64,000 bases of DNA from an uncultured Flavipsychrobacter sp. (GTDB lineage Bacteria; Bacteroidota; Bacteroidia; Chitinophagales; Chitinophagaceae), in the NCBI GenBank assembly GCA_964481425.1, contig CAYZTM010000009.1:31452-95451 (forward strand), read 5' to 3'. Of the stretch, positions 1 through 64,000 are shown one piece after another. The notes beneath the pieces were generated by a model. The model had not been told where the DNA came from. It saw nothing but the letters and a program-made list of their open reading frames with translations, and searched no databases. Position 1 is the first letter of the stretch. Every line of letters begins with the position of its first letter. Made by a program: the position numbers and the translations under genes.

Positions 1-489
1 GCACAGCAGAAACTTGATTTTACACAATGCTTTGCTTTCAAAGATTTCAATATCAGCATTAATCCTTACGAATACGAGTACTCTGACATTGACAATACCA
101 ACTACCGTAAGGTACCGATGGACATGGATTATTTCACGCTGTTTACATTCTCTGCAAAATTTGACCCCGTGCCTGCCATGCTCTGCCAGGACCAAACAAC
201 TACTATCAAAGGCTTTATGGGTCAGACCACTGCCTTCCGCAAAGACAAGTTGAAAACAAGCGTACTGGTGATGGGCGAAAACAAAGCCGCAAATGAGGCC
301 CGTTACATTCATGGCGAATTCGGCAAAGGCACATGGACCTTCTATGGAGGTCACGATCCCGAAGATTACCAGCACGTGATCGGTGACCCACCCACTGATC
401 TGAGCCTGCACCCTACATCGCCCGGTTACCGGCTGATACTGAATAATGTGCTTTTCCCGGCTGCTAAGAAAAAACCGAGAAAAACTTAA
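1..489 (+). CDS. conserved hypothetical protein, C-terminal fragment (5' end lies outside the window)
   Basis: Frame 1 is open from base 1 to the TAA at 487-489. The track ORF 118..489 is only the Met-delimited tail. I can assign no diagnostic motif. Confidence 0.5.
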   Translation, partial: AQQKLDFTQCFAFKDFNISINPYEYEYSDIDNTNYRKVPMDMDYFTLFTFSAKFDPVPAMLCQDQTTTIKGFMGQTTAFRKDKLKTSVLVMGENKAANEARYIHGEFGKGTWTFYGGHDPEDYQHVIGDPPTDLSLHPTSPGYRLILNNVLFPAAKKKPRKT

Positions 490-518
490 GTTCTTCTCCC
501 AATCGGTATCTTCACCGC

Positions 519-1385
519 ATGAATGTTGTTAGCAACCTGGTATATGATGTTGGCCTGCACGATGGCACTGATACCGAGTATTACTTACACAAAGGGTATA
601 ATGTAATTGCAATAGATGCCAACCCCAACCTGATCAAAAAAGCAGAGAAAAAATATGAAGACCATATACAACGGGGCAAACTGGTGTTGCTAAATGTAGC
701 AATATCTGATGTGGAGACTGAGTTGGCTTTTAGTATTAGTGCCGAAGACCAGTTCAGTTCACTGAACGAAGAAGCTGCCAAAAGGGGGAGCGGTATCAGA
801 AAGAAAGTAATCGTCAGTTCAAAAAAATTGTCTTCACTCTTCCGGGAGTATGGCATACCGATGTATTGTAAAATAGACATTGAAGGGTATGATGCCATCG
901 CGCTGCAAACACTGGATGCCACTCAAGGTCTGCCACAATATATTTCTGTAGAGACTGAGATGGTCCCTTTCAACGGATCGATCGAAGAAAAGGACATATT
1001 CTTTAACCTTAACCGCCTGCAACAACTTGGTTATACTAAGTTCAAATTTGTGAACCAGGATACACTTACCCCGCTCGAACCCTGCAAAAAGTTTTTTTTA
1101 CCTACAAAGCCCCTAAACTATTCGCTTCCGGCAAAAGCGAGCAGGTTTTTGAAACGTAAGCTTGGCTTTGCTAAACTCCCGGCTTACCAGCAGCATTTAA
1201 AAGATATACATGGCTATACGTTCGTGAATGGATCCTCCGGCCCCTTTGGCGAAAGTATAGAGGGCGATTGGTACGATTACGATACCGCCAAACAAATGCT
1301 ATTGCAGCATCGCAATGATTATCATGCACTGGAAACTGCTACCTACTTCGGCTTTTGGTGCGACTGGCATGCTAAACTTGGCTAA
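519..1385 (+). CDS. FkbM-family SAM-dependent methyltransferase
   Basis: 288-aa ORF. The N-terminus VYDVGLHDGTDTEYYLHKGYNVIAIDANP resembles the FkbM-type methyltransferase SAM-binding start. Confidence 0.65.
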   Translation: MNVVSNLVYDVGLHDGTDTEYYLHKGYNVIAIDANPNLIKKAEKKYEDHIQRGKLVLLNVAISDVETELAFSISAEDQFSSLNEEAAKRGSGIRKKVIVSSKKLSSLFREYGIPMYCKIDIEGYDAIALQTLDATQGLPQYISVETEMVPFNGSIEEKDIFFNLNRLQQLGYTKFKFVNQDTLTPLEPCKKFFLPTKPLNYSLPAKASRFLKRKLGFAKLPAYQQHLKDIHGYTFVNGSSGPFGESIEGDWYDYDTAKQMLLQHRNDYHALETATYFGFWCDWHAKLG

Positions 1386-1413
1386 AAAAACAGGGCTTTA
1401 TTTTAAAGCCCTG
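1384..1413. terminator. bidirectional stem-loop terminator between convergent genes
   Basis: cagggcttt/aaagccctg 9-bp stem (1391-1399 and 1405-1413) preceded by an A7 run, which is a T-run on the minus strand. It lies between the stops of 519..1385(+) and 1435..3663(-). Confidence 0.6.
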
Positions 1414-1434
1414 TAATCCCGATTCACTATTGAC

Positions 1435-3663
1435 CTATTTAAGTGTATACCTGATACCGCCATAAATATTCCTCCCCATAATGGGTCCCCATATCATCGA
1501 AGCATCAAAGTCTTTTGCATAAGGATCTGCAGCGCTTATGATAGGATCCGGTTGCATATAATTGCTTAGGTTTTCTGCCCCTGCATATACATCAATGCCG
1601 CTTTTGAATGACTTAGTTATTTGTGCATTCATCAACCAAAATGCCGGCGAGTAATAACCTGCGGAACTGTATGACGCGGGAACCCGTTTAGGCCCTGTCC
1701 ACTGTACGGTATAGTTGAATTTCCAGTTGTTTTTGGTTTCATAGGCCAGGTTCGCAAAAGCCCTGTGAGCCGGCAATAATGGTTTTTGTTTCAGCACACC
1801 GGCATAGCTTACCCTGACATCATACCACCTGTATGCCAACCTTATATCCAGGTTATGGATCAGTTCATAATCCAATTGCGCCTGCAGGCTATGTGCATAA
1901 GACGAGCCTTCCAGGTTGTAAAAAGATACCTGGCCCGGCATCTCTACGTCCGCAACAACCTGGTTTTGAAAATGTGTATAGTAATAATCTATACCAAAGC
2001 TGCCATCGCGGTAGTCGAGCATGAATTTTTGAGTAAGGTTTAGTCCCATGTTCCATGCTACTTCGGGCTTCAGGTCATAATTGTTTCCAGCAACCGGTAT
2101 ATGGAAAATTCGGTTACTTGCCATGTAACCCATGTTTTCTGCCAGTATATTTGCTGTACGTTGTGCCCTGCCGATAGATGCACGTATAGCAGTCTTACTA
2201 AATGGTGCGTAGCGGATATGCAGCCTCGGGGTAAGGAAAGCACCATATAGATTGTCATAATCTCCACGCAAGCCGGCAACCACATTGAATTTATCCAGGT
2301 AGTTATATGTGTACTCTGCAAAAGCACCCGGTACTATCTCTGTACGCCTTAAGCGTAATGTTTCGAACTGCTCGTTATAGTCGTCAAGCACCGAACTTAA
2401 GCCTGCCTTTATTACATGGTTTGTATTGTCTATTATGGACTGGAAGATAAGGTTGGCATACAAACTCTTTTGTGTAGCATTATATGCCCTTAACCCATAC
2501 AGGGCGTCCTGGTCATGATAAATACCCGACAATTGCAAACCCACACTGGTTGCCGGCTTATCCGGGAATATCTTACCTATTTTGGCCCAGCCCTCAGCGC
2601 GTCGCGTGTTAAGTTCAAAACCCCATGGCTTACTTGCCACCTGTTCAGCACCTTTGCTGTAATTCCATTGTCCGCCTGTGTTGGTATTATATACACCTTT
2701 TACCCCCGCCTGTAATTCAAGCCCCTTTGGCCCATGATAGAACCAACGGTTGAGTAGCAGGTATTGCTTATTCAAGGGGCGGTCCAGGAAGCCATCACCA
2801 TTCTGGTCGGTCTTCAGCCACTGTGAGCTTACATTGGCAAACAGGTTAGATGATAATTTTTTATTGAACTCCTTACGGCCATAGAAATTAGCCTCACTGC
2901 GTCCCTGGGCATTTTGATACACATTCAACAAAAGTTTTTCATCATTAAACGGTTTAAGCAGTTCAACATTTATCTGCCCTGCCACACTTTCGTAACCATT
3001 CACTACACTTCCGGTACCCTTGCTCAACTGCATACTCTCTATCCATATACCGGGCGTGTAGGTAAGCCCGGTGATGGCAGCCAACCCGCGCACATCGGGT
3101 ATATTCTCCCGTGTGATCAATGTGTACGGGCCTGCCAGGCCCAACATCTGTACCTGCTTATAGCCGGTGACAGCATCGGTAAACGCCACATCTACCGATG
3201 GCGTTGTTTCAAAACTTTCACTCAGGTTACAGCAGGCTGCCCTTAAAAGCTCGCCCTTGCCAATCTCTTCCATTTTCATAGGCTTCATCAGGCCCACCCT
3301 GGTAGTGTTCATGTGTTGTTTTATTACAACCTCGTTCAGTTTGCGGGGCGCTTTTAATACCACATTTATGTGGCTATCCTGTGCCCTTAACAGAACAGTA
3401 TCGGGGTCATAGCCTATATACGATACCACTACCTTATCAGTGCTATCCGGAATGGTAAGTTTAAAAATGCCATCAGCAGATGTCTGTGTTCCCATACCGG
3501 TTCCCGGCACCGCTACAGTCGCGCCCGGCAATACCTGTCTTTCGTTCTTTCCTGTCTTTTCATAGACCGTACCCGTCAGGCTCCGGTCTTTCGGTTGAGC
3601 TATTGCGGTCATGCAAAGAAGCATAGCCCCACCGCTAAATAGCAGTTTTATTTTATACTTCAT
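1435..3663 (-). CDS. TonB-dependent receptor with N-terminal carboxypeptidase-regulatory-like domain
   Basis: 742 aa. It has a signal peptide, a CarbopepD-like segment (GTVYEK..PGATVAV..GIFKL) and a plug region. The aromatic-rich beta-barrel C-terminus ends ..GRNIYGGIRYTLK, as is typical of TBDRs. Confidence 0.85.
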   Translation of the reverse strand: MKYKIKLLFSGGAMLLCMTAIAQPKDRSLTGTVYEKTGKNERQVLPGATVAVPGTGMGTQTSADGIFKLTIPDSTDKVVVSYIGYDPDTVLLRAQDSHINVVLKAPRKLNEVVIKQHMNTTRVGLMKPMKMEEIGKGELLRAACCNLSESFETTPSVDVAFTDAVTGYKQVQMLGLAGPYTLITRENIPDVRGLAAITGLTYTPGIWIESMQLSKGTGSVVNGYESVAGQINVELLKPFNDEKLLLNVYQNAQGRSEANFYGRKEFNKKLSSNLFANVSSQWLKTDQNGDGFLDRPLNKQYLLLNRWFYHGPKGLELQAGVKGVYNTNTGGQWNYSKGAEQVASKPWGFELNTRRAEGWAKIGKIFPDKPATSVGLQLSGIYHDQDALYGLRAYNATQKSLYANLIFQSIIDNTNHVIKAGLSSVLDDYNEQFETLRLRRTEIVPGAFAEYTYNYLDKFNVVAGLRGDYDNLYGAFLTPRLHIRYAPFSKTAIRASIGRAQRTANILAENMGYMASNRIFHIPVAGNNYDLKPEVAWNMGLNLTQKFMLDYRDGSFGIDYYYTHFQNQVVADVEMPGQVSFYNLEGSSYAHSLQAQLDYELIHNLDIRLAYRWYDVRVSYAGVLKQKPLLPAHRAFANLAYETKNNWKFNYTVQWTGPKRVPASYSSAGYYSPAFWLMNAQITKSFKSGIDVYAGAENLSNYMQPDPIISAADPYAKDFDASMIWGPIMGRNIYGGIRYTLK

Positions 3664-3677
3664 AGCCGATAAAGTTT

Positions 3678-4028
3678 TTAGTGTTTACCAATGGTTTCGT
3701 CCTTGTACCTGCAGCATGAGGGTAGTTTGTCATAGTCTGCATCCGTAACCTTTACCAATTCCGATTCATGACCGGCTTTAGCTACATGTTGCAGTATGGT
3801 CTCCGCATTAGTTACAGAAGGCTTGTAGATAAGGGTCAGCTCATGTGTTTCCTTATCCCATTCAGCACGCTTAACGCCCTTGATGTAAGCTGCATTCTCT
3901 ATGCGCTTTTTACATTGTCCGCAATTGCCGGAAACTTTATAATGCTCTGTAACAATGTCCTTTTTTTGCTGAGCGAAAAGAGAAAAAGAAGAAAATATTA
4001 TTGTTAGAAAAACGATAAAACGTTTCAT
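3678..4028 (-). CDS. heavy-metal-associated (HMA) domain protein, secreted
   Basis: 116 aa with a signal peptide. VSGNCGQCKKRIENA contains the CxxC metal-binding motif in an HMA-like fold context. Confidence 0.65.
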   Translation of the reverse strand: MKRFIVFLTIIFSSFSLFAQQKKDIVTEHYKVSGNCGQCKKRIENAAYIKGVKRAEWDKETHELTLIYKPSVTNAETILQHVAKAGHESELVKVTDADYDKLPSCCRYKDETIGKH

Positions 4029-4095
4029 AAAAAATCACTTATTTAGGTTAAAAAATAAAAACGATACAAATTCCCGCTATTGCGGGCAGCACCTG

Positions 4096-4518
4096 TTAAC
4101 CATAATAAGTGAAACGGGAGTGAAGCTTGTATAGAGGAATATTTTGCCAGTTACCCGGCGGTGCGTTTGCCCTATGTTGCGTAGCGATAACCGATAAGGC
4201 AGGTATGCCGGCCTCCTGTATATCAAATTGCGGCAACAGGGCCGGTAAAGCGTCGGGGGACTGTAAATTTAATTTGTAGGCTGAAACACTATTTTGATCT
4301 TGCTGCACTTTGGCCACCACCACTTTGTCCTTGCAGCACTTCATTGGTTTCTTTGACTCCCTGGGGCAGCCGTCTTTTTCGCAACCACCGCATGCAGTCG
4401 CCTTCAGGAATACATTCCACGACACTAGCTTGCTGCCGCAGTAATGCGTATTTATAGCCACACCCGACATTGCGAGCAGGTAAAAAAACATCAATGGTAT
4501 GGCAAGGAACCGCTTCAT
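4096..4518 (-). CDS. HYC_CC_PP family protein
   Basis: 140 aa. It shows the N-terminal TM segment, the HYC motif (INTHYCG), CC (MKCCKD) and a later PP (ANAPPG), in the order that gives this Bacteroidota family its name. It is adjacent to a TBDR, as is usual for the family. Confidence 0.6.
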   Translation of the reverse strand: MKRFLAIPLMFFYLLAMSGVAINTHYCGSKLVSWNVFLKATACGGCEKDGCPRESKKPMKCCKDKVVVAKVQQDQNSVSAYKLNLQSPDALPALLPQFDIQEAGIPALSVIATQHRANAPPGNWQNIPLYKLHSRFTYYG

Positions 4519-4592
4519 TATTCAAGGCAAAGATAAGTACTTATTGGTTTAAGCCTTTACAGGATAATGGCACAAGCTTATATTATTCTGTT

Positions 4593-5195
4593 CTATTGTT
4601 TTAATACCTTAGCCACTATGGGGGCCAGTTTCCCGACCCACAAAGCATATTCCCTTCCGGATGGATGCAGTCCATCGGAAGCAAGGAATGCTTCCTTTTT
4701 CCCATTTTCCCTGGTGGTATCGGTAATGTACAGGTAGTGGCATTTGTGGGCTTCCGTTATTTCCTTGCAGGCAGCATTGTAGCCATCTATTTCATGTGCT
4801 ACCTGTTGCCTGTCCCGCCCCTCAGCGAAGGGAGTCGCACCCCAATCCGGTATAGACAACACAAAAACATTTTGTGTATGGCCATTCGCAAAAACTATTG
4901 CTTGATCAAGTAATTGTGCATACTCCTCACGATAATTCTCTATGCTCCTGCCACGGTACTGGTTATTGACGCCGATAAGCAAGGTGACAAATGAGAAGGT
5001 TTCATGAATATTATGTGCCCTTATAGCCGCAACCAGTTCATCTGTCGTCCAGCCGGTTTGTGCAATGATGACGGGAGCTGCAACTTCTATCTTCTGCTCC
5101 GCCAGTAGTTTCACCAGTTGGTACGGGAAATTTTCCTGCATAGGCACTTGTTCGCCTATGGTATAAGAGTCGCCCAGCGCAAGGTATGTGTACAT
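4593..5195 (-). CDS. SGNH/GDSL hydrolase family protein
   Basis: 200 aa. Block I GDSYT (LALGDSYTIGE), block III GVNNQ and block V DGLHP are present. Confidence 0.8.
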   Translation of the reverse strand: MYTYLALGDSYTIGEQVPMQENFPYQLVKLLAEQKIEVAAPVIIAQTGWTTDELVAAIRAHNIHETFSFVTLLIGVNNQYRGRSIENYREEYAQLLDQAIVFANGHTQNVFVLSIPDWGATPFAEGRDRQQVAHEIDGYNAACKEITEAHKCHYLYITDTTRENGKKEAFLASDGLHPSGREYALWVGKLAPIVAKVLKQ

Positions 5196-5215
5196 CAGGG
5201 AAGTATTCGTTCGGA

Positions 5216-6589
5216 TCAGTTAATAAAGACAGTTTTCACATTCACAAACTCACGTATGCCAAATATACTCAATTCCCTTCCATAGCCGCTCTCTTTAACA
5301 CCACCGAAAGGCAAGCGGGGATCTGAATGGACGAAAGCATTCACGAAACAATTACCTGCCTGCAATTCTTTTGCAGCTATTTGCTCAGCCCTGGCCCTGT
5401 TCTTTGAAAAGATACCGGCTCCTAGGCCATAGATACTATCATTGGCTATCCTGATGGCATCTTTCTCATCCTTTGCATCTATTATCGCTGCCACGGGGCC
5501 AAATAATTCCTCATCATAAGCAGGCATGCCTTTCTTTACATTGGTCAATACGGTCGGGGGATAAAAGGCTCCCGGCCCTTCAGGTATATAGCCGCCACAA
5601 AGCAGTTTCGCTCCCATCGCAATACTTTTCTGTACCTGCTCATGCAGGGTATCACGCAAGTCCACACGGGCCAGTGGGCCTATTTTATTGCTCCTGTCCA
5701 TCGGATCGCCAAAAGTAGCAGCCTTCATCAGCGCTACCATTTGTTGTTCAAATTCTTTACGTATGGCCTTAACTGCAACAAATCTTTTGGCAGCCACGCA
5801 GCTTTGTCCACTGTTCACCAACCTGCCGTTCACACTTATCTGCACTGCATTCGTCATATCCGCATCTTCAAGAACGATGTAGGCATCACTGCCCCCAAGC
5901 TCCAGTACCTGTTTTTTGATATGTGAGGCTGCCACCGAGGCTACAGCCTTACCGGCAGCAGTACTGCCCGTCAGGGTAACCGCACTTATCACAGGCTCAG
6001 CGATAAGATCCTTCATCTGTGATGAGGGTAATAGTAAAGTCTTGAATAATCCTTTTGGCGCACCTGCTTTTTTCACAACTGATTCTATTGCCAATGCACA
6101 GCCGCTCACATTAGAGGCATGCTTCAATATCATGGTATTACCCGCCATGATAGCCGGCCCCATAGCGCGAAACACCTGCCAGTATGGAAAGTTCCATGGC
6201 ATGATGGCCAGCACCACTCCCAGGGGCTGAAAGGAAACATAGCTTTTGCGGGCATCGGTCTCCACCTTTTCATCAGCAAGGAATTTGAGTCCTTCCTTAG
6301 CATAGAACTCAAAGGTACGTGCGCACTTTTCCACCTCATCAAGGCTCTGCTGTATGGGCTTGCCCATTTCAGCGGTAGCCAGCTCCGCCAGCTTTTGCTT
6401 CTCCTTTCGCAGTTGTGCAGCGATCTTCTTCAATACCGCGCCCCGCTCCTTTAGGGTGAATAGCCGCCATTCATTATATGTTTTATGCGCCTGTTGCAGC
6501 GCTTTTTTCACTTTCGTTTCGTCATGTATTTCGTATGTAGCTAATAACGAACCTGTTGCAGGATTAACGGACTCTATAACATTTGCCAT
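5216..6589 (-). CDS. NAD(P)-dependent aldehyde dehydrogenase (succinate-semialdehyde dehydrogenase-like)
   Basis: 457 aa. ALDH signatures are present: LELGGSDA (catalytic Glu), GQSCVAAKR (catalytic Cys) and PFGGVKESG. Confidence 0.85.
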   Translation of the reverse strand: MANVIESVNPATGSLLATYEIHDETKVKKALQQAHKTYNEWRLFTLKERGAVLKKIAAQLRKEKQKLAELATAEMGKPIQQSLDEVEKCARTFEFYAKEGLKFLADEKVETDARKSYVSFQPLGVVLAIMPWNFPYWQVFRAMGPAIMAGNTMILKHASNVSGCALAIESVVKKAGAPKGLFKTLLLPSSQMKDLIAEPVISAVTLTGSTAAGKAVASVAASHIKKQVLELGGSDAYIVLEDADMTNAVQISVNGRLVNSGQSCVAAKRFVAVKAIRKEFEQQMVALMKAATFGDPMDRSNKIGPLARVDLRDTLHEQVQKSIAMGAKLLCGGYIPEGPGAFYPPTVLTNVKKGMPAYDEELFGPVAAIIDAKDEKDAIRIANDSIYGLGAGIFSKNRARAEQIAAKELQAGNCFVNAFVHSDPRLPFGGVKESGYGRELSIFGIREFVNVKTVFIN

Positions 6590-6714
6590 GGCTATCGGTA
6601 TTTTTATTCAAAATTAAATAAGACCGTGGCTACAAAACCTTTATTATTTTTGATGCCCCTATAAGTTTGTGTTAAATAAAAAAGAAGCCTGTTTAAAAAA
6701 CTGAAAATAAGAAC

Positions 6715-8118
6715 ATGACAGTTGATAAAATAAAATTTGGTACAGATGGCTGGCGTGCCATCATAGCCCAGGATTTCACAGTATATAATGTGGCCCGCGT
6801 ATCACAAGGCCTTGCCGACTGGCTGCTGAAACGGGGTGCTGAACCCAAAGTGGTAGTAGGTCATGATTGCCGTTTTGGTGGCGAACTGTTCTGCGAGACG
6901 GTCACCAAAGTTTTGTGTAGCAACGGCATCAAGGTATTCCTGGCAAAAGGCTTTGTCAGCACACCTATGATATCGTTCGGTGTACTGGAATTAAAAGCAC
7001 AACAGGGCGTTGTCATCACGGCATCGCATAATCCTCCTTCATATAATGGATATAAACTGAAAGGTGCACATGGCGGGCCTTCCAACCCTGACGATATTGC
7101 AGCCGTAGAGGCACTGATACCCGAAGAAGTGAATATTCCTAGTGAATCCCTGGCGCATTGGGAAAGCAAAGGGCTTGTGGAATATGTGAACCTGGAAGAT
7201 ATGTATGTGGACTACCTGCACACAAAATTTGATTTCAAGGCACTGACCGGGTCCCCATTCAAGATGGTCTATGATGCCATGTACGGTGCAGGGCAGAATG
7301 TCATCCGCAGGGCCCTCCCCGGCGCAGTATTACTGCATTGCGAAGAGAACCCCGGCTTTAAAGGCCAGGCGCCCGAGCCGCTGGATAAGAATTTACAGGA
7401 ACTGGCAAAGACCATCAGGACCACACCCGAATTAAAGATAGGCCTCGCTACGGACGGTGATGCCGATCGCATAGGCTTGTATGACGAAGACGGAAATTTC
7501 GTGGATGCACACCATATCATCCTGCTCCTTGTTCACTACCTGCACAAGTACAAAGGCATGAACGGGAAAGTTGCCATAGCCTTCTCCACTACCGACCGCG
7601 TAAAGAAAATGTGCGAAGCTTACGGTCTGCCGGTTGAAGTGACGCCTATTGGCTTCAAATACATCAGCGAAATAATGACACGCGAAGATGTGTTGGTTGG
7701 CGGCGAGGAAAGCGGGGGCATAGCCGTTAAAGGCCACATTCCCGAACGCGACGGCATTTATGACGGCCTGGTGCTTTATGAATATATGAGTAAGAGCGGC
7801 AAAACGCTGAAGGAGTTGTGCCAGGAAGTATATGATGTGGTAGGTACTTTTTTCTATGAGCGTAACGACATGCATATAGACAATGACAAAAAGAACGCTA
7901 TAATTAAAAAGGCCCAGGAAGACGGCTACCCTGCCTTCGGTAAATATACCTTCAACAGGCGCGAGACCATCGATGGGGTTAAATATCATCTTGACAATGG
8001 TGGCTGGATGATGCTTCGGGCATCAGGCACAGAGCCCCTGCTGCGTATCTATGCCGAGGGCAATAGCAAAGAAGAGACCCACGATATACTGGAGGAAGTA
8101 AAGAAGACCATCCTTTAA
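6715..8118 (+). CDS. phosphoglucomutase/phosphomannomutase family protein
   Basis: 467 aa. It has the phosphoserine loop TASHNPPSYNGYK, the Mg site ATDGDADR and the sugar loop GGEESGG. Confidence 0.9.
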   Translation: MTVDKIKFGTDGWRAIIAQDFTVYNVARVSQGLADWLLKRGAEPKVVVGHDCRFGGELFCETVTKVLCSNGIKVFLAKGFVSTPMISFGVLELKAQQGVVITASHNPPSYNGYKLKGAHGGPSNPDDIAAVEALIPEEVNIPSESLAHWESKGLVEYVNLEDMYVDYLHTKFDFKALTGSPFKMVYDAMYGAGQNVIRRALPGAVLLHCEENPGFKGQAPEPLDKNLQELAKTIRTTPELKIGLATDGDADRIGLYDEDGNFVDAHHIILLLVHYLHKYKGMNGKVAIAFSTTDRVKKMCEAYGLPVEVTPIGFKYISEIMTREDVLVGGEESGGIAVKGHIPERDGIYDGLVLYEYMSKSGKTLKELCQEVYDVVGTFFYERNDMHIDNDKKNAIIKKAQEDGYPAFGKYTFNRRETIDGVKYHLDNGGWMMLRASGTEPLLRIYAEGNSKEETHDILEEVKKTIL

Positions 8119-8142
8119 AACGGAATAGAAATAAGAAAACAT

Positions 8143-8169
8143 AAAAAAAGCAGGGCAGAAGCCCCGCTT
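8143..8169. terminator. bidirectional terminator between pgm-like gene and fsa
   Basis: aagcagggc-agaa-gccccgctt hairpin flanked by an A-run on the plus strand, which is a T-run for the minus-strand fsa transcript. Confidence 0.6.
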
Positions 8170-8189
8170 ACTCTTTGTATGATTGCAAA

Positions 8190-8843
8190 CTATTGCATTG
8201 ATTTGGCATCCTTCAGGAACTGCTCCAGGCCCAGGTCGGTGAGCGGATGTTTGAGCAGGCCCAGGATGGAACTAAGCGGGCAGGTGCATATGTCTGCCCC
8301 CGCTTCGGCACAGCGAACAATATGTAAGGGGTTGCGGATAGAGGCTGCAAGCACTTCGGTCATAAAACCTTGTGCATTGTAGATATTCACTATCTGCTCT
8401 ATAAGTTGTACCCCGTCCCAGTTGCTGTCGTCTATACGGCCTATGAAGGGCGATACGAAGCTTGCCCCGGCTTTAGCAGCCAGTATGGCTTGTCCAGCAG
8501 AGAACACCAGCGTACAGTTGGTACGGATACCATTATCCGTGAACCACTTGATCGCCTTCACGCCATCTTTTATCATAGGCACCTTCACTACTATGTTCTC
8601 GTGTATGGCAGCCAGTTTTTTACCTTCTTCTACGATCCCTTCGAAAGTAGTGCCCAATACCTCCGCACTCACAGGGCCATCCACTATCTCGCAAATGGTC
8701 TTGTAATGCTGCATCACGGCATCGTGGCCTTTGATACCTTCCTTAGCCATCAGCGACGGATTAGTGGTCACCCCATCCAGGATACCAAGATCGTGGGCCT
8801 CCTTTATCTGGTCGAGATTAGCTGTATCTATAAAAAATTTCAT
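8190..8843 (-). CDS. fsa: fructose-6-phosphate aldolase / transaldolase-like (class 3B)
   Basis: 217 aa. MKFFIDTANLDQIKEA..GVTTNPSL..VVKVP matches the Fsa/TalC family in both length and motifs. Confidence 0.9.
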   Translation of the reverse strand: MKFFIDTANLDQIKEAHDLGILDGVTTNPSLMAKEGIKGHDAVMQHYKTICEIVDGPVSAEVLGTTFEGIVEEGKKLAAIHENIVVKVPMIKDGVKAIKWFTDNGIRTNCTLVFSAGQAILAAKAGASFVSPFIGRIDDSNWDGVQLIEQIVNIYNAQGFMTEVLAASIRNPLHIVRCAEAGADICTCPLSSILGLLKHPLTDLGLEQFLKDAKSMQ

Positions 8844-8993
8844 ATAGCTTGTATTTCGGCTGCAAGTTAGTCAAAACATAAAGTGCAGAAAGCTATAAAT
8901 GATCAATTGGGGATAAATGGTGGATATGTTACGCACAATGCATCGAAGCACGGTCAGGGCACAATTTTTACTCCTTAAAAAAGAAAAACATAT

Positions 8994-9665
8994 ATGCTGC
9001 ACACCATATCGGTAATATCCATAGTAACAGGACTTATATCCTCACTCATAATACTTATTCACTTATTAAGCGGGCATCCACAGAAAATGATGGTCATGAA
9101 TTTTGTATGGGTGATCAGTGGGCTATATGGAGGTCCATTAGCACTCCTGGCCTATTTTACGGTCGGTAAGAGAGGCATGCAACATAGTGGCCATATGCAC
9201 GATCATGCTAAAACCTCGAAGATAAGCTGGCAAAGCGTAATGGTAAGCACCCTGCATTGTGGCAGCGGCTGTACTATGGGCGATATACTTGCCGAATCAC
9301 TGCTCCTGCTATTCCCTTTTACTCTATTTGGCAGCAAGCTTGCGGGGGCCTGGACGCTCGATTACCTCTTCGCATTTGCTATGGGCATCCTATTTCAGTA
9401 CTACTCCATAAAACCTATGAAAAACCTGGCCCCAAAAGCAGCCCTGCTGGCCGCGGTGAAAGCCGATACCTTATCGCTCACAACATGGCAGGTAGGTATG
9501 TATGGGGGCATGGCAATAGCGACCTTTCTCATTTTCAAGCATCATCTTGAAGCTTCCACAGCTTTGTTTTGGTTCGTTATGCAATTGGCAATGTTGTTGG
9601 GCTTTCTTACTGCCTACCCGGCAAATGTATGGCTGCTTAAAAAAGGGATAAAAGAGCCTATGTAG
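8994..9665 (+). CDS. DUF4396 domain membrane protein
   Basis: 223 aa and multi-pass. The conserved LHCGSGCTMGD motif is characteristic of DUF4396. Confidence 0.6.
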   Translation: MLHTISVISIVTGLISSLIILIHLLSGHPQKMMVMNFVWVISGLYGGPLALLAYFTVGKRGMQHSGHMHDHAKTSKISWQSVMVSTLHCGSGCTMGDILAESLLLLFPFTLFGSKLAGAWTLDYLFAFAMGILFQYYSIKPMKNLAPKAALLAAVKADTLSLTTWQVGMYGGMAIATFLIFKHHLEASTALFWFVMQLAMLLGFLTAYPANVWLLKKGIKEPM

Positions 9666-9887
9666 GCTACCCGACCGGGCATAAAAAAACTGGCAAGTTA
9701 CTCACATCGCGCCGCTACAACCGAACACCCTTGCTGCATTCCTGCCCTGGGGGATTCATCGGGAGCTGGCCGTATAAGACTTGCCAGGGCTGCAAAGGTA
9801 ATAAGATTTTGACTGTTTATCAGCTTATTTTCTGAAAATTACTTCCCTTTATCTCAAAACTTCAGGCAAACTTCACGGTATATTAAA

Positions 9888-9918
9888 TTGCAGATAATTT
9901 ATTTAAACTCTATATTTG
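9888..9918 (+). promoter_or_regulatory. Bacteroidota-type promoter (TTG-N20-TATATTTG)
   Basis: -33 TTG at 9888-9890 and -7 TAnnTTTG (TATATTTG) at 9911-9918, which is 19 nt upstream of the ATG at 9938. Confidence 0.45.
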
Positions 9919-9937
9919 CTAGTAAAATGAATCGCAT

Positions 9938-11524
9938 ATGAGCCTTCGTATATCTTCCTTATGCTTTATCGTCCTAACGTTTTCTGCAGTTTTTTCTGCA
10001 AAGGCACAGATAATCACTTCCATTGCCGGCAATGGCACAGCGGGCTACACCGGCGACGGAGGCCAGGCCACCCTCGCCGAAATAAATAACATAGGTCTTA
10101 CGATGGATCCATCAGGGAATATTTACCTGGCAGAATATCAGCACCACTGTGTGCGTAAGATAGACGTAAATGGAATCATCACCACATTCGCAGGCACAGG
10201 CGTTTCGGGTTTTTCAGGCGACGGTGGCGCCGCGACCGCTGCACAACTGATGGGACCAGCAGGAGTGTATGCCGATAACTCAGGTAATATCTATATCGCA
10301 GACCAGGATAACCAGCGCGTGCGCATGGTCAATACTTCCGGTATCATCAGTACCATAGCAGGCACAGGTGTTGGCGGCTACAGCGGCGACGGCGGGCTTG
10401 CTACTGCAGCACAGTTTTGGGCGCCAACGGGCATAGCAAAAGACGCCAGTGGCAATATTTATATAGCTGACTTCGGTGCACGCGTAGTACGCAAAATAAA
10501 TACCTCAGGCATCATTTCTACATTTGCAGGTACGGGCGTATCAGGTAACTCCGGGGATGGCGGGCCAGCAACCAGCGCCGAAATGACATTCCCCTACTGG
10601 ATCGCCTTCGACGCATCCGACAACCTCTTCATTTCCGATGTGCAAGCCAATTGCGTCAGGAAAGTAAACACTTCCGGCATCATCAGCACAGTAGCAGGCA
10701 CCGGCGTATCCGGGTTTAGCGGAGATGGCGGGCCGGCAACTGCAGCTCAGTTATACAACAATGGCGGAATCGCGATCAATACGAATGGCGACATGTACAT
10801 CTGTGACCAGTTCAATAACAGGGTCAGGAAAGTGGATGCTTCGGGTATGATCACTACTATAGCCGGTACAGGCAATGCAGGCTTTGCGGGCAACAACGGC
10901 CCGGCAGTGCTGGCCGAAGTGGATATACCTACCGGCATAGTATTGAGGTCGGGATACATCTATTTTACAGATGAGGGCAATTCCCGTATCAGGAAGATAT
11001 GTATCAGCGGGCCTCCGGCAGTTTCCGCAATTACAGGCGATACAAGCGTATGTATTGCAGATACGATACAGCTTTCCTGCGCTACAGCCGGTGGCACCTG
11101 GAGCAGCACCAACAATAATGCAATTGTACTGGCATCTGGTAAAGTGAGCGGCCTGACTGCGGGAACAGATACAATAAAATACACGTTCACCAACGACTGC
11201 GGTACAGATTCTGTCAGCTATGTGATAACGATACTTACGACCCAGGAATGTGAGAATCTTGGCATCAATAATAGCACAGCATCAACAACGGGAATCTCGC
11301 TGTACCCTAATCCGACAAGCACAAAAGAATTATTTGTAAGGGTTTCCTACGTTCATAACGAAGAAGCTGAGGTGATCATAAACAATGTGCTCGGCAGTAG
11401 GGTTAGCGAATTGCATATCCCGACAAATACCGCGACTCAAATAAAGTTAGACAATAGCGGCATATACTTCGTACAGGTAAAACTTGGGAACACCTGGTAC
11501 CGGCAGAAAGTAGTGGTAGAATGA
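9938..11524 (+). CDS. NHL/beta-propeller repeat protein with T9SS C-terminal sorting domain
   Basis: 528 aa with a signal peptide. There are about 7 repeats of IAGTG.GFSGDGG.AT.A.L..P.G...D.SGN.YI.D..N..VRK. A Cys-rich Ig-like segment follows, and the C-terminus (LYPNPTS...VKLGNTWYRQKVVVE) is a type A sorting domain. Confidence 0.8.
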   Translation: MSLRISSLCFIVLTFSAVFSAKAQIITSIAGNGTAGYTGDGGQATLAEINNIGLTMDPSGNIYLAEYQHHCVRKIDVNGIITTFAGTGVSGFSGDGGAATAAQLMGPAGVYADNSGNIYIADQDNQRVRMVNTSGIISTIAGTGVGGYSGDGGLATAAQFWAPTGIAKDASGNIYIADFGARVVRKINTSGIISTFAGTGVSGNSGDGGPATSAEMTFPYWIAFDASDNLFISDVQANCVRKVNTSGIISTVAGTGVSGFSGDGGPATAAQLYNNGGIAINTNGDMYICDQFNNRVRKVDASGMITTIAGTGNAGFAGNNGPAVLAEVDIPTGIVLRSGYIYFTDEGNSRIRKICISGPPAVSAITGDTSVCIADTIQLSCATAGGTWSSTNNNAIVLASGKVSGLTAGTDTIKYTFTNDCGTDSVSYVITILTTQECENLGINNSTASTTGISLYPNPTSTKELFVRVSYVHNEEAEVIINNVLGSRVSELHIPTNTATQIKLDNSGIYFVQVKLGNTWYRQKVVVE

Positions 11525-11529
11525 TCTGG

Positions 11530-12621
11530 TTATGCCTTAGCCGGTTCTTTTACCTTAGGTTGTGTATCGTTTCCGGAGCCTTCAATAAATAGGGTTTGTG
11601 TAGGGTATGCAAACTCTATACTCTCTTTTTCAAAGGCCTCTACCATGTCTATATAGATACTCTCCTGCTTATTCATGTATACATTATAGTCAGGATCCAA
11701 AACATAATAAACAAACTCGAAATCAAGACTAAAATCACCAAAGTTGCAAAAATTGCCCCTGTCAAAGCGAAGGCCTTCAGTACTATTGATGATATCTTTT
11801 ACGATACCGGGTATCTTTTTTAACTGTTCGGCTGTTGTCTGGTAAATGACCCCGATCTTGAAAACGATGCGGCGTTCTTCCATACGTTTATAGTTATGCA
11901 CTCTTGAGTTGGTCAGGTAGGTGTTGGAGCAGATCAGTTGCTCACCGCTTAGGGTACGTATGCGCGTGGTCTTTACCCCTATGTATTCTATTACACCTGC
12001 ATTACTCTCTACTACTATGAAGTCACCTATTTCGAAGGGCCTGTCGAAGAAAATGACAAAGTAGCTGAACAGGTCGCCCAACACGGCCTGTGCCGCCAAT
12101 GCAATGGCGATACCACCAATGCCGAGGCCGGTGATAAGGGTAGTTATGTTATAACCCAGGTTATCGAAAAGGAACAAGATACCGATAGCCCAGACCACTA
12201 CATTGATAATGATCATAAGGCCCTTGGCCTGCTTCTCTTTTGTTTCACTGTTCTCCTGCCTTTTAATGAAGGCGTATATCATTTGCTGCACTAATGCCGA
12301 AATGATACGCAACATATAGTAGGTAGTCACAAACAGGATGGCTACTCGTATCACATGTTCCACTTTCGTGGTCAGGGTCAGGGTATTTACAGCCAGGTAC
12401 ACACTGCCTATATAGAGGAGGGGCAGTACCCACTTGGCCACCACATCCAGCAGAAAATCATCTAATTGGGTTTCTGTCTTTGCCGCCCATTTTTTCAGGT
12501 ATTGGAGCAGCACACGTTTGAAAATTCTCGCCGCAATAAAACAAACGATCAATGTACCAAGGGCCCATAACCAGCTTTTGCCGGTATTGCCCCAGTACAC
12601 TTCTGTCAAGAATTCATTCAT
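11530..12621 (-). CDS. mechanosensitive ion channel (MscS family)
   Basis: 363 aa. N-terminal TM helices are followed by the MscS beta-domain motif FDRPFEIGDFIVV...GVIEYIGVKTTRIRT. Confidence 0.85.
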   Translation of the reverse strand: MNEFLTEVYWGNTGKSWLWALGTLIVCFIAARIFKRVLLQYLKKWAAKTETQLDDFLLDVVAKWVLPLLYIGSVYLAVNTLTLTTKVEHVIRVAILFVTTYYMLRIISALVQQMIYAFIKRQENSETKEKQAKGLMIIINVVVWAIGILFLFDNLGYNITTLITGLGIGGIAIALAAQAVLGDLFSYFVIFFDRPFEIGDFIVVESNAGVIEYIGVKTTRIRTLSGEQLICSNTYLTNSRVHNYKRMEERRIVFKIGVIYQTTAEQLKKIPGIVKDIINSTEGLRFDRGNFCNFGDFSLDFEFVYYVLDPDYNVYMNKQESIYIDMVEAFEKESIEFAYPTQTLFIEGSGNDTQPKVKEPAKA

Positions 12622-12652
12622 ATCTATTCTGTATTTTCCTGTCTATACTTTC

Positions 12653-13771
12653 TTAGTTCAGCGCTACAGCTTTGGCAAGTAACGCTTCTTCAGCTACCGG
12701 AGCTTCTATCTTCTTATCTATATACTTCGAATTCATCAACCGCAAAACACCCATATAATCCGCACGGAACTCGATCGTACTCCCGACCTTATGATCCTGC
12801 GTGTTCCTGTCAAGGTCCAACACCAGCATATCGGAGCTTGCACCGGCTATTTTAATATTCTCATCCACGGGTTGCAGGTGGCTTGCTTCCACATCCAGCA
12901 AACCGAGGTCCACAATAGCCCGGAACGACCTTTCCGGCACACCGGTATGATCAAACTCGACCGCCTCACCGGCAAGGTTGTAACCCATATCGCCCGAGGG
13001 GGCATTAGGTTTTTCATACAACTCTATGATCTCGGCATACACTTTAAATACATCCTGGTGCATACCACTGAGCGGCCCTGTACTGTACACATCTGTTCCC
13101 AGGAAGAGGGTCTCCCCTACCCTGAAATGATTGATATCTTCCGGTAGTTCACACCTGTCAATGAGCGGTATCGTTACCGAAGCACCGCCCGATACATAGG
13201 GCAGCGAGCAGCCAAATTCCTGTTCAATCATTTCTTTATACTTACACAACTGCATCAGTTTATCCTTATCCGGCAATACACCGTACATGCACGTAAGATT
13301 CGTGCCAATACCCACCACCTCTATGTTAGGTAATTGAAAAACTTTTGTGCAGAAGTTCATGATATTGCTCTTCAGCACACCTTCCCGGCGTTCGCCCAGT
13401 TCCATCATGATGATGACCTTATGCACTTTATTCATTTCCACTGCCGCTGCCGACAAGCGTTTCATGGTGGCATAAGATGTGTTGAGGCTAATGTCTGCAT
13501 ACTCCACCACTTTCTTCGCAATGCGTGATGAAGGCGGCTTGATGAATATGGTCTTCACATCAGGTGCTATTGCCCTGATAGCCTTGAGGTTGGTGATACG
13601 TGAATCACACACCTGCTTCACGCCAAGGCTAAGCAATGCCTCCAGGTATTTTGTATTACCGCAAAGCAGCTTGGTCACAACCGCCCAATCTATGTTGTTG
13701 TCGGTAAAGAGTTTATCCAGGTGTTGGTAATTCTCTTCCAGCTTTTCAGTATTCAGTGTGATATATGCCAT
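12653..13771 (-). CDS. alanine/ornithine racemase-family PLP-dependent enzyme
   Basis: 372 aa. It has an N-terminal alanine-racemase-like TIM-barrel pattern (VVTKLLCGN.. with the PLP Lys) and family-typical length. Confidence 0.6.
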   Translation of the reverse strand: MAYITLNTEKLEENYQHLDKLFTDNNIDWAVVTKLLCGNTKYLEALLSLGVKQVCDSRITNLKAIRAIAPDVKTIFIKPPSSRIAKKVVEYADISLNTSYATMKRLSAAAVEMNKVHKVIIMMELGERREGVLKSNIMNFCTKVFQLPNIEVVGIGTNLTCMYGVLPDKDKLMQLCKYKEMIEQEFGCSLPYVSGGASVTIPLIDRCELPEDINHFRVGETLFLGTDVYSTGPLSGMHQDVFKVYAEIIELYEKPNAPSGDMGYNLAGEAVEFDHTGVPERSFRAIVDLGLLDVEASHLQPVDENIKIAGASSDMLVLDLDRNTQDHKVGSTIEFRADYMGVLRLMNSKYIDKKIEAPVAEEALLAKAVALN

Positions 13772-13772
13772 A

Positions 13773-14225
13773 TTATTTGGTTGGTTTTAGCAGCCTCATC
13801 TCCAGGTATTTATTGGTGAAGCCATATTTCTTATAAAGGTTTATCGCAGGGTTATCGGGTTCTACATGCAGCGCTATATCGCCATCTGCCAGCTCTATGA
13901 TCACATCCATTACTTTATTGGCGATTCCTTTGCCGCGCTGGTCTTTATGAGTAGCTATGTACACCAGTATATTGCCCGGTATATATCCGTCCATTCCCGT
14001 CCTGTTCACTACCGCTGCAGCAGCAATATCATCGCTGCCGTTATGCGCAGTTACCACGAAGCCACCGGGCGTGGCCTGCTCCTGCAATGCGTAGCTGATA
14101 GCCTTTGCTATATCTTCCTGTTTATCGCCATATTGTTCCAGGTGTTCGAACAGGAAGCCTGTAACTGCATTTTTCTCTTCTTCCTTCGGCTTGTTGGCCT
14201 GGTTGTAAATTTTGGTTTTTATCAT
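13773..14225 (-). CDS. GNAT family N-acetyltransferase
   Basis: 150 aa. The acetyl-CoA loop QRGKGIANKVM (Q/RxxGxG/A) is present. The stop abuts the racemase-like start, so the two are probably co-transcribed. Confidence 0.75.
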   Translation of the reverse strand: MIKTKIYNQANKPKEEEKNAVTGFLFEHLEQYGDKQEDIAKAISYALQEQATPGGFVVTAHNGSDDIAAAAVVNRTGMDGYIPGNILVYIATHKDQRGKGIANKVMDVIIELADGDIALHVEPDNPAINLYKKYGFTNKYLEMRLLKPTK

Positions 14226-14511
14226 AAATAGTTTTTGTTCCCTTGAGGGAAGGTCAAAAAATCGGCATCACCAGCTACTGCTGTAAAGCTTACATTTTTA
14301 ATAAACGGCGGTGAAGCCCGGGAAGGGACTAAAAGCCCTGAAAATCAGAAACACTACAAATGCCGATAAGAAACGTTGGCATAAAATAGCGGAGTGTTTC
14401 AATTATTAACGATGCAAAAATACGAAAAGGGCACTGCTATGCCAAATGAACATGATACTTAAGCATAAGTGACACATTAACAGAACATCACAACATGTTC
14501 CCCATTTTCTG

Positions 14512-15411
14512 TTATACTAATTGATGACCTCCCATGGCCACCTTTAAGGCATACTCATCCATATGTGCCCGGGGCTTGATACTCAGTACAGGTACCAGCG
14601 AATTATTGATGATGCGCTGCACATAGCCAGGTACAAAAAATTGCTTCAGGCCCCTTTTCAAAGTACCTGTAATGACCACGAGATCAATATCTCTTTTGCT
14701 GCCCGTGTTCAATACTTCCTCTGCAATGTTCTTACCGAAGTATAATTTTCGGTCAACAGCCACCTTTTCCTGCACCATATAGGCCGATGTATCGTCAACC
14801 ATTTGTTTTACAGTGCCTACCTGCCCGCCCTGGTCCTGCTTCAGCAGGCCCATCACCAGCACGCTGGCCTTGTTCTTCTTTATTATGGGCATCACAGCTT
14901 TGTATTTACTCAGCGCATTGATCACCGGTCTTACCGGGAAGAGTATCTTGCTGAATTGCAGCGACCTCCTGCCGGAGGGCACAGTAAGCACAGGTACACT
15001 GCTGTTGCGGAGTATCGCCATTACATTGCCATTGCCTCGTGCATTATTCCTGTTCTTACCGGCAGTACCTGCCACTATAAGGTCACAGTCCAGCTTTTCT
15101 GCTTTGGTGCATACTATATAAGGCATAAAACCTGACTCAGAATATTGGCTGCATTCGATGCCATGCTCGCGTGCGATAGAAGAGGCCATCTGCCGGAGTT
15201 CGTCCTCGCGCGACAATTTCATTTCTGTAGCCATATCTGTAGCGGGTACCTGCATACCGGCCATGGACACCAGCAGCTCAGTTTCGGCTACTTGCAGCAA
15301 ATGAAGTTTTGCGCCATGCCGTTTACACATGGCTATTGCTGTTTGCAGGGCATTATCCGATGTTTCTGTAAAGTCTATAGGCACTAAAATATTCCTTATC
15401 TCTTTCTGCAT
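14512..15411 (-). CDS. tandem universal stress protein (UspA) domain protein
   Basis: There are two Usp-like halves (ILVPIDFTETS... and ILFPVRP...; GTAG/ITG ATP-loop remnants). I prefer the start at MQKEIRN (15411) over the track start at 15465. Confidence 0.7.
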   Translation of the reverse strand: MQKEIRNILVPIDFTETSDNALQTAIAMCKRHGAKLHLLQVAETELLVSMAGMQVPATDMATEMKLSREDELRQMASSIAREHGIECSQYSESGFMPYIVCTKAEKLDCDLIVAGTAGKNRNNARGNGNVMAILRNSSVPVLTVPSGRRSLQFSKILFPVRPVINALSKYKAVMPIIKKNKASVLVMGLLKQDQGGQVGTVKQMVDDTSAYMVQEKVAVDRKLYFGKNIAEEVLNTGSKRDIDLVVITGTLKRGLKQFFVPGYVQRIINNSLVPVLSIKPRAHMDEYALKVAMGGHQLV

Positions 15412-15648
15412 ATGTATTAATAAGTTTAGGGGTGAATGATAACATACGGCTATGTGATGATGCAATGATGAATAACCGTCGATAGAGAGAATATACGAAA
15501 AATTTCGGGAACAGCCAAATCAGATCGGGAGATTTAACGCTTATCGGCATGGTCATCAATGTTTTATATGGAGAACCTTTACAAGAAGAACATTAAGCGC
15601 AGAAGGGGAGAATATTTTATTTCCGGAATGGAATGATAACACTCTAAA

Positions 15649-15700
15649 GAAAAAATGAGAAAGGGAGGGTTTCGCTCTCGCTTACCGCTCCCTTTCTCAT
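15649..15700 (-). terminator. rho-independent terminator downstream of tRNA-Leu
   Basis: atgagaaagggag (15655-15667) pairs with ctccctttctcat (15688-15700). The plus-strand A-run at 15649-15655 is a T-run after the hairpin on the minus strand. Confidence 0.7.
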
Positions 15701-15705
15701 TTAAG

Positions 15706-15789
15706 TGCCCAGGACTGGATTCGAACCAGCACACCCTTGCAGGCGCTGCGACCTGAACACAGTGCGTCTACCAATTTCGCCACCTGGGC
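15706..15789 (-). tRNA. tRNA-Leu(CAG)
   Basis: The reverse complement reads GCCCAGGTGGCGAAATTGGTAGACGC-ACTGTGTTCAGGTCGCAG-(long variable arm)-GGTTCGAATCC-AGTCCTGGGCA. The acceptor stem pairs 7/7, the anticodon loop is TTCAGGT (CAG), and the type II variable arm is present. Confidence 0.9.
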
Positions 15790-15850
15790 ATTCAGGGAGT
15801 GCAAATGTGAGACTTTTTTTTGAAAAGGCAAAACAAAAGATAAAATAAGC

Positions 15851-16726
15851 TTAGTGCTTGCCAGCCTTACGTTTCAGCACCCCGCCGGCTGCTTCCTTTA
15901 TGGTATTGGTGAATATGAATGCTTTGGAGTCTACCTCGTGAACTAGGTGGGTAAGCTTACGTACTTCGAGGCGGGTAATAACGGTAAAAATGATGTCGCA
16001 ATCGTGGCTTACATCAAAACTATCCTTCATAAAGCCCCTCTTCCCTTTATAGACAGTGATACCCCTGCCCAGTTTCATTACCAGCTGCCTTTTTATCTCA
16101 TCACTCTTGCCCGAGATGATAGTGACACCTGTGTATTCTTCCAGGCCTTCCACCACATAGTCAAGCGTGCGTGAGGCAGCATAATAGGTAAGCATAGAGT
16201 ACAAAGCCGTTTCGAGGCCAAAATGCAAAGCTGCAATAAGGAAGATGATCACATTAAGGCCCAGTATGATCTCACTTACCGAGAAGCTGCTGCGCTTCAG
16301 CGTGTATAATGCGAGCACCTCTATACCATCCAGCGCACAGCCCCCACGCATGGTAAGCCCTGCACCTAAGCCAAGAAAAAAGCCGCCAAATAGCGAAACC
16401 AGCAGTTTGTCTGATGTGATAACGGGGTAATGTATGAAAGCAAAGCAAAGTGCAAGACCTATAACAGCCGCCAGCGACCGGTATGCGAAACGCCGGTTCA
16501 CCTGGTAGCCCCCCATGATAAGCAGGGGGATATTAGCGAGCACTAATGTATAAGAAAGGTTGAAGTGTGCCAGTTCATGTATCAGCAGGGATATGCCTGT
16601 AACACCTCCGTCAAGAAAATTATTGGGTACGAGAAAACTTTTAAGCGCGAAACCGCTGGAGAGAATGCCTAAAATTGTAAAGATGATGTCCTGTAATGCT
16701 CCGGGGATATTTATCTTACTTTTCAT
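15851..16726 (-). CDS. YitT family membrane protein (DUF2179 C-terminal domain)
   Basis: 291 aa. It has 5-6 TM segments with FLDGGVTGISLL followed by a soluble C-terminal domain (GVTIISGKS...ITVYKGKRGF). Confidence 0.75.
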   Translation of the reverse strand: MKSKINIPGALQDIIFTILGILSSGFALKSFLVPNNFLDGGVTGISLLIHELAHFNLSYTLVLANIPLLIMGGYQVNRRFAYRSLAAVIGLALCFAFIHYPVITSDKLLVSLFGGFFLGLGAGLTMRGGCALDGIEVLALYTLKRSSFSVSEIILGLNVIIFLIAALHFGLETALYSMLTYYAASRTLDYVVEGLEEYTGVTIISGKSDEIKRQLVMKLGRGITVYKGKRGFMKDSFDVSHDCDIIFTVITRLEVRKLTHLVHEVDSKAFIFTNTIKEAAGGVLKRKAGKH

Positions 16727-16727
16727 G

Positions 16728-17318
16728 TCACGGTGCCTGGAGCTTCGACCTTACCAGTTCAAGGTTTTGCTCTTTTTTTGCTTTCCTGAGCTTTTGCGCA
16801 GTGGCGGTAAAATAGTGATGTTTTTCCATAAAATCTATCTGCAGCCGGTTCCACTTATCTTCATCCATGAAGCTGTACACATTCAGCTCTGCATAGAGTG
16901 TATCGCCTATCTTGAAAAAATCATCACGGCCCAGGTAATCCAGGTCAGCATCGCATATTATCTCTTCCAGTAAATTATGTGGTGTTTGCGGGATCTTGGT
17001 AGCCATTATCATCCCGCTTATTTTCTTTATCTGCTCTTCTGAATAACCATAGCTCGGTAAAAATTCAGCAGCTATATCGCATGAAATACGCTCATGTTCT
17101 TTTTGTTGTATCAGGAATCCGGAATCATGAAAAAGTGCCGCGGTAAGCAAAAGCTTTTTATCCTCACCTTTTATGCGTTCAGCATCAGCCAGCATATCGG
17201 CAGCCTGGTAAACATCCTTGATATGCGCGATGCTATGATACGATAAGTACTCAGGAAGTCCCTTCCTGAGTTTTTTCATAATAAAATCACTTGCTGCTTT
17301 AAATTGCATCCGGGGCAA
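16728..17318 (-). CDS. HD domain phosphohydrolase
   Basis: 196 aa. H..HD motifs are present (YHSIAHIKDV, LFHDSGF, DADLDYLG). Confidence 0.75.
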   Translation of the reverse strand: MPRMQFKAASDFIMKKLRKGLPEYLSYHSIAHIKDVYQAADMLADAERIKGEDKKLLLTAALFHDSGFLIQQKEHERISCDIAAEFLPSYGYSEEQIKKISGMIMATKIPQTPHNLLEEIICDADLDYLGRDDFFKIGDTLYAELNVYSFMDEDKWNRLQIDFMEKHHYFTATAQKLRKAKKEQNLELVRSKLQAP

Positions 17319-17387
17319 ATTAAGTAAACGATAGAAAATATTACATAAAATTAATCCATAGGAATAAAAAATGCAACGTTACGCCCT

Positions 17388-18383
17388 TTATATTATCATA
17401 AGGCTGCATCCCCTGAGCATAGCCCTGTCCATTCGCCCCAATACTTCAAATTTACCATTATCTGCGATATTACCAAGGTCTTCTGTAGCGATAAAGGCGC
17501 AGGAATGTACATTAGCAAGGTCTATAATATTAATGCCACCACTCCCATAAGTGTTCACATCCAGGGGGTCATTGATATCCCTTATAAGCACTTTCATAGT
17601 ATCTATAGGCTCAAAAAGACCATTCTCACGTGCATAAGCCTGTGACAGCAATTCCGTCATACCATACTCTGAATGAATATTTACCAGGCCCAGGCCCTTC
17701 TTCAGCCTCTCATGCACCTCGGCGCGGGTAAGTTCTTCCCTGCGTCCTTTCATACCGCCGGTCTCCATCACGATAGTATGTTGTAGACGTTGGGGATATT
17801 TTTCAGCAAAGTCGAGCAAAGCAAATGTGACCCCCAAGAGTAATACTGCTTGCCCTTTATCCTCAAGCTCCTGCAGCATGTCCGAAAGTTTATCCTGCTC
17901 GTTCAGATAAAAACCGCTCTCAGGCTGTCCGCTTTCCTGCATAAGCACAGAGGCCATATGCACGAGCGAGGAATTACCACGCTCCAGGTAGGAGGGCAAG
18001 AGTGCGAGTACCACATATTGCTGCGGCTCACCATAAAATTTACGGAAGCCCTGTAATAGTGCTTCCCGGTACAGAGCTGCATCATGCACATAATGTTTGG
18101 AAGTATCGGCCCCTGTGGTGCCGCTACTCTCAAAGGTCAGCGCAGCATCCTGCCATTGCCCACTAGCCACTCTATGCGTTTTAAAAAAAGAAATAGGCAG
18201 GAAAGGGATATTTTCTATGGAATCAACAGTATCCGGCACTACATGCAAGGCATCGGTGAAGGCCCTGTAAAGTTCATTATTATGATACTGGTACCGAAAC
18301 AGGTCGAGGGCAATATTATCAAATCCTGCAGCGTTAATATTATGCAGTAAATTACTATTTATTGGCTCTTTAATCTGACCCAC
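17388..18383 (-). CDS. LuxE/PaaK-like acyl-protein synthetase ('acyl transferase')
   Basis: It carries an adenylate-forming pattern (FESSGTTG, METGGMKGRR, YGMTE). The track ORF extends to 18566, but every ATG there overlaps the divergent gene starting at 18403. The GTG at 18383 (..VGQIKEPIN) gives a family-typical length of about 331 aa. Confidence 0.6.
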   Translation of the reverse strand: MGQIKEPINSNLLHNINAAGFDNIALDLFRYQYHNNELYRAFTDALHVVPDTVDSIENIPFLPISFFKTHRVASGQWQDAALTFESSGTTGADTSKHYVHDAALYREALLQGFRKFYGEPQQYVVLALLPSYLERGNSSLVHMASVLMQESGQPESGFYLNEQDKLSDMLQELEDKGQAVLLLGVTFALLDFAEKYPQRLQHTIVMETGGMKGRREELTRAEVHERLKKGLGLVNIHSEYGMTELLSQAYARENGLFEPIDTMKVLIRDINDPLDVNTYGSGGINIIDLANVHSCAFIATEDLGNIADNGKFEVLGRMDRAMLRGCSLMII

Positions 18384-18402
18384 TTTCGTTAACTTTGGTA
18401 AT

Positions 18403-18873
18403 ATGAAACGCTGTACTTTCCTGTTCCTGGCCTTACTTGCTGCCTTCAGTTCATGCAAGAATAATAATAACATGTCCAACATACCGTCCATTTCACTGAT
18501 CAGTATGACCCCGGACAGCATAAAGCAAGGTGCAAGCGAAGATACTGTATATATCAAATTCGGCATTCAGGATGGCGATGCCGACCTGGGGCATGACGTT
18601 TCCTCGACCGATAAGGACATCTATATCAGGGATAACCATACCGATAGCTTCACTGGTTATAACTTCCCGGAGATAGCGCAAGGCATCCTCGACCCCTCCA
18701 AAGGCATCACGGGTGCCTGCACCTTCAAGATGCTGGGGGCGCTCATCTATGTAAGGCAGGATTCCATACATCTCCTGAACGGCGATACCGTTAGCTATGA
18801 GCTATACATCAAAGACAAAGCGGGTAATAACAGTAACCACATTACAACTCCCAATTTGTACATCAGGCCTTAA
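18403..18873 (+). CDS. hypothetical lipoprotein
   Basis: 156 aa. The signal peptide has a lipobox-like LAAFSSC. Confidence 0.55.
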   Translation: MKRCTFLFLALLAAFSSCKNNNNMSNIPSISLISMTPDSIKQGASEDTVYIKFGIQDGDADLGHDVSSTDKDIYIRDNHTDSFTGYNFPEIAQGILDPSKGITGACTFKMLGALIYVRQDSIHLLNGDTVSYELYIKDKAGNNSNHITTPNLYIRP

Positions 18874-20653
18874 TGCCATTCACTGCTCCCTGCTCCGGGT
18901 TGGGCAGGTCAGCATTTTGCGTTTTTTCCACTACCTCGCGGATAATATTATCAAGGCCTGTAGAGGCAAACTTGATGCCTTCCAGTATCTCCTGGTTCAT
19001 CGGGTCAGCAGGGTCTGTATAATTAAATAACTGGGCCAATCCTAATATACTGGCCACCGGCCCGCGTACCTTGTGCGATTGCAGCCAGGCTATCTCTTTC
19101 AGCACTTCGTTCTGCGCTTCTATCTTCAGCATTTTCTTTTTCTCATCGGTTATATCGCGCAGGTACACCGTAAGCCCCACCCTGGCGGGTTGTACATTTA
19201 TAAAGAGCCATTTCTCGAACTCCGGATAATATTCCTCGAAAGACACCGCCTCACCCATGACCATGGCCTTCTGCTGCGCCTTATAAAATTCCTTATCCTC
19301 GAAGCCGGGGAACACATCCCAAAGGTCATGACCGATGATCTCGCCACGCTTCATGTCCAGTATCCGTTCAAACTCCTTATTGATATAGGTCAGGTGCCAA
19401 TCGGCATCTACCGCATAGAACCCCTCTGCTATACTCTCCAATATGGCCGACATCTCTTTTACATTATCGCGCAGTTTATTTTCCACAGCCCTTAGTTGAG
19501 TAACGTCCAGCGTGATACCTGTTATCACCCTGTCGCCGCTCCTTTTATCCTTCTTCATTACCGCGCGGGTAACCAGCGTTTTCAGCGAGCCATCCCTATG
19601 GTAGATGCGATACTCCATCGATATTTTACTTACCACCGGCAACAAGCTAAGCGTCTCAGCCACTTTTTTCCGGTCATCGGGATGGACGATATTGGTCAGT
19701 ATATTCTTGTCATTGATGATCTCTCCCGGCGTATAGCCATATACCTGGAAACAGGCATCGTTGATGTAAAGCACACTAAAATCTGCCGCTTCACAAGACC
19801 AGATCACCTCCTCTGTAGCCGACAGCACACTATCGAACTGTTCATTTTGTTGCCTGATGACCTCATTAAGTTCTTCATTCTTTTGCTCCATCAACACTTT
19901 ATTGTTGATGTCGAAAGCAAGCATTACCCCTGCCTTCCGGCCTTCAAAACTGGTATTGTGTATATATACCTGAGCATAAAAGCGCTGGCCATCTTTTTTT
20001 ATCAACCGCCGCCTGCCGCTATTATAAAAGCTGTTAATTGCCGGGAGCTTTACGGTCTCCATCTGTGTATAAGCATCATCAGGGGCTCTTATACCCGATA
20101 TATCCATCTTCAGGAACTCCTCCCGTGTATAGCCATATGTATCCATTGCCGCAGCATTAACGGCAAGGAATTTCAAGGTAGCGCTATCATATATGAACAT
20201 GGGGATCGGGCTGTCCTCGAACAGCTTCAGGTAGTCGGTACGCGCATTATCGAGTGTATTATAGAAATGCTTGCGGGCAATGGCACATTGCAGGCTGTCC
20301 TGTAACGCTCGGCTATCATACACACCCTTAACAAGATAATCTTCGGCGCCTTCCTGCAGCAGGCCAAGTGCAGTTTTAACATTGCGGGCACGTGTCAGTA
20401 GAATGACGGGCACCCGAATGAATATCTTTTGCAACTGCCTGAAAGTACTTACCGGGCTGGGCTCTATAAGAGAAAGATTAATGAATATAACCTCGAGCAT
20501 TTCGTCCGGTACGGACAAAATATCACTTATAGAATTAAACTTCAGGATCTCATTTCCCGAGTAGCCAATGTCCAGTAACTGCTGACTCAGGAGGCCAAAA
20601 TCATCATTGTTATCTTCTACTATTAATATCTTTTTCCTTGGCTTGTTGAGCAT
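18863..20653 (-). CDS. response-regulator receiver + triple PAS + HisKA-like domain protein (no HATPase domain)
   Basis: 596 aa. The N-terminal REC domain (KILIVEDNNDD...) is followed by three PAS-like blocks. The C-terminus has an H-box-like WLQSHKVRGPVASILGL, and the protein then ends about 60 aa later with no N/G1/G2 ATPase boxes. Confidence 0.7.
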   Translation of the reverse strand: MLNKPRKKILIVEDNNDDFGLLSQQLLDIGYSGNEILKFNSISDILSVPDEMLEVIFINLSLIEPSPVSTFRQLQKIFIRVPVILLTRARNVKTALGLLQEGAEDYLVKGVYDSRALQDSLQCAIARKHFYNTLDNARTDYLKLFEDSPIPMFIYDSATLKFLAVNAAAMDTYGYTREEFLKMDISGIRAPDDAYTQMETVKLPAINSFYNSGRRRLIKKDGQRFYAQVYIHNTSFEGRKAGVMLAFDINNKVLMEQKNEELNEVIRQQNEQFDSVLSATEEVIWSCEAADFSVLYINDACFQVYGYTPGEIINDKNILTNIVHPDDRKKVAETLSLLPVVSKISMEYRIYHRDGSLKTLVTRAVMKKDKRSGDRVITGITLDVTQLRAVENKLRDNVKEMSAILESIAEGFYAVDADWHLTYINKEFERILDMKRGEIIGHDLWDVFPGFEDKEFYKAQQKAMVMGEAVSFEEYYPEFEKWLFINVQPARVGLTVYLRDITDEKKKMLKIEAQNEVLKEIAWLQSHKVRGPVASILGLAQLFNYTDPADPMNQEILEGIKFASTGLDNIIREVVEKTQNADLPNPEQGAVNGIKA

Positions 20654-20870
20654 ATTGAGTCATTACCTCTCCCTCCCTCAAAATGCAACGTGATAGATGT
20701 GGGCTCAAAGTTAAATAAAAGTTAAAAGCCAGTTAGTTATAAAGCCAGCTTAACCAAGCTTTAACTATAAGCAGCTCCCACAGTACCTGATCGGAACATT
20801 TTATCCCGAAATAAGTGAAACGGCTTGAAGTCATAAGATTAAGTCACATTTATTTTTATAATACTATGGC

Positions 20871-20901
20871 TTGTCTATGAATTATTTTGATTATACCTTT
20901 G
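20871..20901 (+). promoter_or_regulatory. Bacteroidota-type promoter (TTG-N20-TACCTTTG) upstream of the polysaccharide locus
   Basis: TTG at 20871-20873 and TAnnTTTG at 20894-20901. This implies a leader of about 190 nt before the wzc-like ATG at 21089. Confidence 0.35.
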
Positions 20902-21088
20902 CACTAATTCCATTATAGAGGAAACGCAAGCCTGTATCTTAAGGCTCCCGGAATTATAAACAAAACGCTTTTATCTACCCTTAAAAATTAAACGCACCAT
21001 TATGGTGTGTATTGTTGTGCGCAATAGCCCCATGCTCATTGCAGGGGAATAGTGCATAAAAAAACTGGATCATCATAAAACACCATAC

Positions 21089-23479
21089 ATGCAGGCACAG
21101 CCACGGGCACAAAGCGTTACCGGGAAACAAAATTCCAAACGTGAGGATTTTGATATAAAAAAAGTATTGGCAAAAGTATTGGGCAACTGGCTGTTGTATG
21201 CTGTGTGCCTGGTGATCGCATTTGCATTGGCCTACCTATACCTGCGCTACAGCACACCGGTATATAAAATACATGCTTCGGTACTCATAAAAGACGATAA
21301 AAAAACCGGCGATCTCGATAATACGGAGCTACTACAGGACCTGGGCCTTACATCCAGCGGAAAGAATGTAGACAATGAGGCCGAGATATTCAAAAGCCGT
21401 ACCCTGATGCTGGATGTGGTAAAAGACCTGCAGCTAAATGTGGGCTACTTCGTTACCGGGAATGTAAAGACAGATGAATCTTTCCACAATCGCCCTTTCA
21501 ACATGCGCTTCATCCCCTTATTTGAAGACTCCATTAAAAACAAATCATACAAATACCAGGTCAAACTCTCAGGTACCACCGGCTTCGAGATAAGCAATGA
21601 GCAGATAGATAAAAAAGGTCATTGGGGCGACACACTTATACTGGCACCCGGGCGGGTAATAATGGAACGCACTTATTTTCCGTTCCTTAAAGGAATAGAC
21701 GAATATACTGTTAGCATTACCAGCTACAAGAACGCCGTAAAAAAATACATGAGCGCTCTGAGCGTACAGATCGCCAACAAACAGGCAAGCATCATAGACC
21801 TTACACTGGATGAAAAGACCCCTGAGAAGGGAGAAGCGATAGTTAATAAACTGATAAAAGTGTATATGCAGGCCAGTGTGGACGACAAGAACCAGATAGC
21901 CGATAGTACCATAGGCTTCATTGACGCCAGGTTACAACTGGTGGGCCAGGAGCTTACCGATATAGAAAAAGAGATACAAAACTTCAAACAGGCTAACACA
22001 TTTACCGACCTCTCCGAACAATCAAAAGTATTGCTGAACAGCAACGAAGATGTATTCAACGAATTATCGAAACAGGAAGTGCAGCTCAATATCATTTCAT
22101 CGCTGGAGCAGTACCTGAAAGACAACGGGAACAGTCGCAGGATAGTACCCGCTTCCCTTACCATTCAGAATGACATATTGAACACTCTTATTGACAAATA
22201 CAATACCCTGCAACTGGAAAGGCAACGTATGCTGGTGAGTAATACCGAGGATAATCCGGTAGTGAAGAATTTCGACCAGCAATTAGACAATATTAAGGCC
22301 GACCTGATGGAAAGCATGGCCTCCGTAAAGCGCAGCATGGAGGTAAGCGTTTCTTCCATGCGTCAGCAGGCCGGTGCCGTGAACGATAAACTGCGCCAGT
22401 TACCTCCTAAAGAGCGTATTTATCTTGAGTATTCACGTCAGCAGAATATTAAGCAAGAGCTATACCTCTTCCTGCTTAAAAAACGTGAAGAAACCGCCAT
22501 TTCCAAATCATCTACACTTGCCAATGCACGCATCATAGATGCCGGAGCGGCTGATGAGGACCCCTTCAAGCCCAAAAAGTCCTCTGTCTTGATGGTGTCT
22601 TTGCTGTTGGGCCTGCTGGTACCATCAGCCTTTCTTTACCTGAAAGAGATATTAAGCCATAAGATCACCAGCAAAACAGACATTACCAGCGCTACCAGCC
22701 TGCCTATAATAGCCGAGATCGGCCATTTTGATGGCGACAACTCCGTAGCTGTGAGCATGAACTCTACCTCACCATTATCGGAACAGTTCAGGGCACTGCG
22801 TACTAACCTGCAGTTTACCATGACAGCAGAAAATGGCAAGACGGTACTCCTTACATCCAGCATGAGTGGAGAGGGTAAATCCTTCGTGGCCATCAATCTC
22901 GCCATAACCCTGGCTTTATCCGGTAAGAAAGTGGTATTGATGGAGCTGGATCTGCGAAAGCCGAAAATATCCAAACACCTTGGCCTCGACAACCGTTATG
23001 GATTCAGCAACTTCATCATCAAGCAGGCGGAGTACAGCCAGGTATTGCTGCCATCCGGGCTGGAGGATAGTATGTATGTGATACCATCCGGCCCTATACC
23101 CCCTAACCCTGCTGAACTATTGATGATGCCGCGTGTGGAGCAATTATTCACACAACTGAAAAAGGATTTTGACTATATCATTATAGATAGTGCACCTGTC
23201 GGCCTTGTGACCGACGCGCAGTTATTGGCAAAATATGCCGATACATCGCTTTATGTGATACGCCAGGGCTATACCCTGAAACCCCAGTTACAAATACCGG
23301 AAAGCATAGCTAATGAAGATAAGATGCAGCACCTGCACCTTGTAGTGAATGATGTGAAGCTGAACTACGGTTATGGTTACGGATACGGTTATGGATACGG
23401 TTATGGATATGGGTATGGCGGCTACGGCAATGAAGAAAAGAAAACCAGCAGGTGGAAAAGGATTTTCTTTAAGAAATAA
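21089..23479 (+). CDS. polysaccharide co-polymerase / tyrosine autokinase (Wzc/GumC-like)
   Basis: 796 aa. A Wzz-like periplasmic coiled-coil region sits between two TM segments. The BY-kinase Walker A is SSMSGEGKS, Walker A' is ELDLRKP and Walker B is IIIDSAPVG. The C-terminus is a Tyr-rich tail. Confidence 0.9.
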   Translation: MQAQPRAQSVTGKQNSKREDFDIKKVLAKVLGNWLLYAVCLVIAFALAYLYLRYSTPVYKIHASVLIKDDKKTGDLDNTELLQDLGLTSSGKNVDNEAEIFKSRTLMLDVVKDLQLNVGYFVTGNVKTDESFHNRPFNMRFIPLFEDSIKNKSYKYQVKLSGTTGFEISNEQIDKKGHWGDTLILAPGRVIMERTYFPFLKGIDEYTVSITSYKNAVKKYMSALSVQIANKQASIIDLTLDEKTPEKGEAIVNKLIKVYMQASVDDKNQIADSTIGFIDARLQLVGQELTDIEKEIQNFKQANTFTDLSEQSKVLLNSNEDVFNELSKQEVQLNIISSLEQYLKDNGNSRRIVPASLTIQNDILNTLIDKYNTLQLERQRMLVSNTEDNPVVKNFDQQLDNIKADLMESMASVKRSMEVSVSSMRQQAGAVNDKLRQLPPKERIYLEYSRQQNIKQELYLFLLKKREETAISKSSTLANARIIDAGAADEDPFKPKKSSVLMVSLLLGLLVPSAFLYLKEILSHKITSKTDITSATSLPIIAEIGHFDGDNSVAVSMNSTSPLSEQFRALRTNLQFTMTAENGKTVLLTSSMSGEGKSFVAINLAITLALSGKKVVLMELDLRKPKISKHLGLDNRYGFSNFIIKQAEYSQVLLPSGLEDSMYVIPSGPIPPNPAELLMMPRVEQLFTQLKKDFDYIIIDSAPVGLVTDAQLLAKYADTSLYVIRQGYTLKPQLQIPESIANEDKMQHLHLVVNDVKLNYGYGYGYGYGYGYGYGYGGYGNEEKKTSRWKRIFFKK
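23366..23428 (+). repeat. in-frame (TAY GGN)n tandem repeat encoding YGYGYGYGYGYGYGYGYGGYG
   Basis: Direct reading of 23366-23428 shows a hexanucleotide-period repeat inside the 3' end of the autokinase gene. Confidence 0.95.
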
Positions 23480-23533
23480 GGACCATTGTTTTTTATACCG
23501 GTATAAAATTGTTGTGCATCGTAAAATCAGGAA

Positions 23534-24805
23534 GTGAGTAAACACAGGTCATTAAAAACAAATTTTCTCTTCGCGCTGGCGGGCAATATGGTCTACATGG
23601 TTTGCCAATACTTTATCCTTATGCTTTTCACAAAGAATTACAGCAGCGGGATAGTGGGGGGATACCTTTTTTCCATAGCATTTGTAGCGCCCATAGTTAT
23701 ATCGGCCGATATGCAGTTGCGCAGTTTCTACGTTACAGAGAAATCCGCATCCCTGGGCTTTCATGAGTACCAGGGTTTTCGCATCATGTCCAATTCCCTG
23801 GCCCTCGTTGTCGTTGCCATCATGGGGTATATACTTCAACAGCAGTTGTTCCTTACGATAATGCTTATCGGGGGCATAAAAATAATAGAGAACCAGGTGG
23901 ATATGTACTATGCCTCTGTGCAGCGCATCGAACGCATGGACTACATTGCAGTCTCCAAGATGGTGCGTGGCCTTACCACACTTACTATGGTATTTATCTG
24001 TATTAAGGCAGGCTTCACCGTTGATACTATCTTACTCCTCTGGCTATCTTTATGGATCACCTTCCTGGTATTCGACGCCAACCTCTCCCTGAAGATCAGC
24101 CACCTGGCGAAGCGTACCGGCAAGTTCTTCGATGTCAAATCAATGATCGCTATCTTGAAAGTATGCATACCAGCGCTTATACTCCTGGTCGTTTTCCAGT
24201 ACTACTCTAATTTCCCTAACTATGTAGTTAAAGGCAAACTCGGGCTTTCTGCATTGGCCATATTCGGTTCCATAATCTATTTCCGCTCCATAGGGGCACA
24301 GGTTATTAACCCAATGGGCGCGGTCATTGCACCCCGGCTATCAGACTATTGGCGTACTGAACGCTATGCCGATTTCAACCACCTGCTTGGTCGTACCACT
24401 TTTCTTGCTTTTTTATTGGGGCTTGCCGGCATACTGGTGGCGCTGCCGTTTGGTAAGCAGATACTGCAACTGGTATATACCAAAGAATATGCGCAACACA
24501 GTATGCTGCTGGTACTCGTCATGGTATATTGCATGGCCACCTACCTGTATGTGTTCCTGGGTACAGCACTTACCTGCCTGCGGGTGCATTGGATCAAAGT
24601 CCCGATACACATCATTGCCTTCGCGGTATTGGCAGCGCTTACCTATTGGCAATACGCCTCGCTTACACTGACGAAGATCGTCATCAATATGATCATTGCG
24701 GAATCATTGACATTCCTGTTATATACACTTTCATTTATCGTATTGTACAACAAAATAAAGGACAATGGGTTTGCTGCAAAGGGCATATTTAAAAATATTG
24801 GCTAG
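23534..24805 (+). CDS. oligosaccharide flippase (Wzx/MOP family)
   Basis: 423 aa and polytopic, with about 12 hydrophobic segments. It sits in a polysaccharide locus. The start is a GTG in the track. Confidence 0.7.
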   Translation: MSKHRSLKTNFLFALAGNMVYMVCQYFILMLFTKNYSSGIVGGYLFSIAFVAPIVISADMQLRSFYVTEKSASLGFHEYQGFRIMSNSLALVVVAIMGYILQQQLFLTIMLIGGIKIIENQVDMYYASVQRIERMDYIAVSKMVRGLTTLTMVFICIKAGFTVDTILLLWLSLWITFLVFDANLSLKISHLAKRTGKFFDVKSMIAILKVCIPALILLVVFQYYSNFPNYVVKGKLGLSALAIFGSIIYFRSIGAQVINPMGAVIAPRLSDYWRTERYADFNHLLGRTTFLAFLLGLAGILVALPFGKQILQLVYTKEYAQHSMLLVLVMVYCMATYLYVFLGTALTCLRVHWIKVPIHIIAFAVLAALTYWQYASLTLTKIVINMIIAESLTFLLYTLSFIVLYNKIKDNGFAAKGIFKNIG

Positions 24806-25286
24806 GGTCTCTCCTCGTACCTTTTACAAAAAGGTAGGCGTGCATGTCGGCAAGGGCACGCGCATCATGGGTTCGCTGTATAGGATATTCAGCGAAGAGG
24901 CCTATCTCATCAGCATAGGTGAAGATTGCCTCCTATCCAGCGAAGTGACCTTACTGACCCACGACGGATCGGTAGATGTGATCAGGAATGAATTTCCCCG
25001 GGCCGACAGGATAAAACCTGTCACCATTGGTAACAACGTTTTTATCGGGTATCGTACCATTGTGATGCCGGGAGTGACCATTGGCAGCAATGTGGTGATA
25101 GGAGCAGGATCAGTAGTGAATAAAGATGTACCCTCAAATACGGTATATGCCGGGGTACCTGCAAAGTTTATTAAGACAATTGAGGAATATAAAGAATCGA
25201 TAATACCGCAACTGACCGAGTTAAAACATCTCAGTTATAAAGAAAAAAGAGAAGCCCTGCTGAAACATTTCGGAAAGCAGAATTGA
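24765..25286 (+). CDS. hexapeptide-repeat (LbH) O-acyltransferase
   Basis: 173 aa. Left-handed beta-helix hexapeptides are present: IGNNVFIGYRTIVMPGVTIGSNVVIGAGSVV. Confidence 0.8.
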   Translation: MGLLQRAYLKILARVSPRTFYKKVGVHVGKGTRIMGSLYRIFSEEAYLISIGEDCLLSSEVTLLTHDGSVDVIRNEFPRADRIKPVTIGNNVFIGYRTIVMPGVTIGSNVVIGAGSVVNKDVPSNTVYAGVPAKFIKTIEEYKESIIPQLTELKHLSYKEKREALLKHFGKQN

Positions 25287-26623
25287 TGTCTTATAGTAAC
25301 CGGATATTGATAGCCATACTCACCATGGCAGCATGTATAGCGCTGTTCCTGTATGCGCCCGCCGCGCGCAGCTCAGGCTATTCGGCATACGTATGCCTGC
25401 TATCCGGGCTTTGCCTCTACCTCAACATCCGGTATTCGGTGCGGGGCTTATGGTCTGCCAGTTCTATATTCATCGTCATTTTCTGGTGCTTTCACTTCGG
25501 TGTTATCTTGTCCAATGCTGCCGGGTTGAATATAGCTTCAGCTACCGGCAACGATATATTCTGGCGTTGGATCGATAGTCCCTATTATACCAATGCCGAG
25601 GGTCTGGCGCTCCTGGGTATTGCTGCCTTTACATTCATCACGCTCCTAAGGTCCAACAAGTATCCCGAAGAAGAAGAGGAAGATATCACAGAGCATCTTT
25701 CGGAATCCCCTTACTACCGCCCGCTTACAGTACTCGGTTATGCACTCTTATTAGGTGGTATCAGTGGCTGGTTCTATATCATGCTGAGCATGGGCGGTGT
25801 TAGTGCTTTATTTGCAGGCTATGCATTCTACCTGCGCTTTATCGAGAACTATCCGCTCATCTCCACTATATACTGGGCCATTGGTGTGGGCCTAGCAATG
25901 CTCGGGGTAATTAACGACTGGAAAAAGATACGTCCCGGCATTCTCATATTCGTAGGCTGGAGTCTCATCGCATTCGTAATGGGGCTGAGGGGTGAGGTAC
26001 TCTACCCCGCATCTGCCTTCCTCGTTACCTATTCGCGTCAAACCAGGCTGCCACAGAGCCCGTGGTTGCTGGTCATACCCGTCATATTACTCTCACTCAT
26101 CTCTTTTGTGCGGGTATACAGGGTAGACGAACAGGTAAACTCAGAAAGTTTTAACCCTATTTATGGGCTGCTTGAGTTGGGTGGCTCGCTGCAAACGGTC
26201 GTCATAGCCGAGGATTGGGTACACAACGGTACCGATCATTTCCACTATGGAGAAACCATCTGGGCCCCTTTCGACAGGCTGCTCGATAGGGTCATCCTGG
26301 CCAACCGGGCCGACGGCGGTAAAGACATGCGGCTAATGAATGTGGCCATGAGTGAACGCAATGGGCCCTATGGCTTTTCGCCTATCGCAGAGGGTTACAT
26401 CAATATGGGTGCAACAGGTGTGGTCATACTGATGATGCTATTATCAATCCTGCTCAACTATTTCGACACAAGGCCTGTAGGTATTTTAACCGACCCGCTT
26501 ACAGGTGGTATCACTTTTATTTTATTCACCTTCGTCAGGAACTCGTTCTCCCACATACCGGGACAAACCTTATTACTGGCAACGATCATCATGTTAACAT
26601 ATGGAATATTCAGAAAACGGTAA
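25283..26623 (+). CDS. O-antigen/EPS polymerase (Wzy-like) membrane protein
   Basis: 446 aa with more than 10 TM segments, no soluble domains and an internal acidic loop. The call rests on position between the flippase and the glycosyltransferases. Confidence 0.6.
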   Translation: MMSYSNRILIAILTMAACIALFLYAPAARSSGYSAYVCLLSGLCLYLNIRYSVRGLWSASSIFIVIFWCFHFGVILSNAAGLNIASATGNDIFWRWIDSPYYTNAEGLALLGIAAFTFITLLRSNKYPEEEEEDITEHLSESPYYRPLTVLGYALLLGGISGWFYIMLSMGGVSALFAGYAFYLRFIENYPLISTIYWAIGVGLAMLGVINDWKKIRPGILIFVGWSLIAFVMGLRGEVLYPASAFLVTYSRQTRLPQSPWLLVIPVILLSLISFVRVYRVDEQVNSESFNPIYGLLELGGSLQTVVIAEDWVHNGTDHFHYGETIWAPFDRLLDRVILANRADGGKDMRLMNVAMSERNGPYGFSPIAEGYINMGATGVVILMMLLSILLNYFDTRPVGILTDPLTGGITFILFTFVRNSFSHIPGQTLLLATIIMLTYGIFRKR

Positions 26624-27707
26624 GAAGAGGGTGCTGCATATATTCGGCATACTTAACAGGGGCGGGGCTGAAACCCGCACACTCGCCTTTATGCGGCGCA
26701 ATAAGGATGCCCCGGTCATTTTCGATTTTATAGTGCTTACCGGCGCCCGGGGCATCCTTGATGACGAATTCAGGCAGGTGATCAAAGGTGAGATTAACTA
26801 TATACGTCTCGACCGTTCTTTCTTTTTCAAATACATTCGTTTACTCCGGAAGAATAAATACTATGCGATACACTCACATGTATTATTGGTCTCAGCACTT
26901 TTCCTGATGATAGCGCGCTTTGCAGGTGTACCTGTTCGCATCGCTCACCTAAGAAGCACCGGCAGTGGTGTGAAAACAACATTTAGAAAACTGAGAGATG
27001 TACTGCTCAGGAGTATGATGCTACGTTTTGCAACTAACATTGTAACAGTATCTGAAAGTGTGGCAAAAGCGATCTTTAAAGAAAATTATGCACGTTATTC
27101 AAAAATAAAGGTCATCTACAACGGCTTTGCCCTCATCGAGAACAAATCAGTAAAAAGTAACAGAAAAGTTAAAATTGGACATATTGGTCGCTTCGACCCC
27201 TCTAAGAACCACATGTTCCTGTCTGAGATATATGATATGGTCTGCACCGAAGACCCTGATGTCACCTGCTCCATGACCGGCAAACTAGATAACAATATCT
27301 ATCCTGTAGTTGCCACTTCACTAAAAAAGTGGACTGATCCGGGCAGGGTGATCATTCAAAGCGAGAACAGTAACATACCCGGTGAGCTCAGCACCTATGA
27401 CATCCTCATTTCCACCAGCCTGTGGGAAGGCTTACCCGGCGCTATTATTGAGGCGCTCTCGGCCGGTGTGCCCGTGTTGGCAAGCGGTATAGAACCCAAT
27501 AAGGAAGTAGCATCAAAGCTCGAAGGCATTACAATAGTGGATGGATGGGATAAGAACGAGTGGAAGAAACAAGTTTTAACACTTATTAACAAAGTGCGGA
27601 ATTCGGATAAGCAGGACACTGTAAAGCAGCTACAGGCCTCGTTTTTAGCCAGTCCGTTCTATTATAAAAACACTGATAACGAATTGTTAAAAATCTATAA
27701 GGTATAA
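26601..27707 (+). CDS. glycosyltransferase family 4 (GT-B)
   Basis: 368 aa. N-terminal GGAE and the C-terminal EGLPGAIIEALSAGVPVL (E-x7-E region) are present. Confidence 0.8.
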   Translation: MEYSENGKKRVLHIFGILNRGGAETRTLAFMRRNKDAPVIFDFIVLTGARGILDDEFRQVIKGEINYIRLDRSFFFKYIRLLRKNKYYAIHSHVLLVSALFLMIARFAGVPVRIAHLRSTGSGVKTTFRKLRDVLLRSMMLRFATNIVTVSESVAKAIFKENYARYSKIKVIYNGFALIENKSVKSNRKVKIGHIGRFDPSKNHMFLSEIYDMVCTEDPDVTCSMTGKLDNNIYPVVATSLKKWTDPGRVIIQSENSNIPGELSTYDILISTSLWEGLPGAIIEALSAGVPVLASGIEPNKEVASKLEGITIVDGWDKNEWKKQVLTLINKVRNSDKQDTVKQLQASFLASPFYYKNTDNELLKIYKV

Positions 27708-27797
27708 GAGAGTATATAGTATAAGCAGAAATAAAAAACAAATTTTACAGTGTATTACCATCCCCGGGTAATTTACTGTTGACATATAGAGAGAGCC

Positions 27798-28982
27798 ATG
27801 AACACCAAAACAGTAAATATCATTCTTGAGTTCAGGTTTTACAAAGATGAGCAAGGTGTCATATACACCGATGCTTCTTTCGACTACCTGTTCTGGCAAA
27901 GGTACCTGATGGTATTTGACGAGGTGCGTATTATTGCCCGTGCAAAACCGGTCACACAGTCTGATATTGCTGATAATTGGAAAAAGGTGACGGGCCCTAA
28001 AGTATCTTTTACGGCCATTCCTTACTATCATGGTGTATCCGACCTCGTAAAGAACATGCCTTCAGTGGTAAAAGAGATCAAAAAGATCATAGCGGCAGAT
28101 AATAATCCCTACATATTGCGCATGCCCTCTATAATAGGCGTGCTTTTTTTTGCAAGCAGCCGCAATATGCAGCATAGGGCTTATGGCATCGAGATGGTGG
28201 GTGATCCTGAAGAAGTGTTCGCATCACTGCCTGTTTTGTACAAACCGCTTGGTGGTATGTTCGTAAGGAGAACTCGTTCTATTATTCGCCGCGCCAAAGC
28301 GGCAGCTTATGTGGAGCGCGCCATATTACCTAAGAAATATCCTGTAGCCATAGGCGTAAAGCCCTACTTCTTCTCCAGTATCAACTTGCCGGAACATAGC
28401 ATATTATCAGGTACTAAGAAGAAAAAAGACAACAAAACATTACATATCATATCCATCGGCATACTCGACCAGATGTACAAGGGTCCGGATATATTGCTCC
28501 GGGCACTGGCCATTTGCAAAGAGCAAGGCTTCCCTTTTCAAATGGTATGGATTGGCGGCGGCCTGAATCTCGAAAAAGTAAAGCAAATGGCCGGAGAGCT
28601 CGGCATTGGTAATGTCGTGAGCTTCCTGGGCACCATTACTGAACGGGACAGGATAGAGCAGGAAATGGACAATTCAGACCTGTTTGTCCTTGCATCAAGG
28701 ACCGAAGGCCTGCCCCGTGCTATGATCGAGGCTATGGCCCGTGGCCTTGCCTGCATCGGCTCAAGAGTGGGAGGCATACCCGAATTGTTGGATAAGGAAT
28801 ACCTTTTTGAAAAAGAAAATTACAGGCAACTGGCAGAGATGATCATGAAAGTAGGTAGGGATGAACAAAAGCTTGCCACAATGTCGGCACAGAATATAGA
28901 AACTGCTAAAAGATATACGAATAGCAGGCTCGACAAAGAGCGTGCAGGGTTTTACTCAACCGTTTTAAACGCAAGTGCATGA
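27798..28982 (+). CDS. glycosyltransferase family 4 (GT-B)
   Basis: 394 aa. The C-terminal motif is TEGLPRAMIEAMARGLACIGSRVGGIPE. Confidence 0.8.
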   Translation: MNTKTVNIILEFRFYKDEQGVIYTDASFDYLFWQRYLMVFDEVRIIARAKPVTQSDIADNWKKVTGPKVSFTAIPYYHGVSDLVKNMPSVVKEIKKIIAADNNPYILRMPSIIGVLFFASSRNMQHRAYGIEMVGDPEEVFASLPVLYKPLGGMFVRRTRSIIRRAKAAAYVERAILPKKYPVAIGVKPYFFSSINLPEHSILSGTKKKKDNKTLHIISIGILDQMYKGPDILLRALAICKEQGFPFQMVWIGGGLNLEKVKQMAGELGIGNVVSFLGTITERDRIEQEMDNSDLFVLASRTEGLPRAMIEAMARGLACIGSRVGGIPELLDKEYLFEKENYRQLAEMIMKVGRDEQKLATMSAQNIETAKRYTNSRLDKERAGFYSTVLNASA

Positions 28983-30148
28983 AAGTACTGCACCTTATAA
29001 AAACAGGCGTGGGCGCCACATGGGCATACCGGCAAATAAAAGTGCTAGCAGCACAGGGTGTTGAAGTGGCTGTATGCCTGCCCGAAGGCAAAATGGCAGA
29101 TAAATATACTGCTGACGGTATAGAGGTGTATAATTTCAATTTTTCGCTGGCGCCACACAAACTCTTATCATCATTCCGTGCCTTTAGAAAAATATTGAAG
29201 CAATGCAGGCCTGACATCGTTCATAGCCATTTTCTCATAACCACATTGTTTGCCCGGTTGTACAGGAAGTGTTACAAAATGGATATCCCTTTTGTCTTCC
29301 AGGTACCGGGACCATTACATCTCGAGCACTACCTCTTCAGAAATGCAGACCTGATGACCCGCAACAGGAACGACTACTGGATAGCCTCCTGCAAATGGAC
29401 GCAGGACAAATACATACTGAGTGGTATTGCACACCATAAAGTATTCTTATCCTACTATGGCACCGACCTGTCTTTCATCCAAATGATGCCCAAAGGCAAA
29501 CTTAGGAGCATATTAGGTTTTAAAGAAGAGGATTTCATTGTTGCCATGGTAGCCTACATGTACAAACCTAAAAAGTACATCGGCCAAAAGAATGGCATTA
29601 AGGGACATGAGGATTTTTTTATAGCCATGTCAAAATGCATAGAACAGGACAGCAGCATAAAGGTGGTTATAATAGGCGGCGCATGGGATGGGGCGATAGA
29701 CTATGAATTAAAGCTCATGGAAATGGGCAAAAAATATTGTGGGGATAATATCTATTTCCTCGGTTCCCGAAACGATGTGCCGGAATTATATCCCGACATA
29801 GATGTTGTGGTGCACCCCTCTTACAGCGAGAACCTGGGCGGAGCAGCTGAATCATTGCTGCTGGAAGTGCCTACCGTAGCCAGCAATGTTGGAGGTTTAC
29901 CGGATATAGTGATACCCGGCGTAACCGGCTATCTCGTAAGCCCCGGCTCACCAAGGCAAATTGCCGAAAGCGTTATGGATGCCCGCAATAATTATGCAGA
30001 AGCTAAAGCAATGGCCGTACGGGGCAGGAGGATGCTCCTGGATGTGCTGGACGTAAATAATACAGGTAAAGAAGTATATAAGATATACAATAGCATACTT
30101 AACAATAAACAGTTCGATCATGTACCCGTTCTTCAAAAAACTGTTTGA
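28979..30148 (+). CDS. glycosyltransferase family 4 (GT-B)
   Basis: 389 aa. It contains SENLGGAAESLLLEVPTVASNVGGLPD. The start overlaps the previous stop (ATGA). Confidence 0.8.
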   Translation: MKVLHLIKTGVGATWAYRQIKVLAAQGVEVAVCLPEGKMADKYTADGIEVYNFNFSLAPHKLLSSFRAFRKILKQCRPDIVHSHFLITTLFARLYRKCYKMDIPFVFQVPGPLHLEHYLFRNADLMTRNRNDYWIASCKWTQDKYILSGIAHHKVFLSYYGTDLSFIQMMPKGKLRSILGFKEEDFIVAMVAYMYKPKKYIGQKNGIKGHEDFFIAMSKCIEQDSSIKVVIIGGAWDGAIDYELKLMEMGKKYCGDNIYFLGSRNDVPELYPDIDVVVHPSYSENLGGAAESLLLEVPTVASNVGGLPDIVIPGVTGYLVSPGSPRQIAESVMDARNNYAEAKAMAVRGRRMLLDVLDVNNTGKEVYKIYNSILNNKQFDHVPVLQKTV

Positions 30149-30725
30149 CATATTGATGGCATTGATACTGCTCGTAGTATTATCTCCACTGTTGATAGTG
30201 GTGAGCATATATCTTATTGCTGCACAAAAGGGATTTAATATAATTTTTAAGCAAAGAAGGGTTGGGATGGGCAATAAACCATTCAATGTCTACAAGTTCA
30301 AGACCATGCTCGATACCCGTGATGCTGAGGGAAAGCTATTACCCGATGAGCAACGGCTTACAAAGACAGGCATCCTTCTGAGGAAATATTCCCTTGATGA
30401 ACTACCCCAGCTATTCAATATCCTGAACGGTACCATGAGCTTTATAGGTCCCCGCCCCTTGCTGGTAGATTATCTTCCTTTATATTCCTACAAACAGTTG
30501 CGCAGGCACGAAGTATTGCCGGGCATATCTGGCTGGGCGCAGGTGAATGGCCGTAATGCAATAAGCTGGGAGCAGAAATTCGATTATGACGTATGGTATG
30601 TGGACCATATGAGCTTTGCACTCGACCTGAAAATATTCTTACTAACCATTAAAAAGGTATTGCGTTCTGAAGGTATTAGCTCTGCTACTGCTGCAACTAT
30701 GGAACGTTTTACCGGCAGTAATTAA
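30120..30725 (+). CDS. undecaprenyl-phosphate sugar phosphotransferase (small PglC/WbaP-type 'sugar transferase')
   Basis: 201 aa. A single N-terminal re-entrant helix is followed by KFKTM, DELPQLFNIL.G.MSFIGPRP and PGISGWAQV. Confidence 0.9.
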   Translation: MYPFFKKLFDILMALILLVVLSPLLIVVSIYLIAAQKGFNIIFKQRRVGMGNKPFNVYKFKTMLDTRDAEGKLLPDEQRLTKTGILLRKYSLDELPQLFNILNGTMSFIGPRPLLVDYLPLYSYKQLRRHEVLPGISGWAQVNGRNAISWEQKFDYDVWYVDHMSFALDLKIFLLTIKKVLRSEGISSATAATMERFTGSN

Positions 30726-30737
30726 AAACGATAGCTT

Positions 30738-31406
30738 ATGAAAAAGATCGCCGTATTTGGGGCAGGTGGTTTCGGGCGCGAAGTGAAAATGCTGGTTGAC
30801 CAGCTGAACGCTTCATCGAAGACCTATGAATTCATAGGCTTTTTCGACGATGGGGTAGCGATTGGCACAACAGTAAACGGTTTTCCTGTCCTCGGTGGCA
30901 GGGAGGAACTGAATACCTGGGCCGAACCTCTTTGTGTAGCTTTTGCGGTTGGCAATCCCGCCACCAAGAAGAAGATCATCGACAGCATCACCAACAACAA
31001 CATCTCCTACCCTACCCTGATACATCCGAATGTATTGGTAGGCGCAGACGATGTCAGCATAGGTGAAGGTTGCATTATCTGCGCAGGCTGCATCATCACC
31101 ATCAACATCAGTATTGGCAACTTCGTTATACTTAACCTTGGCTGCACCGTTGGACACGATACGGTTATAGAAGACTACGCCTCTTTTATGCCTTCAGTGA
31201 ACATATCAGGTGAAGTAAGGATAAAGGAGGGCGTATATGCGGGTACCGGGGCCAAGATCATCAACCAGTTAGAGATAGGCCGTTATACCATTGTAGGTGC
31301 AGGGGCGGTAGTTTCCAAAACACTGCCCGATGAATGTACCGCAGTGGGTATACCCGCCAAAGCAATAAAATTTCATAACCAGGTAATTGAAAAAAACGAA
31401 AACTGA
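30738..31406 (+). CDS. NeuD/PglD/VioB-family sugar N-acetyltransferase
   Basis: 222 aa. A Rossmann-like N-terminal domain (IAVFGAGGFGREV) is followed by LbH hexapeptides. Confidence 0.8.
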   Translation: MKKIAVFGAGGFGREVKMLVDQLNASSKTYEFIGFFDDGVAIGTTVNGFPVLGGREELNTWAEPLCVAFAVGNPATKKKIIDSITNNNISYPTLIHPNVLVGADDVSIGEGCIICAGCIITINISIGNFVILNLGCTVGHDTVIEDYASFMPSVNISGEVRIKEGVYAGTGAKIINQLEIGRYTIVGAGAVVSKTLPDECTAVGIPAKAIKFHNQVIEKNEN

Positions 31407-31412
31407 GCAATT

Positions 31413-32582
31413 ATGTATCAAAAGATATGGTTATCCTCACCCCACATGGGTGGCACAGAACAGAAATACGTACAGGAAGCTTTCGACAGTAACTGGGTAG
31501 CTCCTCTCGGTCCCAATGTGAATGGTTTGGAACAAGACATAGCCGGCTACCTCGCCGAAGACGTACATGTAGCTGCCTTGAGCTCCGGTACTTCTGCACT
31601 GCACCTTGGATTGGTGCTTTTGGGAGTGCAGCCCGGTGACGAAGTAATTTGCCAGAGTTTTACATTCTCGGCATCGGCCAACCCCATAAAATACCTGGGA
31701 GCAACACCCGTGTTCGTAGATAGCGAAGACGAGACATGGAATATGTCTCCCCGCTTTCTTGAGCAGGCTATCATGGATCGTGTGGCCAAAGGCAAAAAGC
31801 CCAAAGCCATCATACCGGTTCACCTATATGGCATGCCGGCCAAGATGGACGAGATAATGGCCATCGCCAACCGCTATGATATACCGGTATTGGAAGATGC
31901 CGCAGAAGCTCTCGGTTCATCATTACATGGCAAGATGTGTGGCACCTTTGGCAGGATGGCCGCACTGTCCTTCAATGGCAATAAGATAATCACAACCTCC
32001 GGCGGCGGCGCACTGGTATCGCACGATAAAGAACTGGTGAACAAAGCACGCTTCCTTTCTACCCAGGCGCGTGATGAAGCGCCACATTACCAGCACTCGC
32101 AGGTAGGCTACAACTACCGCATGAGCAACATATGTGCCGGCATAGGCCGTGGACAGATGGAGGTACTGGATACACGCATAGCACAACGCAGGCGCATCTA
32201 CAGCTGGTACACAGAGGCACTGGCAGGGATACCCGGGGTAAGTTTTGTACACGAACCGGAAGGCTATTTCAGTAACCGCTGGCTTACCACCATTCTCGTC
32301 GACCCTAAACAAGCTCACATCAGCCGCGAAACACTACGCCTTGCGTTCGAAGCAAAGAACATCGAATCGCGTCCTCTGTGGAAGCCGATGCACATGCAGC
32401 CGGTATTCGAAGGCACCCCCTTCTACGGCGACGGCACCTCAGAGCGCCTGTTCGAGCAAGGGCTTTGCCTGCCCTCCGGCTCAAACCTGACCGATACCGA
32501 CCTTGCACGTATAAAAGCAGTAATTCAGGATTGCACCTATTTCCAGGATAAGGTGCTGAAAAAAGAACACGTTGTTATTTGA
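31413..32582 (+). CDS. DegT/DnrJ/EryC1/StrS-family sugar aminotransferase (PglE-like)
   Basis: 389 aa. It has the PLP-Lys context LSFNGNKIITTSGGGAL, plus family-typical length and N-terminus. Confidence 0.85.
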   Translation: MYQKIWLSSPHMGGTEQKYVQEAFDSNWVAPLGPNVNGLEQDIAGYLAEDVHVAALSSGTSALHLGLVLLGVQPGDEVICQSFTFSASANPIKYLGATPVFVDSEDETWNMSPRFLEQAIMDRVAKGKKPKAIIPVHLYGMPAKMDEIMAIANRYDIPVLEDAAEALGSSLHGKMCGTFGRMAALSFNGNKIITTSGGGALVSHDKELVNKARFLSTQARDEAPHYQHSQVGYNYRMSNICAGIGRGQMEVLDTRIAQRRRIYSWYTEALAGIPGVSFVHEPEGYFSNRWLTTILVDPKQAHISRETLRLAFEAKNIESRPLWKPMHMQPVFEGTPFYGDGTSERLFEQGLCLPSGSNLTDTDLARIKAVIQDCTYFQDKVLKKEHVVI

Positions 32583-32730
32583 TAATTGATATAACCAAGA
32601 GCACTAGATAAGATAAGTAAGAAGAGTAAATAAAAAGAAGATAGTTAGTATAAGAGGTAACAGGTAATCACGCTTTACACAACCCTGTTGCATGTTTAAA
32701 AACAGAATTCTTTAACAAAAACTTTTTCTT

Positions 32731-33597
32731 ATGAGCAAAAAGATCTTTACACTCATGTTGCTGGTATTTACCGCAGCACAAAGCTTCGCCGGACCAAACA
32801 AAAACAACAAGTGGTATGAGAGCGAAGACAAAACACCCAAGACATACCTGCGTGCAAGCATAGCCTATGCCATGCCACTGATGCGCCAAAATTTGATCTT
32901 CACCGGTATACCCAGCCAGCATGGTGTTACCTACGATGGCACCTACACACAGCCCCAAAGAGCGTCTTACATGGCCGGCATACAGGCAAGGCTCGCCGTT
33001 GGCCATATGTTCAACGACTATGTAGGCATGGAGCTTGGGATACAAACCACTGCTGCCGCAGCGACCTACAAACTGGATATTGCCGGCTCGCTCACCACCC
33101 GGTTTGGGCAGAGGGTACAGGCTAATACCAATACATCAATGCCTACCATCATCACCCCGGCTGTAGTGATACAAAACACATACGACCGTGTAGATGCCTT
33201 CGCCAAATTCGGGCTGGCCGTGCCTATTGTAGGTAATATCACCACCAAAGCGGAGACCCGCGGCAACCCGACCGAAGATGACAATGTATATGAAAGCGAA
33301 GCCGTTACCAAACCTGCTTTCTTCATCGGCCTGTATGGCGGCCTCGGCGGTACCGTTCACATCAATGAGACCATAAAGCTGTTCGGTGAGCTGGATGTTA
33401 CGGCGCTGTCGATGTATGCAAAGGAAACTACAATAACAAAGTACACGATCAATGGTGAGGACAGGCTGAACACTATACCTGAAGAGCAAAGAAAGATCAC
33501 CTACAATACACGTGATGCCGCCGGTAACGCAATACCTAAATATGTGATACCGTACAGCACATTCGGTTTCGTGGGTGGCGTATCCATCAAGTTATAA
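32731..33597 (+). CDS. putative outer-membrane beta-barrel protein
   Basis: 288 aa with a signal peptide. Alternating hydrophobic strands end in an aromatic-rich C-terminus ..FGFVGGVSIKL. Confidence 0.5.
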   Translation: MSKKIFTLMLLVFTAAQSFAGPNKNNKWYESEDKTPKTYLRASIAYAMPLMRQNLIFTGIPSQHGVTYDGTYTQPQRASYMAGIQARLAVGHMFNDYVGMELGIQTTAAAATYKLDIAGSLTTRFGQRVQANTNTSMPTIITPAVVIQNTYDRVDAFAKFGLAVPIVGNITTKAETRGNPTEDDNVYESEAVTKPAFFIGLYGGLGGTVHINETIKLFGELDVTALSMYAKETTITKYTINGEDRLNTIPEEQRKITYNTRDAAGNAIPKYVIPYSTFGFVGGVSIKL

Positions 33598-33623
33598 GAG
33601 GACAGATAATAAAATGGTGTTTG

Positions 33624-33652
33624 AAATGCCCCGTATTTTGCGGGGCATTTTT
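33624..33652 (+). terminator. rho-independent terminator
   Basis: aaatgccccg / cggggcattt forms a 10-bp stem with a 7-nt loop, followed by a T-run. Confidence 0.7.
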
Positions 33653-34304
33653 ATTGATCATCTTTTGCATTAAGTATGGTAATTTTTGGTGAACGGGATA
33701 TACCACCGGGATTGATACCGGGCTTACCTTCAGGTACAGGTATACCGAGGTCTGCATAATACTTTACCCAAACAGGAAAGAACTTTTGCGAGCCTGGTTG
33801 TTTGAAGGTCATAGGTTCAAGACGGAAGAAGGGCTTGTTATGGTTCGCTTTTTTAAAGGCATCATACATCAACTCGGAGCAGTAATATTTGTGGTTATCA
33901 TAAAGGAAGGCATCATCGTAGGGTATGCCCAATGAGCTGAGACAGTAGCTGACAGCCGCAGGTACCAACTTTTGATAGCGCTCCTGTACTCTTGCTGCAT
34001 ACAGTTTATGCTTTGAGCGCTTCTTAAAGTCATCAAGGGTTACCAGCCTTACGCCACTGCCCATGGCTTCTATAATATAGGTAGTATCATTCCTTAAGTA
34101 GACCAAGCCGATATGGGAGAACTTATGGCCATCAAAGCCCTGTGTCACAGCTTCGATGGCGTCGCAGAGGGGGCCACAGTCGAGGTTTTGGAACAGGAGA
34201 TCACCGGTGCGGAGCTGCACTTTCTCCAGAGGCTGCGCATAGGCAAATGTGCCAAAGAGGCAAAAAGCAAAAACAAGTACCCGGAATCTCTTAAACTTCT
34301 TCAT
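33651..34304 (-). CDS. YiiX-like permuted papain/NlpC-P60 family hydrolase
   Basis: It shows GDLLFQ.., SHIGLV.. and YYCSELMYDAF (catalytic Cys context). I prefer the start at MKKFKRF (34304, a signal peptide) over the track start at 34388. Confidence 0.6.
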   Translation of the reverse strand: MKKFKRFRVLVFAFCLFGTFAYAQPLEKVQLRTGDLLFQNLDCGPLCDAIEAVTQGFDGHKFSHIGLVYLRNDTTYIIEAMGSGVRLVTLDDFKKRSKHKLYAARVQERYQKLVPAAVSYCLSSLGIPYDDAFLYDNHKYYCSELMYDAFKKANHNKPFFRLEPMTFKQPGSQKFFPVWVKYYADLGIPVPEGKPGINPGGISRSPKITILNAKDDQ

Positions 34305-34377
34305 ACCGGGTACAAAATTAAAAAACGTAGCTGCCTTCCGGCAGCCACGCATGAAAAAAACCAAATTTACTCCCCAA

Positions 34378-35613
34378 CTATTTTGCAACTATTATTTTTT
34401 GTACCACTTTATCCTGGTCGCAAACCAACTGCATGGTGTACACGCCCGAGGGCAATGTGGTGAGATCAATTGAATATTGTATGCTCGGCTGCATATAGTC
34501 CATCGTTTTTACTACGCTGCCTTTTGCATCGCATATAGTGCCGGTGATGTTGTTGGCACTTCCCGGGTCGAAGTAGATAAAGGCGTAATCTTTTACCGGG
34601 TTAGGGTACAGTTCGAATTTAATATGCTTCTTCACTTCGTTGACAGCAGTAGGACCATTGTAAACAGTGGTAGATTCTGTGATGGTATTGTGACCACTGT
34701 TTGGACCGGTATTCCCAGTCTGCACAGTACCATAATAGTGTGTACCAATAGTATATGGGAATACGGGAGTACGGCTCTCATCTATAGTAACAAAATAAGC
34801 ATAAGTACCCTGCGGATATTCAGGCGTTATACAATAACGACCATTGTTGGAATCAAGGTCGCCGCTACCTTGTACGAACTCATAATCCTCAATAAATGCC
34901 CCTATGGGATAAGTAGCATTTATAGCCGGGCCGGGCTGCGATGCCGTTGACCCATCGGGCAAAGTGGTTCTGTCGGCCATGGTGCGCTTTTGCCATGACG
35001 ATGCCATTCTTTTGATGGGGCCAGTACCATTGGTATTTGTATAAGCATATGCACCATATACGGGATAGCCATCGAAGGCGTAGCCTATAATGGGCGAGTG
35101 ATGCGTGCTATCCATATCATCATACAGGCAGGTAGGGCTCACATGATGGTGATATTCCCCGTTTTGCTGCGGATGGCCCAGGCAGCTATCAAAGCCACTC
35201 CCTTCAAAGAAATAAGCATTACGGTTCCACACGCCCTGGTTATTGTAGGTCTGCGCGTCCGAGGAATTGAAAATGCTGACACCATTCGTCCATACACCAA
35301 TATGGCCAAGCCCAACGGTTACCGGGGTACCCGTATTGGGCTGTGGATTGCGTGTGATCTTAAACACGAAATTCTGATTCTGTGCTACATTGGGGTTACC
35401 GATCCAGGGACCAATATCGTAGCCGGGAATACAGGTGCAGCTTACATACACATTGTTCGTAGAGTACTGTATGGTCTGGCAATTAGAGGGTATGTTGTTG
35501 TAGCCGGTGGCATTATTGGTATTTCTTATCCATGAGGTAATCTCCGGGCCTACCTGTGCCTGAACGGAGAGAGATAAGAGCAATACACCAATAGCTAATG
35601 TCAGTTTTTTCAT
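34378..35613 (-). CDS. YHYH-domain protein with T9SS C-terminal sorting domain
   Basis: 411 aa with a signal peptide. NGEYHHHVSP is the YHYH motif region, and the C-terminus LYPNPV...YTMQLVCDQDKVVQKIIVAK is a sorting domain. Confidence 0.7.
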   Translation of the reverse strand: MKKLTLAIGVLLLSLSVQAQVGPEITSWIRNTNNATGYNNIPSNCQTIQYSTNNVYVSCTCIPGYDIGPWIGNPNVAQNQNFVFKITRNPQPNTGTPVTVGLGHIGVWTNGVSIFNSSDAQTYNNQGVWNRNAYFFEGSGFDSCLGHPQQNGEYHHHVSPTCLYDDMDSTHHSPIIGYAFDGYPVYGAYAYTNTNGTGPIKRMASSWQKRTMADRTTLPDGSTASQPGPAINATYPIGAFIEDYEFVQGSGDLDSNNGRYCITPEYPQGTYAYFVTIDESRTPVFPYTIGTHYYGTVQTGNTGPNSGHNTITESTTVYNGPTAVNEVKKHIKFELYPNPVKDYAFIYFDPGSANNITGTICDAKGSVVKTMDYMQPSIQYSIDLTTLPSGVYTMQLVCDQDKVVQKIIVAK

Positions 35614-36040
35614 ATTGTTCGTTTGTTCAAATATTTAGACGGCTATTCTATTCCTTTCCTTCGCAAGTTTTTTGGACAATTTGCGCCAAAATGCGAATAA
35701 TTTTTATTTCTCACTTTTTTATTGATAATGAATGAGTTAGGTGCAAAAAATATCACAAAAATTTCTCAAAAAATTCCCATTTCTTTCTCACTTTTATCTC
35801 AACCCCGCCCTCTTGTTGTTCTTTCATTTTCCTTTTTTGAGCCGCTTTTTTTTGTAAAAACGAACGGCAACCCGGCAAGATACAATATTGGGGGTGGGGG
35901 TTCCAAATATTTCTTTTATGATACCCTAGCAGGATAGTATTTGATTGCGAATGACATCCGTGGATGAAGGCGGGGTGTGGGGAGCGGGTGTCAATGTGGC
36001 ATTGTCATACTCCGACCTGGCTCATTAGGATAATAATATT

Positions 36041-36104
36041 TCTCAGCTTCGGTACCCTGATGCCGATGAGTCCTCTTGAGGAGCGAGACTCATCGGGTGA
36101 AGTG
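36041..36104 (+). repeat. solo copy of the hairpin sub-unit of the 189-bp repeat family
   Basis: tctcagcttcggtaccctgatgccGATGAGTCctcttgaggagcgaGACTCATCgggtgaagt aligns with 36191-36255 and 37450-37515. Confidence 0.85.
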
Positions 36105-36137
36105 ATTTCTTTTCAGCGCGAACGACATCCCCCTAAA

Positions 36138-36326
36138 TCCCCCTTCGGCCATTCTGAGGCATCCGCACAAGGGGGAAATAAAGGAACATTTATCAGCTTC
36201 AGTGCCCTGATGCCGACGAGTCCTCTGGAAAAGAGAGACTCACCGGGTAAAGTAAAAGTGCTTCGTTTTATTTGTAGATTTAAGTTGGGGAAACTGAAAA
36301 CCGTAAGATGTTGAAGCTCTATGAGG
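36138..36326 (+). repeat. 189-bp composite intergenic repeat, copy 1
   Basis: It aligns over its full length with 37397-37585 with only scattered substitutions. It contains two hairpins: TCCCCCTT-N24-AAGGGGGA and GACGAGTC-N13-GACTCACC. Confidence 0.9.
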
Positions 36327-36410
36327 CAGGATTATTCCATTGGGTAATACATATGTGGAGTTTAATTTTACTTGGAAAGATGTTGATTTTAACTCTCAAA
36401 TTCACAAATA

Positions 36411-36770
36411 ATGAGACATTTTTATTTTCTGTTTATGGTAATAATAACCGGATGTATTTTTTCAACTGATGAAATAAAATATATAAAAATTAACAACTAC
36501 TACTTGGAAAATACTGGTGAAATAAGAACTCTCTGTATGCGTGAGGATAATTCGAAAACAGAGAAAGTGATAATTGAAAATGTTGACAGTATCGGTTATG
36601 ACAATATGTATATCTATGGATTTGGGAATGGTCAATATTTTATAGTTGATCAAAAAAGCAAGAGCACACGATGGTTCGACAACAAGAGTACTTTGCAGGC
36701 CAGCTTGAATTTAAAAAATGCTCTCATGCAAGAAGCTAAGAAATTACTTGATGATGAAAGCCGCAAATGA
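36411..36770 (+). CDS. hypothetical small lipoprotein (AT-rich islet)
   Basis: 119 aa. The signal peptide has an ITGC lipobox. Composition is AT-rich relative to the flanks. Confidence 0.5.
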   Translation: MRHFYFLFMVIITGCIFSTDEIKYIKINNYYLENTGEIRTLCMREDNSKTEKVIIENVDSIGYDNMYIYGFGNGQYFIVDQKSKSTRWFDNKSTLQASLNLKNALMQEAKKLLDDESRK

Positions 36771-37185
36771 ATATTTAAGTAGCATAGTGTTAAGGTCAGT
36801 ATTTTTTCTGTTACTTATCAATAATTTATATTCCTGTAACAGCGATGACAATATACGGCGAGAAATGGTTGGGGAATATCGATTGTCAGAATGTGAAAAA
36901 GAAAATGGTCCTTGTATAGATTCTCCCGTCCTTATATTGAAGGCCGACAAAAAATTTTCTTTAAATATTAGCAATCGGCGGTTAATTGGTACATGGGATG
37001 TGGTTGAAGGTCAAGACGATCCTTACATATATTTAAATATGCCGGACTCTAACATATATGAACAAGGGATTGTATATGGTAAAAAATACAATGAGGTAAT
37101 CTTACTAAATCCTAGCTTTTTTATGGGCAAGGATTATTTAAAGCTAGGATTTATTAGAACTGGCTCTACCATCTCAAATAACTAA
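36751..37185 (+). CDS. hypothetical small lipoprotein (AT-rich islet)
   Basis: I prefer the start at MMKAANEYL. The hydrophobic leader ends NNLYSC. It overlaps the previous gene by about 20 nt. Confidence 0.45.
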   Translation: MMKAANEYLSSIVLRSVFFLLLINNLYSCNSDDNIRREMVGEYRLSECEKENGPCIDSPVLILKADKKFSLNISNRRLIGTWDVVEGQDDPYIYLNMPDSNIYEQGIVYGKKYNEVILLNPSFFMGKDYLKLGFIRTGSTISNN

Positions 37186-37239
37186 TTGGAATGAATAGTT
37201 TGAGGCGTATGAAAGTCTTGCATTTTTATCTTAATATAG

Positions 37240-37396
37240 ATGACGACTTTTCAACCTCTTGTTTCCTGCATTATGCCCACTGCCAACAGGCAGCGCTTCA
37301 TTCCTACGGCTATAAGTTTGTTCCTGCGGCAGGATTACCCGGAGAAAGAGCTAGTGATAATAGATGATGGCGAGCATTCTGTAGTAGACCAGGAAG
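37240..37396 (+). pseudogene. 5' fragment of a GT2 glycosyltransferase truncated by repeat copy 2
   Basis: MTTFQPLVSCIMPTANRQRFIPTAISLFLRQDYPEKELVIIDDG is a canonical GT2 N-terminus (..S.IMPT.NR......I.S...Q.Y...E.IIIDDGS). The frame then runs straight into the repeat at 37397 and stops at 37570-37572. Confidence 0.75.
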
Positions 37397-37585
37397 CCCC
37401 ATTCGGCTATTCTGAGGCATCCGCACAAGGGGGAAATAAAGGAACATTTCTCAGCTTCAGTGACCTGATGCCGATGAGTCCTCTTGAGGAAAGAGACTTA
37501 TTGGGGGAAGTAAAAGTACTTCGTTTTATTTGTAGATTTAAGTTGGGGAAACTGAAACCCATGAGGTGTTGAAGCTCTATGTGGC
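37397..37585 (+). repeat. 189-bp composite intergenic repeat, copy 2
   Basis: Full-length alignment with 36138-36326. Confidence 0.9.
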
Positions 37586-37725
37586 TGAAGGAAGGAGAAT
37601 GCCGGTTGCAAACCGGACGAATTGCTAAGACACGAGTTTGCTATACCCTGGCTGGGCTACAAACATGCGCCAGACGGATGGATCGAGAGCCTTCCAAGAA
37701 GAAGAAAAAAATAATAAAATGCAAA

Positions 37726-38310
37726 ATGATTAGAGTAATAGTTCTCTTCCTCTTCATTGAAAATATGCTATTTGCGTTGCCCTTATCAGCAAAGGTCGAT
37801 GAGAAATACCTGCTTCAAGCCAAGGTATTGATATTAGCTGACGAAATTAAGCGATATAATATAAACCCAGATAGAGAGTATATACAAAGGTTTCTAGATT
37901 ATAAGATTGTATGGGACACCACAAAATTTACGACTAAAGATTTTCTTGCAAATAACAGCAGGAACACATTGATAACATTTATAAACATTTATGCAGTGCC
38001 CGATACATCGAAAGGTTATTATTGTATGAAGCCTGGAGATAAACAGTGGCGATTCCATGTCGTATTTTTCATGAATGAACAGGCCGAGAAAGCTAATTAC
38101 ATATACCGGTTGTGTATTTTTGGCGACAGAATATATAAACTACATGGGTTTAGTGATAATGATACGAAGGCTATTTTTTGGTACTTATATACCACCTACA
38201 AAGCAAATCATCATAAAACATCGTTCAATTGGTTTTGCAAAAACATTGACAATCTCATCAAAACAGAGAATTGGGATCTTGGAGAATTATGTAATAAGGA
38301 ATTGCATTAA
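37726..38310 (+). CDS. hypothetical secreted protein (AT-rich islet)
   Basis: I prefer the start at MIRVIVLFLFIENMLFALPLSA (a signal peptide). The track N-terminal extension (37579-) lies in or just after the repeat. Confidence 0.5.
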   Translation: MIRVIVLFLFIENMLFALPLSAKVDEKYLLQAKVLILADEIKRYNINPDREYIQRFLDYKIVWDTTKFTTKDFLANNSRNTLITFINIYAVPDTSKGYYCMKPGDKQWRFHVVFFMNEQAEKANYIYRLCIFGDRIYKLHGFSDNDTKAIFWYLYTTYKANHHKTSFNWFCKNIDNLIKTENWDLGELCNKELH

Positions 38311-38323
38311 GAATAACAATCTC

Positions 38324-38374
38324 TAAAAATCCCCCTTCGGCCATTCTGAGGCATCCGCACAAGAGGGAAATAAA
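38324..38374 (+). repeat. partial (5' half) copy 3 of the 189-bp repeat family
   Basis: ctaaaaatcccccttcggccattctgaggcatccgcacaagagggaaataaa matches 36133-36183. Confidence 0.85.
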
Positions 38375-38447
38375 AGTGTGTGACAGGATATCAAAAGTCA
38401 GCCATAAGGGGCAGGGTGCGGAACGCATCAATGACTTTAATCATCAA

Positions 38448-38479
38448 ATAAGTTGACCACGGTCAGCTTATTAGTTTTT
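38448..38479 (+). terminator. rho-independent terminator closing the AT-rich islet
   Basis: ataagttgacc / ggtcagcttat forms an 11-bp stem followed by tagttttt. Confidence 0.55.
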
Positions 38480-38521
38480 GATAGCATCTAAAATTGTCCC
38501 TGAATTAAAAGATGCTTTCAG

Positions 38522-39682
38522 ATGCCTTTTTATCATAGCCTTGGGACGATACCTGATAAACGCCATATAGTATTCCGCCAGCCCGGCGGCAAGCTGTACC
38601 AGGAAGAACTGGTAGGCACACAGGGCTTTGGGGGCTTATCATCGCTGGTATATCACCTGCACGCCCCTACGGCAGTGAAACAAAAAGGCAAGCCTTACTC
38701 AGTAGCCCCCAAAGTGGCCATGGACAACAGCCTGAATGCCATGAGCTTTATGGGTTTTGACATAAAGCCTGAGGACGACTATTTAAAAAGCCGCAAAACA
38801 CTCTTTGTGAATGCGGCTATGCAGGTGGGCCTAGCTGCGCCAACCAAGGGCAACGATTATTTCTTCAAGAATGCTGATGCCGATGAAATGATCTTCATAC
38901 ACAAAGGCAGTGGCACGCTGCATACCATGTTCGGTAAGCTACCCTTTAAATACGGAGACTATATTATCATCCCCCGCGGTACGGTATATAAGATACAATT
39001 CGACAATAGCGATAACCGGCTATTGTTCCTCGAATCGCACGACCCTATATTCACGCCGAGGAGATACCGGAACGATTTCGGGCAGCTACTGGAGCATTCG
39101 CCCTTTTGCGAAAGGGATATTAAAAGACCGGTAGAGCTGGAAACCCATGATGAGCAGGGTGAGTTTGATGTACTCATCAAAAAGAAGGGCCACATCTTCC
39201 CCTATACTTATTTATATCATCCCTTTGATGTGGCAGGCTGGGATGGTTATCATTATCCTTATACCTTTTCCATCTTCAACTTCGAACCGATAACGGGGCG
39301 TGTACATATGCCGCCCCCCATACATCAAACCTTCGAGACCCGGAATTTCGTAGTATGCTCTTTCGTGCCGCGGCTATACGATTACCACCCGCAGGCCATA
39401 CCTGCACCATATCACCACAGCAATATAGACTCTGACGAGATATTGTATTACGTGGACGGTGACTTCATGAGCCGTAACAACATACAGAAAGGACAACTGA
39501 CCTTGCACCCCGGCGGTATACCACATGGCCCGCACCCCGGAGCTATAGAGCGCAGCGTAGGCCAAAAAGAAACCAAAGAACTGGCGGTAATGATAGACCC
39601 CTTTGCCCCGATGATGATAACTGAAGAAGCACTAAAAATAGAAGTGCCGGACTATTATAAATCGTGGCTAGGAGGAGAATAG
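38522..39682 (+). CDS. hmgA: homogentisate 1,2-dioxygenase
   Basis: 386 aa. N-terminus MPFYHSLG.IP.KRH and the C-terminal cupin His/Glu region (HHSNIDSDEILYY.. LHPGGIPHGPHPG) match the short bacterial HmgA form. Confidence 0.85.
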   Translation: MPFYHSLGTIPDKRHIVFRQPGGKLYQEELVGTQGFGGLSSLVYHLHAPTAVKQKGKPYSVAPKVAMDNSLNAMSFMGFDIKPEDDYLKSRKTLFVNAAMQVGLAAPTKGNDYFFKNADADEMIFIHKGSGTLHTMFGKLPFKYGDYIIIPRGTVYKIQFDNSDNRLLFLESHDPIFTPRRYRNDFGQLLEHSPFCERDIKRPVELETHDEQGEFDVLIKKKGHIFPYTYLYHPFDVAGWDGYHYPYTFSIFNFEPITGRVHMPPPIHQTFETRNFVVCSFVPRLYDYHPQAIPAPYHHSNIDSDEILYYVDGDFMSRNNIQKGQLTLHPGGIPHGPHPGAIERSVGQKETKELAVMIDPFAPMMITEEALKIEVPDYYKSWLGGE

Positions 39683-39727
39683 GAGCTTGAAAGGATAGTA
39701 TCAATGTAAACACAAAACAATTTCAAT

Positions 39728-40885
39728 ATGGATACTGCAGATCTGAAAAAAGTTGAGAATTACAACTACGGTATCGAAAAGATATTCGATAAGGCGCAGG
39801 ACTTCCTGCCCATAAACGGCACCGACTATGTGGAGCTGTATGTAGGGAATGCCAAGCAGGCAGCCCATTATTATAAAACAGCATTCGGATTCCAGTCGCT
39901 GGCCTATGCAGGACTGGAAACGGGCGTGCGGGACCGGGCATCGTATGTATTACAGCAGGATAAGATCAGGCTGGTGCTTACTACCCCCTTTGACCCGGAT
40001 AGTGATATATCGGACCACATCAGGCAGCACGGCGATGGTGTGAAGGTAATAGCCCTGTGGGTGGACGATGCACGCAAAGCCTTTGAAGAAACCGTAAGTC
40101 GTGGTGCAGAGGTATATTTTGAGCCACAGGTGGAAGCGGATGAATATGGAGAAGTGGTGCGCGCCGGCATACACACCTATGGTGAAACGGTACACATCTT
40201 CGTGGAACGTAAAAACTATAAGGGTATATTCCTGCCGGGTTATGAGAAATGGGAATCGGAGTATAACCCGGGCTCAACCAGCCTTAAATACATAGACCAT
40301 ATGGTAGGCAATGTGGAACTGGGCACGATGAATATATGGTCGGACTTCTACGCTAATGTAATGGGCTTCGCCAACCTGATCACCTTTGACGATAAGGATA
40401 TATCGACCCAGTATACCGCACTGATGAGCAAGGTAATGACCAATGGCAACGGGCGCATCAAATTCCCCATTAACGAGCCCGCACAAGGACTGAAGAAATC
40501 GCAGGTGGAGGAATACCTGGATTTCTACAAAGGACCGGGCTGCCAGCACATAGCCGTAGCCACCGACGATATTGTATTTACCATCAGCGAAATGCGCAAA
40601 CGTGGCGTAGAGTTCCTGCATGTGCCGGGTACATATTACGATACCGTGAGCGCACGCGTGGGCGATATAGCCGAAGACCTTGCCATATTGAAGAGCCTTG
40701 GCATCATGGTGGACCGGGACGAAGAAGGCTACCTGTTACAGATATTCACCAAGCCTGTAGAGGACCGCCCTACCCTGTTCTTCGAGATCATACAACGTAA
40801 AGGAGCAAGGTCCTTTGGCAAGGGTAATTTCCAGGCCTTGTTCGAATCGATAGAAGCAGAGCAGGAACGGAGGGGAACGCTCTAA
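39728..40885 (+). CDS. hppD: 4-hydroxyphenylpyruvate dioxygenase
   Basis: 385 aa. It has two VOC modules, with IDHMVGNV.., QHIAVATDDI and the C-terminal FFEIIQRKGARSFGKGNFQALFESIE, which is diagnostic of HPPD. Confidence 0.9.
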   Translation: MDTADLKKVENYNYGIEKIFDKAQDFLPINGTDYVELYVGNAKQAAHYYKTAFGFQSLAYAGLETGVRDRASYVLQQDKIRLVLTTPFDPDSDISDHIRQHGDGVKVIALWVDDARKAFEETVSRGAEVYFEPQVEADEYGEVVRAGIHTYGETVHIFVERKNYKGIFLPGYEKWESEYNPGSTSLKYIDHMVGNVELGTMNIWSDFYANVMGFANLITFDDKDISTQYTALMSKVMTNGNGRIKFPINEPAQGLKKSQVEEYLDFYKGPGCQHIAVATDDIVFTISEMRKRGVEFLHVPGTYYDTVSARVGDIAEDLAILKSLGIMVDRDEEGYLLQIFTKPVEDRPTLFFEIIQRKGARSFGKGNFQALFESIEAEQERRGTL

Positions 40886-40903
40886 ACCAAAAAAGATATT
40901 TAT

Positions 40904-41863
40904 ATGGACGCGATACAGGAAGTAGAAAATCAACTGAACGAGCTGCTCTTACAAAAATTTGAAGAGCGCGTTCAATCCGGTGATGCGGTAGAACCGAAGG
41001 ACTGGATGCCGGAAGGTTACCGGAAGCACCTTGTACGGCAGATATCGCAGCATGCCCACTCTGAAGTGATCGGTATGCAGCCGGAGGGCAACTGGATAAC
41101 GCGTGCTCCCAGCCTGAGGGCAAAGCAAATACTGCTGGCTAAGATACAGGATGAGGGAGGGCATGGCCTGTACCTATACAGCGCTGCCGAAACGCTGGGC
41201 ATCAGCCGGGATGAGATGATAGCGCAACTGCATAGTGGCAAAGCGAAATACTCCAACATATTCAACTACCCAGCGCTTACCTGGGCAGATATAGGCGCGA
41301 TAGGCTGGCTGGTGGACGGCGCCGCCATAGTGAACCAGGTGTCGCTGCAACGCACCTCCTACGGCCCATACAGCCGCGCGATGGTACGAATATGCAAAGA
41401 AGAGAGCTTTCACCAAAGGCAGGGCTACGAGATAATGGCACACATGATGCGCGGTACGGCGGAGCAGCGCGAGATGGCACAGGATGCGATGAACCGCTGG
41501 TGGTGGCCCTCACTGATGATGTTTGGCCCACACGACAGCGAATCACCACATGCAGGTGATGCCTTCCGCTGGAAGATAAAACGACATAGCAATGATGAGT
41601 TACGGCAGAAGTTCATTGACAAAACGGTGCAGCAGGCCGAGGTGATCGGGCTTACAATACCCGACCCTAACCTGAAATGGAATGAGGACAGCGGCCATTA
41701 TGATCATGGTGAGATCAACTGGGCGGAATTCCGTAGTGTAATAAATGGCAACGGCCCCTGCAACAAACAGCGTATGGACCACCACAAACAGGTGCATGAA
41801 GATGGGGCCTGGGTGCGCCGTGCAGCACAGGCCTACTATGATAAAAGAGCGAACAAAAATTAA
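40904..41863 (+). CDS. paaA: 1,2-phenylacetyl-CoA epoxidase subunit A
   Basis: 319 aa. It has ferritin-like di-iron motifs (QHAHSE, DEGGHG, EESFHQ) and typical PaaA length. Confidence 0.85.
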
Positions 41864-41882
41864 TTCATTCAAAACATTGGTT

Positions 41883-42173
41883 ATGACGCCAGATACACAG
41901 TTAGGCACATGGGAAGTGTTCATGCAAAGCAAGCCCGGAGCCAATTATATACACCAGGGCAGCATACATGCCGCCGACAAAGAAATGGCGCTGCAAAATG
42001 CCCGGGATACCTATTCGCGCCGTAGTGAGGGCACCAGTATATGGGTAGTGCCGACGGAGGCCATAACCGCATCGAGGCCGGACGATAAAGAAATGCTCTT
42101 TGACCCGGCCAATGATAAGATATACCGGCTGGCCACATTCTATACCATCCCGGAAGGGGCTAAAAATATCTAA
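41883..42173 (+). CDS. paaB: 1,2-phenylacetyl-CoA epoxidase subunit B
   Basis: 96 aa from the ATG at 41883 (MTPDTQLGTWEVFMQSK...HAADKEMALQNARDTYSRR). The pattern and size match PaaB. Confidence 0.85.
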   Translation: MTPDTQLGTWEVFMQSKPGANYIHQGSIHAADKEMALQNARDTYSRRSEGTSIWVVPTEAITASRPDDKEMLFDPANDKIYRLATFYTIPEGAKNI

Positions 42174-42174
42174 G

Positions 42175-42933
42175 ATGAACAGGGAAACCGCTTTATATAA
42201 TTATGCCCTGCGCCTTGGCGATAATGCGCTGGTGCTATCATACCGCCTGTCGGAATGGTGCAGCAGGGCGCCTATGATAGAAGAAGACCTGGCGCTAACC
42301 AATTTTGCACTGGACATGATAGGCCGCGCGCAGGCCTTGCTGAAATATGCAGGCGAAGTAGAAGGCAAGGGGAGAACGGATGACGACCTGGCCTACCGTA
42401 GGCCGGAAAGACAATTCTACAATAACCTGATAACCGAGCTGCCCAATGGCGACTTTGCCCATACTATGGCGCGGCAGCTATTCATCTCGGTGTTCGAGAG
42501 CTACCTGTTCGAAGACCTGCAGCAAAGTAAAGATGAGACCATAGCTGCCATAGCCGCCAAAACGCTGAAGGAGGTGAAATATCACCGCAGGCACGCAGAA
42601 GACTGGGTGAAACGACTGGGCGACGGCACAGAAGAAAGCTACCAGCGGATGCAAAATGCAGTGAACGCACTATGGATGTACACGGGAGAACTGTTCGAGA
42701 CAGATGAGGTGGAAGAGGAACTAATAACAGCTGGTATCGCTGCTGACCCTAAGGCAATAAGATCACGATGGTACGGCCATATAGAAAATGTACTGAAAGA
42801 AGCTACCCTGCTCATGCCCGGTGACGGCTATATGCAAAGCGGGAGCAAAAGAGGTGTGCATACCGAATACCTGGGACATATACTATCTGAAATGCAATAC
42901 CTGCAACGCGCTTACCCGGACGCCACATGGTAG
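42175..42933 (+). CDS. paaC: 1,2-phenylacetyl-CoA epoxidase subunit C
   Basis: 252 aa from the ATG at 42175 (MNRETALYNYALRLGDNALVLSYRLSEW..). It follows the paaB stop directly. Confidence 0.8.
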   Translation: MNRETALYNYALRLGDNALVLSYRLSEWCSRAPMIEEDLALTNFALDMIGRAQALLKYAGEVEGKGRTDDDLAYRRPERQFYNNLITELPNGDFAHTMARQLFISVFESYLFEDLQQSKDETIAAIAAKTLKEVKYHRRHAEDWVKRLGDGTEESYQRMQNAVNALWMYTGELFETDEVEEELITAGIAADPKAIRSRWYGHIENVLKEATLLMPGDGYMQSGSKRGVHTEYLGHILSEMQYLQRAYPDATW

Positions 42934-43421
42934 GACAAGAGCAACATACGAAAGAAGAGATACTGGGATACCTGGAGGGTATAGCGGATCCGGAGATACC
43001 TGTCCTCACCATACAGGAGATAGGTATGCTACGCGATGTGCTTATCACTGAAAAAGGCTACGAGATCATACTGACACCAACCTATACCGGATGCCCGGCA
43101 ATGGGCATCATAGAAGAAGATATAGAACGATTGCTGGCTGAAAAAGGAGTAAGCCCCGTGTCCGTAAAACTTGTTTATGCCCCGGCATGGACGACAGACT
43201 GGATGAGTGATACAGCCAAAGAAAAAATGCGTCAATACGGTATAGCTCCGCCGGAACACTCATCCTGCAACCAGATATTCTCTTTAAGCAGCTCTGTTAA
43301 GTGCCCTAAATGCGGGTCGGACAATACAGACCTGATCAGCCGCTTCGGGGCAACAGCCTGCAAAGCATTATACAAATGCAATAACTGCAAAGAGCCTTTC
43401 GAATATTTTAAATGCCACTGA
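42927..43421 (+). CDS. paaD: phenylacetate-CoA oxygenase subunit PaaD (PaaJ)
   Basis: 164 aa. A MIP18-like domain (DPEIPVLTIQEIGMLRDV) is followed by a C-terminal Cys4 ribbon (CPKCGS...CNNCKEPF). Confidence 0.8.
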   Translation: MVGQEQHTKEEILGYLEGIADPEIPVLTIQEIGMLRDVLITEKGYEIILTPTYTGCPAMGIIEEDIERLLAEKGVSPVSVKLVYAPAWTTDWMSDTAKEKMRQYGIAPPEHSSCNQIFSLSSSVKCPKCGSDNTDLISRFGATACKALYKCNNCKEPFEYFKCH

Positions 43422-43422
43422 A

Positions 43423-44595
43423 CTATGCAGCAGCAGTCGTTTTCAAAGTAAGCAGGTATAGTGCGGCTATCACTGTTGCCGCAGCTATGATCATAAATGT
43501 ATAGCCCGCCCCCAGTTGCATCCAGAGCAGGCCGGTAAGGCTACTGGCCAGGAGGGTACAGATGCTTTGGAATGCGGTATATGTGCCAATGGCGGTAGCT
43601 GTATCTTGCCTATCGGATATATTTGATATCCATGCCTTGGCAATGCCCTCTGTAGCTGCCGCGTAAATACCATACAACAAGAAGAGTGCGAAAAAACCAT
43701 AAAGGGAATGACTAAAGCCCATACCCGCATATACTATCGCAAATACCAGCAAGCCGGAAATAAAAATACTCTTGAGCCCTATGCGGTCGGCCAAAAGGCC
43801 CAATGGGAATGCAGCCGCGGCATAGATAATATTGTAAAAGATGTAGGCCCCAATAGTACCTGTATCGCTAATACCTGTGTCCTTAATTTTCAACAGCAGG
43901 AATACATCTGAGCTATTGAACAGGGCAAAAAACAGCAGGCCTACCAGCAGACTGCGGTATTGCTGAGGAGCTGCTTTCCAATAATGGATAAAATCGAGGA
44001 AACGGGTCTTGCTTATATTTTGTTTCGGCTTAACATTTTTGTCCTTCACCAGGAAAGTGAAGGCTATAGCGACGACACCGGGAATAAAGGCCAGCAAGAA
44101 CAGGCTTTTGTAATGACCGGGCCTGTAATACAGGAATACCAATGCCGCGAGGGGCCCCAGTACCGCACCAAGAGTATCCATGGCCCTATGAAAACCGAAC
44201 ACGGCACCTTTGGTTTGCGGTGTAGCCTCGTCAGACAACATTGCATCGCGAGCACCTGTCCTTATACCCTTACCAATGCGGTCCATGCTACGGGCCGAGA
44301 ATATCCACAGGGGAAAGGTGAGCACAGCCATCATGGGTTTTGATATAGCGCTAAGCGCATAACCCAATCGTACATAAGGCACACGACGGCCCCTGTTATC
44401 GGATAATTTACCGAAGTAGCCCTTGCTTAAACCGGCTATGGCCTCTGCCATCCCTTCGAGCAGGCCGATCAATACCACTGAGAAATGGATACTTTCCAGG
44501 TAAACCGGCATGATGGGATATAACATTTCGCTGGCCACATCTGTGAACAGGCTCACCAGCGAGAGTACCAATATGGTACGGGTAATGGCTTTCAT
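43423..44595 (-). CDS. MFS transporter
   Basis: It has about 12 TM segments and an MFS loop motif G.LSD..GRR (GKLSDNRGRRV). I prefer the start at MKAITRT (44595). Confidence 0.8.
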   Translation of the reverse strand: MKAITRTILVLSLVSLFTDVASEMLYPIMPVYLESIHFSVVLIGLLEGMAEAIAGLSKGYFGKLSDNRGRRVPYVRLGYALSAISKPMMAVLTFPLWIFSARSMDRIGKGIRTGARDAMLSDEATPQTKGAVFGFHRAMDTLGAVLGPLAALVFLYYRPGHYKSLFLLAFIPGVVAIAFTFLVKDKNVKPKQNISKTRFLDFIHYWKAAPQQYRSLLVGLLFFALFNSSDVFLLLKIKDTGISDTGTIGAYIFYNIIYAAAAFPLGLLADRIGLKSIFISGLLVFAIVYAGMGFSHSLYGFFALFLLYGIYAAATEGIAKAWISNISDRQDTATAIGTYTAFQSICTLLASSLTGLLWMQLGAGYTFMIIAAATVIAALYLLTLKTTAAA

Positions 44596-44666
44596 GTTAA
44601 GCCAAAAATAACACAATATGAGGGTGAATCACATTATCTTGCAGTGCATAAAAATCATTCTAAGAA

Positions 44667-45878
44667 ATGACTGCAAGGCCTCTGCTTACTATCCTGCTCA
44701 CACTGCTGCTACCCACTCTTGCGAATGCACAAGGCGGGTGTACAGACCCCTATGCCAGTAACTATGATCCTAATGCTACGTTCAATGACGGCTCGTGCGT
44801 GTACCCGGTGACCCATGACACCATGCAACTGCGCGCACAGCTACCGGTAGCCATTACTGAAAGTTCAGGACTTGCCTGGGACAACGGCAAACTGTGGACG
44901 CATAATGATAGCGGCAACCCCTCCACTTTCTTCAGCATTGATACCAGCGACGGGCATATATTGCAAACCGTGTATGTAGACAACCACAGCAACGTGGACT
45001 GGGAAGACATCACCACAGACAATGATTATATCTACATAGGCGACTTTGGCAATAATAATGGCAACCGGACCAACCTGAAGGTACTACGCATCAGCAAAGC
45101 AGACATCGGCAATGATACTGCGGTGCATGTGAATGCGGATGTGATCGCATTCTCCTACAACGACCAAACCAACTTTACCGCCAACCAATTGAACAATTAC
45201 GATTGTGAGTCTATCATCTCCATTGGCGACTCGCTTTATATATTTACCAAAGACCGCCTGGACCAACAAACAAGGGTTTACAAAATGCCTAAGGTACCGG
45301 GCACTTACAGCCTCAGCCCATATACCAGCTATAATGTTGGTGGCCTGCTTACTGCAGCCAGCTATAATGCCGCCACGCACGAGATCGTACTGCTGGGTTA
45401 TACCCTGCTCAAGACCAACTCGTTCCTTTGGTTCCTCAATGACTACAACGGGGATATGTTCTTTTCCGGCAATAAACGCCGTATAGAAATAGGCGATAAC
45501 AGCGAATGGCAAACCGAGGGTATAGAGTTCATGGGGCCCAACCGTTTCTTTATCTCAAATGAAACTGCTACGGTAAATGCATCACTTTTCATCGGGGAGA
45601 AAAACTGGTTGTCAAGCCTGTCTGTAAAAAATAAAACCCTTGGAAAAGATAATATAAAAGTATTCCCAAACCCCTCAGACGACACTTTTACCATTACCGG
45701 GATCGAAGGCAAAACTGCTTACCGTCTTAGCACAGCAAATGGCAGAATAATAAAAACAGGTATCATAGATAAAGCCAACAATTCTATATCCCTGGACAAA
45801 GTTCCCACGGGTGTATACCTGCTGGAACTGAATAATGGCAGTGGCGGAAAAACTACGATCAATATCAGTAAAAAATAG
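44667..45878 (+). CDS. secreted hypothetical protein with T9SS C-terminal sorting domain
   Basis: 403 aa with a signal peptide. An N-terminal GCTDPYASNYDPNATFNDGSC module is present, and the C-terminus VFPNPSDDTFTI...GVYLLELNN is a sorting domain. Confidence 0.65.
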   Translation: MTARPLLTILLTLLLPTLANAQGGCTDPYASNYDPNATFNDGSCVYPVTHDTMQLRAQLPVAITESSGLAWDNGKLWTHNDSGNPSTFFSIDTSDGHILQTVYVDNHSNVDWEDITTDNDYIYIGDFGNNNGNRTNLKVLRISKADIGNDTAVHVNADVIAFSYNDQTNFTANQLNNYDCESIISIGDSLYIFTKDRLDQQTRVYKMPKVPGTYSLSPYTSYNVGGLLTAASYNAATHEIVLLGYTLLKTNSFLWFLNDYNGDMFFSGNKRRIEIGDNSEWQTEGIEFMGPNRFFISNETATVNASLFIGEKNWLSSLSVKNKTLGKDNIKVFPNPSDDTFTITGIEGKTAYRLSTANGRIIKTGIIDKANNSISLDKVPTGVYLLELNNGSGGKTTINISKK

Positions 45879-45917
45879 TACGACAGCTACCCTATTGGGA
45901 TTTCCCTTCCATATTCC

Positions 45918-46346
45918 TTAATCTTTAGGCTCCCATAGTTCTATCTTGTTGCCATCGGCATCCATGATATGGATAAATTTTCCGAAATCGTAAGTAACTA
46001 TATCGTCCAATATGGTTACGCCATTCTCTTTGAGCCTGCTTATCAGCCCTTCAAGGTCCTGAACGCGGTAGTTGATCATAAACTCCTTTTTAGACGGCGC
46101 GAAGTAATCACTTCCTTTCTTAAAGGGGTTCCACTGGAGTGAGCCTACCTGTTCGGGATTATTGACATCCCTGAATTCAAAGCTGGCGGAGCCCCAGTCA
46201 TTGATCCGGAACCCAAGATTTTTAGCATACCAGTCTCTTGTTGCCTGGGGATCGTCTGAAAAAAAGAATATCCCCCCTATCCCGGTCACTTTGGGTGTGT
46301 TATCGCCAGAAGTTGTGTTGCCTGTTGGGTCTTTTTGTTCTTCCAT
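45918..46346 (-). CDS. VOC (glyoxalase/bleomycin-resistance) family protein
   Basis: 142 aa. The call rests on the pattern GIGGIFFFSDDPQATRDWYAKNLGF...FIHIMDADGNKIELWEP. Confidence 0.75.
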   Translation of the reverse strand: MEEQKDPTGNTTSGDNTPKVTGIGGIFFFSDDPQATRDWYAKNLGFRINDWGSASFEFRDVNNPEQVGSLQWNPFKKGSDYFAPSKKEFMINYRVQDLEGLISRLKENGVTILDDIVTYDFGKFIHIMDADGNKIELWEPKD

Positions 46347-46348
46347 AT

Positions 46349-46882
46349 TTAGTTTTTTGCTGTTTTTCTTTTTAAAATTAAGGAACTGATGACTGCTACG
46401 ATGAGGCCAACGGGCAAAATTTCCATATAGGTCATCATTGCATTGAAGAAAGGGTTCTTATACATCTTCGAAAAATTGGCCATTTTTTCCGTTTCCTTAG
46501 CTATTTCCGCAGGACTTGCTCCGCTTGCTTTCAGTTCGTCGAGCATATGTGCGGAATATTTTTCCATGAAGTCGGGCATAAAAAAGGTATAAGTGATCAG
46601 CCAGGAGATGACATACATGGTAGATGCTATCAGAACGATCATAAGACCTATCCGAAACGCTTTACCAAAACTGATAATACCATCATTGTATTTATTGCGG
46701 TAATTGCGAATACCTACAAACACAAGCGAAAAAGCTATGAGCATAGAAGCATAACCAATGAGCATGCTCGTGTTATACTCCACGTTGCCTTCGCAATGGC
46801 TCAGGTAATTGATGCTAAAAAGCATTAATGCGGAAACGATAATACCGGATATTAGTCCGTGGATAAGAATATTTTTTGTCAT
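46349..46882 (-). CDS. DUF4199 family membrane protein
   Basis: I prefer the start at MTKNILIHGLISG. It has four TM segments and family-typical size and layout. Confidence 0.55.
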   Translation of the reverse strand: MTKNILIHGLISGIIVSALMLFSINYLSHCEGNVEYNTSMLIGYASMLIAFSLVFVGIRNYRNKYNDGIISFGKAFRIGLMIVLIASTMYVISWLITYTFFMPDFMEKYSAHMLDELKASGASPAEIAKETEKMANFSKMYKNPFFNAMMTYMEILPVGLIVAVISSLILKRKTAKN

Positions 46883-46989
46883 AGTATTATTTTTTGTTGG
46901 CGCAAATGTGGCTATAAGGCACAAATTTCCGGTCATACTTTCGGCCATTTTTCTGCCATTCCAGTAATTTTCGTACTAAAGTATAGGTT

Positions 46990-47496
46990 TTAAGGGATGA
47001 TATTCAAGCTTTTAGCTTTTTCAACGGCCTGCATTCGTCTTTTCACATCCAACTTTTCAAAAATGTTTTGATTATGTGTTTTGACGGTACTTAAAGAAAC
47101 AAAAAGTTTCGCAGCGATCTCCTGGTTGCTGTGTCCCTTTGCCAACAGGGCCAATATTTCCATTTCCCGCTTGCTGAGCTCTAACCGGGCCACGAGGGAT
47201 GTGTCCGGTATAAAATTTTCGTTCCTGTGTATATACACCTCTTTTTCCACCACCACGGTTTGGATCCTGGGTTTTGAGAGTTTCAAGGCAAGCCATATAC
47301 CTAAAACCGTAAATATGATGGCAATGAAGCCTATGTATATTTCAAAAGAATGGTCAAATATTATGAAACGCAGTTCCAACCATCTGAGTAAGAACAGTAG
47401 AAAAGCCAAGCTGGCACTATAGATCATAGTCGCTTTGTGCCTTAACCATAGTTTTTTTATATCTATCAAGGTGTGCATGCTCCTATTTTGCATCAA
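46990..47496 (-). CDS. membrane-anchored LuxR-family HTH regulator
   Basis: 168 aa. Two N-terminal TM segments precede the C-terminal LuxR/GerE HTH: LSKREMEILALLAKGHSNQEIAAKLFVSLSTVKTHNQNIFEKL. Confidence 0.8.
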   Translation of the reverse strand: MMQNRSMHTLIDIKKLWLRHKATMIYSASLAFLLFLLRWLELRFIIFDHSFEIYIGFIAIIFTVLGIWLALKLSKPRIQTVVVEKEVYIHRNENFIPDTSLVARLELSKREMEILALLAKGHSNQEIAAKLFVSLSTVKTHNQNIFEKLDVKRRMQAVEKAKSLNIIP

Positions 47497-47560
47497 GCTG
47501 GTTCAAGGACAAATGTAATAAATTGGAAGGCATGAAGAAATGCCACATGTGTAGGGGCAT

Positions 47561-47583
47561 AAAAAAAGCTCCCGTTAGGGAGC
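47561..47583 (-). terminator. original terminator of the tRNA-Ser gene, now stranded next to the truncated copy
   Basis: The gctccc-gtta-gggagc hairpin has an A7 run on the plus strand, which is a T-run after the hairpin on the minus strand. It lies immediately 3' of the partial tRNA. Confidence 0.65.
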
Positions 47584-47584
47584 C

Positions 47585-47665
<81 letters not shown>

Positions 47666-47757
47666 AACCCTCTTGTTGTCCACTTGGAATTATTGTTGTT
47701 GTCCTAATGTTGGCCGCCTAAGTGCGGGTTAAAAATCATTTACTTCATTTACTGTTG

Positions 47758-48207
47758 TCATTCCAGCCTGCTAAACAATGAAACGACGGCTGTATTCATG
47801 GTCAACGATTGCCCAATAACACACCTGCCCCACCAGTAACAATCCTGCCATGACAAAACTACCTCATTGGTATCTATCATGTATCTTGCTATCCAATAGG
47901 GCACGGCATACCATTCATAAACAGTACGCTCCTTGCCAACATCACACTCCAAGCGTTCAACATCCTTTTGGATAGCTGTATTTCGCCTGTGGTGTAGTTG
48001 GTCAAGTATAGCAGCCTTCCTATCCATAAGCTGGCTGTGTGTACCTATGAATGTGCCTGTTGATAGCTTGACAGTGTGTAGATGTAGATTGTATAAACTA
48101 TTAACCATCTCCATGTGCTTATCTGCATACAGCAGACCATCTACAAGTGCTGTCTGTGGCAGGTTGAAATACCTGCATACAAATTCTTCTATGCTGGCAT
48201 GTGCCAT
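47758..48207 (-). CDS. hypothetical protein (island)
   Basis: The track ORF runs to 48369 (203 aa), but residues 4-21 are encoded by the 53-bp palindromic element at 48308-48360. I therefore prefer the start at MAHASIEEF (48207). No motif was recognised. Confidence 0.45.
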   Translation of the reverse strand: MAHASIEEFVCRYFNLPQTALVDGLLYADKHMEMVNSLYNLHLHTVKLSTGTFIGTHSQLMDRKAAILDQLHHRRNTAIQKDVERLECDVGKERTVYEWYAVPYWIARYMIDTNEVVLSWQDCYWWGRCVIGQSLTMNTAVVSLFSRLE

Positions 48208-48307
48208 TTGCTGTTTGTTTAAGGTGAACAATGTTACCTTAACCTGGGGCACCCAAGTATGGGCTGCGCCTATCAGGTGGTTTATTCTTACGTGAGGTTC
48301 GCTGTCA

Positions 48308-48360
48308 TTCGAAAGTTTTATCAGTACACCTTTACAGGTAGTCCCGACTTTTCTGTCGAA
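48308..48360 (+). repeat. 53-bp imperfect-palindrome element, copy 5 (direct orientation, left arm diverged)
   Basis: The sequence is ttcgaaagttttatc-agtacacctttacaggtagtcc-cgacttttctgtcgaa. The spacer core ACCTTTACAG resembles copy 4 (ACCTATACAG). Confidence 0.75.
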
Positions 48361-48637
48361 TAACATCATCCATAGTGATTAAAAGTGGTCGGCTAACGTG
48401 TTAAATAGCTAACCAACCACAATTAATCAACAGTTCATTTTCGTTTTCAGGGGTCTTTGAGATTTGGGAGAGGCAAGACCTTCTCAAAAGAAATCAGCGT
48501 TGCCATGAGCATCGTGCACATACTCATAGCCCAGGTAGCTGATAACAAAATACAGCACAACTCTCCTGCCATGTAACTGCTAATACGCCCGATATGCCTA
48601 ACCATACCATGCCTTGTAGGTGGGTGCTTTGTAGCAG

Positions 48638-48883
48638 TTAGAAACTGGCAACAATGGTGAAATGAGTGTGGGCGTAGATACCTGTGTTGGTGATAAACAG
48701 CAGTTGATCGTCAGGTGTAGAGGCGACCTCATCCACGTACAAGGAAACGCCTTTTTGCAGGCTCATATAGTCGTCCCTGCAGATTACCCTAAACGGTGTG
48801 TACAACTGTCGTATTCGCCCCATAGTGTTTATTATGAGGATGCTGTTACAATCCCCATAGCTGACTGTGTAGGATTGTTCCAT
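48638..48883 (-). CDS. hypothetical protein (island)
   Basis: I prefer the start at MEQSYTV (48883), which is 5 nt after the upstream stop. No motif was recognised. Confidence 0.45.
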   Translation of the reverse strand: MEQSYTVSYGDCNSILIINTMGRIRQLYTPFRVICRDDYMSLQKGVSLYVDEVASTPDDQLLFITNTGIYAHTHFTIVASF

Positions 48884-48888
48884 AGGGC

Positions 48889-49884
48889 TTAGCTTAAGTA
48901 CCAACAATCGGCTTTACCCTGCACCGCTTGCATGATACTCTTGGTAACGGTGTAAGCGTTTGCGCTCCTGTCAAGGAACAGGTCTATGTACGAACTTTTG
49001 TTAGCCCCTGTAAGAAGGTTATAAAGCCGCCATAGGTTGATACTGCCATCATCATTACAGCGGAAACTCAGGTCGCTGTAATAGTCTTTACAGATGTTGT
49101 TTATCTGTGCATCACCAAACCCGAACTCAGGTATGAGCAACTTAGCACCGTCCGACATGTGGCGATACATACGCGCCCTGCCGATAAGCTGTGCAAACTG
49201 CCGTTCCGTAAGGCTGTACTGTTGGAACTCCTGTAGCTGTTGCGCCATCTGTACAGCGTTAAACTCTGTAAGCAATGAAAGGATAGAGTTGTAGAGTACG
49301 TCAAGATTGTGCACCTTCAGGTCGCTTAGGTAGCCGTCTGTGTGTACGCACAGGTTGCAGCACACGAGGTTGCGGAAACCTATAAAGACCTTGAAACGCT
49401 GCGCACTGCTCTTGCTTATCAGGCTGTCAAGGTTATAGGCTTTGACACCACCCACGGTAAGATTAAGGCGATTGCCCTCAATCTCGTTGGTTATAGAGGG
49501 TATCTCCACACAGAATGCCATCCGTTCATAATACAGGGTCTTTTCGCTGTCAAGAAGGGCATTTGCAGGCTTATTACGAGCCTCTGGGGTTCTGCCCTTG
49601 ATAGGGTGGCTTAGCCTGATAGCAGGCTTTAAAATGGTCTCGCCTGCGAACACATGGCTTATAGCCTGCATAGTGGCATCTATGAACTCCCCGTGTGCAA
49701 TAACTGGCTCATTCTCCTTGATGAACACAGGTATGATATGCCTGTTGTTTATCTCGTCCAGAGTACCGCCTACTGTGTTAGCCTCAATGAAGGGCTTAGA
49801 CGAGGATATCACCTCGATGTTGTCAACGACCTGGGTAAGGGCTTCGCCCACTGCCACAGGTTCTGTAATGGTTTGTACTTCCAT
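48889..49884 (-). CDS. DUF3871/DUF932-like island protein
   Basis: 331 aa from the ATG at 49884, in a TAAAATG junction with the upstream ATPase gene. The RFKVFIGFRNLVCCNLCV block resembles the DUF3871 family seen in Bacteroidota mobile elements. This assignment is from memory. Confidence 0.5.
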   Translation of the reverse strand: MEVQTITEPVAVGEALTQVVDNIEVISSSKPFIEANTVGGTLDEINNRHIIPVFIKENEPVIAHGEFIDATMQAISHVFAGETILKPAIRLSHPIKGRTPEARNKPANALLDSEKTLYYERMAFCVEIPSITNEIEGNRLNLTVGGVKAYNLDSLISKSSAQRFKVFIGFRNLVCCNLCVHTDGYLSDLKVHNLDVLYNSILSLLTEFNAVQMAQQLQEFQQYSLTERQFAQLIGRARMYRHMSDGAKLLIPEFGFGDAQINNICKDYYSDLSFRCNDDGSINLWRLYNLLTGANKSSYIDLFLDRSANAYTVTKSIMQAVQGKADCWYLS

Positions 49885-49885
49885 T

Positions 49886-50734
49886 TTACTGATGGTTTGA
49901 TTGGTGAACAATGTTGTTAAGCTGGTTCTTTCGTGCTGTAAACTCGTGTACAAGTACCTGTTGATACTGTGGATGGGCATAGTAGAGGCTGTTCAGGTCT
50001 TGAACGCTTGGGGCTGTCCTGACACGTTGTAGCATCACCTCATAGGTAACAGGTGGTGGCGCATCTACGCCCGTGTTACACCATTCAGCAATAGCCCTGC
50101 CTGTGTCTGCCGATGGTATAAATTCAGGCTTACTACCGAATAGCTCTGTTCTATCCTTAGATGCCTTTGCCCTGTGCTGCATGTCCATCTCGAACACGAG
50201 TGTAAATTCGTATTCAAGGTTATCCCTCTGCACTCCCTTCATTCCAACCTTTTCAGGGACTTGCTTACCGTTCTTTTCTGATAGCACATATTCCTGCTTG
50301 CTGCGGATAGTGCAGATAAAATGGGCATTGCTTTGGAGTATTTTGTTGACAAAGGCATCATGGCGTGGTAGAACCTTAGCCCAATTCGTGAACGAGTTGC
50401 CTGCAAGAGAGCTATGGTAGTCAATGATGAAGTCCCATTCGTGGCTGGTGCTGTCAATAATGATTACTTCCATGCCAGCATCAAGGCAGATGTTGATGCC
50501 CTCACAGTAACGTTCAGGGCTGTAGGGCGGTTCCAATGATAGGGTTTTGAATGTGCCCAAGTGGGCGTATAGGTCTGCACTGTTATTCTCTGTATCAATA
50601 ACAGCAATCTTGTTCCAGTTGCCACACAGACCATAGGCAATAAGTAAGGCGGACATGGTTTTGCCGCCACCGCTGGCTGATTGAATACCCAGCTTGATTT
50701 TAGCCTTCTTACGGCTGGCTTGTTGTAGTTGCAT
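49886..50734 (-). CDS. Sak4-like RecA-fold AAA ATPase
   Basis: I prefer the start at MQLQQASRK (50734). Walker A is GIQSASGGGKT and Walker B-like is VIIIDSTSHEW. The size of about 280 aa and the layout match phage Sak4-type single-strand annealing ATPases. Confidence 0.65.
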   Translation of the reverse strand: MQLQQASRKKAKIKLGIQSASGGGKTMSALLIAYGLCGNWNKIAVIDTENNSADLYAHLGTFKTLSLEPPYSPERYCEGINICLDAGMEVIIIDSTSHEWDFIIDYHSSLAGNSFTNWAKVLPRHDAFVNKILQSNAHFICTIRSKQEYVLSEKNGKQVPEKVGMKGVQRDNLEYEFTLVFEMDMQHRAKASKDRTELFGSKPEFIPSADTGRAIAEWCNTGVDAPPPVTYEVMLQRVRTAPSVQDLNSLYYAHPQYQQVLVHEFTARKNQLNNIVHQSNHQ

Positions 50735-50805
50735 TGTATTTGTTTTTGGGTGAAGAAATGCGTAGTGGATTGTGTGTACAGGCGGATTGATGTACATTAG
50801 CCTAC

Positions 50806-51219
50806 ATGGACATAAGCGAATTACTCTTATTTGCTGACAACACTTTTTGGGATAGCATCAACGAACGCCACCAACAAAAAGGCGGTGTCTATAAAATCAT
50901 AGCTGTTGCTGATGGCAAGCGTGTACCTATCAATAGGTTTCTTGGCACGGACAGTGAAGGCGTACTGTACATCGGAAAGGCTACCTCATTTTTGGATAGG
51001 GTTTTAGACCTAAAGAAGTCCTTGTCACCTTCGTACAATAGCGGTGCTCACATCTGCGGGAGAAGGTATAAGAGTCTGCCCAAGATTGCCGAACACTATC
51101 CATTTGAAACGCTGCACGTTGACCTGTTGCCATCTGATACACCAGAGTTGTTAGAAGCGCAACTGTTGGATAGCTATAGGAACAACTTCGGTGAAGTGCC
51201 ACCATTGAATGCCATATAG
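50806..51219 (+). CDS. GIY-YIG nuclease-domain protein
   Basis: 137 aa. GGVYKI (GIY), about 20 aa of spacer, VLYIGKA (YIG), a downstream Arg (DRV) and Glu (LLEAQLL) occur in canonical order. Confidence 0.55.
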   Translation: MDISELLLFADNTFWDSINERHQQKGGVYKIIAVADGKRVPINRFLGTDSEGVLYIGKATSFLDRVLDLKKSLSPSYNSGAHICGRRYKSLPKIAEHYPFETLHVDLLPSDTPELLEAQLLDSYRNNFGEVPPLNAI

Positions 51220-51266
51220 ACAGAGCAAAAAGAGGTAAGGGCAGCATATACCACCCTTACCATAGC

Positions 51267-51671
51267 TTAGTTCAGCTTTGCAGGCTGCTCTGTTAGCACC
51301 TCTGTTTCGGCCGCTATTGGCTTCGACAGGTCTGTTCCCTTTGACCTTACGGCAACCATGCGCTTGCCTCCTTCTGGCTGATAATCCCACCTGTAGCCAA
51401 GTTTCAGAACCTCGCCCGTTTCAGGCATGGTGTATTCGTAGGCTTCACATGGCACACGCTCTATCGTCCCTGCCATCTGCCTGCCAACCATACGTGCTGC
51501 GGTGGCTTCATCGAAGGTGCTGCTGATAGTACACCTGCGTACTGTGGCATAGAACCTGCCGCTATTCTGCGACTGCACCATTTCAATATCCCCTTCAAGG
51601 TCTAAGGAGATGTAGTGTTTCTTGTCGCCTTCTTTCTGCTGCCGAAGGCTGTAACCTGTTACTGTAACCAT
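51267..51671 (-). CDS. hypothetical protein (island replication/recombination module)
   Basis: 134-aa ORF in the coding strand context. No motif was recognised. Confidence 0.45.
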   Translation of the reverse strand: MVTVTGYSLRQQKEGDKKHYISLDLEGDIEMVQSQNSGRFYATVRRCTISSTFDEATAARMVGRQMAGTIERVPCEAYEYTMPETGEVLKLGYRWDYQPEGGKRMVAVRSKGTDLSKPIAAETEVLTEQPAKLN

Positions 51672-52084
51672 TTTTAAGTGCTTTTGAAGTGATGAATAAA
51701 CGAACTGTGGGGCGACAAGGGGGGCATACCCCCAACCCAGAATTAAGGACGGGCTGAAAGAAGGGGGTGGTCAACCTTCGTATATGCACATGGGGGGTAC
51801 TCATTGAAACGGGGCTTCCAATTTTGGGGTGGGAAATTTCGATGTAGCTTTTTCGTGCTGGTAGTCTTTCACCAACATAAACGGGCAGAATAATGCTACA
51901 ATATACAGGGGCGGAATTGAGGCTGTTTAAGCCATCCTGTAGCAGCTATCAACAAATGGTGCAGGAAACAGCCCAAATAACGCTATATATATTATATGGG
52001 TGCGCTACAAATAGCTTGACGTGTGAGGGCACAAAAGGGGCTATTTGAGCACTCCTAATCTCACGTGAGCACGAGCGTCTTTCG

Positions 52085-52137
52085 TTCGACAAAAAAGTCA
52101 AACAACCCATATGGATGCTCTCGACTTTTCTTTCGAG
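52085..52137 (-). repeat. 53-bp imperfect-palindrome element, copy 1 (inverted orientation)
   Basis: The plus strand reads ttcgacaaaaaagtc-N22-cgacttttctttcgag. Its reverse complement, CTCGAAAGAAAAGTCG-N22-GACTTTTTTGTCGAA, matches copies 2-4. It lies 4 nt beyond the helicase stop. Confidence 0.85.
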
Positions 52138-52140
52138 TGG

Positions 52141-54519
52141 TTACAGCAATCTTACTTCAAGAAGGTCGGGTGATATAGTGCGCTCAACGCTGCCCTCTAT
52201 CAAATAATACTCGTCCTTTAGCTTGTTGTGCATACGCTTCTTCATCGTCACGTTGGTAAAGCACTTCTCAAACTCCTTGTAGATGATTGCTTTTTTCGCT
52301 GCCATATCGGGTATGTCTGCCACTGATGGCATGAAGGGGAAAACCCTATCCTTTAATAGCCTGTCAGCGCCATTGAGTGCTGCAATAACGGTTTCACATT
52401 CTGCAATAAAGCTGTCCTGTAGCTGTGTATGTGCATCCCTGTGTATAAGGTTCTCCGACTTGCTGTTTTGTACGGCTTGCTTCGTCATGAAGGTAATAAA
52501 GCCTTTACGTAGCTGGTCGAGTTTATGGAACTGTAAGACACGGTCATTCTCTATGTCCTCAATGTCCACACTGCCTGCAAGCCCAGCGCAGGAAAGTATG
52601 TAGTCCTCTTTAGTCAGCCCTGTAACCTTGCCTTTAGTAGCCATTGTTACATAGGCATCTATTAGGCTCTGGACGTATTGCGGGGTGTTCTTTATAGCAC
52701 CTGCATTGAGTTGTCTGTGGTTGGCAATGAACTGCACCTTTTCACTTACCCCAGGTTCTCCATCTGCACCAGAGCTAACGGTATCTAATGACCTTAGCAA
52801 TAGCTCAACTGCGGCTGGCAGGTCGAGTTTTGCCGCTTGGGTTACTGTTTCATCGGTCAACATAGTTCCGAACGTTGTCTTTGCGGTGTCTTTTGTCAAC
52901 TGCACACTCCTCCTGCGAATAGAGGTATAGGTTATTTCAGTGAGTGTAGCATTGCAGAACTGTCCATAGATTGCGCCCCAAAGGACATAAGCGTTTAGTT
53001 CCTTACCATAGGAATAATGGTTAGCCAGCAACTTCTTTTGGCTGTCCTCTACAAGGTAGTTGCTGAACGATGGGTAGCTGGAACCTAACTGTAGATTGCC
53101 TTGTGTCTGAATGTCGTTCAGTGCCGCTATCTGTTCGCTTACACGGTTTTTCAACCGATTGTATGTGGTCTGTAGTTCAGTATAGAAGCTGTTTTGGCGT
53201 ATGTATTCCTCTGTATCTGTGTTGTCGGTTATATCCTCTGGCAGATAAGGCAGGCTGTTTTCCCTGTTGATAATCGTTGAGGGCTTTAGCATGAGGACAT
53301 GCACATGCCCAATACGCCTTATCCTCGCCATTGACTGAATAATTGAAGGTAGCCCATCGCTGAAAATGCCATACTTAGGGTCGTTGCCGCCAAGACAAGG
53401 GAGTATGCAGATGAACACTGAATCTGACTGCTCTATATCAACGCCTGTCTTAAATGCTGTGCCTAAATTGTTCCTGTTCTGTATAAACTCATTGTCGTTA
53501 TCACTTGTAATCAGATTAGGGTTGAGTAGCTTGACGGCATTTATCAAGTCGGTATTATCAGGGCTATTTGCGGCATCCAGCAACCCGTTTGCCATGCTCT
53601 TATGCCCTGTAAGTATGTTGATCTGTTTGTCCTTATTGTCATCTATGATTTTGCGTACCACATAGTCAAGCGGCATCAGGTTTTGTCCACTGTATGCCCT
53701 CTCAAATAGGTGCAGGTGCAATGACACAGGCTGGTCTATTTTAAGTCTTGGGGTCTCATAAACTGTAATGTTGCCGCCTGTTAGCGCTCCAATATGTTGG
53801 ACAGCAGGAATTGCCGCAGGTGTGAAGGTAGCACTGCTAACATAAGCCTTATGCACCACACCCTTCCACCTCATCAGGTTAGGCACAAACTCGTCAGTGA
53901 AGTTATGAATTGACTCGTGTATCTCATCAAAGAACATCACAACCTTCTTTTCAACTCTATCCTCGTCATAGCAGCTATTCAGAACACCACGTAGAAATTC
54001 CTGCTTGATTTTTAGCTGGTCGTATGCCTCTCCCCCAGGGTTCTGCAACAGGCAGTTTATAGTCATTACATGAATGCTATGGTCAACATGCGGCATGAAA
54101 TTGAAGTGATACCCAGGTTGCTTTGCCGCTTCCATTGTTTGCCCTAAGTGCTCATAGTTGAATGCTTCTAATCCGCGCTTGGTTAGGTTTGCCCAATCTT
54201 TCTCAACAAGTTTCTTAAAAGGACTTAGCACTAATACTATGTAACCTTCCTTTGCATACTTTGCTATCAGGTCGTAGCATGCACGAGTTTTGCCCTTACC
54301 CACCTGAATATTGAACACCACCGTTTCAGTTTTGGAATGGTCAATGTTGCCCATGTGGTTGTTCACATCAAGGAACTCGTTGCTCCTTAACGGTATCTGG
54401 TTCATATCTACGGTGAACCCATTAGCCTGCAATACATCAGTTGGGATTTTGAAGTAGTCTATCTCTTGTTCAGCCAATTGGAAATCCAACTGGCTTGTTG
54501 TATAGGAAATATTGCTCAT
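52141..54519 (-). CDS. superfamily-2 (DEAD/DEAH-like) helicase with large uncharacterised C-terminal half
   Basis: 792 aa. Walker A is NIQVGKGKTR, motif II is MFFDEIHES, and a later SSATFTP resembles motif III (SAT). About 350 C-terminal residues carry no recognised motif. Confidence 0.7.
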   Translation of the reverse strand: MSNISYTTSQLDFQLAEQEIDYFKIPTDVLQANGFTVDMNQIPLRSNEFLDVNNHMGNIDHSKTETVVFNIQVGKGKTRACYDLIAKYAKEGYIVLVLSPFKKLVEKDWANLTKRGLEAFNYEHLGQTMEAAKQPGYHFNFMPHVDHSIHVMTINCLLQNPGGEAYDQLKIKQEFLRGVLNSCYDEDRVEKKVVMFFDEIHESIHNFTDEFVPNLMRWKGVVHKAYVSSATFTPAAIPAVQHIGALTGGNITVYETPRLKIDQPVSLHLHLFERAYSGQNLMPLDYVVRKIIDDNKDKQINILTGHKSMANGLLDAANSPDNTDLINAVKLLNPNLITSDNDNEFIQNRNNLGTAFKTGVDIEQSDSVFICILPCLGGNDPKYGIFSDGLPSIIQSMARIRRIGHVHVLMLKPSTIINRENSLPYLPEDITDNTDTEEYIRQNSFYTELQTTYNRLKNRVSEQIAALNDIQTQGNLQLGSSYPSFSNYLVEDSQKKLLANHYSYGKELNAYVLWGAIYGQFCNATLTEITYTSIRRRSVQLTKDTAKTTFGTMLTDETVTQAAKLDLPAAVELLLRSLDTVSSGADGEPGVSEKVQFIANHRQLNAGAIKNTPQYVQSLIDAYVTMATKGKVTGLTKEDYILSCAGLAGSVDIEDIENDRVLQFHKLDQLRKGFITFMTKQAVQNSKSENLIHRDAHTQLQDSFIAECETVIAALNGADRLLKDRVFPFMPSVADIPDMAAKKAIIYKEFEKCFTNVTMKKRMHNKLKDEYYLIEGSVERTISPDLLEVRLL

Positions 54520-54538
54520 GTTTCTTGTTTCTGGACGA

Positions 54539-54546
54539 CAAAGGTA
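54539..54546 (-). promoter_or_regulatory. candidate -7 box (TACCTTTG) for the helicase gene
   Basis: The reverse complement of caaaggta is TACCTTTG (TAnnTTTG), about 20 nt upstream of the ATG at 54519 and directly downstream of 53-bp element copy 2. Confidence 0.35.
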
Positions 54547-54564
54547 CGAATATGACGTCCACTG

Positions 54565-54617
54565 TTCGAAAGAAAAGTCGGAGATACCTATGAAGCTATG
54601 GTGACTTTTTTATCGAA
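54565..54617 (+). repeat. 53-bp imperfect-palindrome element, copy 2
   Basis: The sequence is TTCGAAAGAAAAGTCG-gagatacctatgaagctatggt-GACTTTTTTATCGAA. Confidence 0.9.
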
Positions 54618-54687
54618 TGGTTTTGAAGAATGTCTACAAAGCACCATACTTGGATATTGAGAAATTATGGTGCAGGTAGATTCATCT

Positions 54688-56880
54688 TCATTCATTATGA
54701 TGTCTTTTTCTACTCCTGAAAATATTCTTTAAAAAATTACCAGTTTTATTTACTGCATCCGCTTGATCTACCAATATGTCCATTAACGATGCATCAGGAT
54801 GTTGAATGTCTTCCATTTTTACACCGTGTTCCAATTGCTTGGGATAGAGCAATATAAAACTAATATTGTTAAAGTGTTTCGACAAATAATAATGCATTTT
54901 ATCCAATACTGAGTTATGAGAAATATGCCCTCTACGAGATGAAATCACCACAAATAAATCGTCAGCCCTAAGTATCCCTGTGAAAATAAGAAATTCGTCC
55001 CAAATACTAAAAGTATTAAATGTAACATTTATCAGGAGGGGAACTGCCTGATTAATCTGTCGAAGTTTAATAATGGTTTCGTCGCTTGCATAAATAATAA
55101 TGGGCATGTCAGTTGCTTTGGCGATAGTCATTATCTTTCTATACCAATGTAAAAAGCCTGGTTCCATTTCAGCAGATTGAGTAACTACCACTACAATACG
55201 ATTTAGGGTATTCAAAGGTTGAACTGGATTGTAAAAGTAAATTGTCTCAGAAATTGCAGTAAGCACGTTGTCTTCAATGGCTCCAAAAAACTCTTTCCTG
55301 TTATTGTTTCGATGAACGCCTATTAAAACATCCGATATGTTATGTTCTTTTATTGAATAAATAATGCCATTGCTAATATTAATATCATAGCGGTTAACTG
55401 GGATAATTTTGTTTTCCGTTGCTGCTGCATGCATCAATGCTTTGTTCATCATTTTGCCACTTGCTGCAATAGGTTTTCCGTCACCACCGTCATCGCTCAC
55501 AATATTCAATGCATATACAGGTATTCTACTTTTTTGATGCTTCAATAATAATCCCATATCGACAAGGTCTGTAACAGTATCTGGGTGCTCAATAAATATG
55601 AGTAGCTTTTCAGTAGGTTCACTATTTTCCGTTTCGGATGTTTTCGCTTCTTCATCCAATGCGGCGATATTTCGGGCGGCTCTTTCCACAACGAATGAGC
55701 CCAGAGTACAACTAAAAAGAATAAGTAAAATTGTTCCGTTGAGTACATCTTCATCAAGCAATCTAATCGGCTCTCCCGAAGCACTTTGTCCAATAATGAT
55801 ATTGTAACCTACAAGAATAATAGCAAGTGTAGCAGCAGCATGGGACGTGCTAAGACCAAATATTATTCTCCCTTCATCTTTGGTAAGTTTGAAGACATAT
55901 TTTGTTATCATTGCGGCTCCGTATTTTGTTGCAATAGCAACTGTGATGATTACTCCTGCAACTTTAAGCGCACCCAATCCTTTTACCAATACGGTAACAT
56001 CAACAAGCATTCCCACTCCAATAAGGAAAAAAGGTATAAACAAGGCGTTTCCTACAAAGTCTATTCTGTTCATCAAAGGCGAGAAGTGAGGTATGAACCT
56101 GTTGAGCACCAATCCAGCAAAGAACGCGCCAATAATTGGCTCAAGGCCTGCCGTCTCAGCAAGAAATGCTGCAAGGAATACAATAGCAAGCACAAAAATA
56201 TATTGTGAAACATTATCGCTAAATCGCTTGAAAAACCATCGGGCAATAATTGGGAAGATGAAAAATACAATGGATACAAAAACTACTGTCGAACTACCGA
56301 ACCTAACCCAATAGCTTGTGGAAATGTCTCCCTTTGCCATACCTGCAATTGCAGCAAGGATCAGCAGAGCTAAAATGTCAGTTATCATGGTGCTCCCTAC
56401 GGTCAGCGTAACCGCCTTGTTTCGTGCTACTCCATACTTGCTGGCTATCGGATATGCTATTAAGGTATGAGTTGAAAACATACTGGCAAGGAGTATTGAC
56501 GACATTATGCCATATCCAAGAACATAGTAGCTCGCCAATGCACCCACAGTTAGCGGTAAGGAAAATGTCATTAATCCCAAAAAAGCAACCTTGCCTCTGT
56601 TTTTTTTAAATTCGTTGAGGTCAATTTCTAATCCAGCAAGAAACATGATATAAAGTAGGCCTACCGTTCCAAATAGAATAATGCTGCTATCACGCCTAAG
56701 AAGATTAAGCCCATGTGGGCCGATGACAACCCCCGCTATAATGAGCCCTATCAAATGAGGTATTTTGATTTTGTTGAGCAAGATCGGGGCAAAAAGAATG
56801 ATGAATAATACAAGTGAAAAAATTATCACTGGATTACTCAATGGTAGGTTAAGACTAATTTCACTCTTCAATATTATCAT
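54688..56880 (-). CDS. cation:proton antiporter (CPA family) fused to C-terminal USP-like domains
   Basis: 730 aa with about 12 TM segments of Na+/H+ exchanger type (..GLEIDL.., ..GPHGL..). A soluble C-terminal half of about 300 aa follows, with two alpha/beta blocks. The gene is visibly more AT-rich than its neighbours. Confidence 0.75.
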   Translation of the reverse strand: MIILKSEISLNLPLSNPVIIFSLVLFIILFAPILLNKIKIPHLIGLIIAGVVIGPHGLNLLRRDSSIILFGTVGLLYIMFLAGLEIDLNEFKKNRGKVAFLGLMTFSLPLTVGALASYYVLGYGIMSSILLASMFSTHTLIAYPIASKYGVARNKAVTLTVGSTMITDILALLILAAIAGMAKGDISTSYWVRFGSSTVVFVSIVFFIFPIIARWFFKRFSDNVSQYIFVLAIVFLAAFLAETAGLEPIIGAFFAGLVLNRFIPHFSPLMNRIDFVGNALFIPFFLIGVGMLVDVTVLVKGLGALKVAGVIITVAIATKYGAAMITKYVFKLTKDEGRIIFGLSTSHAAATLAIILVGYNIIIGQSASGEPIRLLDEDVLNGTILLILFSCTLGSFVVERAARNIAALDEEAKTSETENSEPTEKLLIFIEHPDTVTDLVDMGLLLKHQKSRIPVYALNIVSDDGGDGKPIAASGKMMNKALMHAAATENKIIPVNRYDINISNGIIYSIKEHNISDVLIGVHRNNNRKEFFGAIEDNVLTAISETIYFYNPVQPLNTLNRIVVVVTQSAEMEPGFLHWYRKIMTIAKATDMPIIIYASDETIIKLRQINQAVPLLINVTFNTFSIWDEFLIFTGILRADDLFVVISSRRGHISHNSVLDKMHYYLSKHFNNISFILLYPKQLEHGVKMEDIQHPDASLMDILVDQADAVNKTGNFLKNIFRSRKRHHNE

Positions 56881-57118
56881 ATTTAATTTTATCTAAGTGA
56901 TATTCTTCAATGCATGCACATATAGATTTTCCAGCCCCAAGTTGCAATAATAATGTTTAGTCATTTAGCGAATATATAAAAATAAGTTAAACCGAATGGG
57001 AGGGCATTAAATACTCATGCCAAAGTAAGTAAGGACAGCAAGATTTAAAGTTTGAGCTTGGTGTGGTTTGCATGCCACTTACTTTTCATTTCTCCTTATT
57101 GGAGTAGGCGCAATATTG

Positions 57119-57171
57119 TTCGAAAGAAAAGTCGATTAGACCTACAAGGTTGTGTAGAGTTTTTTATCGAG
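57119..57171 (+). repeat. 53-bp imperfect-palindrome element, copy 3
   Basis: The sequence is TTCGAAAGAAAAGTCG-attagacctacaaggttgtgta-GAGTTTTTTATCGAG. Confidence 0.9.
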
Positions 57172-57321
57172 TTTTTCTGCGATTTTTCGAAGCTGTTTGA
57201 GTTAGCGTATAAAAAAAAGCCAGCCTGAGAACAGACCAGCCCCTATAAACCCTATCACCATGAAAACCTTATAAAGATAGCTTACAGATTTGAAATATCA
57301 AAGCCTACTCATCGTTCATCA

Positions 57322-57960
57322 TCATACATCAACGCCTGTAAGTCTCGCTTTCGCAATGAGCGCCTCTATTAACTCTATGGTCATTACATCCTTAAAGGTG
57401 TTGAGCCAAATGGATGCGTTTATCAGTACTTCAGTTCTGTTCCGCTTAAACATACTCTCCAATTCAGCAGGTGTCAGTTTGGGGTACTCAATAGGGTTCA
57501 ACACTTCATCAGGTGTAGGGTTATAGTTATCTGGAAAGTCCTCATCTGCACCGTAAAGGCTAAAAGCCTGTTCCCATGCTAAGCTATCGAGGGTATGGAT
57601 AAGCTGGTGTATGTCGAGCGGTATCATTTTGTTTAGGTCAGGGTTCTGATAGTCGCTTAGCTCAACATGCCCAATATCTAAGCCATCATAGTAGCCTATA
57701 AACGGCTGCCAAATCCCCACCTTCCACATTGCCCTTAGCTCATCCGTCCACTCCAAATTCTGGTTAAAGGATAGCCCTATAGACGGCTTGCATATCTGCT
57801 CTGTGTCCTGTATGTAGATGGGATAATATGCCTCGCCCATGATTAGGTGAGGCATGTATTTCTTCACTTGTTCGGTGGTAAACGGATAGTGCAGGGAGAT
57901 ATACCTTATGGCGAAGTCAAGGTTACTGGCAAAGAAGTCGTAGAATGGATTGCTGTTCAT
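57322..57960 (-). CDS. hypothetical cytoplasmic protein (4th gene of island operon)
   Basis: 212 aa with no signal peptide or TM segment and no recognised motif. It starts 20 nt after the upstream stop. Confidence 0.5.
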   Translation of the reverse strand: MNSNPFYDFFASNLDFAIRYISLHYPFTTEQVKKYMPHLIMGEAYYPIYIQDTEQICKPSIGLSFNQNLEWTDELRAMWKVGIWQPFIGYYDGLDIGHVELSDYQNPDLNKMIPLDIHQLIHTLDSLAWEQAFSLYGADEDFPDNYNPTPDEVLNPIEYPKLTPAELESMFKRNRTEVLINASIWLNTFKDVMTIELIEALIAKARLTGVDV

Positions 57961-57980
57961 GTTGTGCCGAGATGAGGTAG

Positions 57981-58490
57981 CTAAAAGTACGTGTCTTGTA
58001 AGTAGCGGTCAATGGTATTTGCACCTTCCATCAGATAAGGATACATCTCCATGTACTTCCCCAGGTCATGGCTTACGCCGACCTCCTTACTAAGAGGTTT
58101 AATGAACAGTAGATACGTGATGATGCCCCCATAGTAAGTAGAGCCTTCCTCAAATATCTTGTCCAGTTCTGCCGTGTACAGTTTCAAGCGGTTCTCCAAG
58201 AACTTCACTGTTCCTTCCTTATCCAGTTTCAGGTAGCCATCCCGTGCAATGTGAATTAGCAACTCTCCATAGAGTGGTGATAAAACGGGCTGCACATCCT
58301 CCAAGCTGTCATAGGCAAGCCTTTTGCATACTGCGGTGAATAGTATGTTACACTCGATTTGCGAACTCATGTTTGACTTCATTGAGGTATGGCTCATGAC
58401 CGTGGTAGTGCAGCCATTTATCACCTTGTATATCTCCCTCTGTGGTTGATATGGTCGCAAATGATTAAAGAAGTCTTTCAATGCACCCAT
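57981..58490 (-). CDS. hypothetical cytoplasmic protein (3rd gene of island operon)
   Basis: I prefer the start at MGALKDFF (58490), 5 nt after the upstream stop, giving 169 aa. No motif was recognised. Confidence 0.5.
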   Translation of the reverse strand: MGALKDFFNHLRPYQPQREIYKVINGCTTTVMSHTSMKSNMSSQIECNILFTAVCKRLAYDSLEDVQPVLSPLYGELLIHIARDGYLKLDKEGTVKFLENRLKLYTAELDKIFEEGSTYYGGIITYLLFIKPLSKEVGVSHDLGKYMEMYPYLMEGANTIDRYLQDTYF

Positions 58491-58495
58491 AGTAG

Positions 58496-59110
58496 TTAGC
58501 GTATATTGGTAATCTTGAAACTGTTTAGAACTTGTGCATACAGCGGCTTCCACAGGGCTTCATCCTTCTGCCTGTATGACAAAATGAGCTGGTGCATCCT
58601 ATCATTGTTATGGAAGGTGTACATGACTACATAGACGGGTGGATTACTGCCTACCTGACGTACATATGAAGTCTTAAGAGCCTTGCAGCCGTTAACCATT
58701 TCTACGGTAGTGCCATTCCATGCAAGTAGTTTATCTGCACCCCTGTAATCGCCTTCGTTGGCTTTTCTGAACTGCTCATTGACCTGCTGTAGCTCTGTAG
58801 GCGACACATTCCATGTGTTCATTTTCAGGTACGCACCAGCCTTCTTTACGAAGGTGTTGATAATGACCTGTGCATAGGTTGTAGATGCCTTCTGTTTAAA
58901 GGTCATTGTCTTTGGTGTGGTAACTGACGGATAGGCACTGCTTGCGTAGTTGTGCGCATCGGTGTTATAGGTGTCGTCCGCCTTTGCCATATTGGACGGG
59001 ATAGATATTGTGCCTACGTCTGTTATGGAATAGCTGTGCATTTGTGGCTTCTGTGCGCTGGCATGTACGGTTACCACCAATAAACATGCTGTAATAATTG
59101 CTCGTATCAT
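58496..59110 (-). CDS. hypothetical secreted protein (2nd gene of island operon)
   Basis: The start at MIRAIITACLLVVTVHASAQ (59110) is a signal peptide. Its ATG overlaps the upstream TGA (GTATGA). Confidence 0.55.
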   Translation of the reverse strand: MIRAIITACLLVVTVHASAQKPQMHSYSITDVGTISIPSNMAKADDTYNTDAHNYASSAYPSVTTPKTMTFKQKASTTYAQVIINTFVKKAGAYLKMNTWNVSPTELQQVNEQFRKANEGDYRGADKLLAWNGTTVEMVNGCKALKTSYVRQVGSNPPVYVVMYTFHNNDRMHQLILSYRQKDEALWKPLYAQVLNSFKITNIR

Positions 59111-59370
59111 ACCTGCTCCTTCGGTTTTGACGGTGATACAAAGAAGCCAATTATGAACACCACAAGCCCGATACCACTGCCAAAAAGCAGGCTGGCAGGG
59201 TACATCTGCCAATAGAACTTATCGGGGTCAAGCTGTGCTTGCAATGTGTGCTGCTTGCTAATACCTTCACCGCCCATTTGAGCGCCCTTGCATACCCTGT
59301 CGTTTATGTAGTATGCAGCAATGAAGGTTACTATGAGTGCTATAATCAGAGGTGTTGTTGCTCTTTTCAT
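59107..59370 (-). CDS. small two-TM membrane protein (1st gene of island operon)
   Basis: 87 aa. The two hydrophobic helices are PLIIALIVTFIAAYYI and ASLLFGSGIGLVVFIIGFFV. Confidence 0.5.
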   Translation of the reverse strand: MKRATTPLIIALIVTFIAAYYINDRVCKGAQMGGEGISKQHTLQAQLDPDKFYWQMYPASLLFGSGIGLVVFIIGFFVSPSKPKEQV

Positions 59371-59416
59371 GTACTGTACGTTTTGAGATGTGAAAGTATA
59401 AAAGATTTCTGTACTT

Positions 59417-59434
59417 CATAGCAAATTTGCTATG
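59417..59434. promoter_or_regulatory. 18-bp perfect palindrome, a candidate operator in the divergent XRE/operon control region
   Basis: CATAGCAAATTTGCTATG is a perfect inverted repeat. It sits between the operon start (59370) and the XRE coding region, and each half contains AAATTTG, which resembles a -7 box. Confidence 0.5.
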
Positions 59435-59705
59435 GTGTAAACTACGAGTAAATACTCCCTTTGTGGGAGTGGCGAAACGGACTTACTACAAGGATGAGCA
59501 AGGGGTAATTGCCTTCGGTAACAAACTCCGTGAGATACGCCTTAAAAAGGGCTATTCACAGGAACGGCTTGCCAACGAAGCGGGGCTACCACCTTCCCAA
59601 ATCAGCAGGATAGAGACAGGAGTAATAAATACCTCCCTGTCTCATATCTGCTTGATTGCTCGTGTCCTTAAAGTGAAGCCAAAGGAGTTGATGGATTTCG
59701 ATTAG
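59427..59705 (+). CDS. XRE-family helix-turn-helix transcriptional regulator
   Basis: The HTH_3 pattern is LREIRLKKGYSQERLANEAGLPPSQISRIETG. No ATG lies upstream of the HTH. The track start is a TTG inside the palindrome, and the GTGs at 59463 or 59469 are more plausible starts. Confidence 0.7.
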   Translation: MLWCKLRVNTPFVGVAKRTYYKDEQGVIAFGNKLREIRLKKGYSQERLANEAGLPPSQISRIETGVINTSLSHICLIARVLKVKPKELMDFD

Positions 59706-59735
59706 TCTATTAGTCATGGTATAGCCTGCTGACCA

Positions 59736-59788
59736 TTCGAAAGAAAAGTCCTACCCACCTATACAGTATGTCCGACTTTTTTGTCGAA
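59736..59788 (+). repeat. 53-bp imperfect-palindrome element, copy 4
   Basis: The sequence is TTCGAAAGAAAAGTC-ctacccacctatacagtatgtcc-GACTTTTTTGTCGAA. Confidence 0.9.
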
Positions 59789-59964
59789 TGACTGCATAGG
59801 AAATAGGTGCAGGAGTTACCCCACACCTATTAGCCTTGACCCAGGTTCTTCCTTATTACCTACAGTGAATAAACTTGAACGGGTTGCAGATGAAATCCCA
59901 CAGTCCGATGAGGAATATTACCATGAGGATACTAAGGATGGTACGAATGATTTTTACAATGGTT

Positions 59965-61206
59965 TTAATCATCTCTCTGTTTTTGAAGGTTAACACTTTG
60001 GTTGGTTAGTTTGGCATCAAGGGCTGCCATGTCTCCGCTAATCTTAGTGTCCACAACCTTGCTATAAATCTGTGTGGTCTTGATGTTCGTGTGCCCAAGC
60101 ATTTTACTCACTGTCTCTATCGGCACTCCGTTGGAAAGTGTGATACTTGTAGCGAACGAGTGGCGTGCAATGTGGAACGTCAGCTTCTTGGTGATGCCGC
60201 ATACATCTGCAATCTCTTTCAAGTAAGCATTCATCTTTTGGTTTGAAGGAACTGGAAACACGTAGGCATTATCGGGGTTAGCTTTGGCTCTATATCGCTC
60301 AATTAGAGCCAGAGCTTGCGGCAGCAAGGGAATAGGTACCCTTGTATTCGTCTTAGTCCTGTAGGTCTGAATCCATAGCTTACCGTCAATACCCTTAGTA
60401 ATTTCCCCATGTCTTAGTTTCTTCACATCGGCATACGCCAATCCAGTGTAGCAACTGAACACGAATACATCTCTTACTTGGGTTAGTCGTGCGCTGACAA
60501 GTTCCTTAGACTGTATCAAGGTTATTTCTTCCTGCGTAAGGCACTCACGTATGACAGGCTGTAAGGTGCATTTGAAGGCTTTAAACGGGTCATGTTTCAG
60601 CCACTCCATGCCGATCCCGTAGTTAATTACCCGTTTCAAGAACTGGATGTACTTAATGGCTGTATTGTGCCCAATGTGTTCGTCCGCTTTCAAGTACAAC
60701 TCAAAGCCCATCAGGAAGCCTTTGTTAAGCTGGTCAAGGGCTATATCGCTTGCCTTGTACTGCTTACGCAGGAAGCCCTTCACTTTGAGCAATAGTGTCT
60801 CATACTTGGTATAGGTTGCTTTGCGGACTTCAATACCAACCCTACGCTTCACATAAGCGTTATGGTGATGCAGGAGCCTAATAAGATACTCTGCCTTCTC
60901 CGTGGGATTTACAAGCTTTCCCTTGATGAGTTGCGAGGTGATAGGTAAGTCCTGTTTCAAGCATTCAGCGTAGATGTCTGTCGCTTTCGCCCGATAGGTT
61001 GATAGCAACTTGTTCGCATTAAACGCCTCCTCGCTCTTACCCTTGATAACAGCCTTCGCGCTATCCCAATTTTGCTTAGTAGTTGTGATACCCAGGTTTA
61101 CTGCCTCTCGCTTGCCAGCAATGGTGATGCGCATGTAAATAGGGTACTTGTCATTTGAGCCTCGTTGGGTGTTGATGTAAAAGGAAATGTGTAATCGGTT
61201 GTCCAT
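59965..61206 (-). CDS. tyrosine-type site-specific integrase
   Basis: An N-terminal arm-binding-like domain and SAM-like core are followed by the catalytic region: ..TFHIARHSFAT.. (HxxR), GHTNIKTTQIYSKV (H..Y). I prefer the ATG at 61206 (MDNRLHISFY) over the GTG at 61224. Confidence 0.9.
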   Translation of the reverse strand: MDNRLHISFYINTQRGSNDKYPIYMRITIAGKREAVNLGITTTKQNWDSAKAVIKGKSEEAFNANKLLSTYRAKATDIYAECLKQDLPITSQLIKGKLVNPTEKAEYLIRLLHHHNAYVKRRVGIEVRKATYTKYETLLLKVKGFLRKQYKASDIALDQLNKGFLMGFELYLKADEHIGHNTAIKYIQFLKRVINYGIGMEWLKHDPFKAFKCTLQPVIRECLTQEEITLIQSKELVSARLTQVRDVFVFSCYTGLAYADVKKLRHGEITKGIDGKLWIQTYRTKTNTRVPIPLLPQALALIERYRAKANPDNAYVFPVPSNQKMNAYLKEIADVCGITKKLTFHIARHSFATSITLSNGVPIETVSKMLGHTNIKTTQIYSKVVDTKISGDMAALDAKLTNQSVNLQKQRDD

Positions 61207-61430
61207 TTGCTCTGTTTTGAGCACTTGGAAGCCGCATCATTCAGCAACAATGTATACGTGGTTGATTGACAGAGGCTAATGAGGTCTTTCTTGTTGTCCG
61301 CCTCTCGTTTGGTCTGTTGTCCTCATGTTGTCCGCTTGGCTATTCAGGCTCGAATGGGCTCGAATTATCGTGCAAAGAGCGTCATCCTCTGAAAGCCTTT
61401 ACTGACAACCATATAAGGATTCCGTAAATG

Positions 61431-61453
61431 AAAAAGAGCCACATAAGTGGCTC
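61431..61453 (-). terminator. island-borne terminator following the reconstituted tRNA-Ser
   Basis: The gagccac-ataa-gtggctc hairpin has a plus-strand A5 run, which is a T-run on the minus strand. Confidence 0.6.
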
Positions 61454-61469
61454 ATTATCAAGTAGTTAT

Positions 61470-61548
61470 GCGGAGAGAGAGGGATTCGAACCCCCGGACC
61501 TTTTACAGTCAACGGTTTTCAAGACCGCCGCATTCGACCACTCTGCCA
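61470..61548 (-). repeat. integrase-proximal att direct repeat (inside the functional tRNA-Ser)
   Basis: 78 of 79 nt are identical to 47587-47665. Confidence 0.9.
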
Positions 61549-61555
61549 TCTCTCC
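61471..61555 (-). tRNA. tRNA-Ser(TGA)
   Basis: The reverse complement reads GGAGAGATGGCAGAGTGGTCGAATGC-GGCGGTCTTGAAAACCGTT-GACTGTAAAAGGTCC-GGGGGTTCGAATCCCTC-TCTCTCCG. The acceptor stem pairs 7/7, the anticodon loop is CTTGAAA (TGA), and the long variable arm is present. Confidence 0.9.
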
Positions 61556-61705
61556 GGGCGCAAAATTAGATAAGCAGAGGGATTTTCAAAAAGTTTTTTC
61601 TCAGCCTTCTATATATTTTCAAAAATGATGTTAAAAGGCTTTACTTATGCCCCTATAGAAATCCATGCCTGGGCTGCCTGCGTAAGTAATAGTAAATTTG
61701 AAGAA

Positions 61706-62383
61706 ATGAACAGCATACTGAAAACATCGTTATTGCTCTCCCTGTTCTGCACCCAACTTTCGGCCTGTGCACAGGACGAGCATTACCCAAAATCAAAAAC
61801 ATTCAAAGAAATGAACGATAGCCAACCAACAACAAACACGCATCACCTGGATACCGCAACCTTTGGGGCAGGCTGCTTCTGGTGCACGGAGGCACAGTTC
61901 CAGCAGTTAGAGGGAGTGGAGAAAGTAGAATCAGGTTTTAGCGGGGGGCATGTAAAAAATCCTTCTTATCGGGAAGTATGTACAGGTACTACAGGCCATG
62001 CTGAGGTATGTAATATTTACTACGACCCATCAAAGATCTCATTCGATGAATTGCTGGCTGCCTTCTGGACCTGTCATGACCCTACTCAACTCAACAGGCA
62101 GGGCAATGATGTGGGCACCCAATACCGCTCCGTGATATTTTATCACAACGAAGAGCAAAAGCAGAAAGCAGAAGAGTATAAGAAAAAACTAAACGAAGAG
62201 AAAGCATATGACAAGCCTGTGGTAACTGAGATAAGTCCATTCACTGTGTTTTACAAAGCAGAGGATTATCACCAGGATTACTACAATGAGAACGGCTCTC
62301 AGCCTTATTGCATGTTCGTTATAAAACCGAAGCTTGATAAGTTTGAAAAGGTGTTCAAAGGGAAACTGAAGAAGAACCATTAA
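61706..62383 (+). CDS. msrA: peptide-methionine (S)-S-oxide reductase, secreted/lipoprotein form
   Basis: The GAGCFWCTEAQF active-site motif is present. I prefer the start at MNSILKTSLLLSLFCTQLSAC (61706), which is a signal peptide. Confidence 0.85.
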   Translation: MNSILKTSLLLSLFCTQLSACAQDEHYPKSKTFKEMNDSQPTTNTHHLDTATFGAGCFWCTEAQFQQLEGVEKVESGFSGGHVKNPSYREVCTGTTGHAEVCNIYYDPSKISFDELLAAFWTCHDPTQLNRQGNDVGTQYRSVIFYHNEEQKQKAEEYKKKLNEEKAYDKPVVTEISPFTVFYKAEDYHQDYYNENGSQPYCMFVIKPKLDKFEKVFKGKLKKNH

Positions 62384-62401
62384 ACATACTTTACTCCATG
62401 C

Positions 62402-62436
62402 AAAAAAATGCCGCGCAAATTGCGCGGCATTTTTTT
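62402..62436. terminator. bidirectional rho-independent terminator after msrA
   Basis: aaaaaaa-tgccgcgc-aaat-tgcgcggca-ttttttt is a GC-rich stem flanked by A and T runs. Confidence 0.8.
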
Positions 62437-62631
62437 GCATCAATTATTCTTCAATCAAAAGTTAAACATGAGCGGAGCATCACATATTATTGAATTGTTA
62501 AGTCTGAGTAACCCTCTATAAAGCCTGATGAGGAAGTACTAAGTTTGGCGTCCCTAAAAAGTTATAGCCCCTTATTTATACCGGGCCGGAATAGGAGGGA
62601 TCTATGCGGGGTTGATTGTGAATGAAAACTT

Positions 62632-63192
62632 ATGACATTGAAATTTAACACGAAAAAAGCTGTCAATGTTATCCTTTTTGTACTGAAGAGCCTTGGAGGA
62701 AAGTGCGATCCGTTTCGTTTGTTCGCTATCCTTTATGCGGCGGACTTAAAGCATCTTGCAGGTTTCGACAGCCTGATACTTGACGACAGCTATATAGCCA
62801 TGAAACACGGCGCTGTACCCTTTAATGTGTATAGCATGTACCTGCAATTATACCGCGATGCAGTAGATGAATCATCGGGAGTAAACCTGAAGGAATATTT
62901 CTACATCAACGAGCAGAACCTGGTGGTATCAATAGCACAATATGATGACCGATATATTACCCCATCAGAAGCAGGCTGCCTGTTTGAAGCGATACGCGAG
63001 ATCAAGAATGAAAGTTTTGAATCGCTGAGCCGCAGCACCCGCAACCTTCCCTGGCGGGAGGCTAATAAGAATGGAGAAATATCTCTGCTGAGTATGGCCA
63101 AAGAAAGCGGTGCTTCTGATGAGTTGCTCAACTACATCAGCCACTCACTAGATGCAGGCACAGCAGTTGCGGGAGATAATACGATAGAGTAG
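62632..63192 (+). CDS. Panacea (DUF4065/SocA-like) domain protein
   Basis: 186 aa. The N-terminal pattern KAVNVILFVLKSLGG..D.FRLFAILYAADLKHLAGFD..I.DD.YIAMKHGAVP matches the DUF4065 antitoxin-type domain. Confidence 0.6.
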   Translation: MTLKFNTKKAVNVILFVLKSLGGKCDPFRLFAILYAADLKHLAGFDSLILDDSYIAMKHGAVPFNVYSMYLQLYRDAVDESSGVNLKEYFYINEQNLVVSIAQYDDRYITPSEAGCLFEAIREIKNESFESLSRSTRNLPWREANKNGEISLLSMAKESGASDELLNYISHSLDAGTAVAGDNTIE

Positions 63193-63193
63193 C

Positions 63194-63454
63194 TTATTTG
63201 CTCAACAATTTATTTACCAGGTCGGTGTACTGCTGCATGGCCTCATCTGCATTCATGCCTTTCAATCCAAGCCAGGCCTCATGCTTTGCCCTGCCAACGA
63301 TATCAAATGGATTTGATGGCCCATCATCACCGGCATCACCTTCTGTAGCTTGCTTAAACAGACTATATAAACGCAGTAGTGTTTCGTTATCGGGTCGACT
63401 GCTTATCGTTTTGCTGTCCGCAACCGCTTTTTCGAAATTTTCTTTTAAGCTCAT
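63194..63454 (-). CDS. acyl-CoA-binding protein (ACBP)
   Basis: 86 aa. ACBP signatures are present: F..A....K......P....LL.LY.L.KQAT.GD ... K..AW..L.GM....AM..Y. Confidence 0.85.
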   Translation of the reverse strand: MSLKENFEKAVADSKTISSRPDNETLLRLYSLFKQATEGDAGDDGPSNPFDIVGRAKHEAWLGLKGMNADEAMQQYTDLVNKLLSK

Positions 63455-63474
63455 GTTATGTGTTTTTTACTGAT

Positions 63475-63507
63475 AAAAAGATCCCGCAACTAAAGTAAGC
63501 TGCGGGA
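63475..63507 (-). terminator. possible terminator of the T9SS-protein gene
   Basis: tcccgca / tgcggga forms a 7-bp stem with a 12-nt loop. The plus-strand A-run is a T-run on the minus strand after the hairpin. Confidence 0.4.
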
Positions 63508-63533
63508 CCCTTATTATAAAATCTGTTATTCAC

Positions 63534-64000
63534 TTATTGCACCACCAACTGCCTGATAACAGGCATATGTTCATCATCATTCACAAACCGCGCTTTTATA
63601 AAATATATGCCGGGCGCAAGGTTTCCTGTCGTTACTCTGTAATCATAGTTATTCAAGCCGGCATGCTCTTTTACCAGCCTACCCGTAGCATCATATAGGG
63701 ATATGCTCTCCATGGCCGAGGATGCCTTTATATTCACCACATCTCTTACCGGGTTAGGGAATAAGGACACGTCGGGGGCAAGGCGTTTAGCACCGGGAAC
63801 AGACAATGCTTCGCATACATAACCTTCTGCAAGAAACTTGCAGACAATAGAATCAACCGAATAGAACATAGGATCATTGGTGTTATTATTCGACCAGGGA
63901 ACATGGCCCTGGCCGGGGAAAACGATACTCATGTGGTAAACAGAATTAGCCGTATATACACCTTCCAACACTCCAAGACCGCATAAGGTAACCGGGCAGG
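63534..64000 (-). CDS. T9SS C-terminal sorting-domain protein, C-terminal fragment (5' end off-window)
   Basis: The minus-strand frame is open from the window edge. The C-terminus LFPNPVRDVVNIK...GIYFIKARF... is a type A sorting domain. Confidence 0.65.
   Translation of the reverse strand, partial: CPVTLCGLGVLEGVYTANSVYHMSIVFPGQGHVPWSNNNTNDPMFYSVDSIVCKFLAEGYVCEALSVPGAKRLAPDVSLFPNPVRDVVNIKASSAMESISLYDATGRLVKEHAGLNNYDYRVTTGNLAPGIYFIKARFVNDDEHMPVIRQLVVQ

Follow-up and report, generated by a model that had tools for sequence, protein, structure and literature searches.

Among the phage satellites, SaPI/PICI carry the ori beside rep, and in P4 both the ori and crr are bound by the alpha protein. 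The 13.9-kb island described here, which occupies approximately 47666–61470 of the window (the whole 64-kb stretch of DNA analyzed), carries five copies of a 53-bp element, referred to as e1–e5 hereafter, and resembles these satellites in several respects. Like them, it is an island that integrates at a tRNA gene or a comparable locus (here, a tRNA-Ser gene); a gene for a putative initiator helicase (HEL) is followed immediately on its 3′ side by a cis site that co-varies with the helicase; the sequence of this site varies between island lineages; and, as in P4, a second site lies kilobases away. However, the satellite origins are composed of short direct iterons and not of 15-bp inverted boxes, and their helicases belong to other families than HEL.

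In the HSV origin OriS, a strong Box 1 and a weaker Box 2 are inverted around a spacer (PMC12543377). The elements likewise consist of a stronger and a weaker box, inverted relative to each other, with a meltable spacer of TATA-type center between them, and the box centers are 38 bp apart here as against about 40 bp, counted on the printed OriS sequence (PMC12543377). Both OriS and the elements occur as several intergenic copies per genome (PMC12543377), and the helicase concerned is of superfamily SF2 in both cases, UL9 being the best structural match of HEL. In contrast to the OriS/UL9 system, HEL has no sequence-level homology to UL9, the spacer is not purely A+T, and five copies are found in 14 kb on a bacterial tRNA-integrated island. 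We tentatively take the elements to be origin- or iteron-like putative binding sites for HEL, which is the best reading of the evidence presented below.

The island and its five elements

The features referred to in the text are as follows.

47587–47665, no strand assigned: attL copy of the 79-nt tRNA-Ser(tga) direct repeats that flank the island (partner repeat, 61470–61548)
48308–48360, minus strand: e1 (left box 48346–48360, core ACCTGT, right arm degenerate), with the p81/52-aa ORFs on one side and the 149-aa gene on the other
51234–51261, minus strand: canonical intrinsic terminator directly after P134 (terminator scan)
51267–51671, minus strand: P134, a 134-aa conserved backbone protein (predicted OB-like beta barrel and disordered tail)
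52085–52137, minus strand: e2 (left box 52123–52137), beginning 3 nt past the HEL stop codon
52141–54519, minus strand: HEL, a 792-aa SF2 helicase (ResIII/DEAD N-terminal half; Pfam and AlphaFold model), flanked by e2 and e3
54539–54546, minus strand: TACCTTTG, a match to the Bacteroidota −7 consensus, about 20 nt downstream of e3, with the HEL ATG 19 nt downstream of it
54565–54617, plus strand: e3 (left box 54565–54579), 46 nt upstream of the HEL start codon
57119–57171, plus strand: e4, between the four-gene operon and the low-GC antiporter gene
57215–57244, minus strand: canonical intrinsic terminator with which the four-gene operon ends, e4 lying beyond it (terminator scan)
59736–59788, plus strand: e5, between the convergent XRE gene (end 59705) and integrase gene (end 59965)
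59965–61206, minus strand: tyrosine integrase (Pfam domains Arm-DNA-bind_5, SAM_5 and Phage_integrase)

The sole recombinase on the island is the tRNA-targeting tyrosine integrase with its Arm-DNA-bind_5 domain, and the arm-type repeats of this enzyme, TGTTGTCC, occur at both island ends (47674 and 47697; 61292, 61315 and 61326). Neither capsid-related genes nor a helper-phage relationship was seen on the island. It belongs to a widespread, undescribed family of Bacteroidota islands, whose backbone consists of the integrase, HEL, AAA_24/Sak4, DUF3871 and P134, a small OB-like protein. The members of this family are found in Chitinophagia, Flavobacteriia and Bacteroidia, target tRNA-Ser, -Met, -Asn and -Asp genes, and carry restriction, GmrSD/HEPN, OLD-type and STAND genes as cargo. 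P134 is possibly SSB-like, because its model is an OB-like beta barrel with a disordered tail; in the fold search, every match was an SSB protein, none of them significant (E about 0.2). Just past the terminator of P134, the region 51220–51272 is a hotspot of breakpoints and insertions that holds no element. As to the "GIY-YIG" and "Sak4" labels of the earlier note, AAA_24 and DUF3871 were borne out by Pfam, and the 137-aa ORF gave no Pfam match. The antiporter block is indeed AT-rich, with a GC content of 0.34–0.42 as against about 0.45–0.50 in the rest of the island.

The five 53-bp copies that the earlier note had reported are all real, intergenic and confined to the island within the 64-kb window, as the pattern, single-arm and nhmmer searches agree. 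The pattern TCGAMAGAAAAGTC-N6-AYC-N14-GA-N8-TCGA has exactly these five matches (0.00 expected from shuffles), a single arm with two mismatches or fewer occurs only in the five copies, and the nhmmer profile gave no weaker copies across the window. Neither the 50 kb of flanking chromosome nor, for exact matches, 185,579 reference genomes yielded any copy, and the exact-pattern scans of metagenome and viral collections gave zero matches as well. As for orientation, e2 is inverted as previously described, but so is e1 (40.3 bits on the minus strand vs 13.2 on the plus strand): when read on the minus strand, its left box, TTCGACAGAAAAGTC, is good and its right arm, GATAAAACTTTCGAA, degenerate. 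Since e1 fits the consensus only in this orientation, the copies are arranged as e1−, e2−, e3+, e4+ and e5+, and the conserved box points towards HEL in all five, which counts in favor of binding by HEL.

Conservation of the elements and their positions in the island family

In each element, the 15-bp box TTCGAAAGAAAAGTC is followed by 23 bp of spacer, in which the core CTATA-AG is fixed; the box then recurs inverted and in weaker form. The pairing proposed earlier for all copies, 13 Watson–Crick pairs and one G–T with an A–A mismatch, is true of e3 but not of the others: e4 has a further break between the arms, at the G13 pair (GAGTTT), e2 and e5 carry an A–G mismatch instead, and the pairing of e1 is much poorer. 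Within the lineage of the window, the sequence is conserved and not the structure: among the 13 copies, the left box is invariant in 13 of its 15 columns and the core is conserved, while no compensatory change between the arms was found and the right arm decays uncompensated. The spacer in this lineage is AT-rich only at the core and not overall. Between lineages, the arm symmetry is kept, with six pairs changed on both sides, a level reached by none of 500 shuffles; co-evolution between a site and its dimeric binder would be expected to produce such a pattern.

A positional preference was found in the family. When palindromes were defined by 14-nt arms, at most two mismatches and an overall length of 44–62 bp (expected, 1.8% per site), one starts between −5 and +70 nt from the HEL stop codon in 16 of the 31 lineages (p = 2.7e-20). 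These post-HEL palindromes are approximately 50 bp long, with a CTATA-AG core, and most have a YTATATAR-like center. At this site, weak nhmmer matches to the window-type element (E 0.12–2.8) were obtained in the islands L024, L026 and L005, and their alignment visibly shares the box and the core; the HEL of L024 and L026 is only 36–37% identical to that of the window. In the wider family, the elements occupy fixed backbone positions, after HEL and after P134, and do not surround the variable cargo. Orthologues were identified for e1 (L044, 9286–9338; L046, 13856–13908; and a weak homologue after p81 in L026, 22214–22267), for e2 (L003, 8788–8840; L044, 5136–5188) and for e5 (L003, 3061–3113).

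Terminators, operators and cassette sites as alternatives

As intergenic palindromes of approximately 35–55 bp just past stop codons, with A/T runs flanking a hairpin, the elements are similar to REP/BIME sequences and bidirectional terminators. They differ from REP/BIME in that the 50 kb of flanking chromosome has no copies and the 185,579 reference genomes have no exact matches, and in the absence of a RAYT gene here, and from both in having a sequence-conserved box and core with canonical terminators alongside. An explanation along this line is that they work as hairpins in RNA or in a single strand, as weak bidirectional terminators or transcript-stabilizing 3′-UTR hairpins that were copied around the island. 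In the lineage of the window, an A-run, a hairpin and a T-run can indeed be read in both directions, every copy comes after a gene's 3′ end (in the case of e5, between two convergent genes), and no terminator other than e2 is present behind HEL; moreover, the whole-element folds have z-scores of −2 to −3.4, and the inner spacers show slight extra pairing (mean z about −0.9). However, a terminator needs no conserved box and core, e1 scarcely pairs, compensation is lacking within the lineage, the T-run lies in the 5′ arm in many lineages, and folding does not differ between the sense and antisense strands (p = 0.67). The terminator scan, which looks for a G+C-rich hairpin and a U-run, did not call the elements themselves; it is rather next to them that canonical terminators occur, namely, at e4 (57244–57215), at a copy in L003 (6230–6275) and, in three Flavobacterium islands, immediately past the post-HEL element. 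The suggestion of a family of dedicated terminators is weakened by these neighbors, and we consider this explanation unlikely. Somewhat less improbable is a role of the elements as operators, at which a global regulator of the island, e.g., the XRE repressor, would bind and co-ordinate or insulate the transcription units. KorB operators on IncP plasmids are comparable. The dispersal of the copies, one per unit and every one intergenic, the conservation of sequence rather than pairing, and the presence of an XRE gene on the island are all consistent with this. In addition, the Bacteroidota −7 promoter consensus is TAnnTTTG, and the −7-like box TACCTTTG is kept in the alignment of L044 and L003; because e3 lies about 20 nt upstream of this box, it overlaps the −33 region of the predicted HEL promoter. 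Nevertheless, e2 (against a stop codon) and e5 (between convergent genes) are at places where no promoter would be expected, and the divergent XRE/operon promoter region (59371–59470) has no copy; the strongest association across the family is with the HEL 3′ end and not with promoters, and a spacing of 38 bp between boxes is not typical of XRE dimers.

Another possibility is that the elements are cassette recombination sites, at which a recombinase swaps modules with one copy per cassette; a likeness to attC had been pointed out earlier. They share with attC and the Acinetobacter pdif sites an imperfect palindrome between gene modules with conserved ends and a variable center, and one insertion/deletion of the "gene plus element" form is seen here: the window and L044 both have the low-GC antiporter gene together with e4, and L003 has neither and shows a single element at the joint. 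Furthermore, the homology with L003 forms a block whose start coincides exactly with the outer edge of e3, and the e2 spacer is identical at only 12 of 23 positions between two islands that are 94% identical overall. Comparison of the related islands thus showed element-bounded changes at the e3 edge and in the antiporter/e4 indel, but only one of the four homology breakpoints falls on an element; the other three (window 58495, window 51235 and a 97-aa insertion of L044 at 51220–51272) are element-free, and in the family at large the elements do not flank the cargo slot (DUF3871 to P134, or HEL to P134) with one copy for each cassette. Unlike attC and pdif, the elements occupy conserved backbone positions across the family, conserve only one arm, are of mixed orientation and are accompanied by neither an integron-type integrase nor an XerC/D-type 6–8-bp core; an integron would have an IntI along with attI and a Pc promoter, and the only recombinase here is the tRNA-targeting integrase, with TGTTGTCC arm sites of its own. 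A 23-bp spacer does not suit tyrosine-recombinase core sites. The idea of a bulged-hairpin substrate also loses ground, as the 13 lineage copies show no covariation and folding shows no strand bias, so that the selection for a folded single strand characteristic of attC is not seen in the elements. We therefore regard recombination at these sites as very improbable. The appearance of module boundaries can be otherwise explained, because the elements occupy intergenic joints of the backbone and the variable cargo is inserted beside those joints.

HEL as the putative binder of the elements

The AlphaFold model of HEL (pLDDT 88) most resembles the origin-binding helicases of herpesviruses and giant viruses. 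Its best match among the PDB structures is UL9 (the origin-binding protein of HSV-1) on OriS, although this likeness is structural only, with TM-scores of about 0.3 and PDB E-values near those of generic SF2 helicases. Among its 26 top matches in BFVD, nine are named replication origin-binding proteins, and a Tenacibaculum phage helicase also ranks high (E 1e-12 to 1e-10). By sequence, HEL matched neither Pfam Herpes_ori_bp nor any PDB entry, and no relatives were found in phage records. The last approximately 120 aa of HEL are its most divergent part between islands with differing post-HEL arms, and in the same comparisons change in the arms goes along with change in this C-terminus, the remaining backbone being 87–100% identical. 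In UL9, it is the C-terminal domain that reads the DNA boxes.

Of the possibilities raised earlier, operator or iteron sites for an island protein best fits the evidence, and HEL is the candidate for that protein. Further in its favor, relatives that have a DUF3987 protein in place of HEL lack the e2/e3-type copies. Several observations stand against binding by HEL: L046, which lacks HEL, keeps an e1-type copy, and L001, also without HEL, keeps an element of another type; the copies of L021 do not face HEL; it is unusual to find five origin-like sites dispersed over 14 kb; and the arms of the post-HEL and post-P134 elements differ in some Flavobacterium islands, so that one protein may not read both. 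If HEL is the binder, the elements would be cis sites that work as double-stranded DNA and belong to the replication/recombination module of the island itself. HEL would then most likely act as dimers on the two inverted boxes in the manner of herpesvirus OriS and distort the spacer, leading to the start of replication or to some other organizing of the island DNA. In the lineage group, the ancestral positions are those of e2, abutting the HEL stop codon, and e1, near the far end, and e3–e5, present in the closest relatives of the window, are extra copies. A more far-reaching version, in which the family, many of whose members have defence genes as cargo, replicates with a UL9-like helicase at dispersed OriS-like palindromes that double as cargo-module joints or cassette boundaries, seems to us quite doubtful.

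If HEL binds the elements, they would constitute the origin system of a class of Bacteroidota islands that is widespread and has so far gone unstudied; this, if true, would also be a bacterial counterpart to the herpesvirus OBP/OriS mode of initiation. The box-core-box signature beside the helicase stop codon provides a simple marker with which these islands and their cargo slots may be found and delimited.

The repeated elements and the island that carries them

Two 79-nt direct repeats of tRNA-Ser(tga) bound the island, which extends from about 47666 to 61470. It carries five copies (e1-e5) of a 53-bp imperfect palindrome, composed of a left 15-bp box, a spacer with a core, and a right arm that forms a weaker inverted box. 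All five copies described in the earlier note were present, and its statement that the window contains no copy outside the island was borne out by pattern, single-arm and nhmmer searches. A degenerate pattern fitting e1-e5 matched only these five in the 64-kb window (0.00 expected). Beyond them, no single arm with up to two mismatches and no weaker copy (nhmmer profile of the element family) was found in the window, nor were extra half-sites found elsewhere in the island. No Rfam family matches the elements.

Features of the island (window coordinates)
47674-47704, two TGTTGTCC repeats, by attL
48308-48360, minus strand, element e1
51261-51234, canonical terminator after P134
51267-51671, minus strand, P134, small OB-like backbone protein
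52085-52137, minus strand, element e2, directly after the HEL stop codon
52141-54519, minus strand, HEL, 792-aa SF2 helicase
54565-54617, plus strand, element e3, upstream of the HEL start
57119-57171, plus strand, element e4
57244-57215, canonical terminator, between the four-gene operon and e4
59736-59788, plus strand, element e5
59965-61206, tyrosine integrase with Arm-DNA-bind_5
61292-61333, three TGTTGTCC repeats, between integrase start and attR

The orientations follow from the profile scores, which are strand-specific: one orientation was far better for each copy (49.8 versus 8.9 bits for e3; 40.3 versus 13.2 bits for e1). The second copy alone had been thought to be inverted; e2 is inverted, but so is e1, whose left box is good and whose right arm is degenerate. 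In all five window copies, the conserved box is turned towards HEL. We give this polarity little weight, because its chance expectation is 1/16 and the related island L021 does not reproduce the arrangement. A 203-aa ORF at 47758-48369 overlaps e1 but has probably been called too long; the gene that is conserved there begins at ATG 48207 (149 aa), so that e1 stays intergenic.

Pfam bears out the annotations AAA_24, DUF3871, ResIII/DEAD helicase (HEL), Na/H exchanger and XRE protein, and the antiporter block, described as AT-rich, does have a lower GC content. The cargo consists of a membrane four-gene operon and the antiporter, which has a 330-aa C-terminal extension; no PADLOC model matched it. 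PHROGs, NCBIfam and PADLOC provided a function for none of P134, the DUF3871 protein, the cargo and p81 (a small ORF by e1, near the far end of the island). Exact-protein look-ups gave no record for the integrase, the DUF3871 protein, HEL or P0121, and the literature on DUF3871 yielded nothing useful. Among isolated phages no HEL relative was found, and the phage search found DUF3871 relatives in only two unannotated faecal contigs.

The window has six TGTTGTCC octamers, five of them no more than 180 bp from the ends of the island. This clustering fits arm-type integrase sites, and the octamers are probably those of the Arm-DNA-bind_5 integrase. The ACCTAT core and the TACTACCTATAC motif were also considered as arm sites and set aside, the motif being too common to say. 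Outside the island, two unrelated repeat families were found: three copies of 48-192-nt units (about 36.0-38.4 kb; 36035-38374) and a 168-nt tandem coding repeat (10149-10861).

Related islands and the helicase gene

The earlier note had proposed a pattern search of public genomes; exact-pattern scans of one genome per species (185,579 species), JGI metagenomes and IMG/VR gave zero matches, and relatives were retrieved by protein-guided search instead. L044, an island sharing about 94% identity with the window over 47636-57265, has orthologues of e1-e4, while L003 and L004 (77-79% identical) have orthologues of e5, e3 and e2. L046 has kept the e1-type copy alone. In L046 and L045, a BT4734_N/DUF3987 protein stands in place of HEL, and the e2/e3-type copies are absent. 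L001, without HEL, has a 90% identical integrase, the same tRNA-Ser/PMSR site, HEPN/GmrSD cargo, and one element with entirely different arms.

The helicase profile brought up about 45 loci, and clustering of their ORFs gave the family backbone, in order: integrase, HEL, AAA_24/Sak4, DUF3871, variable cargo, and a 112-152-aa protein (P134). A RadC-like protein, a protein of about 400 aa and an XRE protein often come next. The backbone was found in Chitinophagia, Flavobacteriia and Bacteroidia, at insertion sites adjoining tRNA-Ser, -Met, -Asn or -Asp. Type I and type III restriction, GmrSD, HEPN, OLD-type ATPase, nSTAND3 and TcmP-like genes are among the relatives' cargo. The cargo of L001, L003, L026, L041, L048 and L049 abounds in such defence-type genes, HEPN plus GmrSD and a TcmP-like pair among them.

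A clear association was seen between the elements and the helicase gene. For 31 HEL genes the downstream sequence was long enough, and 16 of these have a strict inverted repeat (14-nt arms, at most 2 mismatches, 44-62 bp overall) starting -5 to +70 nt from the stop codon, against 1.8% expected from background density (p = 2.7e-20); at three mismatches, several further lineages pass. The arms are lineage-specific (e.g., GGACAGAATTT, GTCCACTTTTT, GACACTTTTTTGTAA, TCGACAAAAAAAT), and the centre usually contains a CTTATATAG-like motif. Two to five same-arm copies per island occur in L016, L015, L021, L041, L003 and the window. The window-type element also gave weak nhmmer hits (E 0.0067-2.8), in whose alignment the common box and core can be seen. 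They follow HEL in L024, L026 and L005, and p81 in L026; the HELs of L024 and L026 are 36-37% identical to that of the window. Positions e2 and e1 are therefore old. The post-HEL elements have the character of a satellite-type cis site directly 3′ of the helicase gene, co-varying with HEL.

Other repeats were also observed in these islands. The dispersed family TTTGCATACTTTG/TTCGCATAGTTTG, often in inverted clusters, occupies intergenic joints and is commonest (the TTTGCATACTTTG-like repeat) in the two HEL-replaced islands; it could be either the cis site of the BT4734_N/DUF3987 protein, as an alternative replication protein, or a promoter cluster. In several lineages, another inverted repeat lies directly 5′ of the HEL start codon (GTATATTAGGTGC...GCACCTAATATAC in Chitinophaga, for example), and it is kept despite helicases less than 40% identical.

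Other repeats in related islands
TTTGCATACTTTG/TTCGCATAGTTTG: L045 2151-2209, 6486-6550; L046 2634-2694, 4200, 5167-5235, 6343, 13146; L003 5077-5133
Inverted repeat before HEL: L006 9925-9971; L007 9940-9986; L011 9887-9936; L038 9749-9795; L016 9958-10003
Inverted/direct repeat TATACTACCTATAC/GTATAGGTAGTATA near the p81-distal end: L048 12792-12853; L049 201-251; L026 22386-22454; L008 12928-12992

Nature of the site

Thirteen copies from the window's lineage were compared. Their left box, TTCGAAAGAAAAGTC, shows no change at 13 of its 15 columns, and they have a conserved A-C-C-T-A-T core; the right arm is variable (GATAAAACTTTCGAA, GATTTTGGGGATCGA, GATGAATTTGTCGAC). Pair counting in these copies detected no covariation; departures from pairing were unpaired cells. 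Between lineages, dyad symmetry is kept by two-sided changes (six pairs), which was equalled in 0 of 500 shuffles and for which slid controls were far lower. The folding prediction suggested in the earlier note, made for 39 elements with RNA parameters, did not distinguish sense from antisense (Wilcoxon p = 0.67), and the spacers showed modest extra pairing only. Taken together, the box conservation, the lack of covariation, the cross-lineage symmetry and the lack of strand bias point to a double-stranded site read in sequence by a symmetric binder, rather than to an RNA or single-strand fold. The spacer of e2 (52100-52122; L044 5151-5173) is identical to that of L044 at 12 of 23 positions, with identical arms and flanks of about 94%, while those of e1, e3 and e4 differ by 1-3 bases only. 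An inversion between the arms was checked as the source of the e2 difference and did not apply.

That the elements act as RNA-level hairpins, or as the terminators for which the earlier note had allowed, is improbable in our estimation. Canonical terminators adjoin e4, the e3 orthologue of L003 (6230-6275, ahead of it) and, in three Flavobacterium islands, the post-HEL element, where a conserved one separates it from the Sak4 gene. In many lineages the T-run lies in the 5′ arm, the wrong polarity for termination, and the terminator scan in the window did not call the elements. However, e2 has no separate terminator in the window, so a secondary terminator role may exist there. Promoter readings (sigma-70-like -35/-10 and Bacteroidota -33/-7) were also tried; a good -7 box was found near e3 alone. 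The other proposal, attC-like cassette sites, seems to us very improbable. One homology block between the window and L003 does begin precisely at e3's outer edge (54620), and the antiporter plus e4 are missing from L003. Nevertheless, no element is involved at the breakpoints 58495, within the operon, and 51235, beyond the P134 terminator, or in the insertion of an additional 97-aa gene in L044 at 51220-51272; elements do not frame the cargo slot at one per cassette in the family at large, and the integrase has probable arm-type repeats of its own at the island ends. The comparison of homologous islands thus supports the elements as cassette borders only weakly.

The stretch at 51220-51272 is a recurrent breakpoint (L044 6069-6362; L003 beyond 9695), past which the L003 genes, one nSTAND3-like and one for a 646-aa protein, are wholly different. 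Near its far end, L003 also has a fused half-element (12702-12740), TTCGACAAAAAAGT followed directly by TCGAAAG, which adjoins a GTTGTCCC arm-like repeat and a short tRNA-3′-end-like stretch and may be a deletion or recombination remnant at an element.

HEL as the candidate partner

HEL was modelled with confidence by AlphaFold (pLDDT 88). The model's best PDB match is HSV-1 UL9, the herpesvirus origin-binding protein (OBP), on its origin OriS, by no more than a narrow margin over generic SF2 helicases. In a viral-library structure search, 9 of the top 26 matches came from herpesviruses and giant viruses under the name replication origin-binding protein; also high in the list was a helicase from a Tenacibaculum phage. 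E-values ranged from 1e-12 to 1e-10. At the sequence level, HEL has no Pfam Herpes_ori_bp match and no PDB sequence match. The P134 model is an OB-like barrel with a disordered tail, whose top matches are all SSB proteins and not significant.

In OriS, a strong Box 1 and a weaker Box 2 in inverted orientation flank an AT-rich spacer, and two OBP dimers bind the site via the C-terminal domain (PMC12543377). The window-lineage elements likewise have two unequal inverted boxes around a spacer, with box centres 38 bp apart, as compared with about 40 bp in OriS (PMC12543377). In L019, L043 and L020, backbone proteins are 87-100% identical and HEL just 60-70%; within HEL, divergence is greatest in the last ~120 aa (45-58%), and the adjoining arms differ.

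Of the operator or iteron sites suggested in the earlier note, the OriS-like or iteron-like form is the best supported, and operators of another island regulator rank lower, being in our judgment rather unlikely. We tentatively regard the elements as candidate OriS-like or iteron-like binding sites for the UL9-like HEL, a reading that is possible rather than secure, although five sites in 14 kb would be unusual for an origin. The elements are real, are confined to the island within the window, and belong to an undescribed, widespread class, which would be a putative variant of a kind of site already known, namely initiator-binding palindromes adjoining a rep-type helicase gene.

Follow-up and report, generated by a model that had tools for sequence, protein, structure and literature searches.

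What does an operon of unfamiliar genes, located beside an integrase gene and probably controlled by a repressor, do for the mobile element that carries it and for the host cell? This question is raised by a locus within the window, i.e. the whole stretch of DNA analysed in this study (64,000 nt). The initial annotation described the locus as an XRE-family gene divergent from four tightly packed genes, whose products belong to no recognizable family and, being a mix of membrane, exported and cytoplasmic proteins, would form one trans-envelope exclusion or defence system. The gene arrangement was confirmed, including the overlap and gaps reported, using the list of ORFs and direct reading of the sequence. 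The four genes (minus strand, 57322-59370) encode proteins of 87, 204, 169 and 212 aa, and their junctions are an ATGA start/stop overlap (59107-59110; 87/204), a 5-nt gap (204/169) and a 20-nt gap (169/212). Searches of Pfam, NCBIfam, PADLOC and PHROGs produced no family match for any of the four proteins, in agreement with the first description; none of them matched a defence model of PADLOC-DB 2.0 at E values up to 0.1, and no homologue was found in the phage, plasmid and IMG/VR collections. The mixed localization of the products is likewise supported, by 19-residue hydropathy windows and a predicted signal peptide.

A conserved promoter/operator region at the 5′ end and an intrinsic terminator at the 3′ end support the view that the four genes constitute one transcription unit. 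The terminator (57215-57244, minus strand), identified in a terminator scan, is a 13-bp hairpin with a U8 tract after it; its fold energy is -16.7 kcal/mol (z -2.9). The sole evidence of expression of the operon is a single identical metatranscriptomic contig of 201 nt, which covers positions 58743-58943 of the 204-aa gene. Between sister elements, dN/dS is low: 0.03-0.07 for XRE and, within the operon, 0.05-0.16 (87-aa gene), 0.06-0.11 (204-aa gene) and 0.10 (212-aa gene). These three operon genes and the XRE gene are thus under purifying selection and are more than chance ORFs. The G+C content of the operon (0.452) equals that of the integrase gene (0.456) and of the host flank (0.457), so the operon does not resemble recently imported cargo.

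The initial annotation also assigned the operon to the integrase-proximal position in a mobile element, with repeat copies as its borders, and both statements hold. The tyrosine integrase gene (59965-61224, minus strand), encoding a Bacteroidota-type enzyme with Arm-DNA-bind_5, Phage_int_SAM_5 and Phage_integrase domains, adjoins a tRNA-Ser(tga) gene identified with ARAGORN (61470-61555, minus strand), which is the attachment site. The element is 13.9 kb long, and its opposite boundary is given by a 79-nt direct repeat of this tRNA gene (47587-47665; 99% identity). Two contig joints between the tRNA copies (in run X2, 47605 to 61470; in runs X1 and X2, 47608 to 61529, the two positions being separated by 38 unmatched letters) constitute weak evidence. 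The repeats are imperfect hairpins of approx. 63 nt belonging to family D1: one (57117-57179; fold z -3.3) lies at the border of the operon and a Na+/H+ exchanger cassette, and the other (59734-59796; fold z -3.9; inverted pair I1) between the convergent XRE and integrase genes. They are 75% and 65% identical, respectively, to the reference copy at 54563-54625. Loci of related elements are designated here by L-numbers (L001, L020, etc.) and the window copy of the operon and element by W. One copy of the first hairpin is present at the equivalent border in the sister locus L005, while the second occupies the same position in L005 and L020.

Besides the integrase and XRE genes, the element contains genes for a ResIII helicase, an AAA_24 protein (phrog_1366), a DUF3871 protein, the exchanger and several unknowns. 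No virion structural genes, i.e. capsid or tail genes, were found within the 13.9 kb, so the label of prophage is not warranted. Integrated at tRNA-Ser, the element is similar to a phage satellite or to an integrative mobilisable element, and its host is probably a Bacteroidota bacterium of the Chitinophagales type living in wastewater. Physiological cargo occurs on these elements: the Na+/H+ exchanger in the window and fluoride resistance in L001.

The constant part of the locus is the XRE gene together with a conserved 18-bp palindrome and promoter. The XRE gene (59469-59705, plus strand; HTH_3, E 1e-15) was assigned a probable GTG start at 59469 (78 aa) and not the TTG at 59427 that opens its longest ORF, since homologous proteins have 80-83 aa. 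Its product gave the best PADLOC matches to an R-M "control protein" (E 2e-14) and to capH (E 7e-11), and orthologues of 80-83 aa (83-97% identity) are encoded in L001, L002, L005, L009 and L010. The perfect palindrome CATAGCAAATTTGCTATG (59417-59434), located between the XRE and 87-aa genes, is identical in W, L020, L001, L005, L007, L009 and L010 and has the variant GAGCAAATTTGCTC in L002 (8 loci in all). It is likely to be the XRE operator, overlapping the divergent promoters. On the minus strand, 5′ of the start of the 87-aa gene, there is a motif CTTTTATACTTTCAC (59390-59404), kept in W, L020, L001, L005 and L007 and present as a close variant in L010, as well as a sigma-70-like match (TTGCTA-18-TATACT, 59424-59395); these probably act as the promoter. 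The window integrase is 88% identical to that of L004/5, 72% to that of L010 and only 27% to that of L001, and this control unit remains constant across elements whose integrases differ to this extent and whose replication backbones are different (ResIII helicase vs. BT4734_N/DUF3987).

The genes behind the control unit form a mosaic of exchangeable units. The survey of co-occurrence, which had been put forward as a test of the four-component proposal, revealed the complete quartet outside this locus only in L020, where the same element is present as a copy with 97% identity, and thus, in the strict sense, no co-occurrence. In the other elements the genes of the operon are exchanged singly, at gene borders. 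A coherent four-component system is therefore not borne out, and the four proteins need not work together, since their genes are not kept together across elements. Nevertheless, the variation is patterned. In XRE-linked operons containing one of these families (nine lineages), the first gene or genes always encode membrane, lipoprotein or secreted proteins, and in seven independent lineages the XRE gene has behind it one or more envelope-protein genes and then a 212-family gene, a pattern that extends to L041, where the homologue is 30% identical. With regard to nearby defence genes, sister elements carry CBASS, BREX-like genes, nSTAND3 and a type I R-M system with Mrr, as well as a methylase with a SLFN/Fic-type protein. 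As to immunity families, only MORN_2 (YwqK-like) and TerB were recognized, both in sister-operon proteins.

The first two genes encode an envelope pair. The 87-aa protein (59107-59370, minus strand) is a predicted inner-membrane protein with two hydrophobic segments (approx. residues 4-27 and 56-81 in 19-residue hydropathy windows). Its orthologues in L004-6 (86% identity) and L007 (78% identity) are always directly followed by a 204-family gene, so that the pair is retained in three lineages (W, L004-6 and L007), and the ATGA overlap probably couples the two genes translationally. The 204-aa protein (58496-59110, minus strand) contains a single, N-terminal hydrophobic segment (residues 1-19) followed by ASA|Q, and is predicted to be secreted. 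Eight homologues were identified. The window protein has no Pfam match, the family profile found nothing among PDB sequences, and a faint precomputed match to PF18933 (PsbP_2) is confined to one homologue, P0021.

The AF2 model of the 204-aa protein (pLDDT 81, pTM 0.78) predicts an alpha/beta sandwich superposable on PsbP/CyanoP/DcrB. A Foldseek search of the PDB placed CyanoP/PsbP at the top (E 1e-5, TM 0.53-0.58), and the other matches included BT_1490, PA94, Tsi3, EagT6/SciW and DcrB; over the whole range, E was 1e-5 to 1e-2, probability 1.0 (e.g. for CyanoP, plant PsbP, PA94, DcrB and BT_1490), TM 0.45-0.58 and sequence identity 7-16%. The best viral neighbours in BFVD were phage lipoproteins (E 5e-6), one of them annotated as "host cell surface-exposed lipoprotein". 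The model thus shares the fold of the PsbP/Mog1p/DcrB (DUF1795) superfamily at a very low level of sequence identity; its partners and its mobile-element context are undescribed for this fold. The PsbP-like domain is always tethered, either by the company of the 87-aa TM protein (W, L004-6, L007) or by fusion to a lipoprotein N-domain (L001, L007). Neighbouring genes encode, among others, TerB and J-domain proteins with a membrane anchor, and one distant 204-family homologue shares a contig with a faint RHS-repeat protein.

The remaining two genes encode proteins without a hydrophobic segment. The 169-aa protein (57981-58490, minus strand) is an ORFan: no homologue beyond its own cluster was found among 5.8 billion clusters and none in the related loci. 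A single distant relative, with 28% identity over 60 aa (pairwise E 5e-6), is encoded directly upstream of the 212-family gene P0031 (L040). In the only comparison possible, with the 97%-identical copy, the gene shows 2 synonymous and 2 non-synonymous changes.

The 212-aa protein (57322-57960, minus strand; pI 4.45) is, as judged from sequence comparisons, a stand-alone copy of an unnamed acidic domain that is elsewhere fused to DNA enzymes. The family is small (82 cluster representatives in 1.84 billion proteins), its genes are present in nine element lineages, and the AF2 model is poor (pLDDT 60). Fusion partners are PIF1 helicases (including a chromosomal one of Chitinophaga skermanii), a DnaQ-like (RNase_T) exonuclease accompanied by WYL, an SF1 helicase with REase, SSB, HNH and a TPR-DUF7017-S1CSD (TOTE-type) protein. 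In view of these repeated fusions, the most probable role of the 212-aa protein is to dock onto a DNA transaction or to regulate one, and its initial assignment to a trans-envelope module could not be upheld.

A defence or exclusion role of the operon may reasonably be inferred. More specifically, we tentatively favour a module gated by a repressor, which would act at the envelope in exclusion or protection and be joined by a DNA-linked component; we regard this reading as possible rather than probable. In such a module, XRE would bind the 18-bp palindrome and hold both divergent promoters low. The 87- and 204-aa proteins would constitute a binding module in the periplasm, with the inner membrane as its point of attachment; in sister elements the tether of this fold is the lipoprotein domain instead. 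The 169- and 212-aa proteins would form a second, cytoplasmic unit, in which the 212-aa protein docks onto or regulates a DNA transaction. The operon would thereby shield the carrier cell and the element from incoming threats at the envelope, by superinfection/entry exclusion or by neutralizing a periplasm-acting factor, with a DNA-linked protective layer alongside.

Protection at the envelope is consistent with the modelled fold of the 204-aa protein, for which Tsi3, an immunity protein of the T6SS located in the periplasm, is found among the matches together with DcrB and phage lipoproteins. Further points in favour are the anatomy of the operon, the constancy of the control unit, the invariable tethering of the PsbP-like domain, the low dN/dS values and the fusions of the 212-domain. 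The resemblance of XRE to regulators of defence operons (C-proteins and CapH), the defence cargo of the sister elements and the recurrence of envelope proteins in XRE-linked operons also point to a protective role. Against it stand the generic nature of the PsbP-like fold as a binding scaffold (with TM-scores here of only 0.5-0.58), the presence of the 212-domain in a housekeeping-looking chromosomal PIF1 helicase, the lack of known defence families among the four proteins, the dispersal of the quartet, the absence of homologues from the phage, plasmid and IMG/VR collections, a G+C content that is not that of a recent import, and the single metatranscriptomic contig as evidence of expression. 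A bolder version, to which we give a small chance, is that the XRE-operator unit, swappable tethered periplasmic proteins and the 212 adaptor domain represent a new modular class of exclusion/defence systems in mobile elements of Bacteroidota. A periplasmic sensor or blocker with a PsbP fold, located at the inner membrane, would then be functionally coupled to the cytoplasmic 212-aa protein, which would recruit or control host PIF1-type helicases, exonucleases and SSB against incoming DNA.

The fusion partners of the 212-domain (PIF1 helicases, exonucleases, SSB) would also suit a module of the element's own life cycle, serving its replication, transfer or interplay with a helper, which we consider unlikely. 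The 212-aa protein would be an accessory or adaptor of the element's helicase/primase, and the envelope proteins would act in DNA transfer or in the entry exclusion of sibling elements. Consistent with this, the operons of L002, L010, L004/5 and L024 directly precede, on the same strand, a ResIII-type helicase gene and the remaining replication block, and free 212-family genes occur in elements with AAA_24/DUF3871 or a 134-aa backbone gene (W, L041/42 and L019). However, the 212 family accompanies unrelated replication backbones (ResIII, DUF3987, AAA_25 and VapE) and is absent from L004-6 and L007 despite the same backbones. Moreover, the terminator and hairpins insulate the operon of the window from the helicase block, and the content of the operon is too variable for a core function.

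The presence of Tsi3 and of the T6SS effector chaperones Eag/SciW among the fold matches raises the question of an array of orphan immunity genes resembling acquired interbacterial defence, which is quite unlikely. The products would then be stand-alone immunity proteins directed at contact-dependent toxins: the PsbP/Tsi3-like protein would oppose a periplasm-acting effector, and the cytoplasmic proteins would oppose toxins of the nuclease or NADase type. The MORN_2 (YwqK-like) protein of a sister operon, the faint RHS-repeat protein on the contig of a distant homologue and the array of genes beside a tyrosine recombinase, as in rAID-1, are in line with this explanation. Pfam includes families of polymorphic-toxin immunity proteins, so such proteins would have been detected, but the four proteins have no Pfam match. 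Furthermore, no toxin gene lies beside any homologue in the contexts retrieved.

The rAID-1 clusters have been defined by (i) a XerD-like tyrosine recombinase on the 5′ side, with >44% identity to BF9343_RS08045, (ii) at least two co-directional downstream genes with a G+C content of ≤41%, skewed relative to the recombinase, (iii) repetitive intergenic sequences between the ORFs and (iv) homology to known or predicted immunity families (bioRxiv 10.1101/471110). As in these clusters, the genes of the operon are found downstream of a tyrosine recombinase gene and in its orientation, and the 204-aa model falls into the Tsi3/Eag fold class. The window integrase is of the Arm-DNA-bind_5/SAM_5 type and targets tRNA-Ser. 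The G+C content of the operon, given above, exceeds the rAID-1 limit and is not skewed relative to the integrase gene or the flank; the hairpins border whole blocks, while the individual genes are joined by the overlap and the short gaps, without repeats between them; and MORN_2 and TerB are restricted to sister-operon proteins. Unlike in rAID-1, an XRE repressor intervenes, and the hosts are Chitinophagales-type bacteria from sludge and not gut Bacteroidales. A dedicated repressor is not a feature of the described AID arrays (bioRxiv 10.1101/471110).

The independent, gene-by-gene swapping of units is what might be expected if the operon had no joint function and simply placed co-transcribed, unrelated hitch-hiking or host-physiology genes (e.g. 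for envelope stress or homeostasis) on one regulated promoter. DjlA, a co-chaperone of envelope stress, consists of two domains, TerB and J-domain, and membrane-anchored proteins with these domains neighbour the PsbP-like protein; other cargo (the Na+/H+ exchanger and, in L001, fluoride resistance) is physiological as well. The probability of this explanation is low, given the tight packing, the probable translational coupling of the 87- and 204-aa genes and the recurrence of the order envelope protein(s) to 212-family gene behind XRE in seven independent lineages. Finally, it is very improbable that the operon is a lysis or abortive-death cassette with the 87-aa protein as a membrane-damaging effector restrained by XRE: the size of this protein, its two TM segments, basic N-terminus and charged C-terminal tail (SPSKPKEQV) recall a class II holin, and tight repression by a dedicated regulator would suit a toxic product, but there is no endolysin or spanin, the next gene encodes a PsbP-like binding protein, the loop between the TM segments (~30 residues) is longer than would suit a holin, the PHROG holin families gave no match and the element lacks virion genes.

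A protective envelope module with a DNA-linked component may be compared with several known systems. Accessory ("moron"/hotspot) loci are found at the integrase/repressor end of prophages and phage satellites, e.g. the P2/P4 defence hotspots. The operon resembles these in its integrase-proximal position, its own promoter and terminator, the varying content among related elements and the defence systems of its sisters. In contrast to the hotspots, the regulator-operator-promoter unit is constant here and the genes behind it are swapped singly; no product of the operon belongs to a described defence or exclusion family; and the element lacks the hallmark genes of P4 and P2, with P4 cII-like and VapE-like genes present only in the distant relative L041.

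Superinfection exclusion is defined by phenotype: a membrane or periplasmic protein expressed from a prophage blocks the entry of DNA from a superinfecting phage. A small exclusion protein with two TM segments is exemplified by T4 Imm, which is paired with the periplasmic Sp. Other superinfection-exclusion proteins are the lipoprotein Ltp of TP-J34 and SieA of P22 (PMC4465916, PMC10883804). The operon is similar to these in that a mobile element encodes a small inner-membrane protein and a tethered protein exposed to the periplasm, as predicted here from the sequence, and phage lipoproteins are the viral proteins structurally nearest to the 204-aa model. It differs in that there is no sequence similarity to Imm/Sp, Ltp or SieA and the element is not demonstrably a phage. 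Ltp has a helix-turn-helix-repeat fold, unlike the PsbP-like fold predicted for the 204-aa protein.

As in the C-protein R-M cassettes and the CapH systems, a small HTH_3 regulator is conserved together with a palindrome in its own promoter region, which is predicted to serve as the operator. The regulated genes encode no restriction endonuclease or methyltransferase domain detectable with Pfam, NCBIfam, PADLOC or PHROGs, which sets the locus apart from the former, and, in contrast to the latter, they are not CBASS genes and the partner protease CapP is missing. A type II toxin-antitoxin system with an XRE antitoxin (HigA/HipB) was rejected, as XRE is divergent from the operon and no toxin family was matched.

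The families are very rare and the quartet is not a conserved system; the finding is a lead rather than a discovery. Whatever its function, the cassette formed by XRE and the 18-bp palindrome is kept in elements whose integrases and replication modules are unrelated and, with the genes behind it exchanged one at a time, it offers a neat natural system for the study of the assembly of accessory loci. Similarly, the 212-aa family represents an undescribed acidic domain with recurrent fusions to DNA enzymes, which merits naming and structure determination. Should the operon prove to be protective, an exclusion module that acts at the envelope and is made up of unnamed protein families would be added to the biology of wastewater and freshwater Chitinophagales and Sphingobacteriales, hosts whose defence systems and mobile elements are poorly charted.

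The ORF list and a direct reading of positions 56850-60000 of the window confirmed the layout proposed in the initial annotation, i.e. four tightly packed minus-strand genes divergent from a gene encoding an XRE regulator. The first gene (59107-59370) encodes an 87-aa protein. It shares an ATGA stop/start overlap (59107-59110) with the gene of a 204-aa protein (58496-59110), to which it is probably translationally coupled. The gene of a 169-aa protein (57981-58490) follows after a 5-nt gap and that of a 212-aa protein (57322-57960) after a further 20 nt. Hydropathy windows revealed two TM-like segments in the 87-aa protein (residues 4-27 and 56-81), a single N-terminal signal-like segment in the 204-aa protein (residues 1-19, with the boundary between HASA and QK) and no TM-like segments in the 169- and 212-aa proteins; the last of these is acidic (pI 4.45). 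A minus-strand terminator (57244-57215; hairpin followed by U8) is located 78 nt beyond the stop codon of the 212-aa gene, and this terminator, together with the conserved promoter region, bounds the four genes on both sides. The terminator sequence (57213-57264) is also present on an unrelated 35-kb contig of sequencing run X3, and at this site the read depth approximately doubles and assemblies break. The only evidence of expression is one identical 201-nt metatranscriptome contig within the 204-aa gene.

The product of the XRE gene clearly belongs to HTH_3 (E 1e-15), and its orthologs are 80-83 aa in length, which makes GTG at 59469 a likelier start codon than TTG at 59427. Its best matches in PADLOC are restriction-modification control proteins (E 2e-14) and CapH (E 7e-11). 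Between the XRE gene and the first gene of the operon there is a perfect 18-bp palindrome, CATAGCAAATTTGCTATG (59417-59434), which is identical in the window, in L020 (a near-copy of this end of the element) and in the related loci L001, L005, L007, L009 and L010; L002 has a variant of it. Judging from the sequence, it is a putative XRE operator overlapping the divergent promoters. A second motif in the same interval, CTTTTATACTTTCAC, is shared by the window, L020, L001, L005 and L007, and occurs in L010 in a closely similar form.

The XRE proteins of the window, L001, L002, L005, L009 and L010 share 83-97% identity; the integrases next to them are between 27% and 88% identical, and the adjacent replication modules also differ (ResIII helicase versus BT4734_N/DUF3987). 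Recent transfer was considered as an explanation of the 97% XRE identity between the window and L001 and was rejected, since dS over the shared genes of these loci is 0.65-1.7; a dS of 0.65 despite such identity indicates strong purifying selection. Based on these values and on the dN/dS ratios (XRE, 0.03-0.07; 87-aa gene, 0.05-0.16; 204-aa gene, 0.06-0.11; 212-aa gene, 0.10), the four genes concerned are functional and under purifying selection. A scan of metagenomes with the XRE alignment recovered only distant XREs (≤55% identity), one of which (L024) lies in a comparable element with different operon genes.

The integrase gene (59965-61224; Arm-DNA-bind_5, SAM_5 and Phage_integrase domains) abuts a tRNA-Ser(tga) gene. 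Two copies of this tRNA gene (61470-61555 and 47585-47673), with a common 79-nt direct repeat (99% identical), delimit a 13.9-kb integrated element. In addition to the operon it carries genes for a 792-aa ResIII-type helicase, a DUF3871 protein, an AAA_24 protein (phrog_1366, E 3e-75) and small proteins with no assigned function. Its clearest foreign cargo is a gene of the Na+/H+ exchanger family (54688-56880), encoding a 730-aa protein with a long C-terminal extension, whose G+C content is 0.378, compared with 0.45 in the surroundings. There are no virion genes within the 13.9 kb, and the element is of an integrative, satellite or mobilizable type rather than a demonstrable prophage. Gene orientation and gene content led us to reject both the prophage and the toxin-antitoxin pair readings. 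Contig joints between the tRNA copies (47605 to 61470 in run X2; 47608 to 61529 in runs X1 and X2) are a hint of an empty site or of an excised form or circle; it is a weak one, since repeated tRNA sequences are collapsed during assembly.

The border repeats described in the initial annotation also proved real, as imperfect hairpins of approximately 63 nt at 57117-57179 and 59734-59796. Further copies are located at 48326-48366 (partial), 52082-52141 and 54563-54625. The repeats of this family are composed of TTCGAAAGAAAAGTC, ~23 variable nt and GACTTTTTTNTCGAA. They mark every block border within the element, and outside it the family occurs only in the closest sister (L004-6, L020). The Na+/H+ exchanger gene is flanked by two copies, where the sister has one; this placement suggests either insertion of a cassette at the hairpin, or bidirectional terminators doubling as recombination hotspots.

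The sequence was found in wastewater and activated-sludge metagenomes; among genomes, Nemorincola caseinilytica and two MAGs, one of Chitinophagaceae and one of Sphingobacteriales, harbor the closest XRE-linked loci. A distantly related element (L041/L042) encodes AAA_24, DUF3871, P4 cII-like and HTH_17 proteins, a VapE-like primase/helicase, an N6/N4 methylase and a SLFN/AlbA_2-HATPase-Fic protein, and its XRE-linked operon comprises genes for a secreted protein, a 212-family protein, a lipoprotein and a second secreted protein. It points to a wider family of satellite-like elements in Bacteroidota. Just outside the element of the window, beyond msrA (61625-62383), there is a gene for a SocA/Panacea-domain (antitoxin-like) protein (62632-63192). 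Elsewhere in the window, the stretch 36001-38000 is of low G+C content (0.37-0.39 versus a mean of ~0.45) and may be another foreign insertion.

The four genes had been viewed as components of one system, and it is here that the comparison departs from that view. The only place outside the window where all four occur together is L020, a 4.3-kb activated-sludge contig that copies this end of the element at 97% identity. By the test that the initial annotation had set for itself, absence of co-occurrence at other loci, the quartet is therefore refuted as a set. All-against-all BLAST showed that the other retrieved contexts are mosaic. The 87- and 204-aa genes occur as a pair in L004-6 (86% and 80% identity, respectively) and in L007 (78% and 51%). 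The 204-like domain occurs alone in L001 and in a second gene of L007, where it is fused to an N-terminal lipoprotein domain of ~140 aa (free-standing in L003), and in L008 and L043 it is found amid other secreted proteins, with no XRE context. The third position of the operon, occupied in the window by the 169-aa gene, is filled in L001, L004 and L007 by a common two-TM N-terminal domain followed by a swappable one: TerB (E 3e-9), a helical domain or MORN_2 (E 1e-20). The 212 family is represented in L001 (74%), L002 (48%, with an acidic C-terminal extension), L003, L009, L010, L019, L040 and L041/L042 (30%).

At the DNA level the points of exchange coincide with gene borders. Collinearity between the window and L005 extends to the stop of the 204-aa gene (58495) and resumes at the hairpin at 54620; the window and L001 can be aligned only in the promoter/XRE segment, the segment of the 204 domain and the 212-aa gene. 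Diversity arises by gene swapping and not by rapid sequence change. The recurring sub-units are 87+204 and XRE+212. The pair 169+212 is probably a third: the only relative found of the 169-aa protein (28% identity over 60 aa; pairwise E 5e-6) is encoded directly upstream of a 212-family gene, P0031, in L040. No 169-like N-terminal domain was found in the longer 212-family proteins.

The AF2 model of the 204-aa protein (9 sequences) is good (pLDDT 81, pTM 0.78), and Foldseek against the PDB places it in the PsbP/Mog1p class, with CyanoP and plant PsbP as the first matches (E 1e-5 to 1e-4, TM 0.5-0.58). The next neighbors are BT_1490, PA94, Tsi3 (a periplasmic T6SS immunity protein), EagT6/SciW (effector chaperones), DcrB, TiME and MTC28. 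In BFVD the best neighbors are phage lipoproteins, the top one (E 5e-6) being annotated as 'host cell surface-exposed lipoprotein'. Since the PsbP-like fold is a generic binding scaffold, it tells of the location of the protein and its likely activity, i.e. binding, but not of the target. The 204-like domain is always tethered to the membrane, by either the 87-aa TM protein or a lipoprotein domain, an arrangement that is structurally sensible if the protein is a periplasmic binder anchored at the inner membrane. Membrane-anchored proteins with the two-TM N-terminal domain and a swappable cytoplasmic domain are encoded beside the PsbP-like protein in L001 (2776-3435), L007 (3854-4750) and L004 (4337-5062). 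Its neighbor in L008 (4741-5241) is a J-domain protein anchored by a TM segment at the C-terminus; E. coli DjlA comprises two domains, TerB and J.

The 212-aa protein gave a poor AF2 model (5 sequences, pLDDT 60), with which Foldseek found no matches. An exhaustive profile search among 1.84 billion proteins identified 82 representatives of the family, many of them fusions in which the 212 domain is C-terminal to its partner: (i) PIF1 helicases, such as P0055 of Chitinophaga skermanii (WP_111598721.1), encoded in a housekeeping neighborhood, (ii) a DnaQ-like RNase_T exonuclease, one example of which also has a WYL domain, (iii) an SF1 helicase with an MTES_1575/DUF559 endonuclease, (iv) SSB, (v) HNH and (vi) a TPR-DUF7017-S1CSD protein of the TOTE conflict-system type. 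As these partners share a DNA substrate and not a catalytic activity, and as the domain is acidic, it most likely serves, on the strength of these architectures, as an adaptor or regulator of DNA transactions and not in the envelope. In the PDB, a deeper 212 profile reached only borderline similarity, between the C-terminal helices (~70 residues) and the archaeal RNA polymerase subunit Rpo13 (E 0.004), which is no more than a lead. Some members of the family (P0014, encoded at L002 1026-2117, P0023, P0033 and P0065) have a long acidic C-terminal tail; those of P0014 and P0033 end in the strongly conserved GYNxWxDxAIDEAFEGDPExTWNVD, and P0023 and P0065 align with the tail of P0014.

The families are very rare. 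None of the four proteins has a match beyond noise in Pfam, NCBIfam, PADLOC or PHROGs at E up to 0.1, and PDB sequence and profile searches gave no match for the 204 family, the 169-aa protein or the first 212 profile. Among 5.8 billion clusters there are four relatives of the 212-aa protein, eight of the 204-aa protein and, apart from its own cluster, none of the 169-aa protein, with two members per 90% cluster for each. Neither IMG/VR scans nor tblastn against phage and plasmid collections revealed relatives, which leaves a phage or plasmid origin without support. In the literature on DUF3871 and on PsbP/DcrB/Tsi3 we found no description of such a locus type.

The recurrent design consists of XRE, the operator/promoter, between one and three genes for membrane proteins, lipoproteins or secreted proteins and, in seven XRE-linked lineages, a 212-family gene. 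Relatives of the element carry CBASS, BREX-like, nSTAND3, restriction-modification with Mrr, and methylase with SLFN/Fic genes. The reading that we tentatively favor, at something short of even confidence, is a repressor-gated protective module, in which the 87- and 204-aa proteins would form an envelope layer and the 169- and 212-aa proteins a DNA-linked layer. Phage T4 Imm is a small protein with two TM segments, and T4 Sp is periplasmic; together these two are the nearest architectural analog. A function in the life cycle of the element itself is rather unlikely. More doubtful is an orphan immunity array: compared with the criteria for recombinase-associated acquired interbacterial defence (rAID-1; bioRxiv 10.1101/471110), the operon equals the integrase and the flanking host DNA in G+C content (0.452) and has no repeats between its genes and no matches to immunity families, so that membership of rAID-1 was rejected. 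Unrelated cargo, or genes of envelope physiology, are improbable to the same degree, and a holin-like death cassette is very improbable.

Of the original proposal, the accessory, XRE-controlled, integrase-proximal operon of unfamiliar genes stands; a conserved four-component system and a purely trans-envelope function do not. It is a regulated accessory hotspot operon of a mobile element, made up of unnamed and very rare families. The most useful by-products of the analysis are a conserved XRE-palindrome cassette, behind which genes are swapped one by one, and an undescribed domain found in repeated fusions with helicases and nucleases.
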